Below, one piece after another: positions 1 through 64,000 of a stretch of DNA of 64,000 nucleotides. The stretch is from Nitrospirota bacterium (GTDB lineage Bacteria > Nitrospirota > Thermodesulfovibrionia > UBA6902), in assembly GCA_016208905.1 (NCBI GenBank), contig JACQXG010000052.1, positions 551 through 64,550 of the forward strand, in the 5' to 3' direction. Position 1 is the first letter of the stretch, and the number at the start of each line of letters is the position of its first letter. A program made the position numbers and the translations under genes. The notes beneath the pieces were generated by a model, which saw only the letters and a program-made list of their open reading frames with translations, was not told the DNA's origin and searched no databases.

Positions 1-267
1 CAGAACCCGATGTTGTTATCTGACAAAATCGCAATAATATCTTCTTCAAAAATGGATCAAATAAGTACATCATATTCAGAAAAAGCCCTTGGATTGTTCA
101 CCTATTATTTTTTGACAGCATTAAAAGACGGCAAGATGACGTTTGCTGATATTTACAGTTACATTAAACCTATGGTTGAAGATGAAGCCAAAAAAATGAA
201 TGTTGAACAAAGCCCTCAATTACTTCCCGGTTTATCTCTGCCCAGTGATAAATTTTCATTGAGGTAG
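1..267 (+). CDS. caspase-like (peptidase C14 family) protein, C-terminal fragment; the 5' end lies outside the window
   Basis: The frame of ORF 10..267 stays open back to nt 1. The tail ...GLFTYYFLTALKDG...FADIYSYIKPMV...QSPQL resembles the C-terminal part of bacterial caspase-family proteins. Recognised by eye only. Confidence 0.45.
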   Translation, partial: QNPMLLSDKIAIISSSKMDQISTSYSEKALGLFTYYFLTALKDGKMTFADIYSYIKPMVEDEAKKMNVEQSPQLLPGLSLPSDKFSLR

Positions 268-340
268 AATACCCAAGAGGAAACTATTGACCTAAATAAT
301 GCAGGCATTTCATATTTGCTGTCCTTTTATCTATCAAGTC

Positions 341-2536
341 CTATTTCTGTTTAGAGCACGCGGCATTATATAGCAGCATACTTTCAGGAATGATGTCTCT
401 CCATTCACTTGAATAGACTGACAAGACAGGGTTATTGCCTGTACGTTCTTCTATTATACGAAGCTTGGTTTGTAAACAGTTGATCTCCAGTAAATCAATA
501 AAGTCCCTTTTATTGATGGAAGCCCTCATCATTAATTTAACAATATGTTCAGATGGATAGGACATATTGCCGGAATCTATAAATAAAGGTATTCCGTCTT
601 TTGTGACGCCAATATGTTGCCATCTTTTAATTAAATCATTATCAGTGTTTTTGCCGGAAATATTCTGGCTTTCTTTTAGTTTATTAGGAGCAACAAGCAA
701 TGCTATTTTCGGTAGCTTACTAATCTTATCAACCGGGTCAGCCTTCTGGGTTATATTCTTTACAGTCACCGGCTCATTTTTCCCCGGCTTTTCAATCTTT
801 GCAATCAATTCCGTTTCGGACTTCTCTCCTGTTTTAACAACGAGCTCTCCCTCTCGATTCCCTTCTCCCCTAACTTTCATCTCAGTTTCCTGAGGTTTTT
901 CAATTAATACATTTACTGAAGTTTTTTCAGGCTGAACAATGATGGCGATCTCATTATTTTTATCTCTCTTATCCGCAGGTTCAGCTTTAGCAGCCATTTC
1001 AGCTTCGGCAAATGCCTTGTTCTTTTGATGATTCATTATCGTTGCTGTTGCTGAAGTTTCAGATATATTATCTCTTTTATTATTCTCAGCAGGTAATGAT
1101 TCAGGTTTCCTCTTGGTCATATCAACAGTCATCGTCTGTTGAGTCTCTCTAATTTTTGAGGCTAATTCAGATTTATCAATATGTTTAATGTTTATTTCCC
1201 GTTCAGTGTTTTTTGTTTGCTCACCTTTTTGAACACTGTCAGTTTTTGGGGGATTATCCTGCTTTGCGATTAATTCAGTCTTTAGCAGTTTTCCTTGATT
1301 AGTAAGCTGCGTGGGTACTGGAATATCGCTTTTACTGACAACCGACTCGTACTTAAGAATATTGCCCATTTCAACACGTGGGACAGTCCCACTTAGTTCC
1401 CTGCTTTTCAAATCAGGCTTAAGAGGTGGAGCCGATAATTGCCCTAAATCTACCGCTTCTTCCTGTTCCTGGAGCGTACTGTTTTTTCCACGAGTCGATT
1501 GAAACTGCAAGGGTTCATATGATTCCTGCAAACTTTGACTATCGGTCTGACCATTATCAGCTGATAGGGCCCCCTCCTTATCAATATCCTGATAGGATGC
1601 AGGTTCTTCAATTATTCTATTTTTACTTTGATAGCTATCTTTGTAATTATCAAGCACTTTAGGCAAAGCTATCGCGAAAATAATTAAAGCAAATATTGCA
1701 ACCGGGATATATAGCCATGACATCCTTTTTCGATCTTTTACAATTGCGGCATCTATATCGTGGATTGTATTCTGAGCGGTACTTATCTCTCTTTCTTTTT
1801 CATCTTGCACACCATGTGTCTGTTCAGGCAACTCTTCAACAGCCGCATTAACAGGGGTTACTTGAACCGCTTCCGGATTTAACTCCTTATCTGCAACATA
1901 ATCATCAGATATCTGTTCGTCTTCTTTTTCTGTGCTTACCATATCTTCTACGAGAGTTATTGCTTCCACAACCTTTTCACTACTTATGTCAAGTTCACCG
2001 AGTGCCACAACAGTACTTTTCGTACCGGACGGTTCACTATCTTCCTTTTCATTCAAAGCAATATTACTACTCTTTGTCTTAGCTATATCCGGAATTAAGT
2101 CGTCTGATTTTCTGGTGACCGGTTCAACTGCAGGCTTTTCCTCTTTTTCCCATTCCGGTACACGCTCGATCTCTTCGCTAATCAGGGCAGATTCATCTGT
2201 TACTTCTTTAACAGTAGACATTAATGACAGTATTTTACTTTTAGACTCTTCACTAACCTCGACAAGTTTTACTCCGATTATATGTTTATACCAGGACTGC
2301 TTCTTCCAGACTATATCTCCAGCAAGGGTGACAGATATGTCGTTACCAGGATGCTTTAATCTGAACTCCAGGATTTCACCGCATTCAAAATCAAAACCCT
2401 GCGACTCCATGCTGAATCCTTCACTCGATAAATTTCTTGTTATTCCAATAGCGTATCTACCTGCCTTGTTCAGCGGCTTAAATTCCACAATAAGAAAGAT
2501 ATCGTATCTTTTTAATTTTCTCTTGTCATATAACAT
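341..2536 (-). CDS. PilZ-domain c-di-GMP receptor; single-pass membrane protein with a long low-complexity tail
   Basis: 731-aa ORF. The N-terminus carries RxxxR (R6-KLK-R10) and N-x-S-x-x-G (NLSSEG, aa 35-40) PilZ signatures. There is one hydrophobic helix at about aa 273-294. The rest is E/K/S/T/Q-rich. Confidence 0.7.
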   Translation of the reverse strand: MLYDKRKLKRYDIFLIVEFKPLNKAGRYAIGITRNLSSEGFSMESQGFDFECGEILEFRLKHPGNDISVTLAGDIVWKKQSWYKHIIGVKLVEVSEESKSKILSLMSTVKEVTDESALISEEIERVPEWEKEEKPAVEPVTRKSDDLIPDIAKTKSSNIALNEKEDSEPSGTKSTVVALGELDISSEKVVEAITLVEDMVSTEKEDEQISDDYVADKELNPEAVQVTPVNAAVEELPEQTHGVQDEKEREISTAQNTIHDIDAAIVKDRKRMSWLYIPVAIFALIIFAIALPKVLDNYKDSYQSKNRIIEEPASYQDIDKEGALSADNGQTDSQSLQESYEPLQFQSTRGKNSTLQEQEEAVDLGQLSAPPLKPDLKSRELSGTVPRVEMGNILKYESVVSKSDIPVPTQLTNQGKLLKTELIAKQDNPPKTDSVQKGEQTKNTEREINIKHIDKSELASKIRETQQTMTVDMTKRKPESLPAENNKRDNISETSATATIMNHQKNKAFAEAEMAAKAEPADKRDKNNEIAIIVQPEKTSVNVLIEKPQETEMKVRGEGNREGELVVKTGEKSETELIAKIEKPGKNEPVTVKNITQKADPVDKISKLPKIALLVAPNKLKESQNISGKNTDNDLIKRWQHIGVTKDGIPLFIDSGNMSYPSEHIVKLMMRASINKRDFIDLLEINCLQTKLRIIEERTGNNPVLSVYSSEWRDIIPESMLLYNAACSKQK

Positions 2537-2768
2537 ACTGATCCCTTAATATTGAGTCCGTTCATAACAGAAACCGGATCAATTATATTTCAAAACATAC
2601 TATTATTATATTGCATTATCAGCAGGATTGAAACGTTAATAACAGGGTGAGGTTATATACTATGTGTTTTGCGGCACAGTCTGCTCGCGGGTATGACGGG
2701 CAAACAGAGTTTTTAGACAAGCTCCACATCCCATTTTTCCAGAAAGTGCGGTACAATACTCCGCAGGT

Positions 2769-4130
2769 ATGCAGGACAAAAAATATAAAATATTCTTCTC
2801 CGGCATCGCCGGCAGCGGCGTCTCCGCAATAGCCTCGTTTATGGCGGACAAAGGACACAGCATATATGGATCAGACAGGGCCTTTGACCTGAACCCGGAC
2901 CACGCTCTCAAAAAAACGCTTCAATCCAAAAAAATAACCATAGTGCCCCAGGACGGCAAGGGCATGGATGGGTCCTTTGAATTAGCGGTTTTCAGCACCG
3001 CGGTGGAGCCGGACCAGCCGGAGGTCCTGAAGGCCCGGGAACTTGGGGTCCTGGTTATGACCCGGCCTGATTACCTCGCTGAAATAACCGCATCATTTAA
3101 AACGATAGCCGTTTCAGGGACCAGCGGGAAATCAACTGTGTCGGGCATGCTTACATTTCTAATGAGTAAGCTGGGACTTAGCCCCAACTTCATCGGCGGA
3201 GGTAGAGTAAAGCAGTTTAAGACGACTTCGAATTCCGGCAATTCCCTGACCGGCAGTTCAGATTATCTGATTATCGAGGCCTGCGAATCGGACGGCTCCA
3301 TTGTAAACTACAAACCTCAGCATACAATCATATTAAATCTGGCGCTTGATCACCACGCAGTGGATGTAACGGCAGGGATGTTTAAGACCCTTATACAGCA
3401 CACCAAGGGGAAGATTATTATGAACGCAGACGACAAAAATCTCGCTGCGATGGTGAAGAAAAGCACTGTCACTTTTTCTATAGAAAACCCCTCGGATTTC
3501 ATGGCAGAGAATATATCATTTAAACCCTTCAGCACTGATTTTTCAGTGCATAATGTGAGATTAACCCTTTCAATCCCTGGCAGACATAATCTTTACAATG
3601 CGCTTTCCTGTATTGCCGTCCTTTCAGAACTCAGCACTCCCCTCAGTGATATCGCGGCCGTACTGCCTGAATTTCAGGGTATCGAGAGGAGGTTTGACAT
3701 TCACCTTAATGACGGGAAGCACCTTGTCATCGATGACTACGCCCATAACCCTCATAAAATTTCATCATTGATGGAAACAGTCCGGCGACTGCGGCCAAGA
3801 GTCTGCTATATATTTCAGCCTCACGGATTCGGTCCGACAAGGCTGATGAAAAAGGAGTACATTCAGTCCTTCGTGGAGAACCTTCGGGACTCCGACCATC
3901 TCATACTGCTTCCCATATATTATATTGGAGGCACTGCGAGCAAAGACATATCAAGCCAGGACCTTGCGGATGAAATAACATCCAGAGGGAAATCCGCGGA
4001 GGTCATTGAATGCAGGGAAAATGTTTTTCATGTGGTCAGTAAATACGATTCCTGCGTTATTTTCGGTGCGAGAGATGAAACACTTTCAGATTTTACCAGG
4101 GAAATAGCCCGGCAAGTACAAAAGTATTGA
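2769..4130 (+). CDS. Mur ligase family protein (MurC/Mpl-like)
   Basis: 453 aa. Shows N-terminal GIAGSGVSAIA, the P-loop AVSGTSGKST, and DDYAHNP, which is typical of MurC/Mpl. It is not part of a dcw cluster here. Confidence 0.7.
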   Translation: MQDKKYKIFFSGIAGSGVSAIASFMADKGHSIYGSDRAFDLNPDHALKKTLQSKKITIVPQDGKGMDGSFELAVFSTAVEPDQPEVLKARELGVLVMTRPDYLAEITASFKTIAVSGTSGKSTVSGMLTFLMSKLGLSPNFIGGGRVKQFKTTSNSGNSLTGSSDYLIIEACESDGSIVNYKPQHTIILNLALDHHAVDVTAGMFKTLIQHTKGKIIMNADDKNLAAMVKKSTVTFSIENPSDFMAENISFKPFSTDFSVHNVRLTLSIPGRHNLYNALSCIAVLSELSTPLSDIAAVLPEFQGIERRFDIHLNDGKHLVIDDYAHNPHKISSLMETVRRLRPRVCYIFQPHGFGPTRLMKKEYIQSFVENLRDSDHLILLPIYYIGGTASKDISSQDLADEITSRGKSAEVIECRENVFHVVSKYDSCVIFGARDETLSDFTREIARQVQKY

Positions 4131-4217
4131 TGTATTAATAAAGTGCTGAAGGTCTTATAAAACCGTCCAGCCCATTCTTGAGGAATTACCGTTATCCCTG
4201 AAAATGCATTATTTGGG

Positions 4218-4556
4218 TTATAATCTACCTTCTTTATTCTTATCATGATTCTTATCATGCCTTGCCAGGAATTCTCCGGTTGCCTTACAGACATTTATCA
4301 GTCCTTCTTCCTGTGTAACCTTATAACGGAATTCACAGGAATAACACGAGGAGTTATGCTGCAAATCCGAGCACTTTATTTTATTATTACAACAGACTTC
4401 AGCAATAATCCAGCAGATTCGACCGCCATTTACCCCTTTATTTAAATCATGAGCAGAACCCTCATTTGCTACAGGACAGACCTCTGATTTATGTGTTTTG
4501 TCACCCGCAGGCCCCCTCCCGCATTTCATAAATTCCCAGCAGTTAATTTTCTTCAT
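4218..4556 (-). CDS. stand-alone two-CW domain protein (cysteine-rich, probable metal or Fe-S binding)
   Basis: 112 aa. Contains NCWEFMKCG ... CP ... GRICW ... CC..C......CYSCEF, i.e. two CW dipeptides within a pattern of about 10 Cys. The same pattern recurs in the N-terminus of ORF 48285..49748. Confidence 0.7.
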   Translation of the reverse strand: MKKINCWEFMKCGRGPAGDKTHKSEVCPVANEGSAHDLNKGVNGGRICWIIAEVCCNNKIKCSDLQHNSSCYSCEFRYKVTQEEGLINVCKATGEFLARHDKNHDKNKEGRL

Positions 4557-4760
4557 CGGTATAATAAATCGTTCATATAGATTTTACACACTCATAATTG
4601 CATAAAAGCTTAACAGAGGAGCCCAATCTCTATGTATATATTATATATATTCTAAACAAATAGGCAAAATTAATATGTTCCATGTCATATTCATCGGCAT
4701 AATTCAGGCTGACCTTCAACAGAATGTCCGACGATAAAAAAACCGTTCAGGCTAATCTAT

Positions 4761-4928
4761 TTAAACATCATTAGGGCATGCCCATATAAAGAGCGTCCAG
4801 CCGGCTTCTGCCTTATAGCTTAATTTTCTGGACACTGGTTCATAACCGCATAGACATCTGCTGCTTCTTTCATTTTCAATGATGAAACCATCATTCTTTG
4901 TAAAGCATTCAGGGCATGTCCAGCTCAT
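4761..4928 (-). CDS. small zinc-ribbon-like protein (55 aa), absent from the ORF track
   Basis: My translation is MSWTCPECFTKNDGFIIENERSSRCLCGYEPVSRKLSYKAEAGWTLFIWACPNDV*. AAGGAGG lies 5 nt upstream of the ATG (the reverse complement of 4931-4941 reads AAGGAGGATAT). It has a CPEC...CLCG pair. Confidence 0.55.
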   Translation of the reverse strand: MSWTCPECFTKNDGFIIENERSSRCLCGYEPVSRKLSYKAEAGWTLFIWACPNDV

Positions 4929-5195
4929 GATATCCTCCTTATATTGCCTCTAACGAGCAGGCAATGAATACAGTTTTAAGAATTGTACAAGGTATTAGAC
5001 GGACACGAACGTGATTATTATAAGAATATAAAATTTGATTTTAAGCAAAAGAATTCCTCGATGCTCTGCATCCGGGTCAAAATAAATTCCTATTGATACC
5101 TAACGTCTCTGATGCGGGGTAGTTCACTAATTAGGCATCATTCCCTTTAAATAACGCAATTTGTTAATTTATCTAATTTTTTACGTAAAGTTTCA

Positions 5196-5224
5196 TTGAC
5201 AACTTGGGACTTATAATTTAAAAT
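5196..5224 (+). promoter_or_regulatory. sigma-70-type promoter candidate (TTGACA-17 nt-TAAAAT)
   Basis: TTGACA sits at 5196-5201, followed by a 17-nt spacer and TAAAAT at 5219-5224. It lies about 180 nt upstream of the lipoprotein gene at 5407. Confidence 0.4.
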
Positions 5225-5406
5225 GATAAATCTTATAGATAATTGTGCCTTAATTACCCATCGTGTTAAGAACATATTCTGTGTAAGCGTGGGGCAATAT
5301 TATCGGCGGGCTCTATTTTTTTATTTATTCATGTTGAAGACCAGATATAAGTTCCGTTAACTTGTTTTTACAAGTTAACTAATTCAAACCTAAAGGAGGA
5401 GTAATT

Positions 5407-5958
5407 ATGAAAAAGAAAGCAACACCATTTTTAGCAGTCATGTTTGTTCTGGCCATGATTTTTACTCAGGGGTGTGCCACCAAGATGAGCAAGCCATCCA
5501 GTGCACCTCAGCCTGCAAAGGTCAAGTTTTCCGAGTTCAATGCAGTGGAAATGAAACACATTGAAATTAGCCCGGAATATGCATCATCAGATGCTAATCA
5601 AAAAGCTGCCAAGAAAATAAATGAACATCTCGACAACAAAATGCGTATGGTTTTTTCCGGGTTAAATAATGGCAAGGAACAGTCAGCAGGACGTACATTA
5701 TTGATAGAGCCATACATTAAAGAAATAAAGTTCATAAGCGGTGGAGCAAGATTTTGGGTAGGTGCCATGGCAGGAAGCTCCGCAGTGTTAATGAAAGTTA
5801 CATTCACGGACAAGGCGACTGGAGAGGTTATTGCCGAACCGGAATTTTACAGGGATGCCAATGCAATGGGGGGGGCCTACAGCATGGGCTCAACTGATAA
5901 TCTAATGCTTGAACTTGTCGCACAGGATGTCGCTAATTACAGTATTTCAAATCGTTAA
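5407..5958 (+). CDS. lipoprotein (DUF4410-like)
   Basis: 183 aa. Strong RBS AAAGGAGGAG. Signal peptide with the lipobox-like sequence IFTQGC. Confidence 0.6.
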   Translation: MKKKATPFLAVMFVLAMIFTQGCATKMSKPSSAPQPAKVKFSEFNAVEMKHIEISPEYASSDANQKAAKKINEHLDNKMRMVFSGLNNGKEQSAGRTLLIEPYIKEIKFISGGARFWVGAMAGSSAVLMKVTFTDKATGEVIAEPEFYRDANAMGGAYSMGSTDNLMLELVAQDVANYSISNR

Positions 5959-6103
5959 TAAAGTTTGGCAGTAATCTTTATACGCCGAGCTCTCATTTTT
6001 ATCTGAGAGTCTGATAAATATGCAGTATACATGCGATTAATAAAATGAGGGCTTGGTTTTTCTTTCTCTTATCAAATTGTGAATTTTTAAATTTTCACTA
6101 CTT

Positions 6104-6709
6104 ATGAGAAATAAAACAGGGCGTAGAATTTTTACAGCTTTAATGTTGTTGAGTTTATCTTATGTCCCACTATCATCCGCCCGGGAGCAAAAAGCAGTAA
6201 ATTTCAGCAATGCAAAAAATCACTGGACTTTTTGGGGAGGCTATGGAGTCACTCATCCGGGTTTCGGCGATACTGAAACACGCATTGAAGACGTTGACTT
6301 AATATTGCAATACGGTCATTTTCTGACTGAGGAAAAGGGCAAATCCTGGTACAAAGGACGTCATGAATTACTAATTGAAATACCGCTGTATATTGTTTAT
6401 CATCCGGAAAGAGCTATCATGACCGGGATTAATTTTCTCGCCTGCTGGAATTTTACTGCATCAGAAGAAATAGTCCCTTATATTTTTGCAGGCGGCGGGC
6501 CGTTATATACAAATCTCAATATTCCCGGGCTTGGCAAAGAATTAAATGGGAATTATCAATCGGGGATAGGAGTCCATTATTTTATTGAGAAAGACTTTAG
6601 TATTGACTTTAATTATCGCCTGCATCATATTTCGAATGCCAACACCGCCGATCCAAATGAACCGCTGAACTCGAGCAAGTTTCTTGTCGGGATGACTTTT
6701 CTTATGTGA
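6104..6709 (+). CDS. acyloxyacyl hydrolase / PagL-like lipid A deacylase (outer-membrane beta-barrel)
   Basis: 201 aa with a signal peptide. The C-terminal HHISNA motif resembles the His-x-Ser catalytic pair of the PagL family. The C-terminal strand is aromatic-rich. Confidence 0.55.
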   Translation: MRNKTGRRIFTALMLLSLSYVPLSSAREQKAVNFSNAKNHWTFWGGYGVTHPGFGDTETRIEDVDLILQYGHFLTEEKGKSWYKGRHELLIEIPLYIVYHPERAIMTGINFLACWNFTASEEIVPYIFAGGGPLYTNLNIPGLGKELNGNYQSGIGVHYFIEKDFSIDFNYRLHHISNANTADPNEPLNSSKFLVGMTFLM

Positions 6710-6893
6710 GTTCATTCCGACCATTTCTTAAGAATAATGCCGGTGCCGGGCAATAATTTGTTTTTCGATACCTTAAACGCAATACAAATCAAGGTTATGA
6801 TGTAATTATTTATTTAAAGCTACTTGCATAATATGATAATATTTTCATCGAGTTAAACAAGTTATTTCCCGGCACCTGCATTAATTATATTGA

Positions 6894-8327
6894 TTAAGTC
6901 TTGCCCGCCGGCCTGAAATCATTTTTGATCTTCAGGAATGAAGGCAGGTTTTTTATCATTCTGAATGTACTGTCGGGGGATTTAAACATCAGGGGGCCAA
7001 ACTTCCTGACCCAGTTCGTGCTCGTGTAGAACCCCTTTACAAATTGCTTATAAAGTTCTTCCAGTCTTTCCTTTGATTCAATTCCTTTTGGGACAAAGAC
7101 AAAGTTCATACAATTCATTAATTCCCAGTCTTCATTAAAAACACCTTCTTCATGAATGGTCTTGTACACAGGCGCTCCGGGGAAAGGGGTAAATTTTGTC
7201 ATATTCAGGTCATCAAGTTCCAATTCTGTTATAAATTTAGTGGTCCGTTTAATGGTTTCCTCTGTCTCGCCGGGAAGCCCCATCATAAAGAGCCCCTTGG
7301 CCCTGATACCGTTTTTTTGAATGAGCTTCACGGTTTTTTTCATCTCTTCCAGGTCCACGTTTGATTTGTGCCTGCTGAGCATTTCAGGATCTCCTGACTC
7401 TATGCCGAGGCTGACCATCCAGGCGCCGGCCGTTTTCAGCATCTGTAGCAGGTCATTATCAGCGTGGCCCACCCGCACCGCGCAGTTAAAGGTCATGCCG
7501 AGCGGTTTCTTCTGCAGCATGCCGCAAAGCTCCTCGATACGTTTCCGGTTGAAGGTAAACAGGTCATCATAAAAGAATATATGCCGCACCCTGAATTCCT
7601 TTTTCAGATATGCCATGTGTTCATAGAGATACCCTGCAGAGTTATAACGGAAACTCCTTCGGTATACCGAGCGGTCGCAATATGAACACTGGTAGGGACA
7701 GCCCCGGCTGGATATGATCGTTGAACAGGGGGCCTTCGGGTAGTTAAAAAGCGGGGGATGATACGCTTCCGGAAAGCCGTCCAGTTTATGATAGGCCGGA
7801 AACGGGATGTCATCAAGCTCACACAAGTCTGTCCGGAAACCGGTCGATTGTATCCCGGAGCCGTTGCGATAAAGCAATCCCTGTATTTTATCGGGGGCTA
7901 CTCCAGCGGCAAGCTCTGACATGGCCTTTTCCCCCTCGCCCGTTATCAGATAATCTATGGCCGGAAAGGATTCAAGGATGCCCTCTCTAAGCGCTGAGAC
8001 GTGGACGCCGCCAAAGACAATCCTGATATCAGGAAAAAGCCTCTTGATCTCCTCTGCCTGCCTGTACGCATCGGGAAAACTTGAGGTAGTTGTGGTAAAC
8101 CCGATCATCTCAGGACTGAAAGCCCTCACGCGGCTTATGGTCTCTTCCATTCCGGTCAGCTTGACCGGTCCGGTACAATTGAGGACCTCCACTTCAACCC
8201 CCTTCTTTATCAGAAAAGCCGCGATAGAAAGGATACCTATAGGAGCGCTGCGGTTGGACAGGAGGATCATGTCCTTTCTTCCCTCAAGCCAGTTTGAACC
8301 AAATGGATGGATAAATAATACTCTCAT
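6894..8327 (-). CDS. cobalamin(B12)-binding radical SAM enzyme (class B rSAM), copy 2 of the operon
   Basis: 477 aa. The N-terminal Rossmann-like B12-binding region begins MRVLFIHP..., and the CxxxCxxC motif reads CPYQCSYC. Its start overlaps the upstream ligase stop by 4 nt (ATGA). Confidence 0.8.
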   Translation of the reverse strand: MRVLFIHPFGSNWLEGRKDMILLSNRSAPIGILSIAAFLIKKGVEVEVLNCTGPVKLTGMEETISRVRAFSPEMIGFTTTTSSFPDAYRQAEEIKRLFPDIRIVFGGVHVSALREGILESFPAIDYLITGEGEKAMSELAAGVAPDKIQGLLYRNGSGIQSTGFRTDLCELDDIPFPAYHKLDGFPEAYHPPLFNYPKAPCSTIISSRGCPYQCSYCDRSVYRRSFRYNSAGYLYEHMAYLKKEFRVRHIFFYDDLFTFNRKRIEELCGMLQKKPLGMTFNCAVRVGHADNDLLQMLKTAGAWMVSLGIESGDPEMLSRHKSNVDLEEMKKTVKLIQKNGIRAKGLFMMGLPGETEETIKRTTKFITELELDDLNMTKFTPFPGAPVYKTIHEEGVFNEDWELMNCMNFVFVPKGIESKERLEELYKQFVKGFYTSTNWVRKFGPLMFKSPDSTFRMIKNLPSFLKIKNDFRPAGKT

Positions 8328-9754
8328 CGTTTGATCTTTCCGCTTGCTGTTTTGGGAATGGAACCGACTGTCTCAAAACCCTTGGGGACTTTATACTGGG
8401 CCAGCTTCCGGTAACAGAACTTCTTTAATTCATCCATTGATACGCCGGCCCCATCCTGCAGGACGATCTTTGCCATGGGCAACTGGCCGTATATCGCGTG
8501 GTCCTCACCATACACATATGATTCCCTGACACCTGGGAAATGATTGATAACAGCCTCCACTTCCTGCGCGAATATCTTCATCCCCGCAAAATTTATAACG
8601 TCCTTGTCCCGCCCGACAATGGTCAGGAACCCGTCAGGGTCAAGCCTGCCCAGGTCCCCGGTGTCAAACCAGCTGTTTTTGAGGACACACTCCCTGTTTT
8701 GCCAGGGGGAATAGTAAGCGTCCAGCATGCCTTCCCCTTTAATATATATCGGACCCACCCCTTCTCTGTCCCTGTTGACGATCTCCACTTCAAAGTCCGG
8801 CAGGGGCTTTCCAACAGAACTCCTTTTGCTTTCATCAGAGGAAAGGTTGATAAACGGGAGCCCGACTTCAATTATGCCGTAGGCCTCGCTTAATTCAAAG
8901 CCGAATTTTTCACGAAATCCCTGAGCTATGATTTCAGGGAGCTTCATCGCGGTTGAAACAGCCAGCCGGATATTCTGCAATGCTTCCGCTGACAGCGTTT
9001 CCATGTGGGCCAGCACATTATAATGAAACGGCGACGCATATATAAAAGTGCCCTTGTGTCTTGAGATCCCGTCAATCAATGATTCAGGAAAGAGATTACT
9101 GCAGAGCACAATTGTGGCGGCCCGCCGGAGGAAAAGCATGATGGTCACCACAAAATGAAAACTCATGGAAAGAATCCACAGTACAGTGTCGTCCTGAGTT
9201 ATGCGGAGCCCTTTGTCAGCCGCGGAGGTCCTTTCAAGAATGGCCTCATGTGATAAAACGACTCCCTTGCTGGCCCCGGTGGTGCCGGAGCTGAACCTGA
9301 TAAAGGCGGGATTGATCTTGTAATATGCCCTGTCGGGTTCCTTCTGCTCTCCCCTGTTTAATAAGCGGAATTCCTTTTGGAAAAAGTTTATCAGCCCAAG
9401 TTTGTCTGCTCCGGCGTCATCATAAGAGCCTTCTTCAAAGACAAGATAATTTACTGCGATACGTTCAAGTATTCCGTTTATTTCCTCCTCTGTGTGCTCT
9501 ATGGCAACCGGAACCATGACTGCAGACAGAGACAAAACAGCCAGACTGGCTGCTATGTATTCAATGCTGTCTTTGCAGAGAAGCGCCACCCGGTCATATG
9601 GTCCGACCCCGGCCTTCTTTAACGAACCAGCAAGCAATTCCGCAGATGAAATCAATTGAGAATAAGAAATGCTGCGCTCACCGTCAATCACCGCAGTTTT
9701 ATTTTCAAAATCTTCTGTTTCCTGTTTAATGGTCTGATAAATGTTCATGCTCAT
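8324..9754 (-). CDS. acyl-AMP/CoA ligase (AMP-dependent synthetase family)
   Basis: 476 aa. Contains SSGTTGASKGVVLSH (AMP-binding core), GDLGRLDPDGFLTIVGRDKD, and a C-terminal KTASGKIKR. Confidence 0.85.
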   Translation of the reverse strand: MSMNIYQTIKQETEDFENKTAVIDGERSISYSQLISSAELLAGSLKKAGVGPYDRVALLCKDSIEYIAASLAVLSLSAVMVPVAIEHTEEEINGILERIAVNYLVFEEGSYDDAGADKLGLINFFQKEFRLLNRGEQKEPDRAYYKINPAFIRFSSGTTGASKGVVLSHEAILERTSAADKGLRITQDDTVLWILSMSFHFVVTIMLFLRRAATIVLCSNLFPESLIDGISRHKGTFIYASPFHYNVLAHMETLSAEALQNIRLAVSTAMKLPEIIAQGFREKFGFELSEAYGIIEVGLPFINLSSDESKRSSVGKPLPDFEVEIVNRDREGVGPIYIKGEGMLDAYYSPWQNRECVLKNSWFDTGDLGRLDPDGFLTIVGRDKDVINFAGMKIFAQEVEAVINHFPGVRESYVYGEDHAIYGQLPMAKIVLQDGAGVSMDELKKFCYRKLAQYKVPKGFETVGSIPKTASGKIKR

Positions 9755-9845
9755 ATCATTACATTCCCGTTTTTTGCAAACTGTCTGAAATCCCCTTACT
9801 TCGGTGGAATAGGTCCCGGCATGTCAGGAATATCTGAATGCCGCT

Positions 9846-11261
9846 TTAATAATCCCGGTAGATATTCTTTAAACCTGAAGTATACCTGATGCTCCTGTAA
9901 ATCACCCTCATAATGTCCCTGAAGGGAATACGAACTTTATGGACTCTTGCCGGATTCCCTTTCAGTGCCACACTTGTAAGCCGGGCAAAATGACTGTAAA
10001 ACTTCTTCATCTTTAGCTTCGTAGGTAATATCGTATGCATACAGTCATAGTGCAAATACGGGTCACAAATATAGTCGTCTTTATATTTTTCCCAAATTTT
10101 TGTGCCGGGCGGAGGAGAAAATACGGTGAAAGAGACTTCTGCAGGACAGACCTTTTTGACTTCCTCTTCAAGAAGGCTGAAATCCTCTACTGAAAAATCC
10201 GGGTCAACTATGAAACTGGCATGGAGAACAATGCCGAGGTCGCGAAGAATCGATACAGCTGTCCGGTTTGTCTCTTCACTCGTTCCTTTATTATATCTGT
10301 CCAGCCTTTCCCCTTTCATGGCCTCCAGCCCTACATAGACTGTGCTTAATCCGGCCTCTTTCCAGAGCTGGAAGAGTTCAGGATTTCTGACAATCGTGTC
10401 ACTCCTTGCCCAGCTGATATACTGTTTTTTAATCCCCCTGTCGATAAGGAGTTTTGCAATTTCAGTCATCCGGCCTTTATTCAAAAAAGTCTCGTCGTCC
10501 ACAAAATAAATGAATTCTTCTTTTAAACTTTCAATTTCGTCGGCAACATCCGCGGGCCTGCGCTGCAAATATTGGCCGCGCATAACGTGATGCACTACGC
10601 AGAAAGAACATTTGAACGCGCATCCTATGGAAGTCCTGACACTGGCAGTCTGCGGGAATATCGTTTTCAGTTGATTCTCAGGTGTAGAGGTCCAGATGCA
10701 AAAATATCTGGAGCGCCGGACAAGGTCCCTGCGGGGACGCGGGATATCGTGGACGCTCGGAAATTCCGGCGGCGGCAGCTCTGTCTTTGCCTTAAAATCA
10801 GGATCACGGGGCGAAAGCGATACGCCTCCAAAATGAAGAGGCATTCCCTTTTTGAAGCGGCTGATTATCTCAGCAAAGGCTGTTCCCCCTTCACCGCGCA
10901 CAATGATATCGATACATTCCACTTCATAGTCTGCAGGAATAATAGTAGCGTGAATGCCGCCTACAACATTCACGGCAGAAGGGTTATGTTCCTTCACGAT
11001 TCGGGCCAGCTTTTTGACCATGGCAGACTGTGAACTGTACCCGGTAAACCCGACAATATCAGGACGAAATCCATGAAGCTGACTATGAAACGCCTTCATA
11101 GGCTTTTTCTCAATGCCAAGATCACAGATTACAACCTCATCTTCCGGCGGCACTCCGCCTGCAACTATTTCAAGTTCCAATGGTTCCAGATGCAGAAATC
11201 CCTCCTGCAGTCGTTTTGCTATAAGAAGCTGTGGATGGGGTTTGACAAGCAGTATGCGCAT
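9846..11261 (-). CDS. cobalamin(B12)-binding radical SAM enzyme, copy 1 of the operon
   Basis: I moved the start to ATG 11261 (MRILLVKPH...), which is preceded by AAGGAGG. The longer track ORF (to 11459) would overlap the upstream gene. The CxxxCxxC motif reads CAFKCSFC. Confidence 0.8.
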   Translation of the reverse strand: MRILLVKPHPQLLIAKRLQEGFLHLEPLELEIVAGGVPPEDEVVICDLGIEKKPMKAFHSQLHGFRPDIVGFTGYSSQSAMVKKLARIVKEHNPSAVNVVGGIHATIIPADYEVECIDIIVRGEGGTAFAEIISRFKKGMPLHFGGVSLSPRDPDFKAKTELPPPEFPSVHDIPRPRRDLVRRSRYFCIWTSTPENQLKTIFPQTASVRTSIGCAFKCSFCVVHHVMRGQYLQRRPADVADEIESLKEEFIYFVDDETFLNKGRMTEIAKLLIDRGIKKQYISWARSDTIVRNPELFQLWKEAGLSTVYVGLEAMKGERLDRYNKGTSEETNRTAVSILRDLGIVLHASFIVDPDFSVEDFSLLEEEVKKVCPAEVSFTVFSPPPGTKIWEKYKDDYICDPYLHYDCMHTILPTKLKMKKFYSHFARLTSVALKGNPARVHKVRIPFRDIMRVIYRSIRYTSGLKNIYRDY

Positions 11262-11314
11262 TTGTGTCCCTCCTTTTGCTTCCCTCCTGGTATAGCGGAA
11301 CACAGAGGGGGAAA

Positions 11315-12559
11315 CTAAGTGTATGAATATGGATATCTCCCGTTTTTCACATAATATGCCGCCGCGAGGCCTGCCTGCTCTCCCAATGACATGCATGTAC
11401 CCATGACACGGGTAGAACCAAGCGCCTCGCGGGTCACGGAAATGCAGCGTCCGGCGCAAAGGAGATTCGACAACCCTTTAACTTTCAGGCACCGGAACGG
11501 GATCTCATAATATTCTCCGTCGCGAAGATATTTATAGACTGTACCTTTATTTCTGTCCCACAATTCAATGGGCCAGGAATTTTTTACTACGCCATCGTCA
11601 AATTTCCCGGCATTTAGTATATCATCTTCCGTAAGAGTATATTCACCGCAGATCCTTCTTCCTTCCCTGTCCATTACCTTAAGAGAAGTGCCGGCTATAT
11701 GCGCGTGTCTGAATGAAGGCAGTTTTTCTGCTAGATATCCGAGTATCTTTGCTGCCCTGTTTAATACTACCGGGCCCCGTCTGCTGTATTCATGTCCGGG
11801 ATTAATTTTAAGGTAACCCTCATCCGGGACATCTCCGTAACTGAAGGTAGTATATCTTGCATATGAAGGGAACCGCTTCACTTCCGCCGCCTCTGATAAA
11901 TAATAAGGCACCTTGACCGGCAGGGTCTCATCGCCGGTGTTTAATCCTTTCAAATGAATTATAAATCCGGCAAGCTGTCTCTTCGATAAAGGTGATAACT
12001 TATAATCAGCGCCTGCCATGACAGCAGCCGCACCGTCTCCGCTGCAATCGATCAATACCTTGGGAGTGATGTTAAATGTAGTCCCTCGTATCCCCCCTTT
12101 AGTAAAGTGGGGTCGGGGGGATTTGGCATTCATGTCACTCAATGCAACCTCAACAACCTTCCCCTTTTTCTTCTTCACCGAAACCAAGGATGTATTTAGC
12201 ATAACGGAAAGTCTGTTTTCAGCTCGACACATGGAATTAAATACAGAGGAAAGGTCCTCGCGTAAATATGGAAGAACGTAAACCTGTCCGATCTTTTTTA
12301 CTTTATTGCGTGGAGATAACCTATGAAGCCCGCTTACTACTTCCCGGACAATCCCGTCATTTAAAGTCTCTTCCGGAACAGCCCTTCCGTTCAGATATAA
12401 ACCGCATATCTGCTGAAGAAGTCCTGAATATCCTGCCCCCCCGATGAACCCCTCTTTTTCCACTACAACAGTCCGGATACCGCTCCGGGCGGACGCCAGT
12501 GCTGCAGATATGCCTGAAACGCCGGCGCCTATTACAAGAATATCACAGGCAATGTTCAT
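11315..12559 (-). CDS. FAD-dependent oxidoreductase
   Basis: 414 aa. N-terminal dinucleotide fold DILVIGAGVSGISAALASARSGIRTVVVEKEGFIGG. Confidence 0.75.
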   Translation of the reverse strand: MNIACDILVIGAGVSGISAALASARSGIRTVVVEKEGFIGGAGYSGLLQQICGLYLNGRAVPEETLNDGIVREVVSGLHRLSPRNKVKKIGQVYVLPYLREDLSSVFNSMCRAENRLSVMLNTSLVSVKKKKGKVVEVALSDMNAKSPRPHFTKGGIRGTTFNITPKVLIDCSGDGAAAVMAGADYKLSPLSKRQLAGFIIHLKGLNTGDETLPVKVPYYLSEAAEVKRFPSYARYTTFSYGDVPDEGYLKINPGHEYSRRGPVVLNRAAKILGYLAEKLPSFRHAHIAGTSLKVMDREGRRICGEYTLTEDDILNAGKFDDGVVKNSWPIELWDRNKGTVYKYLRDGEYYEIPFRCLKVKGLSNLLCAGRCISVTREALGSTRVMGTCMSLGEQAGLAAAYYVKNGRYPYSYT

Positions 12560-13883
12560 TAACTGCGGGACATCCCAGCCTTTGCTTAATGCCTGATTCT
12601 ATCATTGCAATCTCCTCGTCCTGAAGCAGTCCGTCGAGATATGAAATTACGAGATTAAGCCGGCTGTTAAAATGGTTAAAGAAAAAACCTATTCCAGGCG
12701 GTGTCGGAACACGCGGCATATGGAAGAGATTATTGATTTCCGCCCCCATAATATCGGCATACTTATAAGAACATTTTCCCATATAAGAGAAGCAGAAAGA
12801 AGCCAGTTTTTCCTTACATGCCAGGCGGAACAATTTCCCCAACGCGGGCAGAGGCGCAACGCGGGTCAATAAACTTACCCTTCGTATGTCCTCAGGAAAA
12901 CCTGATTGCACCTGCTCATACATCTGCTGTTTAATCGATTTTAAGAGTCCCTCCTGATTATCAACATCATCGAAATGCACCTGAAAAAAAAGAAATGACA
13001 AATGATTAAATAATATGTTCTGTTTAATATCTTCACCGTTTCTCATATCAATTGACACGGGAATTAAATATGTATCTTTTGTCATTCCCCTTATTTTAAA
13101 GAGAGCATGAACCGTCTGTATGACTACGGACAATAAATAAGGCATTTCCATAAAATATCCCGCTTCGTCATGGGACCTGTTATAGATTTGGTCAGTCTCC
13201 GCCTGATCAAACGGGATGATTCTGAAACTGAATCCCCGTTTTGCTTTGGAATTCGGCAACGGCAATGCCGCCATTATTGACGGTTTGACCATTCTGCTCT
13301 TCACATTCTTCATGGCACGAATATTTTTAAACCATTGAAATGTGACTTCCGTCGGCGGACAACTGAAACGTTTTATGATTTCATCTTTATTATTTTCAGT
13401 CAGATATTGCTGGAATAAATCAAGAAAGGTCTCAGCTCCCCGGGCGTCAAACAAACAGTGATCAAAAGTCATGGCTAAATAACATCGCCGGGAATCTTCA
13501 TATATAAGATGAAATGCCAGATGCTCACCGCTGCTGTTAAATGGTTTATTTATAGTACTTTTAAGCAGCGATAAAACGCCCTCATTATTAACATGGTACA
13601 CATTGAAATTCAGGTCGTTTTCCAGTCCTTCCGGAATTCTCCAGTAAGGGACACACGTGATGTTCCGGCTTATCTTTCCATATAAGGCGGGGATTTCTTT
13701 TGTAAAACGTCTTAAGTGGCCCCGAAGCGACACTTCATCTACCACAGTATCCAACATAATAACGATCTGCGACATGTTCCCGGCATTTGTAGTCGCTTTC
13801 ATTGCATAATCCAGCGCGCTTATCAACCAGTCAACACCTGACAGATACGGTTTGTTTCTTATTGATGGAATTACAGTTTCCAC
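12543..13883 (-). CDS. HxxxD-motif acyltransferase (condensation / WS-DGAT / PapA5-like fold)
   Basis: 446 aa with a GTG start. The motif FDHCLFDARG (HxxxD) lies at roughly one third of the protein. The stop overlaps the flavoenzyme start by 17 nt. Confidence 0.55.
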   Translation of the reverse strand: METVIPSIRNKPYLSGVDWLISALDYAMKATTNAGNMSQIVIMLDTVVDEVSLRGHLRRFTKEIPALYGKISRNITCVPYWRIPEGLENDLNFNVYHVNNEGVLSLLKSTINKPFNSSGEHLAFHLIYEDSRRCYLAMTFDHCLFDARGAETFLDLFQQYLTENNKDEIIKRFSCPPTEVTFQWFKNIRAMKNVKSRMVKPSIMAALPLPNSKAKRGFSFRIIPFDQAETDQIYNRSHDEAGYFMEMPYLLSVVIQTVHALFKIRGMTKDTYLIPVSIDMRNGEDIKQNILFNHLSFLFFQVHFDDVDNQEGLLKSIKQQMYEQVQSGFPEDIRRVSLLTRVAPLPALGKLFRLACKEKLASFCFSYMGKCSYKYADIMGAEINNLFHMPRVPTPPGIGFFFNHFNSRLNLVISYLDGLLQDEEIAMIESGIKQRLGCPAVNEHCL

Positions 13884-13885
13884 AA

Positions 13886-14128
13886 CTAAATTTTCTTGTG
13901 AATAAAGGATGCTATGGAATGAATTGTCTCAAAATCTTTTCTGGCCATATTTGACTCTATTAACCTGAGGTTAAAGGTCTTTTCTATAAACACAAGGATC
14001 TCCACAAAACCCAGGGAATCAATGCCCAATTGATTAAAAAGCATGTCCGGTGTTATAGAGGATTCATCCTTAGAAATGATAACTGCAATCCCTGCAATTA
14101 ATTTTTCTTCAATAGTCTGTAATGACAA
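13886..14128 (-). CDS. acyl carrier protein
   Basis: 80 aa. LGIDSLGFVEIL contains the phosphopantetheine Ser (DSL) motif. The TTG start directly abuts the upstream stop. Confidence 0.8.
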   Translation of the reverse strand: MSLQTIEEKLIAGIAVIISKDESSITPDMLFNQLGIDSLGFVEILVFIEKTFNLRLIESNMARKDFETIHSIASFIHKKI

Positions 14129-15214
14129 TTATGGATCAACTTCCTTATATTTTCTGAGATAAATAAATGCATTTTCGCCATTACAATTATATCTAGTGCA
14201 CTGAATAAATTCAATATTGTAATATTTGGCGTCATCAAGGAGATTAATCCCCCTGGGATTATCTTTCACAGGGTTTGCGTAACACGTCTGGTTCTTTAAC
14301 ATTAATACGCCCGCCGCGCAGTTAAAGGCACTGCCGGTCATCATGCTTCCGAAAATGGGAGAATACGCTGCCACCGGGACATCAGATGTAATGTCTTTCA
14401 TATATACTGACTCATCAGACAGCATGCCATCGGTGTCAATGATGTTCAGGTCCACAGGGACCGTGTAATTTTTATGACCGCCAAACGCAATATCATGAAA
14501 CGTACCGTAAATATTACCTGTGTCTTTCCTGCTTACCAGAAAAAAAGCCGCGCCCTCTCCCGGCACCTGATAAGCCGGGTGAAAATTGAAAGGTCTTATT
14601 TTACCGTCAGCAGCTGTTTTCAGTTTGGTATCACAAATATACCCGAAGACATTGCCGTATTGTTCAACTGCTCCGACAAGGACATGATCACAGCGCTCCT
14701 CATCAAGCCATGACCGGGCAAGCTGCAGGGCATAATGAAAAGAGAAATAAAACTGGGTCACTGTCAACGTCTGGCCCTGAATGCCTAATACAGAAGATAT
14801 ATATGAAGCAGCGGCATTATGGACCGAATTGGAAAAGACGGTCGGCGAAACCCCGGCCTCTCCGTAGTCAAGGATGCCGTCAAGAAAATTAAAAGTAGTA
14901 TCATGCGTGCCAAGACCGGTAGCTACTATAACACCTATATTGTTTTTATTGATTCCTTCAAGTCCGCCGGTAACAAGGGCCTCAGAAGCGGCCAGCGCAG
15001 CCATTTTACTGAACTTGTCTGCGCGGCGCATCTTCTTGAATAAATGCCTCTCACTGACTTCATTTAAATTAACAAGATATGCAGGTGTCTTTATGTTTTT
15101 TAGATGAGGGACCTGTATTTCTTCCGGTTTCTGCCATCCCTGCTTCAATGCCTTCTCAAAACTGTCAACTCCTGTTCCGCATGCGCAGACAATACCCATT
15201 CCATGAATATTCAT
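14129..15214 (-). CDS. ketosynthase-like partner lacking the Cys-His-His triad (chain-length-factor-like)
   Basis: 361 aa with a KS-like N-terminus (GMGIVCACGTG, RRADKFSKMA). Where a KS has ACSSG, HGT and GHTLG, it has TVTQFYFSFHY, DTDGM and GSMMTGS. Comparison was by eye. Confidence 0.6.
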   Translation of the reverse strand: MNIHGMGIVCACGTGVDSFEKALKQGWQKPEEIQVPHLKNIKTPAYLVNLNEVSERHLFKKMRRADKFSKMAALAASEALVTGGLEGINKNNIGVIVATGLGTHDTTFNFLDGILDYGEAGVSPTVFSNSVHNAAASYISSVLGIQGQTLTVTQFYFSFHYALQLARSWLDEERCDHVLVGAVEQYGNVFGYICDTKLKTAADGKIRPFNFHPAYQVPGEGAAFFLVSRKDTGNIYGTFHDIAFGGHKNYTVPVDLNIIDTDGMLSDESVYMKDITSDVPVAAYSPIFGSMMTGSAFNCAAGVLMLKNQTCYANPVKDNPRGINLLDDAKYYNIEFIQCTRYNCNGENAFIYLRKYKEVDP

Positions 15215-16395
15215 GATATCAGCCTCCGCCCCAAAACAAGGGCCGCATTATTGCCTCCAAACGCCAGTGACGTGGAAAGAGCGAAACGGCCATTGATGTT
15301 CGTTCTTTCCCTGACAGGCGCTATCGGAATGTTATTGTCCCTTTGAGTGAATCCGATACTTGCCGGTATCCAGCCTTCCCGCAGGGCGGCCGCAGTGAAT
15401 ACGGCCTCAATTCCACCCGCAGCGCCTAACGTGTGGCCTGTATATCCTTTTGTAGACAGCATTTTTAATCCGGCTCCGAAAACCCGCGCCAACACCCTGC
15501 CTTCAACAGCATCATTGTCCGGAGTGGCCGTGCCATGAGCATTAACAAATGCAATTTCCTGAGGCCCGATTCCTGAATAAGCAAGGGCTTTATTAATTGA
15601 TGCCTCCAATCCCCTGCCCTCGGGATGAGGCGCAGTAAGATGGTATGAATCACTGGCTGACCCATACCCTGCAAGATGAAGATCGGAAGTAATACCTCTT
15701 TTTGCAGCAGACTGCTCTGTCTCGACAACCAGGACGCCTGCCCCTTCGCCCAGGTTAAGTCCCTTGCGGTCCCTGTCAAAGGGAGCGCATAAGTCCCGGC
15801 TCATTATGCCTAACGAGCCGAAACCACAAAGAGGAACGCGGTTCAATTCATCCGCTCCGCCTGCAATAGCTATATCACACAACCCGTTGTTCAACCAGGA
15901 CAACGCTATGCCGACTGCGTCGGTTCCGGAAGAACACGCATTTACAACGGTCAGTGACGGACCTCCGGCTTTGAGTTTGCGCGATATAAATCCGGCAAGA
16001 TTGCCTTTTAAATATCTTTCAACGGGTTTCATGGGCGCCGTCCCCCGGTCACGATAGGACCTGTAAAATTCCAGATCATTGAGCTGGCTCGCTACCGTTG
16101 TCCCCAAACAAACGCCTATGCGGCGCGCTGACAGATCACCCTGCAGCTGCGCGTCTCTGAGCGCTTCATCGACTGCGACCAGGGCCAGACTCAACGTCCT
16201 CTGTCCCTCTAAATAATATTTATCAGGTAATGCGCTTACCTCAAAGACAGGATATTGAAGTTGGGTTTCAAACAGCCTGACAGGTCCGGCAGTCCTTTTC
16301 CCCTGGCGTAATGAAACAAGTGTTTCGGAAAGATTATTCCCGGCCGCGGAGATGACCCCGAGCCCTGTTATTAAAATCTTATTATCGGTTATCAA
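15211..16395 (-). CDS. beta-ketoacyl-ACP synthase (FabF/KS-alpha type)
   Basis: 394 aa. Shows the active-site sequence VVNACSSGTDAVG plus AHGTATPDND and GHTLGAAG. It has a TTG start. The stop overlaps the next start by 4 nt (ATGA). Confidence 0.85.
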   Translation of the reverse strand: MITDNKILITGLGVISAAGNNLSETLVSLRQGKRTAGPVRLFETQLQYPVFEVSALPDKYYLEGQRTLSLALVAVDEALRDAQLQGDLSARRIGVCLGTTVASQLNDLEFYRSYRDRGTAPMKPVERYLKGNLAGFISRKLKAGGPSLTVVNACSSGTDAVGIALSWLNNGLCDIAIAGGADELNRVPLCGFGSLGIMSRDLCAPFDRDRKGLNLGEGAGVLVVETEQSAAKRGITSDLHLAGYGSASDSYHLTAPHPEGRGLEASINKALAYSGIGPQEIAFVNAHGTATPDNDAVEGRVLARVFGAGLKMLSTKGYTGHTLGAAGGIEAVFTAAALREGWIPASIGFTQRDNNIPIAPVRERTNINGRFALSTSLAFGGNNAALVLGRRLIS

Positions 16396-16514
16396 ACAAA
16401 CTACCAGGCCCTTTCAGCATCTGACAATACAGTTTTCAGGATTTGAAACAGATAGATTTTAACAAATGCAACTGCAATAGTCTAACGACTAATATCTACG
16501 TTTGTTTTCCACCT

Positions 16515-18353
16515 TTACTGTGCCTTTTTATATCCCATACCGGCGGCTGTTTTGAAGTCACCTGCGGCCCGCTCATGTTCTCCCATCATATCGTATACGA
16601 GCCCCCTGTTGTAGTAGACGGCAGCTAAAGGAGTTATGGAAATTACCTTGTTAAAGTCTTCCAGCGCCTTGTCTGTTTCGCCGGTCTTGACATAAGAGAC
16701 TCCGCGGTTTATGTAAGAATCAACAGACCCGGGATTTTTCTCAATGGCTTCACTATAAAATTTAATTGCCAGTTTATAAGCAAGGACCATGTTGCGGCGG
16801 GCCTCTGCGTTTTCAGAATTCAGATCTATTGTGCTGTTAAAATCAGAGAGGGCCTGATTGAAATCTCCTTTTAGCAACGAAATTAATCCGCGATGATAAA
16901 AGGCGTTTTCAATTTTTTTATCAGTTTCTATGGACGCATTAAAATATTCCAGCGCCTTATCAAAATCTCCGAGGCTGTAATAAGCCATTCCCATTGACGC
17001 CAGCGTATGCGGGTCGTCGGGGTATACCTCCAATTCTGCTTTCCATAACGACAGAGTGTTTTTCCATATTCCTGTCTGTCTTATCGTAAGGACAGATGAA
17101 AGAGCAAATACAATTATGCAAAATCCTGCGATTGCGACTCTTCCGAAGATTAAATTATCGCGGCTGTCTTTTGTTTTTTCCCATAACCATGATGTGCCCA
17201 ATCCCGTAAGGAACAGAGGCCCTATACATGGAAGATAGGTATAGCGGTCGGCCCCTGCCTGATTTCCGGCCTGGACAAGTCCCAATACGGGCAATAAGGT
17301 CACGACATAATATGTCCATGCTGCGGAGAAGACTTTTTGTTTTTTCCGGGACAGAACACAAATGACTGATATAAATACCGTAAATATGACAGCGCCCATA
17401 TATGGTAATGACAGTATTGATATTTTTGACGGGTACGGATAGAAAGGCACAAGGTTTGACGGCCATACCATCTTGTAAAGATAGAACCACAGTGAGTTGA
17501 ATGCCAGTAAAATCCGGTCCCAAACAGGATGCGCCTCTAATGATGATATCGCTCCCCCTCCCTGTTGAGCCATTACGGTCAGCGCGGTTGAGGCAAGGCT
17601 GAATCCAAAAAAGGGAAGCTTCTCAGCCAATACTTTGCGATGTGATTTAGAAGGAGACGTAATGTTAAGCCTTTCAAAAGGATATATATCTAAAATAATT
17701 AATATAACGGGCAGGGTGACAGCCATGGGTTTGCTCATCAGCGCCATGATGAAAGATAAAAGACTCCAGCTGTAATATAAATATTTTTTCTCATTCAAAT
17801 CATGGCATGCATACTTCAGGTATGAAAGGATGCTGAGAAGATAGAAAAAAGCGCACAGGACGTCTTTCCTCTCCGATATCCAGGCGACAGACTCGACGTG
17901 CAGAGGATGCAGGCCGAACAGAAGCCCTGTTACAACCCCGGCAATAATAGAGGCATCATTGAGATGCGGGCTGTCTTTATCGACTGCCCGCGGTTGTTTT
18001 ATATCTTTAATATAATTAATTAAACCGATAGTCAGTAATACAACGAGAAAGGTATTTAATCCGTGAAGGATTATGCTTGTAAGATGATGTCCCATAGGGT
18101 CCAGCCCCCATATTGCATAATCGAGTGCGTGGGAAATCCATGTCAGCGGGTGCCAGTTTGACGCATGAAATGATGTGAATATCCATTTAAAAAAATCAAT
18201 CCCAATAGACCGGATATTAGGATTGTTATATACGTAATCATGATCATCCCAATTGATAAAATTATTTTGAAGGGCAGGGAGATAGACAAGCATTGTAATG
18301 AGGGCGGCAAAAAGAGCTGAGATTTTTATTTTTGAATTACTGGAATAGAACAT
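16515..18353 (-). CDS. polytopic membrane protein with C-terminal TPR repeats (GT-C/PMT-like glycosyltransferase fold suspected)
   Basis: 612 aa. About 10 hydrophobic helices are followed by 5 or more TPR units (AYYSLGDFDKALEYF, YHRGLISLLKGDFNQAL, and others). Confidence 0.5.
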   Translation of the reverse strand: MFYSSNSKIKISALFAALITMLVYLPALQNNFINWDDHDYVYNNPNIRSIGIDFFKWIFTSFHASNWHPLTWISHALDYAIWGLDPMGHHLTSIILHGLNTFLVVLLTIGLINYIKDIKQPRAVDKDSPHLNDASIIAGVVTGLLFGLHPLHVESVAWISERKDVLCAFFYLLSILSYLKYACHDLNEKKYLYYSWSLLSFIMALMSKPMAVTLPVILIILDIYPFERLNITSPSKSHRKVLAEKLPFFGFSLASTALTVMAQQGGGAISSLEAHPVWDRILLAFNSLWFYLYKMVWPSNLVPFYPYPSKISILSLPYMGAVIFTVFISVICVLSRKKQKVFSAAWTYYVVTLLPVLGLVQAGNQAGADRYTYLPCIGPLFLTGLGTSWLWEKTKDSRDNLIFGRVAIAGFCIIVFALSSVLTIRQTGIWKNTLSLWKAELEVYPDDPHTLASMGMAYYSLGDFDKALEYFNASIETDKKIENAFYHRGLISLLKGDFNQALSDFNSTIDLNSENAEARRNMVLAYKLAIKFYSEAIEKNPGSVDSYINRGVSYVKTGETDKALEDFNKVISITPLAAVYYNRGLVYDMMGEHERAAGDFKTAAGMGYKKAQ

Positions 18354-18422
18354 TCGTTACCGGCTTATTCCTTCATACTCCGGCAGTCTTTACTCTGGCG
18401 CAGCCACTCCAATTTCTTCTCA

Positions 18423-20138
18423 TCAATCCTTATTGGTTTTTTTAATGTCCACAGGTTTTGCCTGAAGGACCAATTCAGCATAATAAGTGCTGTCTTTTTT
18501 TAATATCATCAACTCCTTGTGACAGACATCGCATGATGCGGCATCTCCGGCATTTATCTGGTCACTTAGATTTATATAGGTACTGCAAAACGGGCAGACG
18601 ATACTCTTCCCACTCTGTTTATTGTAATCCTGAAGAATGCTGTCAAGCCTGCCTGCCCTGAAACAGGAGATAATCGCGCGCGCGCATTCAGGGTCAAACT
18701 GCCTGCCGGACTCTTTTTCAATTTCGTTTATCGCAATCTCAGGGTCCAGGCCTTTGCGGTAGGGTCTGTTGCTTGTCATGGCGTCCATTGTGTCTGCTAC
18801 GGAAACAATCCGGCCTTCAATCGGGATATCAGTCCCTTTTAATCCGTAAGGGTACCCTCTGCCGTCATACCGTTCATGATGGTACAGACAGTATGGGACC
18901 AGTGAGGAAAGATGCGGCGAGTCCTGAAGCAGTCTCGCGCCTTTTTCCGGATGGATTTTCATCTGGCCGAATTCTTCATCTGTCAGTTTCCCGGGTTTCT
19001 GAAGAATAGCGTCAGGCACTGCAATCTTACCCACATCATGAAGCACTCCCCCCATCTGGACTTCTTTTATCTTTTCCTCCGGCCAGCCCAATTCCCTTGC
19101 GACAGCAATGGAAAAATTCGTCACACGCCAGGTATGACCCACAGTGTAATGGTCCCGCAGTTCAATGGCATTGGCAAGGGCCTTAAGGGTTTCCTGATAA
19201 CCCTGTTCAACCATATGCAGGTACTGGGCGTTTTTGATTGCAATGGCAGACGGGCCTGCCAGCGCAACAAGCAGCTCCAGATCACTGGCAACAAAGGCAT
19301 TGGTTGTTTTTCGTGTATCTGCATATATTACACCGAGGCATTCTTTCCGATAGGTTAAAGGAACGCACATTACAGATGATATGTTTTGAATAATAATACT
19401 GGCCTTTGTATTAAAACGTGAATCATCCGAAGCATCATAGGTAATAACAGCCTCTCCGTTTTCAAAGGCCCGTTTGACGATTGAAGAGCTGATGGTCACT
19501 TCATTACTCTGTGATCCTGCTTTTATATATTTGGTGACAAGTTCTGATGTTTTTTCGTCCTTGAGAATAATCGCACCGTTATGAGCGGGAATAAGCGCGA
19601 ATATCTGGTCCATAACACGCTCAAAAAGTTTAGCGAGGTCCTGTTCACTCGTGATGATTTCATTGGCAGAATAGACGGCCTGCAGGCGCTGCTGGGTTTT
19701 TCTTAACTGTTCTTCGGTGGCGGATGCCTTTGGCGCCCCGAAAAAAGTATCATAAATATCAGCTGCATTCGTGCCTTCTATATCGGCTTCTGAGTCCGCC
19801 TTAAAACGAATAATACTGCCGGGTTTTATTTTTTCAGCAATTTCAGCTGGTTCAATTTCAAAACGAAACTTCTGTGGTCCTATTTTGATTTCATCACCAT
19901 TGATCAGCCTGTGTTCAGATATTTTTTTATTTCCGATAAATGTGCCGTTAGCGCTGTTTAAATCCCGAAGAATGGTGTATTCCGGTTTTTGCTCAATGAC
20001 GGCGTGTCTTCTTGAAATCTCCGGATCATGAAACTGAAGTGTATTCTCAGGGTCGCGGCCAATGGTTAATATCCCCTGGATGTCTATTGTCATATCTTGC
20101 TTATCACCGGTCAGAATAATAATTCTTTGCTTATTCAT
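18423..20138 (-). CDS. FHA-GAF-HD-GYP phosphodiesterase with a C-terminal zinc ribbon
   Basis: 571 aa. The FHA region reads TIGRDPENTLQF...ISRRHAVI...NGTF. The HD-GYP motifs are HDVGK and HHERYDGRGYP. The C-terminal sequence is CPFC...CDVC. Confidence 0.8.
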   Translation of the reverse strand: MNKQRIIILTGDKQDMTIDIQGILTIGRDPENTLQFHDPEISRRHAVIEQKPEYTILRDLNSANGTFIGNKKISEHRLINGDEIKIGPQKFRFEIEPAEIAEKIKPGSIIRFKADSEADIEGTNAADIYDTFFGAPKASATEEQLRKTQQRLQAVYSANEIITSEQDLAKLFERVMDQIFALIPAHNGAIILKDEKTSELVTKYIKAGSQSNEVTISSSIVKRAFENGEAVITYDASDDSRFNTKASIIIQNISSVMCVPLTYRKECLGVIYADTRKTTNAFVASDLELLVALAGPSAIAIKNAQYLHMVEQGYQETLKALANAIELRDHYTVGHTWRVTNFSIAVARELGWPEEKIKEVQMGGVLHDVGKIAVPDAILQKPGKLTDEEFGQMKIHPEKGARLLQDSPHLSSLVPYCLYHHERYDGRGYPYGLKGTDIPIEGRIVSVADTMDAMTSNRPYRKGLDPEIAINEIEKESGRQFDPECARAIISCFRAGRLDSILQDYNKQSGKSIVCPFCSTYINLSDQINAGDAASCDVCHKELMILKKDSTYYAELVLQAKPVDIKKTNKD

Positions 20139-20706
20139 CTGCTAATTTCTTCAGGACTCCGGGATATATTTTTCTTTGCATTAGAGCGGTAGGTTCACTA
20201 ACTGAGGGCCATTTATTGAACAAAGGATCCGGACCTTCCATGGTAACCGGCGATGGAGCTGTATCTTTCATCTTTGGATTTTCGGAAAAATTCACGCCCT
20301 TTACTCTATAGCAGAATTCAAGCTGGATATTATTGGGATCAGTAGAGAATATGGAATGAATAAAACCATTGTCCATGACCTCGGACACCCAGACGTCTGC
20401 CGCTTCCAGCCTGTCTTTGAGTTCCCATAGTTCTTCTTCCCCTGGTAACTCAAAGCATATATGATCAAAGGCAAAGGGCCCTTTCACAGGTCTGCCCGCA
20501 TCCTTGTCCTGTACAGGTTCAACATCAGGCCATTCAAAAAATGACATCATAATATTTTCCGAAATCCCGAAGAAGTATTGTCTTATTCCTGATTCTCCCA
20601 GTCCTGCAACTAGTCTCATGCCAAGAAGGTCTCTCCAGAAGCGAATAGTCTTGTCCATATCATTTGTGGCCAGGGCTATATGGTTTATTCCAGCGTATTG
20701 AATCAT
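20131..20706 (-). CDS. VOC/glyoxalase family protein
   Basis: 191 aa. INHIALATNDMDKTIRFWRDLLGM is a typical VOC N-terminus. The stop overlaps the downstream start by 8 nt. Confidence 0.65.
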   Translation of the reverse strand: MIQYAGINHIALATNDMDKTIRFWRDLLGMRLVAGLGESGIRQYFFGISENIMMSFFEWPDVEPVQDKDAGRPVKGPFAFDHICFELPGEEELWELKDRLEAADVWVSEVMDNGFIHSIFSTDPNNIQLEFCYRVKGVNFSENPKMKDTAPSPVTMEGPDPLFNKWPSVSEPTALMQRKIYPGVLKKLADE

Positions 20707-20755
20707 GGGAAGCCTCCTTTATGTTTTTAAACTGTAAAAAAGCTGATCTTCTTCC

Positions 20756-22213
20756 TCATTTAATCAGGAGTTCCAGTTTTTCAATGATTGCGTCAGGCCC
20801 GGCGGCAACTTTTTCAGGACGAATGCTTTTAAGGTCTATTCCCGCCAGTTTTTTTACAGAAGGACATTGCGGCATAGGAATATCGGGATATTTCTTTTGA
20901 AAGTCAGGGAACTTTGACGGAGATGCCGTCTCAAGGACCACGATAATTGATTCATCTTCACTGAAATACTGCCGGTATCTGAAAGACGCTGCTACGCCTA
21001 TCACTCCATGTGGTTCGAGGACAATATTATTTCTCCGCCAGAACCTTACAATGTGGGCTTCAATGTCCTCGTTCGTGATAATGTCTTCTACAAAAACATC
21101 CCTGCGCAGGCTTTTCGCCACTGCAGGCGTAATTCTTTTTTTCCCCGAAAGGATATCCGGTATATTTTCAGGAGATTCTCCGTATAGAAAGAGGATGCGC
21201 TCAAGGTTGGAGGGGATAGAGATGTCCATAGAATTTGCGAGCGTATTCTTGTTGCTGAGACTGCCGGATGATGTCCCTTTACCGACAATATTTGCAAAGA
21301 TATTGTTAGCATTCGTACCGGCGATAAATACTTTGACAGGCAGTCCCATCCGTTTTGCTATTAAACCAGCGGTGAGATTGCCCAGATTTCCTGACGGCAC
21401 TGAAAATAATATATTCTGGTCCGGAAACCTTTTGTGAAGTTCTGCCCAAATATAGAAGTAATAAACGGTCTGGGGCAGGAGCCTCCAAATTGAGATGGAG
21501 TTGGCCGAAGTGAGATTAAATCGTTCACGTACATTATTATCATTGAGCAGTCTCTTGGCCAGGCGCTGACAATCATCGAAATTTCCGTCGACCGGGACCG
21601 CCCGGACATTTCCTGTTACAGAGAGCATCTGTTTTTCCTGGACCTCGGAAACCCTGTCAGCAGGATAGAGGACGAGCACATTTGTATTGGGTAAACCATA
21701 AAAGGCTGTTTGTATTGCAGTACCGGTATCCCCTGATGTGGCAACGATAATCGCGGCCTTTCTTTGCTTGACTGACAGATAGTGACTCATCAGCCTTGCC
21801 AGAAACCTGGCGGCAAAATCCTTAAAGCTGCACGAAGGCCCCCTGTCGAGACGGGCAATGACAAGATTGTTGTCATCTATGGCTTCCTCAAGCGGTATAT
21901 GTGTCTCACTATATGCGCCACTGCAAATGTCTGCAAGGATATCATCAGGGATGTCCTCTTGAGGGAGAAAGTTCCTCATTATCACCCAGGCCATTTCCGG
22001 ATAATCAAGATTTGACAAGCCGCTTATAGTAGCTTCAGTAAAACGAGGCAGGCGGGCAGGCATGAAAAGACCATAATCGGATGCAAGCCCTCTTTCCAGC
22101 ACAACATCCCATTTATAACGAATGTCTCCTTCGCGCTCCCGTGTAGAGACGAAAAGGGGTTGTTCGCCTGAAGGACTGACGGGCAGTAACTTACTCAATT
22201 TATTAATATCCAT
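20756..22213 (-). CDS. thrC: threonine synthase (long form)
   Basis: 485 aa. PLP-lysine motif CSFKDFAARF and SGDTG loop. Confidence 0.75.
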   Translation of the reverse strand: MDINKLSKLLPVSPSGEQPLFVSTREREGDIRYKWDVVLERGLASDYGLFMPARLPRFTEATISGLSNLDYPEMAWVIMRNFLPQEDIPDDILADICSGAYSETHIPLEEAIDDNNLVIARLDRGPSCSFKDFAARFLARLMSHYLSVKQRKAAIIVATSGDTGTAIQTAFYGLPNTNVLVLYPADRVSEVQEKQMLSVTGNVRAVPVDGNFDDCQRLAKRLLNDNNVRERFNLTSANSISIWRLLPQTVYYFYIWAELHKRFPDQNILFSVPSGNLGNLTAGLIAKRMGLPVKVFIAGTNANNIFANIVGKGTSSGSLSNKNTLANSMDISIPSNLERILFLYGESPENIPDILSGKKRITPAVAKSLRRDVFVEDIITNEDIEAHIVRFWRRNNIVLEPHGVIGVAASFRYRQYFSEDESIIVVLETASPSKFPDFQKKYPDIPMPQCPSVKKLAGIDLKSIRPEKVAAGPDAIIEKLELLIK

Positions 22214-22371
22214 ATCATTAAGCTCCTTTTGTAAAACGTGGGCGCTTGATTAAGCTGTCCCATACTATACCGGTTATTATAATTGATTCGAAAAATTTCT
22301 ATAAGGTCAATGTTTTTTTCTGCGGTTATTCAATTTCAATAACCCACATTGGTTATAAATATTACCGGCAA

Positions 22372-22512
22372 AGGATGTGTGCTGAAAAAACGTATTGAAT
22401 GCGTTATGGTGCATTCACAAGAGAAAATCTTCATTGACTATCAATATATAAAATGTTTCGAACGTCTGATTTGGAAGTCCCGCTCCCAATTCGTTTTTTC
22501 AGCACACCTCCT
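22372..22512. repeat. 21-bp inverted repeat (one mismatch; 16-bp perfect core) enclosing about 99 nt
   Basis: AGGATGTGTGCTGAAAAAACG (22372-22392) pairs with CGTTTTTTCAGCACACCTCCT (22492-22512). The perfect core is 22377-22392 with 22492-22507. An inner hairpin TGAATGC/GCATTCA is also present. Confidence 0.7.
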
Positions 22513-22591
22513 TTACCGCACGAATAATGTGGGCTAATGGGGGAGAGTGCTATTCATTCACAGATGTAATATCAAGTCCGGCAGGGGGCAC

Positions 22592-22627
22592 AAAAAAAGG
22601 GCTTGAAATATCCAAGCCCTTTTTTTC
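22592..22627. terminator. bidirectional rho-independent terminator
   Basis: AAAAAAAGGGCTTG-AAATAT-CCAAGCCCTTTTTTT: a GC-rich 7-bp stem flanked by an A-run on one side and a T-run on the other. Confidence 0.7.
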
Positions 22628-22652
22628 AGATATAAGCTTTAGTTGCTATACC

Positions 22653-22718
22653 TTATTTCTTTTTCTTCTTTGCCGGTGCTTTTGCCTTTGGCTTTGCTGC
22701 TGCTTTTGCCTTTGCCAT
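22653..22718 (-). CDS. 21-aa Ala/Lys-rich micro-ORF (MAKAKAAAKPKAKAPAKKKKK)
   Basis: An ATG is preceded by GGAGAAAGGAGAATGC. The stop lies 26 nt upstream of the terminator at 22592-22627. The sequence has a hexamer (GCAAAG) codon periodicity. It could alternatively be a repeat element. Confidence 0.35.
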   Translation of the reverse strand: MAKAKAAAKPKAKAPAKKKKK

Positions 22719-22941
22719 GCATTCTCCTTTCTCCAGTGCAAGTTAGTTATTTGTAACTTTTTATACTTACACTGAATTTAGATAAAAAATACGGCACTCA
22801 CAAGCAAAAACTTTAACTATTTACATCGTAATCAATATAACTTGCCCTTTCGATAACAAAATAGAGAATGTTGAGTTATTCCCCGGATGACCGGGGTCAG
22901 ATATAAGTTTTGAATTGTCAGAAGCATTCATATCTTCCGAT

Positions 22942-23946
22942 TTAATTTTGCATCTGTTCGTTCATAAATGCAGTATCTCCCTGGGCAACAGAAACACCGG
23001 GAGCAGGTAAATTTGACGCTATCTCCATAAGGCTTTCTGAGAGAAGCTTCCGGGCCTTCGCATCACGCACTCTTCTGTCAACAGATCCAAAAATTACTGC
23101 AATGGCCCTCTTTCCATTTTTAGTTGCCGTTGCAGCTATGGAAAAGCCGGCAGCCCTGAAGTATCCTGTTTTAAGTCCGTCACAGCCTTCAAAATTTCTG
23201 ACCAGATGATTGTGGTTTCGAATAATAAATGGCTGGGCCCCTGCGCGGAAAAGACGTTCTTTGGTTGAAGTATATTGCAGGGCACTGGGATGCTTAAGCA
23301 CTTCCTGGGACAGCTTTGTTATATCACGAGGGGTAGAAACATCCGGCATCAGACCTTTTCCAGGAGGAAAGCCATTCACGGTACGGAAGACGGTGTCCTT
23401 CATGCCGAGTTCCCGCGCCCGTTTATTCATGAGATTAACAAATTCATCCTTGCTGTCTGATAAATGAAGCGCAAGAGCGGCTGCCGCATCATTCGCTGAC
23501 TGGACCATGAGGGCATAGAGCAGGTCATCTACGGTATAAACTTCATGTTCTTTTAAATAAACCTCTGAGCCGCCGATTTTAGCTACTTCAGCCGATACAG
23601 TGATTTTGTCCTGAAGGGTTATCTGTTTCGCCTCGACAGCTTCCAGAATAATCAGAAAGTTCATCATCTTGACTACGCTTGCCGGGTAACCCTTTGCATC
23701 TGCATTGTCCTCAAAAAGGACCTTACTTGTATCAGCATCAATAACGATAGCGCCTAAATAAGGATTTTTTGATAAGGGCTGTAATCGTTGTCTGGACACT
23801 TTAGTGACGGCTGTTCCCCGCGTCTGTTTCTTATGCACATGAGCATTTCGTTTTTTGGCAGCGTCTGCCGAGGGTACTGCGAAGACAATTGAAATAATAA
23901 TTAATGCGGAGATAACAAATGTGAATGAATATTTTTTTATGATCAT
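22942..23946 (-). CDS. D-alanyl-D-alanine carboxypeptidase (PBP5/6, peptidase S11)
   Basis: 334 aa with a signal peptide. Motifs are SVVK (SxxK), SAND (SxN) and KTG. Confidence 0.8.
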   Translation of the reverse strand: MIIKKYSFTFVISALIIISIVFAVPSADAAKKRNAHVHKKQTRGTAVTKVSRQRLQPLSKNPYLGAIVIDADTSKVLFEDNADAKGYPASVVKMMNFLIILEAVEAKQITLQDKITVSAEVAKIGGSEVYLKEHEVYTVDDLLYALMVQSANDAAAALALHLSDSKDEFVNLMNKRARELGMKDTVFRTVNGFPPGKGLMPDVSTPRDITKLSQEVLKHPSALQYTSTKERLFRAGAQPFIIRNHNHLVRNFEGCDGLKTGYFRAAGFSIAATATKNGKRAIAVIFGSVDRRVRDAKARKLLSESLMEIASNLPAPGVSVAQGDTAFMNEQMQN

Positions 23947-24063
23947 TATTTATTGTATCATACGAATAAAAAAAGTATAGAAAACACAGCTTTTATTTGT
24001 CAAGCAAAAACAATAGCTGAACAGCAAATTGGAAAGCCGTACTGATTTGATATACTCAATGAA

Positions 24064-24363
24064 ATGGATTATTTTATTTCGCCGGTAACTGATCAGGAGA
24101 TCAAAAAAGAGAAACAGAAGGCACGGGACCTTCGCAAAACGCAGTGGTGGAAGCAGAAATGTGTTCAGGGGAAGTGTTATTACTGCGGAGCGGATGTGCC
24201 GCCCAAAGAAGTGACCATGGACCATATTGTACCCATCATCAGAGGAGGAAAAACAACAAAGAATAATGTTGTCGCGGCCTGTAAAGAATGCAACAGCAGG
24301 AAGAAGCACTCCCTTCTTATTGAGTGGGAGGAATATGTGGAACGGATTAAAAAACAGCTTTAA
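24064..24363 (+). CDS. small HNH endonuclease
   Basis: 99 aa. Contains CYYCG...DHIVPIIRGG...NNVVAACKECNSRK (the HNH beta-beta-alpha-metal motif with CxxC pairs). Confidence 0.75.
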   Translation: MDYFISPVTDQEIKKEKQKARDLRKTQWWKQKCVQGKCYYCGADVPPKEVTMDHIVPIIRGGKTTKNNVVAACKECNSRKKHSLLIEWEEYVERIKKQL

Positions 24364-24422
24364 GCAGTCAGCGATAAGCTTTTAGCTTAAAAAAAATTTA
24401 CAGAAAGTATCTTATCATACCT

Positions 24423-26606
24423 TTAACCATGCCCCCGCCGCATACAGACCCTCACTAATTTCGCTTCTTCGTAGCTGACTGTTCCTTTGAAATGTTCAAT
24501 GACGGGAGTGAGCTGCCATGACTGAAGTGTCAGGAACAGTTTCCCTATGTCTTCACGTTTCTGCGGTTCAATAAGACGATCTATGTCCAGGCCTCGGCCA
24601 TCCATTATTAATTGCTCTATGTGCCCTGTTATTGTGGATTGTGCAAGATTGCGTGCCCTTGCGATTTCCTCAACTGACATGCCTTGTGAAAAGAGCGCAT
24701 AGGTTTTTTCAATGGTCTCCCCTTTTATCTTATCGGCAGGTTTGGCAGGATTATCATAAGAATATTCCGCCGGAACAGAAATGTCCGGGTTTTCATTGAG
24801 ATAAGTCTTTATCGACCTTATAAAGTCTTCTCCATAACGCTCCAGTTTGGCATTGCCGACCCCGCTGATTCCTGCCATCTCAGGCAAAGACGCCGGATAG
24901 CGCCTGCACATTTCATGAAGCGTCTTGTCCGAGAATATTATGAATGGGGGCACCTTCTGTTCATCGGCAAGGCCTTTACGCAGGACGCGCAGTTTTTCAA
25001 AAAGGACTTTATCATAGCTCTCAAACGCGCCTCCTCTTGCGGCGCGCTGTTTCTTTTTAGGCCCTTCTCTTTTTAAGGCGCTGATATTTTCGCTGCCGAA
25101 GAGCGCCCTTTTTCCCTTTTCCGTTAGTTTCAGAACAGGATATCTGTCACCATCCTGGGATATTACATCCTGTGCAAGAAGCTCATCTGCTATGAAGCGC
25201 CAGTGGTGTTTGTCCTTGTCCCTGCCTGCGCCGTAAGTCTTGATCTTGTCGTGTTCGAGTTCCCGGATGCGTTTTGAATCAGCGCCTGTGACGATATCAA
25301 TTATGTGCATTATTCCGAAACGCTGGCCGGTCCTTGACATGGCCGACATAAATATCCGGGCATCGGTTGTAACATCGATTTTATCAACTGTCCCGGTACA
25401 GATATCACAGGCGCCGCAGTTTTCATCTTTATAATCTTCGCCGAAATACTCAAGAAGCTGCCTGCGCCTGCATACATTATGCGATGCGTACTTTACCATT
25501 TGATTCAGTTTCTCCATTGCAACGGCCCGCTCCCTGTCATCAGGCGTCTGGTCGATAAAATATTTTATCTTCGGGATATCTCCCCTCCCGAAAAAGAGGA
25601 CGCACTCGGCAGGCCCGCCGTCACGGCCTGAACGTCCTGTTTCCTGATAATAGCCCTCAATATTTTTAGGCAGGTCGGCATGGATAACGAAGCGCACGTT
25701 TGATTTGTCTATGCCCATGCCAAAGGCGATTGTTGCTGTCATGACATGTACTTCGTCCCTGTTAAAGGCCTCCTGGTTTTTTTTCCGCTCCTCCTGCGAC
25801 AGTCCCGCGTGATATGGCAGGGCCTTGATCCCGCTTTCTGTCAGCATGTCCGCCATTGCGGCCACGGAGTCGCGGGTGGTGCGGTAAATTATCCCCGGCT
25901 CTCCTGCATATTTCCGGAGAATATCCAGCACCTGCGTCATTAATTCCTGTTTACTTTCTACACGGTAAAAAAGATTGCCGCGGTTGAATGAGGCCCTTAC
26001 CGTAAAAGGGGACCTGAGGCCGGTTTTACTGATGATGTCGTTCTGGACCCGTTGAGTGGCCGTCGCCGTAAAAGCCGCTACAGGGACTTGAGGAAATGTC
26101 TCAGTAATATTTGAGAGACTGAGATAATCAGGACGAAAGTCATGTCCCCACTCTGAAATGCAGTGGGCCTCATCTATGGCAAAAAGAGAGATGGGGACTG
26201 CCTTTAATGTCTCAATAAAATTGGGCATTGCAAAACGTTCAGGAGCGATATACAGAAGATCCAGTGAATTATTTCTAAGGCTGTGGAATACGGAAGCAGT
26301 CTCTTTTGATGTTAACGAGCTATTTATAAAAGCCGCGGAAATCCCGTTTTCAACAGCAGCATCCACTTGGTCCTTCATCAACGAAATCAGGGGGCTTATG
26401 ACCACTGCTGTTCCCTTCATTATTTTGGCGGGCAGTTGATAGCAGAGTGATTTTCCCCCGCCGGTCGGCATCACGGCAAAGACGTCCTTCCCGTCGAGTA
26501 TGCTCTGTATGATCTCTTCCTGATTCGGACGAAAGGACTGAAATCCAAAGACCTTTTTCAGAGTATCAAAAACCGGAAAGGTATTTTTTACAGACTTTTC
26601 TCCCAT
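24423..26606 (-). CDS. recQ: ATP-dependent DNA helicase RecQ with a C-terminal HRDC and HTH extension
   Basis: 727 aa. Contains PTGGGKSLCYQLPA, DEAHCISEWGHDFRPDY and a zinc-binding CRRR...CGACDIC. The HRDC region is present. The C-terminal sequence is SVEEIARARNLAQSTITGHI. Confidence 0.9.
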   Translation of the reverse strand: MGEKSVKNTFPVFDTLKKVFGFQSFRPNQEEIIQSILDGKDVFAVMPTGGGKSLCYQLPAKIMKGTAVVISPLISLMKDQVDAAVENGISAAFINSSLTSKETASVFHSLRNNSLDLLYIAPERFAMPNFIETLKAVPISLFAIDEAHCISEWGHDFRPDYLSLSNITETFPQVPVAAFTATATQRVQNDIISKTGLRSPFTVRASFNRGNLFYRVESKQELMTQVLDILRKYAGEPGIIYRTTRDSVAAMADMLTESGIKALPYHAGLSQEERKKNQEAFNRDEVHVMTATIAFGMGIDKSNVRFVIHADLPKNIEGYYQETGRSGRDGGPAECVLFFGRGDIPKIKYFIDQTPDDRERAVAMEKLNQMVKYASHNVCRRRQLLEYFGEDYKDENCGACDICTGTVDKIDVTTDARIFMSAMSRTGQRFGIMHIIDIVTGADSKRIRELEHDKIKTYGAGRDKDKHHWRFIADELLAQDVISQDGDRYPVLKLTEKGKRALFGSENISALKREGPKKKQRAARGGAFESYDKVLFEKLRVLRKGLADEQKVPPFIIFSDKTLHEMCRRYPASLPEMAGISGVGNAKLERYGEDFIRSIKTYLNENPDISVPAEYSYDNPAKPADKIKGETIEKTYALFSQGMSVEEIARARNLAQSTITGHIEQLIMDGRGLDIDRLIEPQKREDIGKLFLTLQSWQLTPVIEHFKGTVSYEEAKLVRVCMRRGHG

Positions 26607-26705
26607 AGTTGTCCTCCATGTCCCCTTGAATTCGATTTGATAGTTTAGACTAAAACAGAAGCTTTATCAATATGATGATGTCTGCATTATTTGGGCTAAT
26701 GGGGT

Positions 26706-29327
26706 TTACTTTGCCGCTACCTCTTCTTTGTTCCTTGCCCGTTTTCTTCTAAAAACCGGACTATCGCCTTCCATATCAACCTCTATCACATCTCCGGACT
26801 TAAAGACTCCCTCAAGCAATTTTGTTGCAAGCGGATTCAATATCTCTTTCTGAATGGCCCTTTTAAGAGGCCTTGCTCCATAAAGCGGGTCATATCCTGT
26901 TTCGGCAAGAAAGGCCTTTGTCCTTTCAGTCAGTTCGAGATCAACATGCCTGTCTTTAAGATGACCCTTCATACGGCCAATCTGAATGTCGACGATCTTC
27001 ATTATCAGTTCTTTATTGAGGGCATGAAAAATTATTGTCTCGTCGATCCTGTTTAAAAATTCCGGCTTAAAGGATTTCTTCAAATCGTCCATTATGCTCT
27101 TACGAATCTGTTCTTCCATTGTCCACTCTGTAAGCATTTCCTGAATATGCCGGCTTCCGATATTTGATGTCATGATTACTACAGTGTTTCTGAAATCGAC
27201 GGTCCTTCCATGTCCGTCAGTGAGCCGCCCGTCGTCAAGTAGCTGGAGAAGTACGTTAAAGACTTCGGGATGGGCCTTTTCAATCTCGTCAAAAAGAATA
27301 ACGGCATAAGGCTTTCTCCTGATGGCCTCTGTCAGCTGGCCGCCTTCATCATAACCAACATATCCGGGCGGAGCGCCTATAAGTCTTGATACGGTATGCC
27401 GTTCCTGATATTCGGACATGTCGATCCTGATCATTGCATTTTCGTTATCGAACAGGAACTCGGCAAGGGCCCTTGCAAGCTCTGTCTTCCCGACCCCGGT
27501 GGGGCCAAGGAATATAAAAGACCCGATTGGCCTGTCAGGGTCCTGAATCCCCGCGCGGGCCCTTCTCACTGCATCTGAAACCGCCTTTATTGCCTCACTC
27601 TGTCCAACTACCCGGAGTCTCAAATTATCTTCCATCTTTAAAAGCTTTTCAACTTCTCCCTCAAGCATTTTACTGACAGGAATACCTGTCCATTTAGAGA
27701 CAATCCCGGCTATGTCTTCTTCATCAACTTCTTCTTTCAGCAGTCTGCTCGCGCCTTTTTCCTGAATAAGCTTTTCATTTTCTTTCTCAAACTGTTTTTG
27801 CAGGGCAGGGAGCGTTCCGTATTTCAGCTCGGAGGCCTTCTGGAAGTCTCCTTCCCTTTCAGCTTTGTCAGCATCGAGCTTTGCCTTTTCAATCTCTTCT
27901 TTAATGGCGCTTGACTTGCCTATAGACTCCTTTTCCCTCAGCCATTGGGCCTTTAACACATCCCTCTTTTCAGTTAAACCGGAAATTTCCTCTTTAATGA
28001 GATCGAGTCTTTCCTTTGAAGCTTCGTCTTTTTCCTTCATCACGGCCTGTTTCTCAATTTCATATTGCCTCAGTTTTCTTTCAAGCTCATCGAGTTCCAC
28101 TGGCATGCTGTCTATTTCCATTTTCAGTTTTGACGCAGCTTCATCTATAAGATCGATGGCCTTGTCAGGCAGGAACCTGTCAGTAATATATCTGTTGCTT
28201 AATACTGCTGCAGCCACAATGGCGGCGTCTTTTATTATCACTCCATGATGGACCTCGTAACGTTCCTTCAGTCCCCGCAGGATGGATATCGTGTCCTCCA
28301 CGCCCGGCTCATGAACATGAACAGGCTGAAACCTTCTTTCAAGCGCAGGGTCTTTTTCAATATGCTTCCGGTATTCTGAAAGGGTAGTTGCGCCAATGCA
28401 CCTCAGCTCTCCGCGCGCAAGGGCCGGTTTAAGCATATTTGATGCGTCTATGGCGCCTTCGGCCGCCCCTGCTCCCACTACGGTATGAAGCTCATCAATA
28501 AAAAGAATTATACTGCCCTGCGCATCCTCTATTTCTTTCAAAACAGCCTTCAGCCTGTCTTCAAACTCTCCTCTGAATTTTGCTCCGGCCACAAGCGCGC
28601 CCATATCAAGGGCGACTACTTTTTTGTCTTTAAGACTCAGGGGGACATCGCCGGAGGTTATTCTCTGTGCAAGGCCTTCCGCGATTGCTGTCTTGCCGAC
28701 CCCGGGTTCACCAATTACAACGGGATTATTTTTTGTCCTGCGGGAAAGGACCTGGATTACCCTTCTTATTTCATCATCTCTGCCGATTACCGGATCAAGC
28801 CTGCCTTTTTTTGCGAGTTCCGTCAAATCTCTTGCGTACTTTTTTAATGCCTGATATTTTTCTTCAGGCGCAGGGTCTGTCACACTCTGCGCGCCTCTGA
28901 TCTCCCGCATGGCCGATAGTACCTTATCAGCGGTAACACCGAGACTTCTCAGAAATTTTTCCGGCCTGTTTTGAGTTTTGATGATCCCGAGAAGCAGATG
29001 CTCGACACTGACATACTCATCTTTAAGGTGCTCGGCCTCTTTGAATGCCGCTTCAAATACATCCTTTAATTCCCGGGTAACATAGAGCTGTCCTACAGGG
29101 GAGGGCCCCAGGACCTTGGGCAGTTTTTCAATTACCGCATTAATCTCCATTCTCAGAGTCGCTGTGTCAACTCTGAGCGCTTTGATGATCTCAAGTGCAA
29201 TCCCTTCCTCAAGAAGCACATATAAAAGATGTTCTACATCAACCTGCTGGTTGCCCTTTTGCTGGGCCAGTTCCTGTGCCTTCTGAATGGCTTCCTGGCT
29301 TTTTATCGTAAATTTATCCGCTCTCAT
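26706..29327 (-). CDS. clpB: ClpB disaggregase
   Basis: Two AAA+ modules ([18 protein letters not shown]) flank a long coiled-coil middle domain. I set the start at ATG 29327 (MRADKFT), which follows GGAGG at a 5-nt spacing. The track's TTG start at 29339 lies inside that RBS. Confidence 0.9.
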
Positions 29328-29389
29328 TCGGACCTCCAAAAATATAACCTTGAGAACCGTTCAAACTGTATAAACGTTTTTAAGTCTTC

Positions 29390-29734
29390 TTATTCTTCCT
29401 TCTCAAATAGTTTCGCAATTTTTTTCCTGAACTCTTTTCTTATATCGCTTTCAAGATATTCCATCATCTGTTCCATTTCTATTTGAAGGGCCTCAAATCT
29501 TCTTCTCATCCTGAGAATTATATCCACGCCGGCCCTGTTTACCCCGAGCTCTTTGGTAAGGTTAAGGATCATCCTGATTCGTTCAAGGTCTTCCTGTGAA
29601 TAGAGTCTCGCTCCTCCGACCCTGTGCGGATTCAGCAGCCCTTCCCGTTCATATAATCTCAGGGTCTGCGGATGGATATTAAACATTTCGCAAACTACAC
29701 CGATCATGAATAAGGGCCGCTTTTTATCTTTCAT
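29390..29734 (-). CDS. hspR: MerR-family heat-shock repressor, HspR-like
   Basis: The MerR HTH reads IGVVCEMFNIHPQTLRLYEREGLL. The gene sits between dnaJ and clpB. I set the start at ATG 29734 (MKDKK). The longer track start reads through an intergenic repeat. Confidence 0.7.
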   Translation of the reverse strand: MKDKKRPLFMIGVVCEMFNIHPQTLRLYEREGLLNPHRVGGARLYSQEDLERIRMILNLTKELGVNRAGVDIILRMRRRFEALQIEMEQMMEYLESDIRKEFRKKIAKLFEKEE

Positions 29735-29763
29735 AACTGCCTCATAATTAAGGTCCTGAGGAA

Positions 29764-29809
29764 CACAGGCACAAAGGCACAAAGTTGTTCTTTCCTCTGT
29801 GCCTTTGCT
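29764..29809. repeat. octamer-array repeat (GCACAAAG x2) with an inverted partner, forming a hairpin between dnaJ and hspR
   Basis: CACAGGCACAAAGGCACAAAG ... CTCTGTGCCTTTGC. The sequence 29772-29784 pairs with 29796-29808 with one mismatch. Confidence 0.65.
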
Positions 29810-29813
29810 TTTA

Positions 29814-30863
29814 TCATTTATACGCTTTTTCTATTTCCTCTAAAGCTTCCTTTGTCTTGTTTGTTACTTTCTTTGGCACTATTATTTTTATAACAGCGAA
29901 TTCATCTCCTCTCACGCTGGTTTTTCTATGCGGCATGCCTTTTCCCTTGAGCTTGAATTTTTTCCCGCTGTCTGTTCCAGGAGGCAGAGTCATTGTAACT
30001 GTGCCGTCAAGAGTAGGGACATTGATCTTTCCCCCGAGCGTTGCTTCAACGACTGTGACCGGGACATCCACGTAAATATTATTCCCGTCACGTTTAAAGA
30101 TGGAGTGTGGTTTCACGCTGAGCTCTATATATAAGTCGCCTGCCGGTCCGCCCATTGCGCCTGCACTGCCCATGCCTCTGAGTTTGACCCTGCTGCCTGT
30201 GTCTGCTCCGGGCGGGATATTGACTTTTATTGTATCGTTTGCAGCATTGCTTCCGCTGCCCCTGCAGGCTGAACAGGCTTTTGATATCACCTTTCCTCTT
30301 CCCCTGCATGCAGGGCACGGCTGGCTCAGCTTGAATACCCCCCGGCTCTGTTTTACTGATCCGCTGCCCTTGCAATGGGTACAGGATTGAGATGTCTCGG
30401 CCCCTGAACCTCCACACCTTTTGCAGGAAACCTCCCTTGACAGTGTTAGCGACCTGGTTACTCCTTTGTATGCCTCATCAAGAGAAATATCAAAACTGGT
30501 TACCAGATCAGCGCCTCTTTGAGGGACATCTTCCTGTCTAAAATTGTTAAACAGATTGGAAAAAATGTCTTCAGCACTGCTTGACCCAAAACCATAATCA
30601 CGAGTCCCATATCCCCCGAAACCGTGCGTTCCTTCAAAAGGCGTCTTACCGAACTGGTCATATTCGGCCCTCTTTTTCTTGTCACTGAGAATTTCATATG
30701 CCTCGTTTATCTCTTTAAATTTCTTCTCAGCCGTATTATCTCCGGGATTTAAGTCAGGGTGATACTTGCGGGCAAGTTTTCTATAAGACTTTTTTATTTC
30801 ATCTGCGGAGGCTTCTTTCTTGACCCCTAGTGTCTCGTAATAGTCTTGCGTTGTAGTAGACAT
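29814..30863 (-). CDS. dnaJ: DnaJ-type co-chaperone (J domain, G/F region, four CxxCxGxG zinc motifs)
   Basis: 349 aa. Contains DYYETLGV...KYHPD, plus [24 protein letters not shown] and CSACRGSG. Confidence 0.85.
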
Positions 30864-30909
30864 ATTGTTGGCCTTCTTTTATTTCAAAGTTTATATTTAT
30901 TTTAATTTC

Positions 30910-30938
30910 ATAATATCACTTGATATGAATCGTGTCAA
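30910..30938 (-). promoter_or_regulatory. sigma-70-type promoter of the dnaJ-hspR-clpB operon (TTGACA-17-TATTAT)
   Basis: Read on the minus strand: TTGACA (30938-30933), a 17-nt spacer, then TATTAT (30915-30910). It lies 47 nt upstream of the dnaJ ATG. Confidence 0.55.
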
Positions 30939-30939
30939 G
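30919..30939. promoter_or_regulatory. HAIR-like operator (HspR-associated inverted repeat)
   Basis: CTTGATA-TGAATCG-TGTCAAG, compared with the published HAIR consensus CTTGAGT-N7-ACTCAAG. It overlaps the -35 element and spacer of the promoter above. Confidence 0.6.
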
Positions 30940-31020
30940 TCAGCTAATATTATAAATGGCAACTCAAATTATAGAATAATTGTACCATATGAAATAAATC
31001 AGTCAATAGCGGACTGGTTA

Positions 31021-31050
31021 GGCACAAAGGCACAAAGGGACAAAGGAGGG
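31021..31050. repeat. octamer-array repeat (GCACAAAG GCACAAAG GGACAAAG)
   Basis: GGCACAAAGGCACAAAGGGACAAAGGAGGG. The unit matches those at 29764 and 41600. Confidence 0.65.
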
Positions 31051-31054
31051 AAAC

Positions 31055-31714
31055 TTAAATAGGAAGCTTTTTATTCAGATATTCCAGATGGGATTTAAGG
31101 AAATTATAATCATCAATATTGTCTACGTCATACCAGAATGGAAGCATTGACAGTTTAACGTCCATTTGCCGGGTTTTATTAAGTATCCCGCTCACATCTT
31201 TACCGGTATCCAGTTTAATGGACCGGGAAATGACATTTATTTTTTCTTTTCTTACTCCAATTAAATATAATCCCTGATCAAAACAGGGTCCGATAACAAA
31301 ATCATTCTTTTTTAAATCGGAAAAAGCCTTCCTGATAAAATTAACCGGCATGGAGGGACTGTCGCTTCCGATTAAAACAATTTCCGAATACCCTTTCCGG
31401 GCGCAGTGTCTAAAGGCATTAAAAATTCGTTCGCCGAGAGTCTTTCCCTGCTGATTGAACATTTTCATGCCGCAACTGTTTGCAATTTTCATGAGGAAAA
31501 TATGATCGTTCGATGGCGCACAGCCCAGGAACCTGTCCACTCCCTTCAAACGGGTGCACCGGGATGTCAGCTCAGTCACAAAAGATTTGTATACTTCAAC
31601 GGTTTTTTCAGCCCCTATGCCTGCCTGAAGCCTTGTTTTTACAGTACCCGGTACAGGGGCTTTTGCAAAAGTAATTAATGCTTTTTTTATGTTGTCTTTT
31701 GGATTATCCTGCAT
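31055..31714 (-). CDS. DUF2064 / TIGR04282-like nucleotidyl- or glycosyl-transferase-fold protein
   Basis: 219 aa. The N-terminal sequence ITFAKAPVPGTVKTRL and GSDSP are typical of that family, as far as I recall. Confidence 0.5.
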   Translation of the reverse strand: MQDNPKDNIKKALITFAKAPVPGTVKTRLQAGIGAEKTVEVYKSFVTELTSRCTRLKGVDRFLGCAPSNDHIFLMKIANSCGMKMFNQQGKTLGERIFNAFRHCARKGYSEIVLIGSDSPSMPVNFIRKAFSDLKKNDFVIGPCFDQGLYLIGVRKEKINVISRSIKLDTGKDVSGILNKTRQMDVKLSMLPFWYDVDNIDDYNFLKSHLEYLNKKLPI

Positions 31715-31907
31715 GATTAAACGTATTATTTATAATAAGGCTGCATTATCGTATGATAATATATCTGAATATCAATTATGCCGGTTTGTAATACACTTAC
31801 TTTAATGGAAAACTTTTAAAATTTCTATATAATTCTGATAATCTAGTATTACGCTATTATTTATCAGCTTTCAATAAAAAAGGCTTTTAATTATATCGGA
31901 GGTGATT

Positions 31908-32081
31908 ATGGCTATTAAAAAAGAACTGCTTGATATCCTTGCGTGCCCAAAGTGCAAAGGCGATATCAGATTAAACAAATCTGAAGACGGCCTTATCTGT
32001 GATAGCTGCAAGCTCTTATATCACATAAAGGATGATATACCTGTGATGCTTATTGATGAGGCAGAGACCTTAAAAGATTAG
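31908..32081 (+). CDS. Trm112-family small zinc-ribbon protein (57 aa), absent from the ORF track
   Basis: My translation is MAIKKELLDILACPKCKGDIRLNKSEDGLICDSCKLLYHIKDDIPVMLIDEAETLKD*. The RBS GGAGGTG lies upstream. Confidence 0.75.
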   Translation: MAIKKELLDILACPKCKGDIRLNKSEDGLICDSCKLLYHIKDDIPVMLIDEAETLKD

Positions 32082-32083
32082 TT

Positions 32084-32176
32084 AGAGATCAGGGCCCGGC
32101 TGTCTAAACAGCAAGCGTCAGGGATTACATATCGGGGACCTTATTTTATAACTCCCGACCCCGGGCCCTGATCTCT
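32084..32176. terminator. 16-bp perfect inverted repeat filling the convergent intergenic gap (bidirectional terminator candidate)
   Basis: AGAGATCAGGGCCCGG (32084-32099) pairs with CCGGGCCCTGATCTCT (32161-32176). The loop is 61 nt and has a smaller internal stem. There is no U-tract. Confidence 0.45.
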
Positions 32177-33828
32177 TATTTTGCAAGCCTCCTGGAAAGA
32201 AAGGAGCCTGTTAAGGCGTCGATATTTGCTGTCAGCTCCTGTAATCTGAGGTCCTTTTCTATCATAATTCTATTATCGCCGGGAGGAGACATTATCAGTT
32301 CGATCTGCAATCTCCTTCTCTCAAAATACAGCCTGGTTACTTCGTTCAGCACATCATCCCTTAATTGGACCATAAGCTTTGACCTGTTATCGATAGAGGT
32401 CTGGTCATCGTTCCATATGAGTTCTCCCAGCTGCCAGGTTAGGGATATTGACCAGCCCTTATCTTTCCCCTTTGTGGTATCATCCTGTACATATTTGCCT
32501 GAATAAAAATAATCGCTGCGCTGCCAGTCTTTGCTCTTATCGTAAGAAAAATTTAAATCCGGAAGCCACGCCCTGTTAGCCGCCGCCTTTCTCCACTCGC
32601 GTATTTTCCCTGGTGAGACTTCCGCATATTCTATCGCAGCTTCTTTTATCTCCTCTATTGAAGGTTCATGATTGAACATGGAAAGCACATCCCCTGTGTC
32701 AGTTCTTAAATACCGCGGATTAATATTTTGCGTGGCTGAAGCAGGCAATAAAGGGGATGATTTATATATTCCCATCTTTGTGACTGCCCACAGGGCAGGG
32801 GGGCCGTTCTGTGCAGCCGGTGCAAAGTCCATATAGCGAATATCGGAAGATACTATGCCTTTATATAGTTCATCCCAGCTGTCGGTGTTCTTCGAGTATC
32901 TGAAAATACCCCTGTCCGTGGCCGCATAAACATGATCAATGTCTGTTGAAGTAACGGCGATATCCCGAACATTATGACTTACGAGGCCTATGCTGCCTGC
33001 AAATGCCCATGTTACACCTCCGTCATTTGATATCAGAAGACCCCTGGACGTACCGGCGTATATTATTCTGCTGTCTGCGGGGTCAGTCAGGATTTTTCTT
33101 GTATGGGATTTGTCTCTAATGCTGTTTATGTCTGTTTCACCCGTATCTTCAGTCTCATCCATGATAAAGGAATGGAGTTCTTCATCGTCAAGGTCTGATT
33201 CATATATCCTCTTCCATTCTAATCCGCTATTCAAGCTTTTATATATCCCTCTGACTGAAGCAGCGTATACTATGTGAAGATTGGCGTCTGCGATAATTGA
33301 GGTAACTGTGAGTTCCGAAGGGAGATTCTGCCCCTTTCCCCAATTATTCCCTGCGTCTTCAGTAAAGAAAATTCCTGCCATTGTTCCTGTATATATATTT
33401 TCTGATTTATTTGGGTTGACAGTTACGGAGAAAACTGCGTTCTCCAGATTTCCCAGACCATTAAATATCCTTTCCCATCGCAGTCCCTGGTCTCTGCTTC
33501 TGTAAAGACCTGCCGCCGTGCCCGCATAAATTATTTGTGAATTCAAGGGATCTGCTGCAATGGTATTTATGCCGTTTTCTGTCCCTCTGAAGGACAGGAC
33601 TTCCGTCCACGTATGCCCGCTGTCTTTAGTTTTATAAACAGTTTTATATGAGCTTGCATAAACTACATCAGGATTGCCTGGATCAACTACCAATGAATGC
33701 AAGTCTGAGGCTTCGATTCCGCTGCTGACATATTTCCATTCTATCTCTTGCATGCCGGCGCGTGCCATTGAAGCTGCTGAAAGGTAAATAAATAAAATAA
33801 ATGCCCGCAAGACGCACGTTCTCATCAT
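32176..33828 (-). CDS. secreted Asp-box (BNR) repeat beta-propeller protein
   Basis: 550 aa with a signal peptide. S-x-D-x-G-x-(T/L/N)-W motifs recur: KDSGHTW, RDQGLRW, EDAGNNW, LNSGLEW, NDGGVTW. Confidence 0.65.
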   Translation of the reverse strand: MMRTCVLRAFILFIYLSAASMARAGMQEIEWKYVSSGIEASDLHSLVVDPGNPDVVYASSYKTVYKTKDSGHTWTEVLSFRGTENGINTIAADPLNSQIIYAGTAAGLYRSRDQGLRWERIFNGLGNLENAVFSVTVNPNKSENIYTGTMAGIFFTEDAGNNWGKGQNLPSELTVTSIIADANLHIVYAASVRGIYKSLNSGLEWKRIYESDLDDEELHSFIMDETEDTGETDINSIRDKSHTRKILTDPADSRIIYAGTSRGLLISNDGGVTWAFAGSIGLVSHNVRDIAVTSTDIDHVYAATDRGIFRYSKNTDSWDELYKGIVSSDIRYMDFAPAAQNGPPALWAVTKMGIYKSSPLLPASATQNINPRYLRTDTGDVLSMFNHEPSIEEIKEAAIEYAEVSPGKIREWRKAAANRAWLPDLNFSYDKSKDWQRSDYFYSGKYVQDDTTKGKDKGWSISLTWQLGELIWNDDQTSIDNRSKLMVQLRDDVLNEVTRLYFERRRLQIELIMSPPGDNRIMIEKDLRLQELTANIDALTGSFLSRRLAK

Positions 33829-33964
33829 TATTACTTTCCTCCCTAAAACAACTCCTGTCCCCGAGAATAGTTTTAATAAATACGCAAAGCAGGCAAAATT
33901 AATGCAGCATTAAGAAGCCCGATATAAATTAGCAGAAGTCAGAAGAAGAGTCTACTGTCATTAT

Positions 33965-36667
33965 TTACAGGTATTGCTTCAAATACCTGCCGGTATAGGA
34001 TTTCACATGTCCTGCTATCTCCTCAGGTGTTCCTTCAGCAACTATGTGTCCTCCATCATCTCCACCTTCAGGCCCGACATCAATAATCCAGTCGGCGCTT
34101 TTTATAACATCCAGATTGTGCTCAACCAGCAAGACAGTGTTGCCTGCATCAACAAGATTATTGAGAACGGTGAGAAGCTTGCTGATATCATCAGGATGAA
34201 GGCCCACTGTGGGTTCATCGAGTATATAGAGATAGTCTCTTCTTTTCGAAACCCCGAGTTCAGCGCATATTTTGAGTCTTTGGGCTTCACCCCCTGACAG
34301 AGTAGTGGCTGGCTGGCCCAGCCTTAAATAACCGAGTCCGACTGAAGCCATTAATTCTAATTTATTTGTCAGTGAAGGAAGACGCCTGAAAAATTCAAGC
34401 GCTTCATCAATGGTAAGATTAAGGACCTCAAAAATATTTTTATCATTATAAGTAATATTTAAAATTTCCGGTTTATATCTTTTACCGCCGCATTCTTCAC
34501 ATTTTACGTACAAATCTTCAAAGAAATACATCTCAAGCTTCTGGTATCCGGCCCCCGTGCATGCATCACACCTGCCCCCCTCTGTATTGAATGAGAAATG
34601 TCCCGGAGTATATCCGAGCATGCGTGACTGAGGCAGTTCTGCAAAGAGCTTCCGTATCGGATCAAATGCCTTTATATAAGTGACCGGATTAGACCGCGGG
34701 CTTTTGCCGATGGGGTCCTGGTCTATAATCTTCACCCCCTTCAGATATTCAAGCCCTTCAATAGCTTCGAACGGCTGAGACGCCTTAAAATCCTCCTTGA
34801 AAAACCGGGCAAGGGCAGTATAGATCGTGTCTTTAACAATTGTGCTCTTACCTGAGCCCGATACACCCGTCACACAGGTCAATGTCTGAAGAGGAACAGT
34901 AATGTTGATATGTTTAAGATTATTACCACTGGCGTCTTTTATTGTGAGCGCTTTCCCTTCAGCCTTTCGTCTGAAATATGGAACAGGTATTGAGTCCACA
35001 TTGTCAAGGTATCTTGCGGTCAGAGTATCTGATTTGAAAAAATCCGGTTTAGGGCCGGCATATACCAGTCTGCCGCCTTTCTCTCCCCCGCCGGGACCCA
35101 GTTCAACGACCCAGTCAGAAGACTCGATAATAGCCCTGTCATGTTCAACAGCAATGACTGTATTTCCCGCACCGGCAAGCTCTTTTAATATCTCTGCTAC
35201 CCTGCTTACATCTCTCTGATGCAGCCCTACAGTCGGCTCATCCAGCACATAGAGGGTGCCCGTGAGTTTTGACGCAAGCTGATTTGAAAGGTTTATCCTC
35301 TGTGACTCGCCGCCGGAGAGGGACTTAGCTTCACGGTTCAGTGTGAGATATTCGATCCCCACCCGCATAAGAAAATTTATCTTGAGATTAAGCTGCCTGA
35401 GGATTTCAGACGATATCTCTTTCTCCTGTTCCGTGAGGTAAAGGCCTGAGAAGAAATCACTTAATTTTGAGATAGACATATCCGAAAGCCGGGCGATATT
35501 CAGACCTCCTAATTTATATGCCAGTGCCTCCGCTCTCAATCTGTCTCCCTTGCAATGTCTGCACGTTTCAGCTTTCCTGTATCTGCTTAAAAATACCCTG
35601 ACGTGCAGCTTGTAGCGTTTGCCTTCAAGCTCCTGAAAGAAATCATCCAGACCGTAAAAGCCCGGGGCCCCTTTGAATATCAGTTTTTTTGTTTCTTCGG
35701 AGAGATCTTTATACGGGACTTTGAGATTAATGTCATGGGCTTTGGCGGCTTTTGCAAACTGCCTGTACCACCACCGTGCTGCAGGTTTGCTCCACGGCCC
35801 TATTGCGCCTTTTTCGAGAGACAGATCTTTATCGGGGACAATGCAGTCTTCCGAATATGCAAGCGTATTGCCGAACCCCTTGCATTCAGGGCAGGCCCCG
35901 AGGGGATGGTTAAAAGAAAAGAGGAGCGGCTGCGGCTTGGAAATTTCTATATTACAGTCAAGGCATTTCAGCGCCGATTGAAAGTTGAGGTGTTTGGTAT
36001 TTTCTGGTGAGTCGAGGATAATCTCGACCTTTAATTTCTGATGACCGTGTTCCCATGCTGTTTCAATAGAATCAGACAGCCGGGGCTCATCCTTTATAAT
36101 AAGCCTGTCGAGTATGACTTCTAAAGGACCTTGAGTCGTATTGTCCGTTTTACGCACTCTGTGAAAGCCCTTTTTCTGAAGCTCCTCCGCAGTCTCGTCC
36201 GACTCAAATATAATCAGCGCCCTGGCCCCCTCGTAATTTTCAACAAGTTCCCTGACTACGTCAGAGGGAGTCCATGATCTTAAGAGACGGTCACAGTTCG
36301 GACAGTGAGGCCTGGCGATTTTTGAATAAAGGAGACGGATATAATCATAAATTTCCGTCGAGGTGCCGACGGTTGAACGGGATGTTTTGACCGGATTTCT
36401 CTGCTCCAGCGCTATAGCAGGTCTGATGTTGCGTATGGATTCAACATCAGGACGGTCGAGTTTATCAAGGAAGAGTCTGACGTAAGTAGAAAGAGACTCG
36501 ATAAACCTCCATTGGCCCTCGGCAAAGATCGTATCAAATGCCAGAGACGACTTGCCTGAGCCGGATACTCCTGTGATGGTTATGAACGTATTGTGAGGGA
36601 TCCTCAGGCTTATGTTCTTGAGGTTATTCTGTTTTGCCCCTTCAATTATGAGTTCGTTAGCCGACAT
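33965..36667 (-). CDS. uvrA: excinuclease ABC subunit A (UvrA family)
   Basis: 900 aa. Two ABC ATPase modules (GVSGSGKSS twice; LSGGE signatures) are interrupted by CxxC zinc modules (CPNC, CPEC, CRHC, CDAC, CEEC). Confidence 0.8.
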   Translation of the reverse strand: MSANELIIEGAKQNNLKNISLRIPHNTFITITGVSGSGKSSLAFDTIFAEGQWRFIESLSTYVRLFLDKLDRPDVESIRNIRPAIALEQRNPVKTSRSTVGTSTEIYDYIRLLYSKIARPHCPNCDRLLRSWTPSDVVRELVENYEGARALIIFESDETAEELQKKGFHRVRKTDNTTQGPLEVILDRLIIKDEPRLSDSIETAWEHGHQKLKVEIILDSPENTKHLNFQSALKCLDCNIEISKPQPLLFSFNHPLGACPECKGFGNTLAYSEDCIVPDKDLSLEKGAIGPWSKPAARWWYRQFAKAAKAHDINLKVPYKDLSEETKKLIFKGAPGFYGLDDFFQELEGKRYKLHVRVFLSRYRKAETCRHCKGDRLRAEALAYKLGGLNIARLSDMSISKLSDFFSGLYLTEQEKEISSEILRQLNLKINFLMRVGIEYLTLNREAKSLSGGESQRINLSNQLASKLTGTLYVLDEPTVGLHQRDVSRVAEILKELAGAGNTVIAVEHDRAIIESSDWVVELGPGGGEKGGRLVYAGPKPDFFKSDTLTARYLDNVDSIPVPYFRRKAEGKALTIKDASGNNLKHINITVPLQTLTCVTGVSGSGKSTIVKDTIYTALARFFKEDFKASQPFEAIEGLEYLKGVKIIDQDPIGKSPRSNPVTYIKAFDPIRKLFAELPQSRMLGYTPGHFSFNTEGGRCDACTGAGYQKLEMYFFEDLYVKCEECGGKRYKPEILNITYNDKNIFEVLNLTIDEALEFFRRLPSLTNKLELMASVGLGYLRLGQPATTLSGGEAQRLKICAELGVSKRRDYLYILDEPTVGLHPDDISKLLTVLNNLVDAGNTVLLVEHNLDVIKSADWIIDVGPEGGDDGGHIVAEGTPEEIAGHVKSYTGRYLKQYL

Positions 36668-36791
36668 CTGAATATTTTAGCAGTATGCGGGAGGGGTTTG
36701 GAATATGGCCCAGCCAGTGAATTGAATATTGAAGATATTTTAGTTATTATTTATGATCAACTGTCGGTACTCAATATAATTTATATCAAAA

Positions 36792-38492
36792 ATGTCAAAA
36801 ATTCTTGTTGTAGACGATGAAGAGAGTATACGGTTTACCTTTGAAAGCTTCCTCTCGGACAAAGGGCATGAAGTAGTTACTGCCGCAAACTTCGATGATG
36901 CGCTGAGGATAATTTCCGGAGCAGAATTTGACATCATATTCATGGATATCGTTCTGGGAGGCAAGACCGGGATTGACCTTTTAAAGGAAACCAAAAACAT
37001 TAACTCTCGCTGTCCTGTCGTCATGATCACCGGATACCCTAATGTTGAGACCGCATCTGAAGCTCTCCGTCTGGGCGCCTTTGATTATATTTTCAAGCCC
37101 GTTAAGCAGGAAACCCTGATTCATACGACAAATATGGCCCTGAAATATAATTTCCTCCAGAGCGAAAACGAGAAATACCGTTTAAACCTTGAAGCAATCT
37201 TCAGAAGCGTAAAAGATGCCATTATAACCATCGATAAAGATATGTTCATCCTTGAAGTTAACGAAGCTGCAGAAAAGATCTGCGGAGTGCCCCGTGACGC
37301 CATTGGTAAATCCATTGAAACTATTCAGACAGTCTGTAACTGTCATTGCCTCGATACTCTAAAGGAAACCATCCGGAATAAACACGGCCTTGAAGTTCTC
37401 CACGCTGAATGCGGACACAGCGTCAGGCACAAACAGGTCGTAACGTTAAACACATCTCCTCTGATCAGCAGAAAAGGTGAATTCAACGGGGCCGTCATGG
37501 TAGTAAGGGATGAGACCCGCCTTAATGAACTTGAACGTGATCTTGGAGAGCGCAGGAGATTTCATAATATCATCGGACAGAACAGGCAAATGCAGAAGAT
37601 TTACTCTCTTATTGAAGACCTGGCTGATGTACAAACAACCGTATTAATTAGTGGTGAAAGCGGCACCGGGAAAGAGCTGGTAGCTGAAGCAATCCATTAT
37701 AAAGGGAATCGAAGGAGTAAATCTCTTGTGAAAGTAAACTGCTCGGCCTTGTCGGAACACCTGCTTGAAAGCGAACTCTTCGGACATGTCAAAGGGGCAT
37801 TTACCGGAGCAGACAGAGACAAGACGGGAAGGTTCCAGATGGCTGAGGGGGGGACTATATTCCTTGATGAAATCGGTGATCTCGCCCCGCCGATGCAGTT
37901 GCGGTTACTGAGAGTACTGCAGGACAAGGTATTTGAGCGTGTAGGAGATTCTACTCCAATAAAAGCAGATGTTCGCATAATTGCAGCTACAAATCGGGAC
38001 CTGTCAAAAAAAGTCAGGCGCGGCGAGTTCAGGGAAGATCTTTACTATCGTCTGAAAGTCGTTGAAATACTATTACCTCCTCTTCGTGAACGACGTGACG
38101 ATATAATGATGTTAGCAGATTATTTCATTCAAATATTCAATGAAAAATTCAACAAAAAAGTCTCCGCAATATCTGAAAATGTCAAAAAAATCTTTTTGGA
38201 TTACTCATGGCCCGGAAATATCAGGGAACTGGAGCATGCTCTCGAGCATGCTTTTGTTATCGCAAGGCAGAATGCTATTACTGTTGACCTGCTCCCTAAA
38301 AATTTTATTGATCAGCCTGTAAAAAATCAGTCTTCTTCAATAGATGAAGTCGCAATCGGACCTGAAGCCCTTATAGATGCGCTAAAAAAAGCTGGAGGAA
38401 ACAAGTCCAAAGCAGCCAGGCTGCTCGGTATAAATGTACGGACTATCTACAGAAAAATAGAAAAATACAACATCGAGTCAGAAATCCTTTAG
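36792..38492 (+). CDS. sigma-54-dependent response regulator (REC-PAS-AAA+-Fis HTH; NtrC family)
   Basis: 566 aa. REC begins ILVVDDE...D. Walker A is GESGTGKE and the sigma-54 contact loop is GAFTGA. The C-terminal HTH reads AARLLGINVRTIYRKI. Confidence 0.9.
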   Translation: MSKILVVDDEESIRFTFESFLSDKGHEVVTAANFDDALRIISGAEFDIIFMDIVLGGKTGIDLLKETKNINSRCPVVMITGYPNVETASEALRLGAFDYIFKPVKQETLIHTTNMALKYNFLQSENEKYRLNLEAIFRSVKDAIITIDKDMFILEVNEAAEKICGVPRDAIGKSIETIQTVCNCHCLDTLKETIRNKHGLEVLHAECGHSVRHKQVVTLNTSPLISRKGEFNGAVMVVRDETRLNELERDLGERRRFHNIIGQNRQMQKIYSLIEDLADVQTTVLISGESGTGKELVAEAIHYKGNRRSKSLVKVNCSALSEHLLESELFGHVKGAFTGADRDKTGRFQMAEGGTIFLDEIGDLAPPMQLRLLRVLQDKVFERVGDSTPIKADVRIIAATNRDLSKKVRRGEFREDLYYRLKVVEILLPPLRERRDDIMMLADYFIQIFNEKFNKKVSAISENVKKIFLDYSWPGNIRELEHALEHAFVIARQNAITVDLLPKNFIDQPVKNQSSSIDEVAIGPEALIDALKKAGGNKSKAARLLGINVRTIYRKIEKYNIESEIL

Positions 38493-38527
38493 TGAACTAT
38501 GTTCTCTGACGTGATAAATTCCGAAAA

Positions 38528-38575
38528 GCATGACATGTCATGCTTTAGTGACAGCATTTAATCATGACATGTCAT
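38528..38575. promoter_or_regulatory. pair of TGACATGTCA-core palindromes (candidate upstream activator sites)
   Basis: GCATGACATGTCATGC (38528-38543) is a perfect 16-bp palindrome. ATGACATGTCAT (38564-38575) is a perfect 12-bp palindrome. Centre-to-centre distance is about 34 bp. Confidence 0.5.
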
Positions 38576-38753
38576 ATATCTTCCCTTTCTTAATTATCTC
38601 ACTTGATTACCACTAATAACTGTTAATTCACTCACAGGCATTATACGGACCCTGTTCCAGAATCTTTAAAATTAATATGTTAACGATCCGGAAGCAACTT
38701 CAGCCCGGATAATATTGGACATATGCGTCCATCCTGGTTTTATTTTCTGATCA

Positions 38754-38769
38754 TGGCACAATTCTTGAT
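38754..38769 (+). promoter_or_regulatory. sigma-54 (-24/-12)-like promoter candidate
   Basis: TGGCAC-AATTC-TTGAT compared with the consensus TGGCAC-N5-TTGCW. The -24 element is perfect, but the -12 element has GA in place of GC. It lies about 180 bp downstream of the palindromes and about 180 bp upstream of ATG 38952. Confidence 0.35.
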
Positions 38770-38951
38770 ATATGTATTTCCATCAGTTGTACTTCGCACA
38801 AAATTATTCGTAAATAGTCAAGGTCTGACATGCATTTATCAAACAAGGGAACTGTCATAACAGATAATTGTCCCAATTTATTTAAATGGGCCGGATGGAG
38901 ATATTCATTCTTCAAAATGAGATATCAAAACTGGGAAGGAGAGGAAAATTA

Positions 38952-39137
38952 ATGGCGGGAAATCATAAATGCCCGAATCTGGTGGAACAATTGGAGTGGG
39001 TGATATTGTTATGTAAGAAAGGCGACCATCCATATACGCCGGACTTTTCCGAATTGAAGCAATTTTGTAAAAACAGGGACTATATGAGATGCCCTTTTTT
39101 CACCCCGTTAGAGAAAGTCCACACCATGAAAAATTAA
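38952..39137 (+). CDS. small 4-Cys protein (61 aa), function unknown
   Basis: I set the start at ATG 38952, after GGAAGGAGAGG. The sequence is MAGNHKCPNLVEQLEWVILLCKKG...QFCKNRDYMRCPFF. Confidence 0.5.
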   Translation: MAGNHKCPNLVEQLEWVILLCKKGDHPYTPDFSELKQFCKNRDYMRCPFFTPLEKVHTMKN

Positions 39138-39178
39138 TTTTGTACTGTGTAAAAAGAATATTGTGGGAATATAAATAA

Positions 39179-39361
39179 ATGTCTTATGAAATCAAAAAAA
39201 AGCTATGCCCATTAGTTAAAAAACCTTTAAGTGAGTGTTACTGTTTTGAACTTAACAGTAAGAATATAAATTCAGCAATCCGGTATTGCAGTGAATGTTA
39301 TGAATCCTGCGAGATCTATAAAAAACAATTAGCCCAGGGAAAATCTTATGAAAGATATTGA
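39179..39361 (+). CDS. small 6-Cys protein (60 aa), possibly paralogous to the preceding gene
   Basis: The sequence is MSYEIKKKLCPLVKKPLSECYCFEL...RYCSECYESCEIY. It shares a K-x-CP-LV start and a (F/Y)C...C..(F/Y) tail with the 61-aa protein. Confidence 0.45.
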   Translation: MSYEIKKKLCPLVKKPLSECYCFELNSKNINSAIRYCSECYESCEIYKKQLAQGKSYERY

Positions 39362-39368
39362 GTAACCA

Positions 39369-39725
39369 GTGAACACTTATACGGCTATGAACAAAAATAT
39401 AAATTTTACATTTAAACAGTTCGATAATGTGGGAATATTTAATCTCTTCGGGGAACTGACAGCAGAATATCAGGATGAGTTAAAATTGCTTCTCATGAGG
39501 GCAATATACGGCATGGACCGGGCAGTCCTGAATCTGAAAAAAGTCACCAGTATTGACTTCACATGTTTAAACTTGCTTAGAAATGCATATTGTGCATCAA
39601 TTCGTCTCAAGAATCCTTTAATTCTGACGGAAGTCCCGGTGATTTACTTAAACGAAATTTATACTTGTGAGACAATAAATACCCCGGAGACCAACCGGTT
39701 TCCGGAGTATTTATTGTCTAATTAA
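39369..39725 (+). CDS. STAS-domain protein (anti-sigma-factor-antagonist-like)
   Basis: 118 aa from a GTG start (an alternative ATG is at 39387). The pattern FNLFGELTAEYQDELKLLL...AVLNLKKVTSIDFTCLNLL fits the SpoIIAA/STAS fold. No conserved phospho-Ser context could be verified. Confidence 0.5.
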   Translation: MNTYTAMNKNINFTFKQFDNVGIFNLFGELTAEYQDELKLLLMRAIYGMDRAVLNLKKVTSIDFTCLNLLRNAYCASIRLKNPLILTEVPVIYLNEIYTCETINTPETNRFPEYLLSN

Positions 39726-39958
39726 TGAATAGAGGAATAAGTATGGGATGCAGGAGTCTTGCAGAAGCAGTCATTCTTCAGTCTATGGAAGATCTATGGA
39801 GTCCGTATCACAGAGAAGAAAGCAAGGAGTTCTTCAAAGGAGAGGGTTTTAAAATATTTGCAAAAATTGCAGATTTAAATTCATTGAAACAATTAAAAAT
39901 CACACATATTTCAGGGGGGAAGAATAATGATAGAACAGTTAGAGCAAATAGAGCTTAA
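39725..39958 (+). CDS. hypothetical small protein (77 aa, or 71 aa from ATG 39743)
   Basis: The start overlaps the STAS stop (TAATG). The 3' end overlaps the rpoD start by 32 nt. I recognised no domain. Confidence 0.4.
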
Positions 39959-41591
39959 AGATGCCATATATGATAATAGTATTATTGATGACAGAGAATA
40001 CTCGAACCGTGAAACAAGAAAAAACACTGCCTTAAGTAACTATTCTTCTGACGACCCCATCAAAATGTATCTTCGGGACATGGAGTCACTGCCGCTTCTC
40101 AGTAAAGAGCATGAAGTTGAAGTTGCCAGGGCAATAGAATCTATAAAAGGGAAAATAGAAGAGATTATTTTCCAGTCTCCTTTTATCATCGAACAGATGC
40201 TTGATCTCCCAATCCTGTTAAAAGAAAAGAAAGTATCAATAACAAATATTTTCTCCATTGAAAAGATTGATATGAGCCGGATTAAACCTGACGAAGCCGG
40301 GGCACAGGCTGAGTTGACATTTCCGCATCAAGACTCCTCCTATACTCGACTGCGGGAGATATCCAAAACAGACAAGACCAATATTCTGGAAAATATTTTA
40401 AATACATTCAAATCTTTAAAATATCTTGTCCGGAAAAGAGGTTCTTTTATTCACCAATTGTCAGGCATGAAAACAGACAGAAGCAAGTCAGAAAAAATAA
40501 AAGCCCAGCTATCGGACATTAACTCTAAAATAATCAATAAAATTTCTGTGCTTCAATTGAAAGACAAAGTAGTTGAGAAATTATTGATACAATTCAAGAA
40601 TGCGGCAAGACGCTACATTTACTTAAACAACGAGATATGCAATCCCCCGAAAAATATTTATATACGGGCTGAAAAAATAAAAAATAAATCTTTCAACAGC
40701 AAAGCACATTCTGAAAATCATTTCGTTGAAATCATGAAGCACTCCAACATCTTAAAAAAGATCAAAGAGGAAAAGATTTCTTTAGAATCAAAACTCGGAC
40801 TTAAAGGGACCAATGTAGAAAAAGCGTTAAATTCACTTCTTGACAATGAAGAGAAACTTAACGCCGCAAAAAAACTGCTGACAGAGTCCAATCTGCGGCT
40901 TGTAATAAGTATTGCAAGAAGATATATCGGGAGAGGGCTCACTTTATCCGATCTTATTCAGGAGGGCAACATAGGCCTGATGAGGGCAGTTGATAAATTC
41001 GATTACAAAAAAGGCTACAAATTCAGCACCTATGCTACATGGTGGATAAAACAATCTATTACGCGGGCCCTTGCAGATCAGGCAAGGACAATAAGAATTC
41101 CGGTGCATATGATAGAAACCATCAACAGGCTGACGCAGGTAACAAAGCACCTTGTGCAGGATTACGGCAGAGAGCCCTCTTTAGAGGAAATCGGCAAGCA
41201 TATGGGACTTTCTCTCGATAAAGTCAGGTCCATCCTCAAGATATGCAAGGAACCTATCTCCCTGGAAACTCCGATAGGGAGTGATGATGACAGTCATATT
41301 GAAGACTTTATCGAAGATAAAGCATCACTGGTCCCTTTAGACACGGTCATACAGCAGGAACTGAAAACACAAGTAAGAAAAGTCATTGAATCTCTTACCA
41401 GTAAAGAGGCCGAAATTATAACAAAACGTTTCGGCATCGGAGATGACGTCTCGCTCACACTCGAAGAAGTAGGCAAACATTTCAAGGTCACACGGGAGCG
41501 GATTAGACAATTGGAAGGAAAGGCTTTAAGAAAGTTAAGACATCCGCAGAGAAGCCATTCTCTTAGAATTTTCCTGGAAAAGAACAACTGA
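39927..41591 (+). CDS. rpoD: primary RNA polymerase sigma factor (sigma-70/RpoD)
   Basis: 554 aa. Region 1.2 is [10 protein letters not shown], region 2 is [13 protein letters not shown], and region 4.2 is [30 protein letters not shown]. The RBS GGGGGGAAG lies upstream. Confidence 0.9.
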
Positions 41592-41599
41592 GTTTTTCA

Positions 41600-41732
41600 G
41601 GAACAAAGGCACAAAGGGACGGAGGCACAAAGGGGAATAAACTGCATTAATTATCCTAATTTCTGTGTCTTTAGTTTTACACTTTGTGCCTCTGTCCCTT
41701 TGCCCCTTTGCCCCTTTGTTCCTTTGCCCCTG
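41600..41732. repeat. inverted pair of octamer arrays (GNRCAAAG; 4 units and 6 units) around a loop of about 43 nt
   Basis: The left arm (41600-41636) reads GAACAAAG GCACAAAG GGACGGAG GCACAAAG. The reverse complement of the right arm (41680-41732) reads GGGCAAAG GAACAAAG GGGCAAAG GGGCAAAG GGACAGAG GCACAAAG. Confidence 0.75.
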
Positions 41733-41745
41733 TTATAATTACTGC

Positions 41746-44358
41746 ATGGACGTCATCACAACTCATCTGAATGCAGACTTTGATGCGCTTGCCTCAATGG
41801 CAGCGGCAAAGAAGTATTATCCTGATGCCATTCTCGTGTTTCCTGGCTCGCAGGAGAAAAACGTCCGCGAGTTCCTTGCAGCCTCGCAAATAACACTGGA
41901 ATTCAAAAAGCTGAAAGACATTAATCTTGAGGAAGTCAGCCGGTTAATTCTTGTTGATGTTAAAAACCCTGACAGGATCGGAAAGTTCTCGAATATCGTG
42001 GGCAAAAAGGGACTTATAATCCATATATATGACCATCATCCCTTTACAGACACCGATGCCAAAGGACATAAAGAGGTCATTGACAATATCGGGGCCACTA
42101 CAACTATCTTTATGGAAATGATGCAAAAAGATAAAATCCCGATTTCTCCGGTTGAAGCCAGCCTCTTTATGCTTGGAATTTATGAGGAAACAGGTTCTCT
42201 GATTTTTCCTTCTACGACAGTCAGAGACTTAAACGCAGCAGCCTACCTGCTCAAAAAAGGGGCCAATTTGAAAATCGTTTCGAGCTTTTTTACAAGAGAA
42301 CTCGGCCCCGAGGAAATTGCCCTGCTCAACGAATTAATCCAGACCGCAAAAGATTACGTAATTCACGATCTAAGGATTAAAATTACAAAAGCGTCCAGAG
42401 AAACCTATATCGGGGACATCGCTTTTCTGGCCCACAAAATCCGGGAAATGGATGACGTGGACGCCATATTCATCATTGTGATGATGGAGGACCGGGTGCA
42501 GGTCATAGCAAGAAGCCTTACACCTGAGATTGACGTGTCGGAAGTGCTTCATGAAATAGGCGGCGGCGGTCATCCTCAGGCAGCCTCTGCAGTTGTCAGG
42601 AATATGTCGCTGGAAGAGACGGAAGGCCGGCTTTTAAATATTCTGGAGAAAAATATCCACCCCTCAAAAACAGCAAAAGATATTATGACAAGTCCTGTCA
42701 TAAGCATTCCCTGGAACAAGACGATTAAGACCGCGGAAAAAACAATGACACGGTACGAAGTCAATGTGCTGCCTGTCCTGAAAAACAATACATTTTACGG
42801 ACTCATATCCAGGGAAGTTGTAGAGAAGGCTTTGTTCCATGGTTTTGGGAAAAGCAGGATCACGGAATTCTGCACCACCGATACTCCCACGGTTTTACCG
42901 TCAACATCGATAAATATTATCGAGTCCATGATGATAGAACAAAACCAGAGGTTTATGCCTGTCGTTGAAAGCAGTCACATAGTAGGCGCTATTACACGGA
43001 CCGATCTTTTACGGTCGATTTATGAAAGTCTCTTACGGAAAAGCAGGATAAACAGCCGGGAAAAATTAACGGAAAAGCCTTCCATAGGAAAAAATCTTTC
43101 CGCTGTGCTGGAAGCAAAATTCCCGCAGGAGATATTTAATCTGCTCACTTTGACAGGTGAAGTTGCCAGAGATCTCGGGTTTTCGGCATACCTTGTCGGC
43201 GGCTCGGTCAGGGATTTACTGCGTGGTGAATCAAATTTCGATTTAGACATAGTAATAGAAGGAAACGGGATAACCTTTGCAAAGGCGCTGGGCAATAAGC
43301 TCAACGCGAGAGTAAAGACACACACAAGATTTGGCACCGCTGTTGTAGTCACGGATTTCCTGAAATTTGATGTTGCCACCGCAAGGACTGAATATTACGA
43401 ATCTCCTGCCGCCCTGCCGCGTGTAGAAATGTCATCAATTAAAAAAGACCTGTATCGAAGAGACTTCACTATAAATACACTGGCCATAATGTTGAATCCG
43501 GAGCATTTTGGAAAGCTCTTTGATTTTTTCGGCGGACAAAGGGACATTAAGGAAAAGACGTTGAGAATCCTCCATAATCTCAGTTTTATTGAGGACCCGA
43601 CAAGGGCCTTCAGGGCCATAAGATTTTCCGAGCGGTTTGGTTTTAAAATAAGCAAGCATACAATGAATTTAATAAGAACCGCCATTCGTATTAATCTCTT
43701 CGATAAATTGTCCGGCACCAGAATGTACGATGAGCTAAGTCTTCTTTTCGCAGAAACAGAACCGGTCAATGCAATTAAAAGACTGTCCAAATTCGACCTT
43801 TTAAAATTTATTCACAAGAGCCTCGCGTTTACGCAAACGCTTAAAGAAACCTTTGAAGCCATACAGGAAACATTTGCGTGGTTCAAACTCCTTTTCTTTG
43901 AGGAAGAGCTGAATAAATCGCATCTTTTTCTCATGGCATTGCTTGATGAGTTAACGCCGGAGGAAAGAAGCGAGGCACTGCAGAGACTGTTTGTGCCGCC
44001 CTCTGCCAGAAAAGAAATATTAAACGGCATTGAGCAATCGAAAAAGGTCCTTGCTGTACTGCAAGGGGATTCTGAAAAAGAAATTTACTATACGCTGATG
44101 CCGCTCGATATCCCGACCATCCTCTTCACAATGGCCAGGACTAAAGACCAGAAACAAAAAAAGGCCGTTTCCCTGTACCTGACTGCATTAAGAAAAATAA
44201 AGCCCGAACTTTCCGGGAAAGATCTGAAACAAATGGGCTATGCGCCGGGACCGCTTTTCAAAAAAATATTGACATCATTGCTCGAAGCAAGACTTGAAAG
44301 GAAAATCAAAAGCCGTGAAGAAGAGTTAGCGTTTGTAAAAAAGACATTCAAGATTTAA
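41746..44358 (+). CDS. DHH/DHHA1 phosphoesterase-CBS pair-class II nucleotidyltransferase (CCA-adding / poly(A) polymerase family) fusion
   Basis: I set the start at ATG 41746 (MDVITTHLNADFDAL). Motifs are DHH (IYDHHPF), GGGGHPQAASA, two CBS units, GGSVRDLL...DLDIV and RRDFTINTLA. Confidence 0.8.
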   Translation: MDVITTHLNADFDALASMAAAKKYYPDAILVFPGSQEKNVREFLAASQITLEFKKLKDINLEEVSRLILVDVKNPDRIGKFSNIVGKKGLIIHIYDHHPFTDTDAKGHKEVIDNIGATTTIFMEMMQKDKIPISPVEASLFMLGIYEETGSLIFPSTTVRDLNAAAYLLKKGANLKIVSSFFTRELGPEEIALLNELIQTAKDYVIHDLRIKITKASRETYIGDIAFLAHKIREMDDVDAIFIIVMMEDRVQVIARSLTPEIDVSEVLHEIGGGGHPQAASAVVRNMSLEETEGRLLNILEKNIHPSKTAKDIMTSPVISIPWNKTIKTAEKTMTRYEVNVLPVLKNNTFYGLISREVVEKALFHGFGKSRITEFCTTDTPTVLPSTSINIIESMMIEQNQRFMPVVESSHIVGAITRTDLLRSIYESLLRKSRINSREKLTEKPSIGKNLSAVLEAKFPQEIFNLLTLTGEVARDLGFSAYLVGGSVRDLLRGESNFDLDIVIEGNGITFAKALGNKLNARVKTHTRFGTAVVVTDFLKFDVATARTEYYESPAALPRVEMSSIKKDLYRRDFTINTLAIMLNPEHFGKLFDFFGGQRDIKEKTLRILHNLSFIEDPTRAFRAIRFSERFGFKISKHTMNLIRTAIRINLFDKLSGTRMYDELSLLFAETEPVNAIKRLSKFDLLKFIHKSLAFTQTLKETFEAIQETFAWFKLLFFEEELNKSHLFLMALLDELTPEERSEALQRLFVPPSARKEILNGIEQSKKVLAVLQGDSEKEIYYTLMPLDIPTILFTMARTKDQKQKKAVSLYLTALRKIKPELSGKDLKQMGYAPGPLFKKILTSLLEARLERKIKSREEELAFVKKTFKI

Positions 44359-44556
44359 TAGCTGTCAGCAAAATAATACTTACAAAAAATACTAACATAT
44401 TAGAATAGTCTATGGTTATCAACCCCCTTGGCAACTGGGACAAACTGTACTATAGCTACGCCTCTCGCTGTTCATGTATAATACTAAGTGTCTTTACAAT
44501 TAAGAAGACAATCTGGGGAAAAATAATAATGCATAGTATGCAGGAGGCAATTGTTA

Positions 44557-45679
44557 ATGATCGCTTATGATGAATTAAAAGATAGATTAGAGGACATCAA
44601 AACAAGAATCGACGCCCTCAGGAGGTATCTTTGATGTCCCCTCTCATCTGGAACATCTCAAAACCCTCGAAAAGAAGGTCTCAGCCGAAGACTTATGGAA
44701 TAATCCTGCAAAGGCACAGGAAATTCTGAAAGAAAAATCAAATATTGAACATGCCCTTCAACCCTTTCACCTAATTGTAAAAAAATATGACGATGTCCAT
44801 GTCCTCCTTGAACTTTCCGAAGAAGAAGAGGGGGAATTGCTTCTTGAAGATGCTGAAAAAGGGGTGATAAGCCTCGTATCAGAACTTGATGATATAGAAC
44901 TCAAGACCACACTCTCGGCAGAGGAAGACAAAAACAACGCAATAATGACCATAAATCCGGGGGCAGGCGGGATAGAGAGCCAGGACTGGGCGCAGATACT
45001 GATGAGGATGTATATAAGATGGGCTGAACGGGATGGATTTAAGGTAGAAATAGTTGACCTTCTTCAGGGGGAAGAGGCTGGGATAAAAAGCGTCACCTTA
45101 ACAATCAGCGGACAATATGCCTATGGCTATCTGAAGGGCGAGGCCGGGGTCCACCGGCTGGTAAGGATATCGCCTTTTGACGCAAACAAACGGCGTCATA
45201 CTTCATTTGCCGCGGTCCTTGTTTATCCTGAAATTACTGAAGACATAGAAGTGGATATAAATGAGGACGATTTAAGGATAGACACTTTCAGGGCGTCAGG
45301 CGCCGGCGGACAGCACGTGAATAAGACCGATTCTGCAATAAGAATAACCCATAATCCGACAGGAATTGTGGTAAGTTGTCAAAATGAGCGGTCTCAGCAT
45401 AAGAACAAGGCCGTTGCGATGAAGTTGCTTAAGGGCAGACTATTCGCGCTCAAGAAAAAAGAACAAGATGATAAACTCGACAGTTTTATCGGCGAGAAAA
45501 AAGACATCGCATGGGGCAGCCAGATACGCTCATACACGCTCCAGCCTTACCAACTCATCAAAGATCATCGTACCGGCTATGAGACAGGGAACGTAAACGC
45601 TGTCCTTGACGGCGGAATTGATGACTTTATAAAAGAATATTTATTGTTTAGAAAAGAGAAAAAGCAAATGCCTGCATAA
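44557..45679 (+). CDS. prfB: peptide chain release factor 2, expressed via a programmed +1 frameshift: join(44557..44631,44633..45679)
   Basis: Frame 0 reads MIAYDELKDRLEDIKTRIDALRRYL then TGA. The +1 frame continues DVPSHLEHLKTLEKK... into the track ORF, which contains SPF and GGQ motifs. The RBS AGGAGG lies upstream of ATG 44557. Confidence 0.9.
44620..44635 (+). promoter_or_regulatory. prfB autoregulatory +1 frameshift site
   Basis: AGGAGG-TAT-CTT-TGA-T is the same architecture as the E. coli prfB site AGGGGG-TAT-CTT-TGA-C: an internal SD, a 3-nt spacer, the slippery CTT codon and an in-frame UGA. Confidence 0.85.
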
Positions 45680-45745
45680 ATAGTTATGAGTAGTGAGAGA
45701 CAGGTATATTTCAACCCATTACTCATTACGCATTACGAAATTATT

Positions 45746-46249
45746 ATGGATACCTTTGATCTCATAAAAACACGCCGCAGTATCAGAAAATATACAGATG
45801 AGCCTGTTTCCAATGAAATTATAAATAAAATAATCGAAGCCGGTACATGGGCCCCTTCAGGATTAAACAACCAGCCGTGGAAATTCGCGATAATAAAGGA
45901 CAACGATCTGAAGGTAAAAATTTCCGCCCTTACTCATTATTCCAGAATTATTATAACTTCAAATGCCTTGATTGCCGTTTTCCTGGATAATGCAGAAAGC
46001 TATGACAGGACAAAGGATACCCAGGCTATTGGGGCATGTATTCAGAACATGCTTTTATATATCCACTCGATAGAGCTCGGCTCTGTCTGGCTGGGTGAGA
46101 TCCTGAAAAACAAAGACAAGTTTCTGGAACTTATCGGCTGTTCCGGGGACCTGGAGCTAATGGCCGTTATAGCTCTTGGATATCCGGCAGCAGAAGGCGG
46201 GAAAGTGACTCGAAAGAGTCCCGATCAAACCATTATTTTCAGGAAATAA
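45746..46249 (+). CDS. nitroreductase family protein
   Basis: I set the start at ATG 45746 (MDTFDLIKTRRSIRKY...). TRRSIRKY and PSGLNNQPW are typical of nitroreductases. Confidence 0.75.
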   Translation: MDTFDLIKTRRSIRKYTDEPVSNEIINKIIEAGTWAPSGLNNQPWKFAIIKDNDLKVKISALTHYSRIIITSNALIAVFLDNAESYDRTKDTQAIGACIQNMLLYIHSIELGSVWLGEILKNKDKFLELIGCSGDLELMAVIALGYPAAEGGKVTRKSPDQTIIFRK

Positions 46250-46339
46250 TATGCCGGAGAATGTCTTATAGCCTCAGATATTTTATACTGCCTTTGTGAG
46301 GCATGCCCTGCAAGAACCGCTCACTTCCGGTAAAGGCTA

Positions 46340-46618
46340 TTACAAATTTGATTTAATCTCACCGATAGGCCTGACAAAAACATAATCGAACGGATCTTTT
46401 ACAAGTACTTTGGATGTAGTATCAATGCTGTCAGTAATTGCGGCTATCGGCAGAGTGATTACAAATATAACTGAGCCGCTGACCAAAGCGGCAAAACCGA
46501 GGGGTTTGAACACGAGCGCATCGGCCATAACGTCAATTGCTTCATCCTTATCTGCAAAGGCCATTGAGGATGAAAGAACAATTACTAAGGTCAATAATAC
46601 AGTTATTATTTTCATCAT
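46340..46618 (-). CDS. small secreted/membrane protein, function unknown
   Basis: I set the start at ATG 46618, 7 nt after GAGAGGAG. It has a signal peptide (MMKIITVLLTLVIVLSSSMAFA) and one further hydrophobic segment. Confidence 0.55.
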   Translation of the reverse strand: MMKIITVLLTLVIVLSSSMAFADKDEAIDVMADALVFKPLGFAALVSGSVIFVITLPIAAITDSIDTTSKVLVKDPFDYVFVRPIGEIKSNL

Positions 46619-46772
46619 AAGCATTCTCCTCTCTTGCAAAGAATATATTTAAACTATATTTGTAAAATATAAATAAGTCAATAACGCAAAATCATCATAC
46701 ATCAGTATTGTCGGTCTTTTTATGATAATAGTTAAATAGATTGAAATTTATTATCAGGTCATTGGCATTTTT

Positions 46773-47177
46773 TTATTCTTTTGACGACCATCTCAGTGTT
46801 AGAATTTCCGAATCCTCGTTCATTCTCCATGTATGCTCTACATCTTCCTGCCAGATCACGTAGTCACCTTCATTCTTCAATCTGACCTCTCTTCCTTGGT
46901 TGTGATTATCAATCTCACGGAATACAAATGTAAAATCACCTCTGATAAGAATGCTAATGGCTGTCCTGTCAGAAGTGGACGCCCAGACCTTCCGATCATC
47001 ATCTTTTTTATGAATCCCCCACTTTATTTCTATATCATCGGTATTGCGAAGGCCGAATCGCCCGGGGTCAAACAGCTTATTATTATCCTTACACCACTTT
47101 TCGATTTGACCGACAAACCAGAAGCTGAATTCCTTACCGTCTGTTTTTGTATTGCCTGATGTAATATCTGATAACAT
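46773..47177 (-). CDS. hypothetical protein (possibly a cupin-like beta-barrel)
   Basis: 134-aa ORF. The beta-rich pattern ...ISILIRGDFTFVF...GDYVIWQEDVEHTW... suggests the fold. The function call is weak. Confidence 0.4.
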   Translation of the reverse strand: MLSDITSGNTKTDGKEFSFWFVGQIEKWCKDNNKLFDPGRFGLRNTDDIEIKWGIHKKDDDRKVWASTSDRTAISILIRGDFTFVFREIDNHNQGREVRLKNEGDYVIWQEDVEHTWRMNEDSEILTLRWSSKE

Positions 47178-47252
47178 AATATTTCTATTATTCTGTATGT
47201 CTGGGTTCAGCCTTTCAGATAAAATAGTCTATGTTACAGGGCAATTCCGTTA

Positions 47253-48179
47253 TTATCTTTGCCGGACTTTATACCCTTTCTTCATTAAAAGATCTATGAC
47301 ACTGTCTGTCCCGACAAGATGACCTGCCCCTACAATTATTAGAATATCACCATGCTGTTTCATCAGCTTTTCGATTTCAGGCACCCAGCTCTTATTTCTT
47401 TGCGTAAAAAAACGGTCGTAGATATCAGCATGCACGGCATGGCTCATTTGCAGGATGGAGGCCAGTTTGTCCACATCGCCTGTTTTCCATGCCTGAAACA
47501 TATCAGAAGACATTTCCTGAATAATATCGATTTCTTTTAATACTCCTTCTAAAAAGGCCTCCTGCTGCCCGCTGCTCATATCTGCAATAAGATTAATCTG
47601 AAACTCATTGGATTCCAGAAAAAACATCCGTTTCCCGTCCTGCTGTGCCTTTTTGAAAAAGTGTCTGTCCACGCCCAGATTTGGATCAAGGCCCAGCCTG
47701 ATAAACTCCATTCCGGCCACGGTCTGAGCAACAATCCACGGCCTGAATTTTTCAAACTGTGAAGAAGACAAGCCAGAGGCCTTAAATCTGTCCTGGAGCA
47801 ATTTATACGTTTGCCCTGAAATATTCTCAGACAATGTCTGCCCGGCTGGATAAAGACCTCTCTGAATTATCGAGCTTTGTTTTGCCGGGTCATTCTCTCC
47901 CTCAAAATCTGTTTCAAACACTATGGTAACGCAGCAGTTATAGATGTTTTCTATTGCCGGGGGAAGAGGGTACGAATCAGGCCTGAGCACATGAATGGAC
48001 CCTAAAAGATAAACGGTATTTTTGTCGGATTCAACGGACCAGATAAAATGCTTCTGTGTCTCCGTTTCCCGGTCTTCATATGAGAAGGCAGAGTCAATAA
48101 ACAACCAGAATACGGCAATGATCGCAACAAGAGCCATCATTCTCCGGCGGCTGCTTATAAGCTGGTCATTTAAAAACAT
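47253..48179 (-). CDS. TraB/GumN family protein
   Basis: 308 aa with an N-terminal membrane anchor. FIWSVESDKNTVYLLGSIHVL and the C-terminal IIVGAGHLVG are characteristic of the family. Confidence 0.65.
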   Translation of the reverse strand: MFLNDQLISSRRRMMALVAIIAVFWLFIDSAFSYEDRETETQKHFIWSVESDKNTVYLLGSIHVLRPDSYPLPPAIENIYNCCVTIVFETDFEGENDPAKQSSIIQRGLYPAGQTLSENISGQTYKLLQDRFKASGLSSSQFEKFRPWIVAQTVAGMEFIRLGLDPNLGVDRHFFKKAQQDGKRMFFLESNEFQINLIADMSSGQQEAFLEGVLKEIDIIQEMSSDMFQAWKTGDVDKLASILQMSHAVHADIYDRFFTQRNKSWVPEIEKLMKQHGDILIIVGAGHLVGTDSVIDLLMKKGYKVRQR

Positions 48180-48284
48180 GCTGTCTCCTTATAACATCAA
48201 CTTCGTCTTTACTTCATAATTTAAGACTTCAGAGTTAATTTAACATAATATGAACTAAAAGGAGATTTGATAAGATATTTTGTA

Positions 48285-49748
48285 CTATTGATACAATTTG
48301 TCATCAATAAGATTATAATATTTTTCTTTTTTAAACATTGAGACAAAATATTTCTGGAGATACGCGCTGTCTTTTTTTGAAATATTGATAAGCTGAATCC
48401 CGACTAAATAGTCAATGCCTGATTTTTGACTGCTGCCGATATATTTCCCGGAATACTCACTGATACGTTTACACCATACCAGCAGACCGTCTACATTAAT
48501 CTGATGGGTCTTTTTTACTTTCCCGGCGATGTCCGGCAAATAAAGACTGACACTCACACGCCTGTTGACCTCAAGCGGGTTACTGCTTAAAAAGCACAGA
48601 CCGGAATAGCTGATGTCAAATGCATTCCCGGAAAATCTCTCTCTATTGTTTATCACGGTGCCTTTTATTTTTATTAGAGTCTGGACCCTTGGATACTTTC
48701 TCCTTTCAGTGACCCCTCCGAAAGAACCGGCTTTCCCCCCGCTTTCTTTTTCATCAGGCCTGAAGTTATGTATTACCGTCTGATTTCTGCCCCGCTGCTT
48801 TGCCTGATACAGGGCCTTATCAGCATAGACCACAAGCTGCTCGGCCCGCTTAATGTTCTTATTATCTGTATAAGTGGCGATACCGAGGCTTACCGTTATA
48901 CTCACCTTGTTCTTCCCGGTAATAAAGGGGTAATTACTTACCACCTGCCGTAATCTCTCAGCTTTTATATAGGCATCTCCGCTGTCCGTATAGGGCAGCA
49001 TTATTACAAACTCCTCTCCACCGTATCTTACCGCCTTGTCCGCGTCGCGGACATTGTGCCTTAAAATATCGGCAAGCTGCGATAAGATTGCGTCTCCTGC
49101 CTGGTGGCCATAAGTATCATTGACAGCCTTAAAATAATCTATATCGATCATAATGCAGGACAAAGGGAACCTGAATCTTTTTGCCAGATTATATTGTTCA
49201 TTAAGTATCTCCCTGAAGAAACGGTAATTATAAAGACCTGTTAATCCGTCCTTTATGGAAAGCTCTCTGAGAAGGACATTTCTTTTATCTAATGTCATGA
49301 CCAGCTTGTTGATCTTTTCATTTAATGCCTTAAGCTCCCGGTTCTTCTCCTGGGAGTGCTGAATATTCAGCCTGAGCTCATCTTCCTTGTTTTTTAACTG
49401 GAACATCAGGTTATTGAAATCCTCCCCGATCTTGAGAAGAACGTTCCTTTCCGTAGCTTTTTTATAGACCCTGCATTTTTGACAGTCTCCATATTTTTTG
49501 GCAAAGTCGCCCTGTGGTTTGTCCAGGCAGAAGGTGCCGGATACCTGCCAGCACCTTAGATTCGATGATTTATATGACGGGCAATCTGTTTTCGTGCACT
49601 TCATCTCTTCCCAACACTTGTGCAAATGAGGGTTTTTGAAAAAAAACCATCCCTTCTGCTTTATTGCATCAAGAAGCAGTCTCCTGATTTCTTTCGAAAC
49701 CCTGATTGTGTAATTGTCCGGGTCTTTTTTTTTCAACTTATCAGTCAT
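48285..49748 (-). CDS. two-CW-coiled coil-GGDEF (with I-site)-PilZ diguanylate cyclase
   Basis: 487 aa. The N-terminus reads KCWEEMKCTKTDCP...RCWQVSGTFC...CQKC. GGEEF is present, with RDAD (RxxD) 5 residues upstream. The C-terminal PilZ motifs are RRKYPR and DISYSG. Confidence 0.85.
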   Translation of the reverse strand: MTDKLKKKDPDNYTIRVSKEIRRLLLDAIKQKGWFFFKNPHLHKCWEEMKCTKTDCPSYKSSNLRCWQVSGTFCLDKPQGDFAKKYGDCQKCRVYKKATERNVLLKIGEDFNNLMFQLKNKEDELRLNIQHSQEKNRELKALNEKINKLVMTLDKRNVLLRELSIKDGLTGLYNYRFFREILNEQYNLAKRFRFPLSCIMIDIDYFKAVNDTYGHQAGDAILSQLADILRHNVRDADKAVRYGGEEFVIMLPYTDSGDAYIKAERLRQVVSNYPFITGKNKVSITVSLGIATYTDNKNIKRAEQLVVYADKALYQAKQRGRNQTVIHNFRPDEKESGGKAGSFGGVTERRKYPRVQTLIKIKGTVINNRERFSGNAFDISYSGLCFLSSNPLEVNRRVSVSLYLPDIAGKVKKTHQINVDGLLVWCKRISEYSGKYIGSSQKSGIDYLVGIQLINISKKDSAYLQKYFVSMFKKEKYYNLIDDKLYQ

Positions 49749-49820
49749 GTCTCCTCATCCTTATTACAACAGTGATGATATTACTATCGGCAAATAATTA
49801 AGCCCCTTTAATTCCATATG

Positions 49821-50597
49821 TTAGAAAGTCCGGCCGGTATCCCTCTTCGGCCTCTTTCCGTCGTCAAGGCCATGGAAGGCAATGTCAATTATATCTAACG
49901 TCAATTTCTGGCAATTCTCTGAAGCAAGCTGCAGGTCCCATTTACTTTTGTCCCTGATACCCGCAATGTTGCTTATGCCCCTGATTTCAAAGAAGGGAAT
50001 ATTATGAAGCGTGCAAACCTGTGCAATTGCCGCGCCTTCCATATTTTCACACAACGCGTTAAAGCGTGTTTCAAGCTCCCGCGCCCTTTTTTGTGTCCCT
50101 GTTGCTGCAGAAACAGTCACAAAGTTGCCTGTCTTAATTTTAAACTCCACATCCCCTTTGCGCTCCCTTATTAAAGGAGGGATGGCGAGAGGCGTGACTG
50201 GAAACTCGTTAAAATATTTTTTGCCGTCTACATCTGCAAGCGGGATGCCTATCTCTCTCAGATCGCCCCACCCTCCAGGTCCAATTACCCCCTCATCGCC
50301 GTATATTTCTCTGGATGCTATCGCAATATCTCCAATGTTGAGTCCTGAGCCAGGATATGCTCCGCTGACTCCTATATTTATAATTGCGTTGACGGGATAT
50401 TTTTCAATAATATATGTCGTGGCATGGGCCGCGTTCACTTTCCCCATTCCTGTGTCCATAAGGACAACATTAATCCCTGAAAATTTCCCTTTATGAACAG
50501 TTTTTCCAGTAATTTTAGACGAACGCGTATATTTCAGACGCGAAAGGATTCGATCTGATTCAAACGGCATGGATGAAATAATTGCAATTAATTGCAT
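49821..50597 (-). CDS. mqnB: futalosine hydrolase / MTA-SAH-nucleosidase-fold enzyme
   Basis: 258 aa. GMGKVNAAHAT, ENMEGAAIAQV and IRGISNIAG match the PNP_UDP_1 fold. Its size and motifs fit MqnB, as far as I recall. Confidence 0.6.
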   Translation of the reverse strand: MQLIAIISSMPFESDRILSRLKYTRSSKITGKTVHKGKFSGINVVLMDTGMGKVNAAHATTYIIEKYPVNAIINIGVSGAYPGSGLNIGDIAIASREIYGDEGVIGPGGWGDLREIGIPLADVDGKKYFNEFPVTPLAIPPLIRERKGDVEFKIKTGNFVTVSAATGTQKRARELETRFNALCENMEGAAIAQVCTLHNIPFFEIRGISNIAGIRDKSKWDLQLASENCQKLTLDIIDIAFHGLDDGKRPKRDTGRTF

Positions 50598-50649
50598 AGT
50601 CTGTTATCACCAGATGCTTCACGCATCACCGAAACTGCGGAGTTTAGTT

Positions 50650-51966
50650 TCATTTATAAATCAGTTTTAACAATCTATCGGCCAATTGAGTGTCAATGGA
50701 TTTCAATATCTTGTACCTCTCCAGGGCCGAGCCCTTATCTCTCAGCAGCAAATACACAATACCAAGATTATAATGAGCTTCCGGGTAACCGGCCCTGAAC
50801 TTTAAAACCTTTTGAAATGCCGCCTCCGCCTCTGTGTAGGCGCCTGTTTTTTCATAGGCAATGCCGAGATTGTAATACGCATCTGGAAAATCGGGATTGA
50901 GACTTACAGCCTGCCTGCAGGCTTCTATTCCCTCCCTGTACATGCCTAATTTCTCGTAGGCAATGCCTATATTATAATACGCATCCGCAAAATCGGGCTC
51001 AATCTTTACCGCCTGCTTTAAAACTTCCAGGGCTTCTCTATACATGCCTAGCTTTCCATATGTTACGCCAAGACTGAAGTGCGCATCAGCAAAGTCGGTT
51101 TTTGATTTTACCGCCTCTTTAAAAGCCCTTGCCGCTTCTTTATTCTTACCTGAATTTTCATAGGCTATACCAAGATAATAGTATGCATCCGCAAAACCCG
51201 GCTTAAGACGTATTGACTCACTTAAGACATCTATCGCCTCTTTGTGCGCGCCGGTCTCGGAGAGGAAATATCCGAGGTAGAACCAGTAGTCGGCTGATTC
51301 CCGGTAGTCTTTTATTAATCTGTCTGTTGATATAACGATCTTCCTGCTGTTAATTTTATCTCTGATGAGATTCAAAGGCATTGCTAAAATGAGTTTCTCA
51401 GTCCTTTTCAGGAGAAATGTCACTATGCCGATGACCTCGCCATCGCTGTTAAATACAGGGCTGCCGCTGCTTCCATGAGAGACAGTGGCGGTAATCTCAA
51501 TGACCTTCCTTCCCGCTGAAGTTGTTCTTATCTTCCTGAATTTCCCTTCATGAATGATATTTCCCGGATCTTCAGTTTTGCTTATAACATAAACCTTCCC
51601 GCCGGGATTTATTTTTTCAAAATCTCCGGGCCTCACTGCAGGCATATCTCCGCCTTTTACCTTGAGAATTACTATGTCATTTTCCTTGTCTGCATAAGTG
51701 ATCCCCTCAACATTCAGCACCCTGCCGCCAGCCGTGACCTTTATGTCCTTTGCAATGGCTATAACATGATAATTTGTAATAACTGCGCCATCTGCGTTTA
51801 CAAAAAATCCGGTCCCCTCAGTAAGCGGCTGGCCCTTTTTGTTATACGCTGTTACAACTACAATTGACTTCCGGTTTTCTCTGAAAACACTGCCGGCATC
51901 GGCAAAAGAATGGGCAGGGACGAATAATAACGCAATCAGAAGTATGAGTATTTTTAGAGAATTCAT
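50650..51966 (-). CDS. secreted trypsin-like serine protease fused to TPR repeats
   Basis: 438 aa with a signal peptide. Contains ITNYHV (His), GSSGSPVF (Ser), and then 6 or more TPR units (ADAYYYLGIAYE... repeated). Confidence 0.75.
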   Translation of the reverse strand: MNSLKILILLIALLFVPAHSFADAGSVFRENRKSIVVVTAYNKKGQPLTEGTGFFVNADGAVITNYHVIAIAKDIKVTAGGRVLNVEGITYADKENDIVILKVKGGDMPAVRPGDFEKINPGGKVYVISKTEDPGNIIHEGKFRKIRTTSAGRKVIEITATVSHGSSGSPVFNSDGEVIGIVTFLLKRTEKLILAMPLNLIRDKINSRKIVISTDRLIKDYRESADYWFYLGYFLSETGAHKEAIDVLSESIRLKPGFADAYYYLGIAYENSGKNKEAARAFKEAVKSKTDFADAHFSLGVTYGKLGMYREALEVLKQAVKIEPDFADAYYNIGIAYEKLGMYREGIEACRQAVSLNPDFPDAYYNLGIAYEKTGAYTEAEAAFQKVLKFRAGYPEAHYNLGIVYLLLRDKGSALERYKILKSIDTQLADRLLKLIYK

Positions 51967-52101
51967 TTTCTCGAATTATAACAGTAACTGTATGCTTCTT
52001 TGTAAATACTGCAAGAAATCCCGCAGGAGTCAGGGATGATTCCCTCTGATATCATCTGAGATTACAATATGATATAATTTCGTACAGGAAGGATGGGCAT
52101 A

Positions 52102-52803
52102 ATGAAAAAATTAATCGTGCGGGCATTTATTTTATCTTTGCTGATAACCATATGCTGTTTTGCTCATGCATTCGGGAAGGAGACAATAGATATGAAAGAT
52201 ATACACTGGTTAGGTCATGACACCTTTAAAATAGTCGGTGAGAACATTATCTATACAGATCCATTTAAGATCAAGAAAGGCGATCTCGCTGATATTATCC
52301 TGATTACTCATGAGCACCATGATCACTGTTCCCCGGATGATGTTAAGAAAATTCAAAAAAACAATTCGGTCATAGTTACAACCCCTGATTGTGCAGTAAA
52401 GCTGTCCGGGAATATCAAAACTGTGAAGCCCGGAGACAGCCTTACTGTTAACGGCATTGAAATTGAGGTAGTACCCGCTTATAACACAAATAAACAGTTC
52501 CATACAAAAAACCGAAACTGGGTTGGATATATATTTACAGTAAATGGTCAGCGTATATATATTGCCGGCGATACGGATTACATCCCTGAAATGAAGACTT
52601 TCAAAGCCGATATCGCATTATTACCTGTTTCCGGAACATATGTTATGACTGCTGACGAGGCGGTCCGGGCAGCGCTTGATATAAACCCCAAAATCGCCAT
52701 TCCGATGCACTACAACTCAATCGTCGGATCGGAAAAAGATGCAGAGAAATTTGCAGCGGGCTTAAAGGGCAGGATCGAAGTTAAAATTCTTAAAGAAGAA
52801 TAG
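52102..52803 (+). CDS. MBL-fold metallo-hydrolase, secreted
   Basis: Contains HEHHDH (HxHxDH) and a signal peptide. I prefer the start at ATG 52102 (9 nt after GGAAGG) over 52093. Confidence 0.7.
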   Translation: MKKLIVRAFILSLLITICCFAHAFGKETIDMKDIHWLGHDTFKIVGENIIYTDPFKIKKGDLADIILITHEHHDHCSPDDVKKIQKNNSVIVTTPDCAVKLSGNIKTVKPGDSLTVNGIEIEVVPAYNTNKQFHTKNRNWVGYIFTVNGQRIYIAGDTDYIPEMKTFKADIALLPVSGTYVMTADEAVRAALDINPKIAIPMHYNSIVGSEKDAEKFAAGLKGRIEVKILKEE

Positions 52804-52806
52804 TAG

Positions 52807-52825
52807 GGGCGAGGTCACCTCGCCC
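52807..52825 (+). terminator. GC-rich hairpin directly after the MBL-hydrolase stop
   Basis: GGGCGAGG-TCA-CCTCGCCC, followed by TTGCATTG. The U-tract is weak. Confidence 0.45.
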
Positions 52826-52870
52826 TTGCATTGAGATCACTTCTCTCTTTTATTAAATGGGTAAACCAAC

Positions 52871-53500
52871 TTGGCTGATGCACAGAAGATAGCAAATCTC
52901 CTCCTTCAAAAATACCCGGAACCAAAGATAGCGCTTAATTTCTCCAACCCTCTGGAACTCCTGGTTGCGACTATCCTGTCCGCCCGGTGCACGGACGTTA
53001 AGGTAAATGAAGTTACCGGGAATCTTTTCAGGAAATATAAGACCGCAAAGGATTTTGCCGGAGCCAAGACAGAAATCTTTGAGGCAGAAATTATGCCCAC
53101 AGGCTTTTATAAAAATAAGTCCAGGATGATAATTAATTGCTGTAAAAAAATCATTTCGGACTTTAAAGGCAGGGTCCCGGCCACACTTGAGGAGCTTATT
53201 TCGCTTCCGGGCGTCGGAAGAAAAACTGCAAATGTGGTACTGGGGAGTGCATTCAATAAACAGGCAATTGCGGTTGACACCCATGTATTGAGGGTCTCAA
53301 ACAGGCTCGGTATTGCCCATTCTGATAATCCCGATAACGTGGAAGAAGAGCTGATAAGACAGCTCCCTGAAAACAAATTGACCAAATTCAATCTTGCCCT
53401 GATTCTGCACGGCAGAGAGACGTGTACTGCAATAAAGCCGAAATGCGGGGGATGTGTTCTTTATAAAGAATGCGAATGGCCGGAGAAACCTGTTGTCTGA
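52871..53500 (+). CDS. nth: endonuclease III
   Basis: 209 aa with a TTG start. The HhH-GPD region reads LPGVGRKTANVVL. The 4Fe-4S loop is CTAIKPKCGGCVLYKEC. Confidence 0.85.
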   Translation: MADAQKIANLLLQKYPEPKIALNFSNPLELLVATILSARCTDVKVNEVTGNLFRKYKTAKDFAGAKTEIFEAEIMPTGFYKNKSRMIINCCKKIISDFKGRVPATLEELISLPGVGRKTANVVLGSAFNKQAIAVDTHVLRVSNRLGIAHSDNPDNVEEELIRQLPENKLTKFNLALILHGRETCTAIKPKCGGCVLYKECEWPEKPVV

Positions 53501-53524
53501 TTTATCTCTAATGTTTCATAAACA

Positions 53525-53570
53525 GGCAGGTGAGATTGCCGGGAAACCTTTACCGTCAATCTCACCTGCC
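53525..53570 (+). terminator. 14-bp perfect hairpin between nth and birA
   Basis: GGCAGGTGAGATTG (53525-53538) pairs with CAATCTCACCTGCC (53557-53570) across an 18-nt loop. There is no U-tract. Confidence 0.4.
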
Positions 53571-53619
53571 CTGCTGTAGATATTTAATGCAACTTTATGC
53601 TTAGGACGGTCTTAAAAAG

Positions 53620-54408
53620 ATGTTTACAAAGGAAGAAATAATCTCTGTTTTTAGAGGCGACATTATAGGCAGGGAAATAATTTATTCAGAATCAACTACT
53701 TCGACAAATGACATGGCCTTTGAAGTCGGTCGTAATAGAACTGATCCTGAGGGGATCGTAGTAGTAGCGGATACACAGACGCAGGGAAAGGGAAGACTGG
53801 GCAGAAGCTGGATATCCCCTGCCGGGGTCAATCTGTATTTTACTTTATTATTAAATCCGCCTATTTCTCCGGAAGATGCAACAATAATTTCATTAGCCGC
53901 ACCTGCGGCCGTTGCCGCCGCCATAAGAAAGCATACAGGGCTGCCCGCTCAAATAAAATGGCCCAATGACATCCATATAAGCAGCAAAAAAGCCGGTGGT
54001 ATACTTGTCGAAATGAAAGCCAATAAGGACAATACCATTCTATTAGCTGTCGGCATAGGGATAAATGTAAATATGCCTCCGGATGCCCTGCCGCCTGACA
54101 TAAGACCATTATCCACATCGCTTAAGACAGAAAAGGGTAAATCTATCGACAGGTTAAAACTCTTGCGGGAAATGCTTTCAGAACTGGAGAACTCCTATAA
54201 ATTCCTTTTACATGGTAATAAGAGGGCTTTAATTAATGACTGGGTTCGATTAAACTCCACTATAGGCAGAACCGTCTCGGTCCAGAGCCAGGAGAGGACC
54301 ATATCAGGAATTGCAGAGAATATTAATGATAAAGGCGAACTGCTTGTGAGGCTTTCTTCCGGAGATATTGAAGTAGTTAGAGCAGGAGACGTGACTATAT
54401 TGAAATAG
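53620..54408 (+). CDS. birA: biotin-[acetyl-CoA-carboxylase] ligase (no N-terminal HTH)
   Basis: 262 aa. Contains QTQGKGRLGRSW (the GRGRxGRxW-type motif), KWPNDI, and a C-terminal SH3-like tail. Confidence 0.85.
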   Translation: MFTKEEIISVFRGDIIGREIIYSESTTSTNDMAFEVGRNRTDPEGIVVVADTQTQGKGRLGRSWISPAGVNLYFTLLLNPPISPEDATIISLAAPAAVAAAIRKHTGLPAQIKWPNDIHISSKKAGGILVEMKANKDNTILLAVGIGINVNMPPDALPPDIRPLSTSLKTEKGKSIDRLKLLREMLSELENSYKFLLHGNKRALINDWVRLNSTIGRTVSVQSQERTISGIAENINDKGELLVRLSSGDIEVVRAGDVTILK

Positions 54409-54451
54409 GACTCAAGGAGACAGGTATTCAAGCAATGGATTTTTTTCACTT

Positions 54452-54475
54452 GAACCCTTAAACCCTTGATCCCTT
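54452..54475. repeat. three tandem octamers (GAACCCTT AAACCCTT GATCCCTT)
   Basis: Read directly from the birA-coaX spacer. Confidence 0.6.
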
Positions 54476-54493
54476 ATTTATTTTTTATAAATT

Positions 54494-55255
54494 ATGCTTT
54501 TACTAATCGACATAGGCAACACGAATATAACAATTGGATTTTATTACAAAGGGGAGATAAGGAATTCTTTGCGGCTCAGGACAATCGTTCAAGGCCGGGA
54601 CAGTGCTGAATACTCCTATATTCTGACAGGAGTTATCAGCCATCATAAAATGCAAAAACCCAAAGGCGCCGTTATTTGTTCTGTTGTTCCTGAGGTTACA
54701 TCATTTCTAGAAAGTGCTATAAGTAATAGCTTTGGGATAATGCCGTTCCACGTAAATCAAAATTCAAAAACAGGATTAACGTTCCAGCTAAAAAACGTGG
54801 AAACACTGGGCGCCGACAGAATTGCTAATGCAGTTGCCGCACATAATTTATACGAAGGGAACTTAATTGTGGTTGATTTTGGAACAGCAACTACTTTTTG
54901 TGCAGTCACTGAAAAGGGGGAATATATGGGCGGCGCAATAATGCCCGGAGTCGAATTGTCAGCCCTTGCCCTTGCAGAAAAAACCTCAAAGCTGCCGCTG
55001 GTTGAGTTAAAACCATATAATAATATACTGGGGAAAAATACTGCAGAGAATATTCGTACAGGCGTAATTTTGGGGCATGCCGGCGCTGTCGAAAGGATAA
55101 TCAGTGAGATAATAATAGAAACCGGCAAAGATTTCACAGTTATTGCAACAGGGGGCCTTGTTGATTTAATGAAGCCATATATAAAAGCTATTGATTACGT
55201 TAATCATTTATTGACCTTTGAGGGATTAATATTATTTTATGAGCTTAATTCATAG
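54494..55255 (+). CDS. coaX: type III pantothenate kinase
   Basis: 253 aa. MLLLIDIGNTN, GADR and DFGTATT are hallmarks of the type III enzyme. Confidence 0.85.
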   Translation: MLLLIDIGNTNITIGFYYKGEIRNSLRLRTIVQGRDSAEYSYILTGVISHHKMQKPKGAVICSVVPEVTSFLESAISNSFGIMPFHVNQNSKTGLTFQLKNVETLGADRIANAVAAHNLYEGNLIVVDFGTATTFCAVTEKGEYMGGAIMPGVELSALALAEKTSKLPLVELKPYNNILGKNTAENIRTGVILGHAGAVERIISEIIIETGKDFTVIATGGLVDLMKPYIKAIDYVNHLLTFEGLILFYELNS

Positions 55256-55281
55256 TGAACTTCGTTCCAAAAGAGACAAAG

Positions 55282-55327
55282 TGTCAGTGATGAGTGTCAG
55301 TGTCAGTAATGAAAATAACTGACACCA
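55282..55327. repeat. GTGTCAGT octamer copies (three direct, one inverted) forming an 8-bp hairpin
   Basis: GTGTCAGT occurs at 55282, 55295 and 55301. ACTGACAC lies at 55319-55326. The loop is 10 nt. Confidence 0.6.
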
Positions 55328-55452
55328 TCTTGAACCTTTTATACGAATTAGGATGATGATTGAATTTCAGAAAAAAGCGAAAAACTTATAAATAACAATT
55401 TCTAAATTAATCTGTCTTCGTACAGAAGGCGGGAATTTAAGGAGGTCACTTT

Positions 55453-55953
55453 ATGAAAGTTGAGCGAATATTATTTCCAACAGATTTTTCAGAAGGTTCG
55501 GCGCATGCACTGCATTATGCGGTGGATCTTGTAAAGCATTATAATGCGAAGCTTTACATACTTCATGTCATTTATGATATCGGGAAGGCGTTCGGGTCAC
55601 ATGTACCTCATGTATCCGCGGATGAACTTCACAAAGAAATGAATACATGGGCCATGAAAGAGATGGATACGTGCTGTATAGAAGAGACAAGGGGACTTGC
55701 AAAGGTAGACAAGTCGGTATTGGTAGGGGTACCATATGAAGAAATAATAAAGTTTGCTGACAAAGAAAATATTGATTTAATAGTGATAGGGACCTATGGA
55801 AGATCCGGCCTTGAAAGGTTTATCTTCGGCAGCACTGCTGAAAGGGTTGTCAGGAGAGCGCCATGCCCAGTGATGACAGTAAGGGTCCATGAAGGTGTAT
55901 CTCTCAGAGAATGCCTTTATGGGCCTGCTGCTAAGCAGTGCGGAAGTCTTTAA
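55453..55953 (+). CDS. universal stress protein (UspA family)
   Basis: 166 aa. Contains ILFPTDFSE...A, GTYGRSGLERFIFGSTAERVVRRAPCPVMTV. The RBS AAGGAGG lies upstream. Confidence 0.8.
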   Translation: MKVERILFPTDFSEGSAHALHYAVDLVKHYNAKLYILHVIYDIGKAFGSHVPHVSADELHKEMNTWAMKEMDTCCIEETRGLAKVDKSVLVGVPYEEIIKFADKENIDLIVIGTYGRSGLERFIFGSTAERVVRRAPCPVMTVRVHEGVSLRECLYGPAAKQCGSL

Positions 55954-56407
55954 AAAGGAATCCCTTGGTTATTTGCTGGGTTATCGCCTCGATGACCGAT
56001 TTATAGTGGAATATGCATTCAGCCTTCAAACAGCAAGAAGACAACGAAGAGGAGTTATATTCCATGACAGGGACCAAAAAAAAATAGAACCGATACTGTC
56101 AAATTTTTCGAAACTTCAGATAGTAGGAGATTTCCATTCACATACGCCTTACGGAAACGAAAAAGGGATAGCCATTCCCAGTCCCGTGGATATCAAGGGG
56201 ATGAAAGAAGATAATCTCTATATAATAATTGCCATCAATGAATTAAGGGTATCCAAATCATGGAATGAAAATAAAGACGGCTGCATATCCGGCAGCATGG
56301 GGAACTTCTTCTTTAAGATATCCGCATATTTTTATCCCTATATCAACAGCATTCCCCGTAAGTCCCCTATATATTGCCCATTCCCACCCGGGTTGAAAGT
56401 AGGTTAG
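55889..56407 (+). CDS. JAB/MPN (JAMM) metalloprotease-domain protein
   Basis: 172 aa. Contains E..G.L.G (ESLGYLLG) and the JAMM-like sequence GDFHSHTPYG...PSPVD. The 5' end overlaps the Usp gene by 65 nt (35 nt if the start is ATG 55919). Confidence 0.6.
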   Translation: MKVYLSENAFMGLLLSSAEVFKKESLGYLLGYRLDDRFIVEYAFSLQTARRQRRGVIFHDRDQKKIEPILSNFSKLQIVGDFHSHTPYGNEKGIAIPSPVDIKGMKEDNLYIIIAINELRVSKSWNENKDGCISGSMGNFFFKISAYFYPYINSIPRKSPIYCPFPPGLKVG

Positions 56408-56476
56408 AATAAAAATATATGTGTGAATGACAACTACAGTATCTTTGTTTATGAACTCTCAAGTAACTGAAAGAAA

Positions 56477-57310
56477 TTGAATTTTTTTGTTTTTATTTTC
56501 GCATCCATAGTATCTCATCTCCTGGTAATCGGATTCTTATACTTAATACATCCATTTACAGATACAGAGTCTAATGTCTTTAAAGTAGACATTGTCGTCC
56601 CTGGAGAAAGCAGGAAATTGCCGGATACCAAATCGATGAAATCCGCTATAAAGAAAATAAGACCTCCTGCTATCATAAAAAATGAGCCCCTTGTCAGATA
56701 CCGCCGAAGGCCTCCTGAAAAGGAAATAATGCCACAAACCCTGCACGGGGAAGGTACGGGTGATTATGAAAAAAGCCCTGCGGATTCAAAAAATTCTTTA
56801 TCCCCGAGTAAGGGAAAAAATGCCTCCCGGAAAGGAGAAAATAAATCTTCATTGACTCCATCAAAGGAGCAGGGCCTTGCCCAGCCGGACAAAGATGGTT
56901 CCGCTTTAGCGCCGCATTCCTATCTTTTTGACAAAAAAACTATAGAAAAATTTGCCAGTGAAGGTTCATCTCCCAAAAAAGGCCTGACCTTTGATACATC
57001 CGAATTCAAGCACCGCGGGTACATGAGAATGTTAAAAGAAAGAATTGAAGATATATGGAAGTATCCGGCTGAAGCAGCAAGACAGGGAATATCCGGAGAT
57101 CTTTACATGAAATTCTCCATTAAAAAAGATGGAAGGATTGCTGATATAGAACTTTTAAGGACCTCCGGACACAAGGAACTTGACGAGGCTGCCATGAAAG
57201 CAGTCAAAAATGCCGAACCCTTCTGGCCGTTGCCTGAAGACTGGGACAAGGACATCCTGGAAATAAAAGGACACTTTATTTATGTTTTCGGTAATACCCT
57301 GGTTATGTAA
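56477..57310 (+). CDS. TonB-family energy transducer (N-terminal anchor, Pro/Lys-rich spacer, TonB_C)
   Basis: 277 aa with a TTG start. The C-terminal sequence YPAEAARQGISGDLYMKFSIKKDGRIADIELLRTSGHKELDEAAMKAV is a typical TonB C-terminal domain. Confidence 0.7.
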   Translation: MNFFVFIFASIVSHLLVIGFLYLIHPFTDTESNVFKVDIVVPGESRKLPDTKSMKSAIKKIRPPAIIKNEPLVRYRRRPPEKEIMPQTLHGEGTGDYEKSPADSKNSLSPSKGKNASRKGENKSSLTPSKEQGLAQPDKDGSALAPHSYLFDKKTIEKFASEGSSPKKGLTFDTSEFKHRGYMRMLKERIEDIWKYPAEAARQGISGDLYMKFSIKKDGRIADIELLRTSGHKELDEAAMKAVKNAEPFWPLPEDWDKDILEIKGHFIYVFGNTLVM

Positions 57311-57365
57311 GTTATTAAAAGAGTCACTTATAATATAAAAAAAACTGCTATAATATTTTCCAATT

Positions 57366-58133
57366 ATGGGAATCTTGAGGATGATAAGATGGCTGGATGT
57401 CCTGGATATCCTGATTGTTACTGTAATAATTTACAGGGGCCTTCTGATAATAAAGGGCACCAAGGCCGCTCAGATGCTGATCGGTCTCGGAGTCCTGTTT
57501 CTCGCCCTTCTTTTTTCAAAATACGCAGGACTCTATACTACTGATTGGATCATACAAAGTTTATGGACACAGATCGTACTTGCGCTTATTATTTTATTCC
57601 AGCCTGAAATCAGAAAAACACTTGCCCATATGGGCGAGGCCCGCTTCCTGACGTCCTTTGCCTCGGCAGAAGGACTTAGGTCATTAGAAGAAATTGTCAA
57701 GGGCTCTATAGCGCTTGCCAACAGAAAGATCGGCGCCCTGATCGTAATAGAAAAAGAGATGGATCTTAAGGATTTCATCGAAATGGGCACACAGCTTGAT
57801 GCAAAGGTGACACGGGAATTGCTGTTAAGTATTTTCCATCCCACTTCACCAATTCATGATGGAGCAATTATCATTCGAGGCAACCGCGTCATTGCAGCAG
57901 GGTGCTTTCTGCCCCTTACTTTAAGCGCCGATATATCCAAGACCTTCGGCACCAGACATCGTGCAGGAATAGGCTTAACAGAAGAGACTGATGCTGTTGT
58001 TATAATAGTTTCCGAAGAGACAGGCAGCATTACAACAGCAGTCGGCAACAAACTCGATAAAAATGTGGATATGGGATCACTCAGGGACTTTCTCACTGAG
58101 AATTTCTTTGCTCCAAAAGAAGAAAAACAATGA
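57366..58133 (+). CDS. cdaA: diadenylate cyclase CdaA
   Basis: 255 aa. Three N-terminal TM helices are followed by a DAC domain with DGAIII and the GTRHRAG motif. Confidence 0.9.
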   Translation: MGILRMIRWLDVLDILIVTVIIYRGLLIIKGTKAAQMLIGLGVLFLALLFSKYAGLYTTDWIIQSLWTQIVLALIILFQPEIRKTLAHMGEARFLTSFASAEGLRSLEEIVKGSIALANRKIGALIVIEKEMDLKDFIEMGTQLDAKVTRELLLSIFHPTSPIHDGAIIIRGNRVIAAGCFLPLTLSADISKTFGTRHRAGIGLTEETDAVVIIVSEETGSITTAVGNKLDKNVDMGSLRDFLTENFFAPKEEKQ

Positions 58134-58783
58134 AAGAGTTTTTCACAACAAATATCTGGCTGAAACTGATATCACTAATTATGGCGGTTGCATTGTGGTT
58201 TTTCGTTATGTTGAGCGGCCGGTCCGAGGTGACTATGGACGTTCCCGTCAAGTTCATTAATATTAATGAAAAATTTGAGATTGTGGATTATCCGAAGGTA
58301 ATCAGCATATCCATAGAAGGACAGGAACGGCTGCTTAAATATTTAAAACCTGATGAAATAAATGCTGTTCTTGATGTCAGTGAAGCTAAATCAGGAAGGT
58401 CTTTTTATACCATCTCAAAAGATAATATCAAACTGCCGAAATCATTTCTGGTGACAAGTATAAACCCTGAAACATTCAGCCTGACAATCGAACTGCAGTT
58501 AAAGAAAGTCGTGTCCGTCAAGCCGCATATAGTTGGGTCCCCTGAAAAAGGTTTTAAGCTTGTTGCGATAAAAGTAGAACCAGAATCAGTGATATTGGAA
58601 GGGCCTAAAAGTGCGATTTCAAAGATTGATATCATAAAGACAGAGCCGATAGATATTAACGGGATAAACAGTAATTTGGTTTATAAAGCCAATCTTAATT
58701 TGTCCGACACTCTTATAAAGAAAAATATAAATAAAGTCGATATTAAATTGTCCGTAGAAAAAATAATCAGGGAGACGCATTAA
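58130..58783 (+). CDS. cdaR: CdaR (YbbR-domain) regulator of CdaA
   Basis: 217 aa with an N-terminal TM helix and beta-rich YbbR-like repeats. It shows 4-nt overlap coupling to cdaA and sits in the conserved cdaA-cdaR-glmM position. Confidence 0.7.
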   Translation: MKEFFTTNIWLKLISLIMAVALWFFVMLSGRSEVTMDVPVKFININEKFEIVDYPKVISISIEGQERLLKYLKPDEINAVLDVSEAKSGRSFYTISKDNIKLPKSFLVTSINPETFSLTIELQLKKVVSVKPHIVGSPEKGFKLVAIKVEPESVILEGPKSAISKIDIIKTEPIDINGINSNLVYKANLNLSDTLIKKNINKVDIKLSVEKIIRETH

Positions 58784-60147
58784 TGGTCGACAGAAAAAAA
58801 AGAGTGAAGCTCTTTGGAACGGACGGCATCAGGGGCAAAGCCAACCATTACCCGATGACCGGGGAAATAGCCTTTGAGGTTGGAAGGGCGGCAGCTTATG
58901 TTCTTGGGAAAATAAACGGCCGCAATAAAATCCTCATAGGTAAAGACACCAGACTATCGGGTTATATGCTTGAAAGCGCGCTTACGTCCGGTATATGTTC
59001 CATGGGCATGAACGTTGTGCTTGTGGGTCCTATGCCGACGCCGGGGATTGCTTTTGTTACGAGGAGCCTTCGTGTTGATGCCGGGGTCGTGATATCAGCA
59101 TCACACAATCCTTATGACGATAATGGTATTAAATTCTTTTCCTCCGATGGCTTCAAGCTTCCCGACCGCACTGAAAATGATATAGAACAGGCGATGTTTA
59201 CCGAAGCACTCGAAAAAATCAGGCCTGAGGGCGCCGGGATAGGCAAGGCATTAAGGGTAGACGATGCATCAGGAAGGTACATAGAATATGTTAAGTCGAC
59301 TTTTCCAAAAGGCAGAACACTCGATGGCATGAAAGTTGTCATCGACTGCAGCAATGGTTCAGCGTACAAGATTACGCCTTCAGTACTAAATGAACTGGGC
59401 GCCGATGTTATAGCAATTAACTCTAAACCCGACGGGATAAATATAAATGCAAATTGCGGGGCCACACATCCTGAGGCCATGCAGAAGGCTGTTTTGGAAT
59501 ATAAAGCAGATGTCGGAATTGCCCATGACGGTGATGCAGACAGGACTATAATCTGCGACGAAAGAGGTGAAATAGCAGACGGCGATAAGATAATGGCGAT
59601 ATGCGCCCTGGACATGAAAAAAGAGGGTGCACTGAAAGGAAATACTGTCGTTGCTACTGTAATGAGCAATATAGGTTTTGAACTTTTTCTTAAAAAGTCC
59701 GGAATAAAAGTAATCAGGACAAAAGTGGGCGACAGATACGTAGTCGAGGAAATGATGAAAAGAGGGTGTAATCTGGGAGGCGAACAGTCAGGTCACATAA
59801 TCTTTTTAGATCACAATACAACGGGAGATGGTCCGATAACTGCTCTTCAGGTGCTGTCCATTATGTGCAGGAGAGAAAAAAGCCTGTCTGATCTGGTCTC
59901 TTCTATCCCCATCTACCCGCAGATACTTGTTAACGTTCACGTGCTCAAGCCTATGGAGATAGATGCATTCCCAAAGATAAAAAATGCCATTAATAAAGCC
60001 GGGAAAAATCTCAAAAGCGGCAGAATCCTTGTCAGGCCTTCTGGAACAGAGCCCAAAGTCAGGGTAATGGTTGAAGGTGATAACATGAATAAAATCACAA
60101 CCATAGCAGAGGAAATCGCTGAAGTCATAAAATCAAATATGAAATGA
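58783..60147 (+). CDS. glmM: phosphoglucosamine mutase
   Basis: 454 aa. Contains FGTDGIRG, the phosphoserine loop SASHNPYDDNGIKFF, and DGDADR. Confidence 0.9.
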   Translation: MVDRKKRVKLFGTDGIRGKANHYPMTGEIAFEVGRAAAYVLGKINGRNKILIGKDTRLSGYMLESALTSGICSMGMNVVLVGPMPTPGIAFVTRSLRVDAGVVISASHNPYDDNGIKFFSSDGFKLPDRTENDIEQAMFTEALEKIRPEGAGIGKALRVDDASGRYIEYVKSTFPKGRTLDGMKVVIDCSNGSAYKITPSVLNELGADVIAINSKPDGININANCGATHPEAMQKAVLEYKADVGIAHDGDADRTIICDERGEIADGDKIMAICALDMKKEGALKGNTVVATVMSNIGFELFLKKSGIKVIRTKVGDRYVVEEMMKRGCNLGGEQSGHIIFLDHNTTGDGPITALQVLSIMCRREKSLSDLVSSIPIYPQILVNVHVLKPMEIDAFPKIKNAINKAGKNLKSGRILVRPSGTEPKVRVMVEGDNMNKITTIAEEIAEVIKSNMK

Positions 60148-60265
60148 CAGTCCCCTTCCCTTGGAAAGATTTACAAGGGAGCATCGTATTTATTCCCTCT
60201 TTGTCAGGGAGGGTTCCAAAGATCCTTGCCACCCGTAACTGAACGGGTGTCCATCTGCCTTTGTA

Positions 60266-60295
60266 TTGACTTTCAAGTCAGTTCTAAAGTAATGT
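60266..60295 (+). promoter_or_regulatory. candidate promoter for tRNA-fMet (TTGACT-18-TAATGT)
   Basis: TTGACT lies at 60266-60271 and TAATGT at 60290-60295, which places the transcription start a few nt before the tRNA 5' end. Confidence 0.35.
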
Positions 60296-60306
60296 ATATC
60301 ACGGTT

Positions 60307-60383
<77 letters not shown>

Positions 60384-60401
60384 ATTTTTTACTTAGTGTC
60401 G

Positions 60402-60441
60402 AAGGGTTAGAGTAAAGGTTAATTCCTCTGACCTTTTTTTT
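60402..60441 (+). terminator. rho-independent terminator after the tRNA
   Basis: The stem is GGTTAGAG / CTCTGACC (one G-U pair) with a 13-nt loop, followed by T8 (60434-60441). Confidence 0.7.
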
Positions 60442-60556
60442 GCTGGAGTTCCCCCGGTTTAATAGACACATTTTTGACTGTAGCGAACCGGTTTATAAAA
60501 AAAATTCAAGGGTCATAAAGGACTATACAGTAATAGAGCAGACAATTTGTTCTTAT

Positions 60557-61957
60557 TTACCATCCAAATTTTAAGGTTTTCATAAAGTAGTAAAAATCAT
60601 AAAAAAGCTCACCCGTCTTAATATCTCTAACTATTCTCTTAAGTAGAAAATTTGGAGAAAGCATTAACTCCCTCCAAAACTTCTTGTAATAAGTAAAAAT
60701 CTCTTCATCTGTTAAATTTGGGTGCCTGTAAACTCTTTTAGATGAATGAAAAGAATAGTCCTCCCATTTTTTAGTTAAAATTAATCCTTTTTTATCCCAT
60801 TCTTCAAACAAAGGAGTCCCTGGAAGAGGAAGAAGAATACTTGTTTTAGGCATAGTTGGTTTTACTTCTTTCATTAAATCTATTGTTTTTTGCATTGATT
60901 CCTTAGTATCTCCTGGCAGCCCCATCATACAAAATGCTACTGACTCAATCCCTACTTTATTTGCCAGTTTAAATGCCATTCTTATTTTTGGCAGGGTTAT
61001 CCCTTTATTTATTATCTTGAGTACACTTTCATCTCCGGATTCAACCCCAAATGCTATTCTGTAGCACCCTGCTTGTTTTAATTTTTTAAGAAGTTCTTCA
61101 TCAACTCTATCCACCCTTATCCCATTTATTAGAGACCATGTGAAACATAGTTTTCTATTTATTATCTCATCACAAATCTTTTTTGCTCTCTCTAAATCAG
61201 TAGAAAACATATCATCAAGGATATGTATCTCTTTAAATCCAGCTCTTAACATCTGTTCTATATCTTTTACAACCCTCTCAACTGATTTTTTCCTAAATTG
61301 TCTCTTGAAAGTACATTTGCTACAATAAACACACCCATATGTACACCCTCTACTTGTCTCTAGAGGACCTACAGGATTTCTTTTGCAGGAGATTCTAGGA
61401 GTTTTGTACTTAGAAAGATCAAACAAGTGCCAAGCTGGAAAAGGAAGATTATCTATATTCTGAATTAACTCTCTTGGTTTATTAGTTTCTATTTTTCCGC
61501 AATCTCTATACAAAATCCCTTTTATTTCGTTTAATTTTTTATTTTGCGCTATCTCTCTTATTGTCTCTTCTCCTTCTCCTACAACCACAATATCAAAATC
61601 AACTTCTTTGATAGATTCATAAAAAAGAGCAGATATATGCGGGCCTCCAGCAATTATTTTAATTTCTTTGTTTAATTTCTTTATATATGAAACAAGGTTA
61701 CTTGCCTCTTTAAACAAGGGAGTTGTAAAGGTTATCCCAATATAATCCGGAGAGAAAGAACCTATACATTTCTTCAAATCAAGTAACGGATATTCAGATA
61801 ATCTTAAATCAAGTATCTTCACTTCTTGTTTTTCCTCTAATAAAACAGCAGCAAGATTTGCTAAAGAAGCATAAGGGAGCAAAGGTACTGCAACACTTAT
61901 TTTGGATTTCTTGAAGATGTCTTGTGTTTCTGGCGTGCTAATTAAAAGATATTTCAT
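60557..61957 (-). CDS. cobalamin(B12)-binding radical SAM enzyme, AT-rich third paralogue
   Basis: 466 aa. It has an N-terminal B12-binding-like fold and the CxxxCxxC motif CTYGCVYC. The blocks FGVESGDESVL / MMGLPGDT are collinear with LGIESGDPEML / MMGLPGET of ORF 6894..8327. Two 60-nt lines spot-counted at 30% GC. Confidence 0.8.
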   Translation of the reverse strand: MKYLLISTPETQDIFKKSKISVAVPLLPYASLANLAAVLLEEKQEVKILDLRLSEYPLLDLKKCIGSFSPDYIGITFTTPLFKEASNLVSYIKKLNKEIKIIAGGPHISALFYESIKEVDFDIVVVGEGEETIREIAQNKKLNEIKGILYRDCGKIETNKPRELIQNIDNLPFPAWHLFDLSKYKTPRISCKRNPVGPLETSRGCTYGCVYCSKCTFKRQFRKKSVERVVKDIEQMLRAGFKEIHILDDMFSTDLERAKKICDEIINRKLCFTWSLINGIRVDRVDEELLKKLKQAGCYRIAFGVESGDESVLKIINKGITLPKIRMAFKLANKVGIESVAFCMMGLPGDTKESMQKTIDLMKEVKPTMPKTSILLPLPGTPLFEEWDKKGLILTKKWEDYSFHSSKRVYRHPNLTDEEIFTYYKKFWRELMLSPNFLLKRIVRDIKTGELFYDFYYFMKTLKFGW

Positions 61958-62565
61958 TCTAGGATATTTTTAAATAATTTAAACCCATTAAAAATGTGAT
62001 TTTCCCCGCTACTGTCAAGCCTTAATATCCAGGCATCAGCATTGCAATTGCGATTTCGGATATTAGATTGATGAATATGGCTCTTGTCTCGTGATTGTTG
62101 GTCTCCCTCGATTCAACAACGGCATTTGATCCGTCTGCGTTTCTGATTATTTAATATGAGCCTAAAGTTGTTCCTGAAGAAATAACCACCCCTGTAATAC
62201 ATTCACTGCTTAAGCTGAACCCATGCGTGGGTGCACTTCTGCTGCCCAATGGCCCACATCAATTTCTGTGTCGATTGAGAGACAGCATTTAGCAATTATG
62301 TGATTTATAGGGCCCGTGATTTATCCCCGTAAGATTATTATCAATATGGACTTTATCTATGTCAAGAGAAATATCATTTATTGTCATTTAAGAGCCAAAT
62401 CACGCGAGGAGTTTCATCGATTATTGCCAATTGCAATCTTCAATGCTTTATAAGATTCTGGTTTAAGGAGTTACGTCTTCCGCTAGTCCTTTTTAAGTGT
62501 CTTGGGCAGATTCTTTATGGATTTAAAAAATATCGAAGCACGATTATGATAACGATGCAGAAATG

Positions 62566-62835
62566 TTATTTTTCACGTTTAAATAACAGAAAGGCAACAA
62601 CCGCAATAGCAGTTATAGAAAAAAGCTCAGCAATAATCAGATTAGCGTCGATAGTTACAGCTCCCGCTGTCTCTATCTCCCATGGATACATCTGTATTAA
62701 TTTTATTCTAAAATGATGTCCGATAAATTTTCTAACGCCATTTGGGAAATGTCTGACATATGGCACATATATAAATCCTAAAAATACAACGGCATAAACA
62801 TATATAATCAGGATAATCTTTTGGCGCCTTCCCAT
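62566..62835 (-). CDS. small membrane protein (89 aa, two hydrophobic helices), function unknown
   Basis: The RBS AAGGAGGAGAA lies directly upstream of the ATG. The hydrophobic segments are IILIIYVYAVVFLGFIYV and LIIAELFSITAIAVVAFLLF. Confidence 0.55.
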   Translation of the reverse strand: MGRRQKIILIIYVYAVVFLGFIYVPYVRHFPNGVRKFIGHHFRIKLIQMYPWEIETAGAVTIDANLIIAELFSITAIAVVAFLLFKREK

Positions 62836-63268
62836 TTCTCCTCCTTATGTCGCTTTCTTTATCTTAAATATACCAGTTTGTTATCCGTTCTTTTCCCTTA
62901 AAGCCATTAGTAAAGTCAAATCTGATTTCAATTTTGATTTTGTTTGGCAATATCCTTTTACAGGCAGGGATTATTCCTTATCGAATACATTGAAATATGG
63001 TCAATAGCTTATTGGATAGTGATATTATATTACAATAATTACTTAATTTCATTATTAATAATTCGACCTCTTTTGCTATAAATCTATTGCATATACTTTC
63101 AGCTCATCTAAATCAGAATTTGTGTAATTAGCAGATATATGATTTTTCATCAGCCTTGCAATTATCAGTCATAATGTTATAAAACATTAAAAACATAATT
63201 GCAGTACTGTAACCAACTATAAAATACCTGGGATTTTTTTTAAAAGTACGCTGAAGAAAAAGGAAATT

Positions 63269-64000
63269 ATGAGTCAAGTCAAAAAAATAGTAAATGACGA
63301 AATATTTGAATGGATCAAAGACATCAGAAGGGCCATCCACCAATGGCCCGAACTGGGATTTAAAGAAGAAAAAACAGCAGCCCTGATTTCCAGAGCGCTT
63401 AAAAAGCTTGGCATAAAATATCAAACACAGATCGCTCAGACAGGAGTAGTTGGAAGGTTAATAACAAATGAGAATGCGCCGACAATCGCCCTCCGGGCCG
63501 ATATGGACGCTCTTCCAATAACTGAGGATACAGGCCTGCCTTTTGCGTCGCAAAACCCGGGGATAATGCACGCCTGCGGACACGACGGTCATGTAGCTAT
63601 CATATTAGGTGCTGCAGCTGTTTTAAATGAAAAGCCTCCGGAGGGCAATGTGGTATTCATATTTCAGCCTGCCGAAGAAAGCGAAGGCGGCGCTAAACCA
63701 ATGATTGAACAGGGTGCCCTCAAGGGTGTTAATGTTATCTTCGGAGGACACATTGAAGGACATTACCAGGTGGGCGAGATCGGAATTAAAACAGGGGTCC
63801 ATACATCATATACCGACTATTTTGAGATAAGGATTACCGGGAAAGGAGGACATGCTGCGCGGCCTCATGAGGCCGTTGATGCCGTGATTATCGCAAGCCA
63901 GCTTGTCGTTAATCTTCAGACAATCATATCACGGGAAATAGACCCTGTTTTCCCGGCGGTAATAACTGTCGGCTATTTAAGATCAGGATCAGTCTATAAC
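63269..64000 (+). CDS. M20D-family amidohydrolase (N-acyl-amino-acid amidohydrolase / hippurate hydrolase-like), 3' end outside the window
   Basis: My translation is MSQVKKIVNDEIFEWIKDIRRAIHQWPELGFKEEKT...ALRADMDALP...MHACGHDGH...FQPAEE. It is open to nt 64000 and absent from the track because no stop is reached. The RBS is AAAGGAAA. Confidence 0.8.
   Translation, partial: MSQVKKIVNDEIFEWIKDIRRAIHQWPELGFKEEKTAALISRALKKLGIKYQTQIAQTGVVGRLITNENAPTIALRADMDALPITEDTGLPFASQNPGIMHACGHDGHVAIILGAAAVLNEKPPEGNVVFIFQPAEESEGGAKPMIEQGALKGVNVIFGGHIEGHYQVGEIGIKTGVHTSYTDYFEIRITGKGGHAARPHEAVDAVIIASQLVVNLQTIISREIDPVFPAVITVGYLRSGSVYN

Follow-up and report, generated by a model that had tools for sequence, protein, structure and literature searches.

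Anammox Cluster I (KustE3603-3608), proposed to make ladderane (cyclobutane) lipids, encodes an acyl carrier protein (ACP), a beta-ketoacyl synthase (KS) with a dead KS, a flavoenzyme, and a cobalamin radical-SAM (rSAM) enzyme, and ladderanes are reported from anammox bacteria only (bioRxiv 10.64898/2026.05.19.726425). Gene clusters of similar classes are common to Kuenenia, Desulfotalea, Geobacter, and Pelobacter, and Desulfotalea, despite its related cluster, makes no ladderanes (Rattray et al., PMC2649909).

Here, we describe an eight-gene operon from a Nitrospirota MAG, lying in a 64,000-nucleotide stretch of DNA that we call the window. Judged from its sequence, the block is a widely conserved, uncharacterized module of anaerobic bacteria for building and transferring acyl chains. 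Its enzyme classes match those of Cluster I. The operon differs from a ladderane-type core in that it lacks FabZ, its flavoenzyme belongs to another family, and its two rSAM enzymes score, in operon order, 55 bits and 109 bits, below the cutoff of 360, against the TIGR04072 (“rSAM_ladder_B12”) model. An earlier note on this DNA pointed to a likeness to the enzyme classes proposed for ladderane synthesis and to related clusters in deltaproteobacteria. This likeness has a real counterpart in the relatives, most of which carry a TIGR04072 gene next to the block; the eight genes themselves are not a ladderane-type core. We found no characterized gene cluster in the literature that is syntenic with the block.

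The eight genes and their predicted functions

All eight open reading frames lie on the minus strand of the window, and the gene set reported in the earlier note is real: the frames, junction spacings, start codons, and catalytic motifs it quoted are all present, and its domain assignments hold in Pfam and NCBIfam searches. In operon order, the junctions are a 4-nt ATGA overlap, gaps of 0 and 2 nt, a 17-nt overlap, gaps of 53 and 91 nt, and a second 4-nt ATGA overlap. The 119-nt intergenic region 5' of the first gene (16396..16514, minus strand) is the likely promoter region. At 16484-16456 it holds TAGACT-17-TAAAAT with TG, a weak sigma-70-like match (9 of 12 positions). Its 29 promoter-like matches, against 21.6 +/- 4.8 expected, do not clearly exceed chance.

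The first gene (15211..16395, TTG start, PF00109 and PF02801) encodes a KS that is predicted to be active, its Cys-His-His triad being intact in the motifs ACSSG, HGTATP, and GHTLG. Among NCBIfam models, PRK09185 scores highest at 307 bits, short of its cutoff of 407; FabF reaches 277 bits. The KS is 36% identical to ApeO of E. coli CFT073 and 59-76% identical to its orthologues in full-length related loci. The second gene (14129..15214) encodes a truncated, catalytically dead partner that retains only the N-terminal PF00109 domain and that NCBI names “beta-ketoacyl synthase chain length factor” (CLF). In alignment, Tyr occupies the active-site Cys position, where relatives have Phe or Gly, and the His-His region is missing. 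The partner has neither an active-site Gln nor an active-site Cys; thus, it cannot carry out decarboxylative chain priming. Among relatives, the KS always precedes the partner. The dedicated ACP (13886..14128, PF00550, TTG start) carries a DSL phosphopantetheine attachment site, and its gene sits directly 5' of the gene for a free-standing HxxxD enzyme in all 56 loci whose flanks are long enough to tell.

An FAD-dependent oxidoreductase follows the HxxxD gene (11315..12559; PF12831, 243.6 bits), with a GAGVSG dinucleotide-binding motif and six cysteines that are invariant across an alignment of its family. Membership in PF12831 led us to reject an amine-oxidase or phytoene-desaturase type. Its structural model is of poor quality (pLDDT 64). 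In fold comparison, the geranylgeranyl-reductase-like 3oz2 ranks first, at a TM-score of 0.41, ahead of class A monooxygenases and fumarate reductases. We infer an anaerobic lifestyle for the hosts from the taxonomy of the relatives; on that basis, the enzyme is more likely to act as a reductase or dehydrogenase than as a flavin monooxygenase. The seventh gene (8324..9754) encodes a short adenylate-forming acyl ligase of 476 aa (PF00501 and PF13193, SSGTTGASKG), presumed to join a starter acid to the ACP. Among solved structures, it comes closest to oxalyl-CoA and malonyl-CoA synthetases, MenE, benzoate-CoA ligase, and FadD13, and a blastp comparison with E. coli ApeH returned no similarity at E<=1e-3. 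Given this resemblance to small-diacid and aryl-acid CoA ligases, the product could be a CoA thioester instead of an acyl-ACP.

The two remaining genes encode B12-binding rSAM enzymes (PF02310 and PF04055 in each) that share only 21% identity. The first (9846..11261, CAFKCSFC) is HpnR-like: of the NCBIfam models, that for the HpnR C-3 methylase scores best, matching over the full length at 224.7 bits (cutoff 650). The mechanically called frame begins at 11459, and the ATG at 11261 is preceded by the ribosome-binding site AAAGGAGG. The second (6894..8327, CPYQCSYC) is HpnJ/BchE/AprD4-like, with 196.9 bits against HpnJ (cutoff 577) and AprD4 as its best solved relative (95 bits). Among the 49 relatives with enough downstream sequence, the first rSAM gene is kept in 35 and the second in 25, and 11 lack both. 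Thus, both are accessory rather than core, the pattern expected of tailoring genes.

Conservation and the larger cluster

Relatives of the block occur in at least 130 species genomes, mostly of Nitrospirota/Thermodesulfovibrionia and Desulfobacterota. The term “orphan” used in the earlier note is therefore wrong if it was meant as rare, and its expectation that the genes would be co-conserved as a block in related genomes is borne out. The gene order, recurring in dozens of species and several phyla, is far beyond chance. In the 37 loci with both flanks, the six-gene core of KS, CLF, ACP, HxxxD enzyme, FAD oxidoreductase, and ligase is kept in 34, and all eight genes are kept in 17. The ACP-HxxxD-FAD trio is universal among relatives with enough flanking sequence; the flavoenzyme is found in all 49 relatives whose downstream flank is available, and the ligase in 46 of them.

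In most relatives, the block is the distal part of a supercluster. Specifically, an aryl-polyene-like cluster precedes it in 42 of 45 relatives, with genes homologous to those for ApeM, ApeK, ApeJ, ApeI, ApeE, and ApeP of E. coli CFT073. The 5' context of these 45 includes an ACP (42), an LpxL-type acyltransferase (39), a GT2 glycosyltransferase (38), and a polysaccharide deacetylase (33), and in 36 the TIGR04072 gene lies directly 5' of the block, within the aryl-polyene-like cluster. Immediately 5' of the KS, relatives carry a gene of the supercluster for either a polysaccharide deacetylase or an ACP. The glycosyltransferase of the supercluster is of the GT2/DUF2062 kind, and genes for a LolA-like protein and an MMPL-like exporter are present as well.

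The aryl-polyene-like half was not found within this window, and synteny with the relatives stops exactly at the KS start, that is, at the 119-nt region described above. In this genome, the module is cut off from the upstream half of the supercluster, a state shared by only 3 of 45 relatives (L027, L036, L065). The operon is also a mosaic, recombinant between two lineages. Such a solo module might rely on genes elsewhere or might be inactive in this genome.

The condensation-fold enzyme and the fate of the chain

The HxxxD enzyme (12543..13883, GTG start, FDHCLFDARG) matches no family in Pfam or NCBIfam. It has 461 homologues, and a profile search reaches 887 clusters at 50% identity; individual members give weak family-level matches to 2-oxoacid_dh, WS_DGAT_C, Transferase, and Condensation. 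In the family alignment, H142 and D146 are invariant, as is the ARG after the motif. The AF2 model (pLDDT 72.6, pTM 0.78) adopts a full NRPS condensation-domain fold, and Foldseek matches it to NRPS C and E domains (E about 1e-17, TM 0.5-0.65). The predicted fold thus agrees with the acyltransferase call of the earlier note, at the level of the superfamily, and we presume that the enzyme is an acyl-ACP:acceptor transferase. Condensation domains usually join two carrier-bound substrates, and epimerases and dehydratases also belong to the fold.

Tentatively, we favor a reading in which the operon works as a self-contained unit, assembling an acyl chain, tailoring it, and passing it on for use in an envelope lipid. 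The ligase would adenylate a carboxylic-acid starter and load it onto the ACP, and the KS/partner heterodimer would elongate it by malonyl units. Housekeeping FAS II would supply malonyl transfer as well as whatever keto-reduction or dehydration takes place; Pfam finds no KR, DH, ER, or TE domain in the eight-gene operon, and the lack of KR, DH, and ER weighs against the scheme. While the chain is still ACP-bound, the flavoenzyme would reduce or introduce a C=C bond, and the optional HpnR-like and HpnJ/AprD4-like rSAMs would modify unactivated carbons by methylation or another radical rearrangement. Finally, the condensation-fold enzyme would pass the finished chain to a hydroxyl or amino acceptor. 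This order of loading, extension, tailoring, and off-loading is a reasonable one to draw from the gene set. Because of the supercluster gene content in most genomes, the likely destination is an outer-membrane glycolipid. A PagL-like outer-membrane gene that recurs beside the block also speaks for an envelope role. The acceptor step is possibly N-acylation of a deacetylated amino sugar, a suggestion drawn solely from neighbors that are absent in this window.

A second, less likely notion is that each half of the supercluster makes a moiety on its own ACP, with the condensation-fold enzyme linking the two through an ester or amide, as in a flexirubin-like conjugate, instead of releasing a chain to a membrane acceptor. 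The usual role of condensation domains fits this scheme, as do the two ACP genes that 42 of 45 relatives carry close together just 5' of the HxxxD gene and the two loci (L049, L067) that carry ACP-ACP-HxxxD-FAD-ligase with the second KS/CLF pair absent. Against it, the operon's frames and motifs are intact here and in L027, L036, and L065, although none of these has the upstream half.

It is improbable that the operon is a ring-forming type II PKS, in which, as for cispentacin or coronafacic acid, the ACP would receive a small keto-diacid from the ligase and the KS/partner would perform one extension and then cyclization to a small carbocyclic acid. Cispentacin models do appear among the NCBIfam matches, and AmcB is the top match of the ACP; the nearest solved relatives of the ligase use oxalate, malonate, and o-succinylbenzoate, and the absence of KR, DH, and ER suits such a product. 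However, AmcF (234.7 bits), AmcB (51 bits), and AmcG (29.6 bits) all fall under their family cutoffs (325, 80, and 80), the KS scores higher with PRK09185 and FabF, the partner spans 361 aa against 157 positions in the AmcG model, and the genomic context is envelope-lipid-like.

We give equally little credence to the idea that the HxxxD protein is the missing dehydratase, or another modifier of ACP-bound substrates, with release left to another enzyme such as the LpxL-type acyltransferase that 39 of 45 relatives encode. The condensation-fold dehydratase AzeD (8s6l) does give the highest TM, 0.65, and the operon has no DH; true C and E domains, however, lead the E-value ranking, the His, Asp, and ARG of the motif never vary, and the window offers no other off-loading enzyme nearby.

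More doubtful is a stranded remnant, left behind when the larger cluster was rearranged and no longer yielding its product here. The missing upstream half, the break at the KS start, the mosaic ancestry, and the rarity of the solo state all speak for it; yet the eight frames are full length, with intact motifs and tight or overlapping junctions, and the MAG is fragmented, so that a different contig may carry the other half. Least credible by far is ladderane synthesis itself, suggested by the Cluster I enzyme classes and the TIGR04072 gene beside the block in relatives, since the host is a Nitrospirota member and no anammox planctomycete, the Desulfotalea precedent and the core differences given above weigh against it, and the KS, by sequence score, has no special affinity to the heterodimeric FabF-homologue pair in the PDB that we take to be the anammox pair (193 bits to 9s5h_B, 208 bits to ordinary FabF).

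Genes beside the operon

The protein encoded 5' of the operon (612 aa) had been labeled TPR/GT-C-like and suggested to be a member of the same unit. Pfam recognizes the TPR repeats; for the N-terminal 430-aa membrane part, it returns no family, GT-C or otherwise. This protein was found beside the block in 0 of 80 related loci and does not belong to the unit.

On the other side, convergent with the operon and outside it, a plus-strand gene (6104..6709) encodes a PagL-like outer-membrane beta-barrel of the lipid A 3-O-deacylase family (PF09411, 63 bits; PF13505). In 12 of 49 loci, a homologue follows the block downstream at a distance of no more than 2.5 kb, with both orientations represented; these loci include distant lineages, where identity is 31-44%. 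The PagL-like gene is thus a recurrent neighbor, possibly with a functional link to the block.

Operon architecture and enzyme assignments

Eight co-directional genes occupy positions 6894-16395 on the minus strand of the window, an arrangement that the earlier note had read by eye and that our ORF list bears out. In order, the genes encode a ketosynthase (KS, 15211-16395), a dead KS partner (14129-15214), an acyl carrier protein (ACP, 13886-14128), a protein with an HxxxD motif (the HxxxD protein, 12543-13883), a flavoenzyme (11315-12559), a B12-binding radical SAM protein (rSAM1, 9846-11261), an acyl-AMP ligase (8324-9754), and a second B12-binding radical SAM protein (rSAM2, 6894-8327). Re-reading the junction sequences reproduced every spacing originally claimed: the KS and partner genes share a 4-nt ATGA overlap, the partner and ACP genes abut (0 nt), 2 nt lie between the ACP and HxxxD genes, the HxxxD and flavoenzyme genes overlap by 17 nt, gaps of 53 nt and 91 nt separate rSAM1 from the flavoenzyme and the ligase, respectively, and another 4-nt ATGA overlap joins the ligase to rSAM2. 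The rSAM1 start is the ATG at 11261, which is preceded by a AAAGGAGG ribosome-binding site. Each of the catalytic motifs claimed for the operon is likewise found in the translations. The eight proteins exactly match NCBI records MBI4682724-31, from a 70-kb contig of a Nitrospirota (Nitrospirae) MAG, and therefore the host is not an anammox planctomycete. Rfam detected no riboswitch or other RNA element between 5500 and 19000 (E<=1), and promoter and terminator scans gave no clear excess of matches over shuffled expectation.

Pfam searches support the KS, ACP, flavoenzyme, radical SAM, and ligase classes as first proposed. Specifically, the KS matches PF00109 and PF02801, the partner matches the N-terminal KS domain alone, the ACP matches PF00550, the flavoenzyme matches PF12831 (243.6 bits), both radical SAM proteins match PF02310 and PF04055, and the ligase matches PF00501 and PF13193. 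The HxxxD protein matches zero Pfam families. The same searches confirm that none of the eight proteins has a ketoreductase, dehydratase, enoylreductase, or thioesterase domain.

The KS possesses the Cys-His-His triad. Its top curated NCBIfam model is the aryl-polyene-type PRK09185, at 307 bits, below the cutoff of 407; the FabF model scores 277.5 bits, and the cispentacin AmcF model scores 234.7 (cutoff 325). With ApeO from the aryl polyene cluster of E. coli CFT073, the KS shares 36% identity, and in the PDB it lies nearly equidistant from ordinary FabF (208 bits), 9s5h_B (193), and the ishigamide enzyme Iga11 (189). Entry 9s5h is a heterodimeric FabF pair that we take to be the anammox amxFabF heterodimer; the operon partner matches 9s5h_C at 22.7 bits. 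The partner is a truncated, dead KS in which Tyr stands at the position of the active-site Cys (Phe or Gly in relatives) and, in the alignment, the His-His region is wholly deleted. By blastp, the ACP has a weak match to ApeE, and there is no similarity between the partner and ApeC or between the ligase and ApeH. An aromatic type II PKS was considered and rejected, given that the partner lacks the His-His region and the active-site Gln with which chain-length factors of that class prime by malonyl decarboxylation. Pfam finds no cyclase or aromatase domain in the operon.

Assigning the HxxxD protein required a fold search because, among PDB sequences, its profile gave only chance-level matches, to E2 acyltransferase catalytic domains. 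An AlphaFold model built from 24 sequences (pLDDT 72.6, pTM 0.78) yielded 299 PDB matches in Foldseek at E<=1e-3, and the best 50 of the 299 are almost all NRPS C/E/Cy domains (E ~1e-17, TM 0.5-0.65). H142 and D146 are invariant in the 24-sequence alignment, as is the Ala-Arg-Gly that follows D146. In the model, the protein has the two-lobed condensation fold along with the catalytic HxxxD motif, which places it in the NRPS condensation-domain (CAT-like HxxxD acyltransferase) superfamily. In sequence, family members fall near 2-oxoacid_dh, WS_DGAT_C, BAHD Transferase, and Condensation, in each case short of the Pfam threshold, and PF00668 matches 2 of the 24 (best E 0.006). A first search returned 461 homologs. 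The operon defines an unannotated condensation-fold enzyme family, one that has no Pfam or NCBIfam model and whose profile gathers 887 clusters at 50% identity. Its named distant members come only from metagenomes and MAGs (soil metagenome, Kiritimatiellia), and none of them belongs to a cultured host or an anammox bacterium.

With their N-terminal B12-binding domain and a radical SAM core bearing the CxxxCxxC motifs CAFKCSFC and CPYQCSYC, respectively, rSAM1 and rSAM2 would fit the class B (cobalamin-dependent) radical SAM enzymes. The two proteins are only 21% identical to one another: rSAM1 resembles HpnR along its entire length (224.7 bits, cutoff 650), and rSAM2 is HpnJ/BchE-like (196.9 bits, cutoff 577). 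We rejected the possibility that they are the hopanoid enzymes HpnR and HpnJ, as these scores are far below the equivalog cutoffs; no squalene-hopene cyclase or hpn genes exist among the window ORFs scanned. The nearest solved relative of rSAM2 is AprD4, an enzyme reported to function without cobalamin. Against TIGR04072 ("rSAM_ladder_B12," cutoff 360), rSAM1 scores 55 bits and rSAM2 scores 109 bits, both below cutoff.

The flavoenzyme model is poor (pLDDT 64); its top fold match is a geranylgeranyl-reductase-like protein, and nothing finer than a generic two-dinucleotide-binding flavoprotein fold can be read from it. Sequence matches in the PDB are confined to the N-terminal Rossmann motif, on which alone the match to crtI_fam (20.9 bits) also falls. 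The family alignment contains six invariant cysteines (C52, C111, C172, C357, C372, and C389) that could be Fe-S cluster ligands or form a redox disulfide. The ligase is a short ANL enzyme whose nearest solved relatives use oxalate, malonate, o-succinylbenzoate, benzoate, and fatty acids.

Conservation, parent cluster, and mosaic origin

Relatives were collected with the HxxxD alignment as query, each species being represented by a single genome; 130 species matched, and the best 80 of the 130 were retrieved. Fifty of these 80 loci are labeled Nitrospirota/Thermodesulfovibrionia, 17 are Desulfobacterota sensu lato (Geobacterales, Desulfobacterales, and others), 5 are single bins labeled Deferribacteres, Omnitrophica, Victivallales, Pseudomonadota, and "Methanosarcinales," and 8 are unclassified. 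Nearly all are MAGs; L068, from Desulfococcaceae bacterium HSG8, is not labeled as such. The locus labeled as a Methanosarcinales archaeon MAG (L073, CAZSRD010000011.1) carries a complete set of KS, partner, ACPs, HxxxD protein, flavoenzyme, ligase, and PagL-like genes; this bacterial-type cluster is probably a mis-binned contig.

Tblastn with the window proteins reveals that gene order in the block is kept almost throughout the 80 loci. The earlier note had staked its reading on co-conservation of the genes as a block, and such a block exists: the six core genes, KS-partner-ACP-HxxxD-flavoenzyme-ligase, are present in 34 of the 37 loci that have enough sequence on both sides, and all eight genes are present in 17 of those 37. 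The ACP, HxxxD, and flavoenzyme genes are universal, and the ligase gene is found in 46 of 49 loci. Among the same 49 loci, 22 have both radical SAM genes, 13 have rSAM1 alone, 3 have rSAM2 alone, and 11 have neither, so that rSAM1 and rSAM2 show the pattern of optional tailoring genes.

The relatives carry the block as the distal part of a far longer cluster of co-directional genes. Specifically, on the UBA6902 contig L081, Pfam and NCBIfam identify the following genes, in order, upstream of the block KS: a PaaK/F390-type AMP-ligase; a radical SAM-SPASM protein in an unusual fusion to an ApeP-like (dehydratase-subunit) domain (622-2136); a LolA-like protein; a 777-aa MMPL-like protein; a 238-aa protein; an ApeI-like dehydratase subunit; a 4HBT thioesterase; a second KS with a small partner; a B12-binding radical SAM protein; a TIGR04072 radical SAM protein (616 bits, cutoff 360); a GT2+DUF2062 glycosyltransferase; an LpxL-type acyltransferase; a second ACP, of the PRK09184 type; and a polysaccharide deacetylase. 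The supercluster on UBA6902 contig DKBK01000035 comprises roughly 22 genes. Across the 45 loci with at least 9 kb of upstream sequence, the second ACP occurs in 42, the LpxL-type acyltransferase in 39, the GT2 glycosyltransferase in 38, the TIGR04072 protein, just upstream of the block, in 36, and the deacetylase in 33. Only L027, L036, and L065 have none of these five. No ketoreductase gene was seen within 10 kb in the relatives.

This upstream half is not found in the window. Eight upstream proteins from the related locus L023, used as tblastn queries, produced only cross-matches of ~22-35% identity, which fall on the block's own KS, ACP, and radical SAM genes and on a third radical SAM gene (60557-61957), and a true TIGR04072 member matched the window at only ~22% identity. 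Similarly, no ApeQ-like ketoreductase, ApeI/ApeP dehydratase, thioesterase, LolA-like, or MMPL gene is present in the operon or the window ORFs scanned. Immediately upstream of the window block are genes for a TPR membrane protein, an FHA-GAF-HD regulator, a glyoxalase-family protein, and a threonine-synthase-like PLP enzyme, and these four accompany the block nowhere else in the 80 loci. The suggestion that the TPR protein belongs to the same unit does not hold, as no homolog occurs near the block in any of the 80 loci, nor does its description as GT-C-like, as Pfam links its membrane part to no GT-C family. Several signaling proteins, none with an evident link to the operon, are encoded around it. 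The FHA-GAF-HD(HD_5) gene (18423-20138, minus strand) adjoins the TPR gene upstream. A 731-aa PilZ-domain protein is encoded at 341-2536 (minus strand) and a GGDEF-PilZ protein, farther from the operon, at 48285-49748 (minus strand). Otherwise, the window encodes housekeeping functions (ClpB, DnaJ, a UvrA-like ATPase, RpoD, RecQ, and others). Among these housekeeping genes, near those for DnaJ and ClpB, lies one for a DUF2064 protein (31055-31714, minus strand) that passes the NCBIfam TIGR04282 "arsenosugar biosynthesis glycosyltransferase" family model (145 bits, cutoff 134).

Downstream synteny is retained, with PagL-like outer-membrane barrel and Mur-ligase-family genes recurring. In the window, the gene for the PagL-like lipid A 3-O-deacylase/outer-membrane barrel (6104-6709, plus strand) is convergent with the operon; such a gene lies at most 2.5 kb from the block in 12 of 49 loci, in both orientations and in distant lineages (31-44% identity) as well.

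Gene-by-gene identities between the window and its closest relatives, L019, L023, and L033, separate the operon into two sets. The flavoenzyme (76-79%, versus 77-80% among the relatives themselves), the ligase (78-88%, versus 75-83%), and rSAM2 (89-91%, versus 87-89%) are as close to the relatives as the relatives are to one another. The KS (73-75%, versus 83-89%), the partner (56-59%, versus 82-84%), the ACP (64-65%, versus 89-90%), the HxxxD protein (46-49%, versus 75-81%), and rSAM1 (74-75%, versus 92% between L023 and L033) are more distant. Because only the flavoenzyme, ligase, and rSAM2 reach between-relative identity, these comparisons imply that the window operon is a recombinant of two lineages, produced by recombination or module exchange within the cluster. 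The exchange coincides with loss of the upstream half.

Proposed pathway and competing readings

The simplest reading of the operon is a load-extend-tailor-transfer scheme, because the partner cannot prime by decarboxylation, the adenylating enzyme is near-universal, and the ACP gene directly precedes the condensation-fold gene. In this scheme, the ligase would load a starter acid onto the ACP, and the KS and partner would extend it with malonyl units, relying on the housekeeping enzyme FabD and, for a reduced chain, on FabG, FabZ, and FabI as well. The flavoenzyme would act on a carbon-carbon bond, double or single, while the chain is on its carrier, more plausibly as a reductase or dehydrogenase than as an oxygenase, the hosts being anaerobes. 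The optional radical SAM enzymes would alter unactivated carbons, and the condensation-fold enzyme would pass the chain to an alcohol or amine. We put the scheme forward tentatively, judging it as a whole to be slightly less likely than not.

The genes neighboring the block in relatives, namely, those encoding the GT2 (similar to polyprenyl-phosphate sugar transferases), polysaccharide deacetylase, LpxL-type, LolA-like, MMPL-like, and PagL-like proteins, suggest that the destination is an outer-membrane glycolipid. One attractive possibility is that a deacetylated amino sugar becomes N-acylated, in a manner analogous to LpxC and LpxD of lipid A synthesis. The operon may encode an undiscovered envelope lipid. 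We also entertain a bolder proposal, although we consider it rather unlikely: the module and its parent supercluster would produce outer-membrane lipids of a class not yet described, the producers being Nitrospirota and Desulfobacterota that are strict anaerobes. In these lipids, a polyketide-like chain, methyl-branched or otherwise rearranged at unactivated carbons on the ACP by B12-binding radical SAM enzymes, would be joined to a glycolipid anchor by the new family of free-standing condensation-fold enzymes. If so, this lipid class could be what gives rise to the orphan branched or cyclic biomarkers of sediments, and the system could provide a tractable non-anammox model of the radical SAM chemistry invoked for ladderanes.

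Lipo-initiation modules, such as the CDA fab genes and daptomycin DptE/DptF, combine a fatty acyl-AMP ligase, an ACP, a flavin-dependent acyl-ACP oxidoreductase, and a starter condensation domain. As a functional analogy, the universal ACP-HxxxD-flavoenzyme core and the near-universal ligase would share their established logic of activating, loading, redox-tailoring, and transferring a chain. In contrast to those modules, there are no NRPS, PCP, or peptide genes here, and therefore the acceptor differs from that of lipopeptide pathways; the ligase is also shorter than fatty acyl-AMP ligases.

An alternative is that the condensation-fold enzyme couples chains from both halves of the supercluster, generating a flexirubin-type conjugate. 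Most relatives do carry a second ACP; the window has the block and no upstream half. We regard such coupling as improbable.

Less probable is a cispentacin-like, ring-forming system. The cispentacin pathway, consisting of the ACP AmcB, the KS pair AmcF/AmcG, and the adenylating enzyme AmcH, resembles the window operon in having a ligase, an ACP, a KS, and a non-catalytic partner and in lacking a ketoreductase and enoylreductase. Moreover, Amc models are among the NCBIfam matches, and the ligase resembles small-diacid ligases. All of the Amc matches are below cutoff, however (AmcG 29.6, cutoff 80, and AmcB 51, cutoff 80, as well as AmcF), and the window partner exceeds the AmcG model in length more than twofold. 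The cispentacin system is not known to have radical SAM, flavoenzyme, or condensation-like genes or an envelope context.

It is similarly doubtful that the condensation-fold protein is a dehydratase and not a transferase. AzeD has the top TM score among the matches listed, in a set dominated by NRPS condensation-type domains. Another idea is that the block, stranded in the window without the upstream half, survives in this genome as an inactive remnant. We give it very little weight: the mosaic state notwithstanding, the operon ORFs and motifs are all intact.

Relation to aryl polyene and ladderane-type clusters

One system that resembles the operon is the aryl polyene cluster, for which E. 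coli CFT073 ApeA-ApeS (NC_004431, 1143727-1158748) served as the reference. Both that cluster and the window operon contain a type II KS, a dead chain-length-factor partner, a dedicated ACP, and an adenylating ligase, presumed in the window to load the starter, and the relatives' upstream half has homologs of ApeM (MMPL), ApeK (thioesterase), ApeJ (GT2/acyltransferase), ApeI, ApeP, and ApeE. Unlike the E. coli cluster, the window operon has no ketoreductase, dehydratase, or methyltransferase, whereas it does have the condensation-fold enzyme, the PF12831 flavoenzyme, and the B12-binding radical SAM enzymes.

FAS-like "ladderane-like" clusters are common to Kuenenia, Desulfotalea, Geobacter, and Pelobacter, and Desulfotalea makes polyunsaturated hydrocarbons and no ladderanes (Rattray et al. 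2009, PMC2649909). antiSMASH makes "ladderane" calls in many non-anammox phyla, with function unknown (PMC9902471). These ladderane-type clusters share with the block and its supercluster dead-site FabF paralogs, B12/radical SAM enzymes, flavoenzymes, an acyl ligase, a polysaccharide deacetylase, and a membrane transporter. Unlike them, the window lacks a TIGR04072 member and the upstream genes. From its model name, TIGR04072 is presumably the counterpart of Kuste3342/3343. Thus, the likeness to proposed ladderane gene sets that the earlier note had drawn reflects a true neighborhood relation in relatives, but the eight genes themselves are an add-on and not the core.

These comparisons show that many non-anammox MAG "ladderane" calls belong to an envelope-lipid supercluster that is aryl-polyene-like and carries a modular add-on, and such calls in MAGs and metagenome surveys should not be taken literally. 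The general kind is already known: type II FAS/PKS clusters for lipids, termed aryl-polyene-like or "ladderane-type," in anaerobes. New here is the add-on module, in which a condensation-fold enzyme of an unannotated family accompanies a PF12831 flavoenzyme and two distinct B12-binding radical SAM enzymes. Neither PMC2649909 nor PMC9902471 was found to describe the HxxxD/PF12831/ligase add-on, and we found no published description of the eight-gene module in the literature on TIGR04072, B12-binding lipid biosynthesis, or aryl polyenes with radical SAM. A 2026 review has fatty-acid-type carrier chemistry combined with radical SAM enzymes proposed for ladderanes and jawsamycin only. A compact operon containing a KS/chain-length-factor pair, an ACP, and two different B12-binding radical SAM enzymes, and conserved in more than 100 anaerobe species, offers a second, simpler way into such chemistry.

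The anammox Cluster I (KustE3603-3608) encodes amxACP, amxFabZ, amxFabF2, amxFabFmut, a phytoene-dehydrogenase homolog, and a cobalamin radical SAM enzyme (bioRxiv 10.64898/2026.05.19.726425). The window operon resembles it in enzyme classes and in KS/dead-KS heterodimer logic. Yet the window operon lacks a FabZ/FabA domain, its flavoenzyme is of the PF12831 and not the amine-oxidase/phytoene-desaturase type, it has an additional ligase and condensation-like enzyme, and its gene order is reversed: amxFabFmut lies just upstream of amxFabF2, whereas the window's dead partner follows the KS. A specific relationship of the KS pair to amxFabF2/amxFabFmut was rejected, as 9s5h, assumed to be the anammox pair, scores no better than ordinary FabF. 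That the operon makes true ladderanes is contradicted by the host, the gene content, and the family tests and is exceedingly improbable.

Finally, the third B12-binding radical SAM gene in the window (60557-61957, minus strand) encodes a protein 31% identical to rSAM2, HpnJ-like at 195 bits (cutoff 577) and, at 119 bits, below the TIGR04072 cutoff. The gene is flanked on one side by phosphoglucosamine/phosphomannomutase-type and other housekeeping genes.
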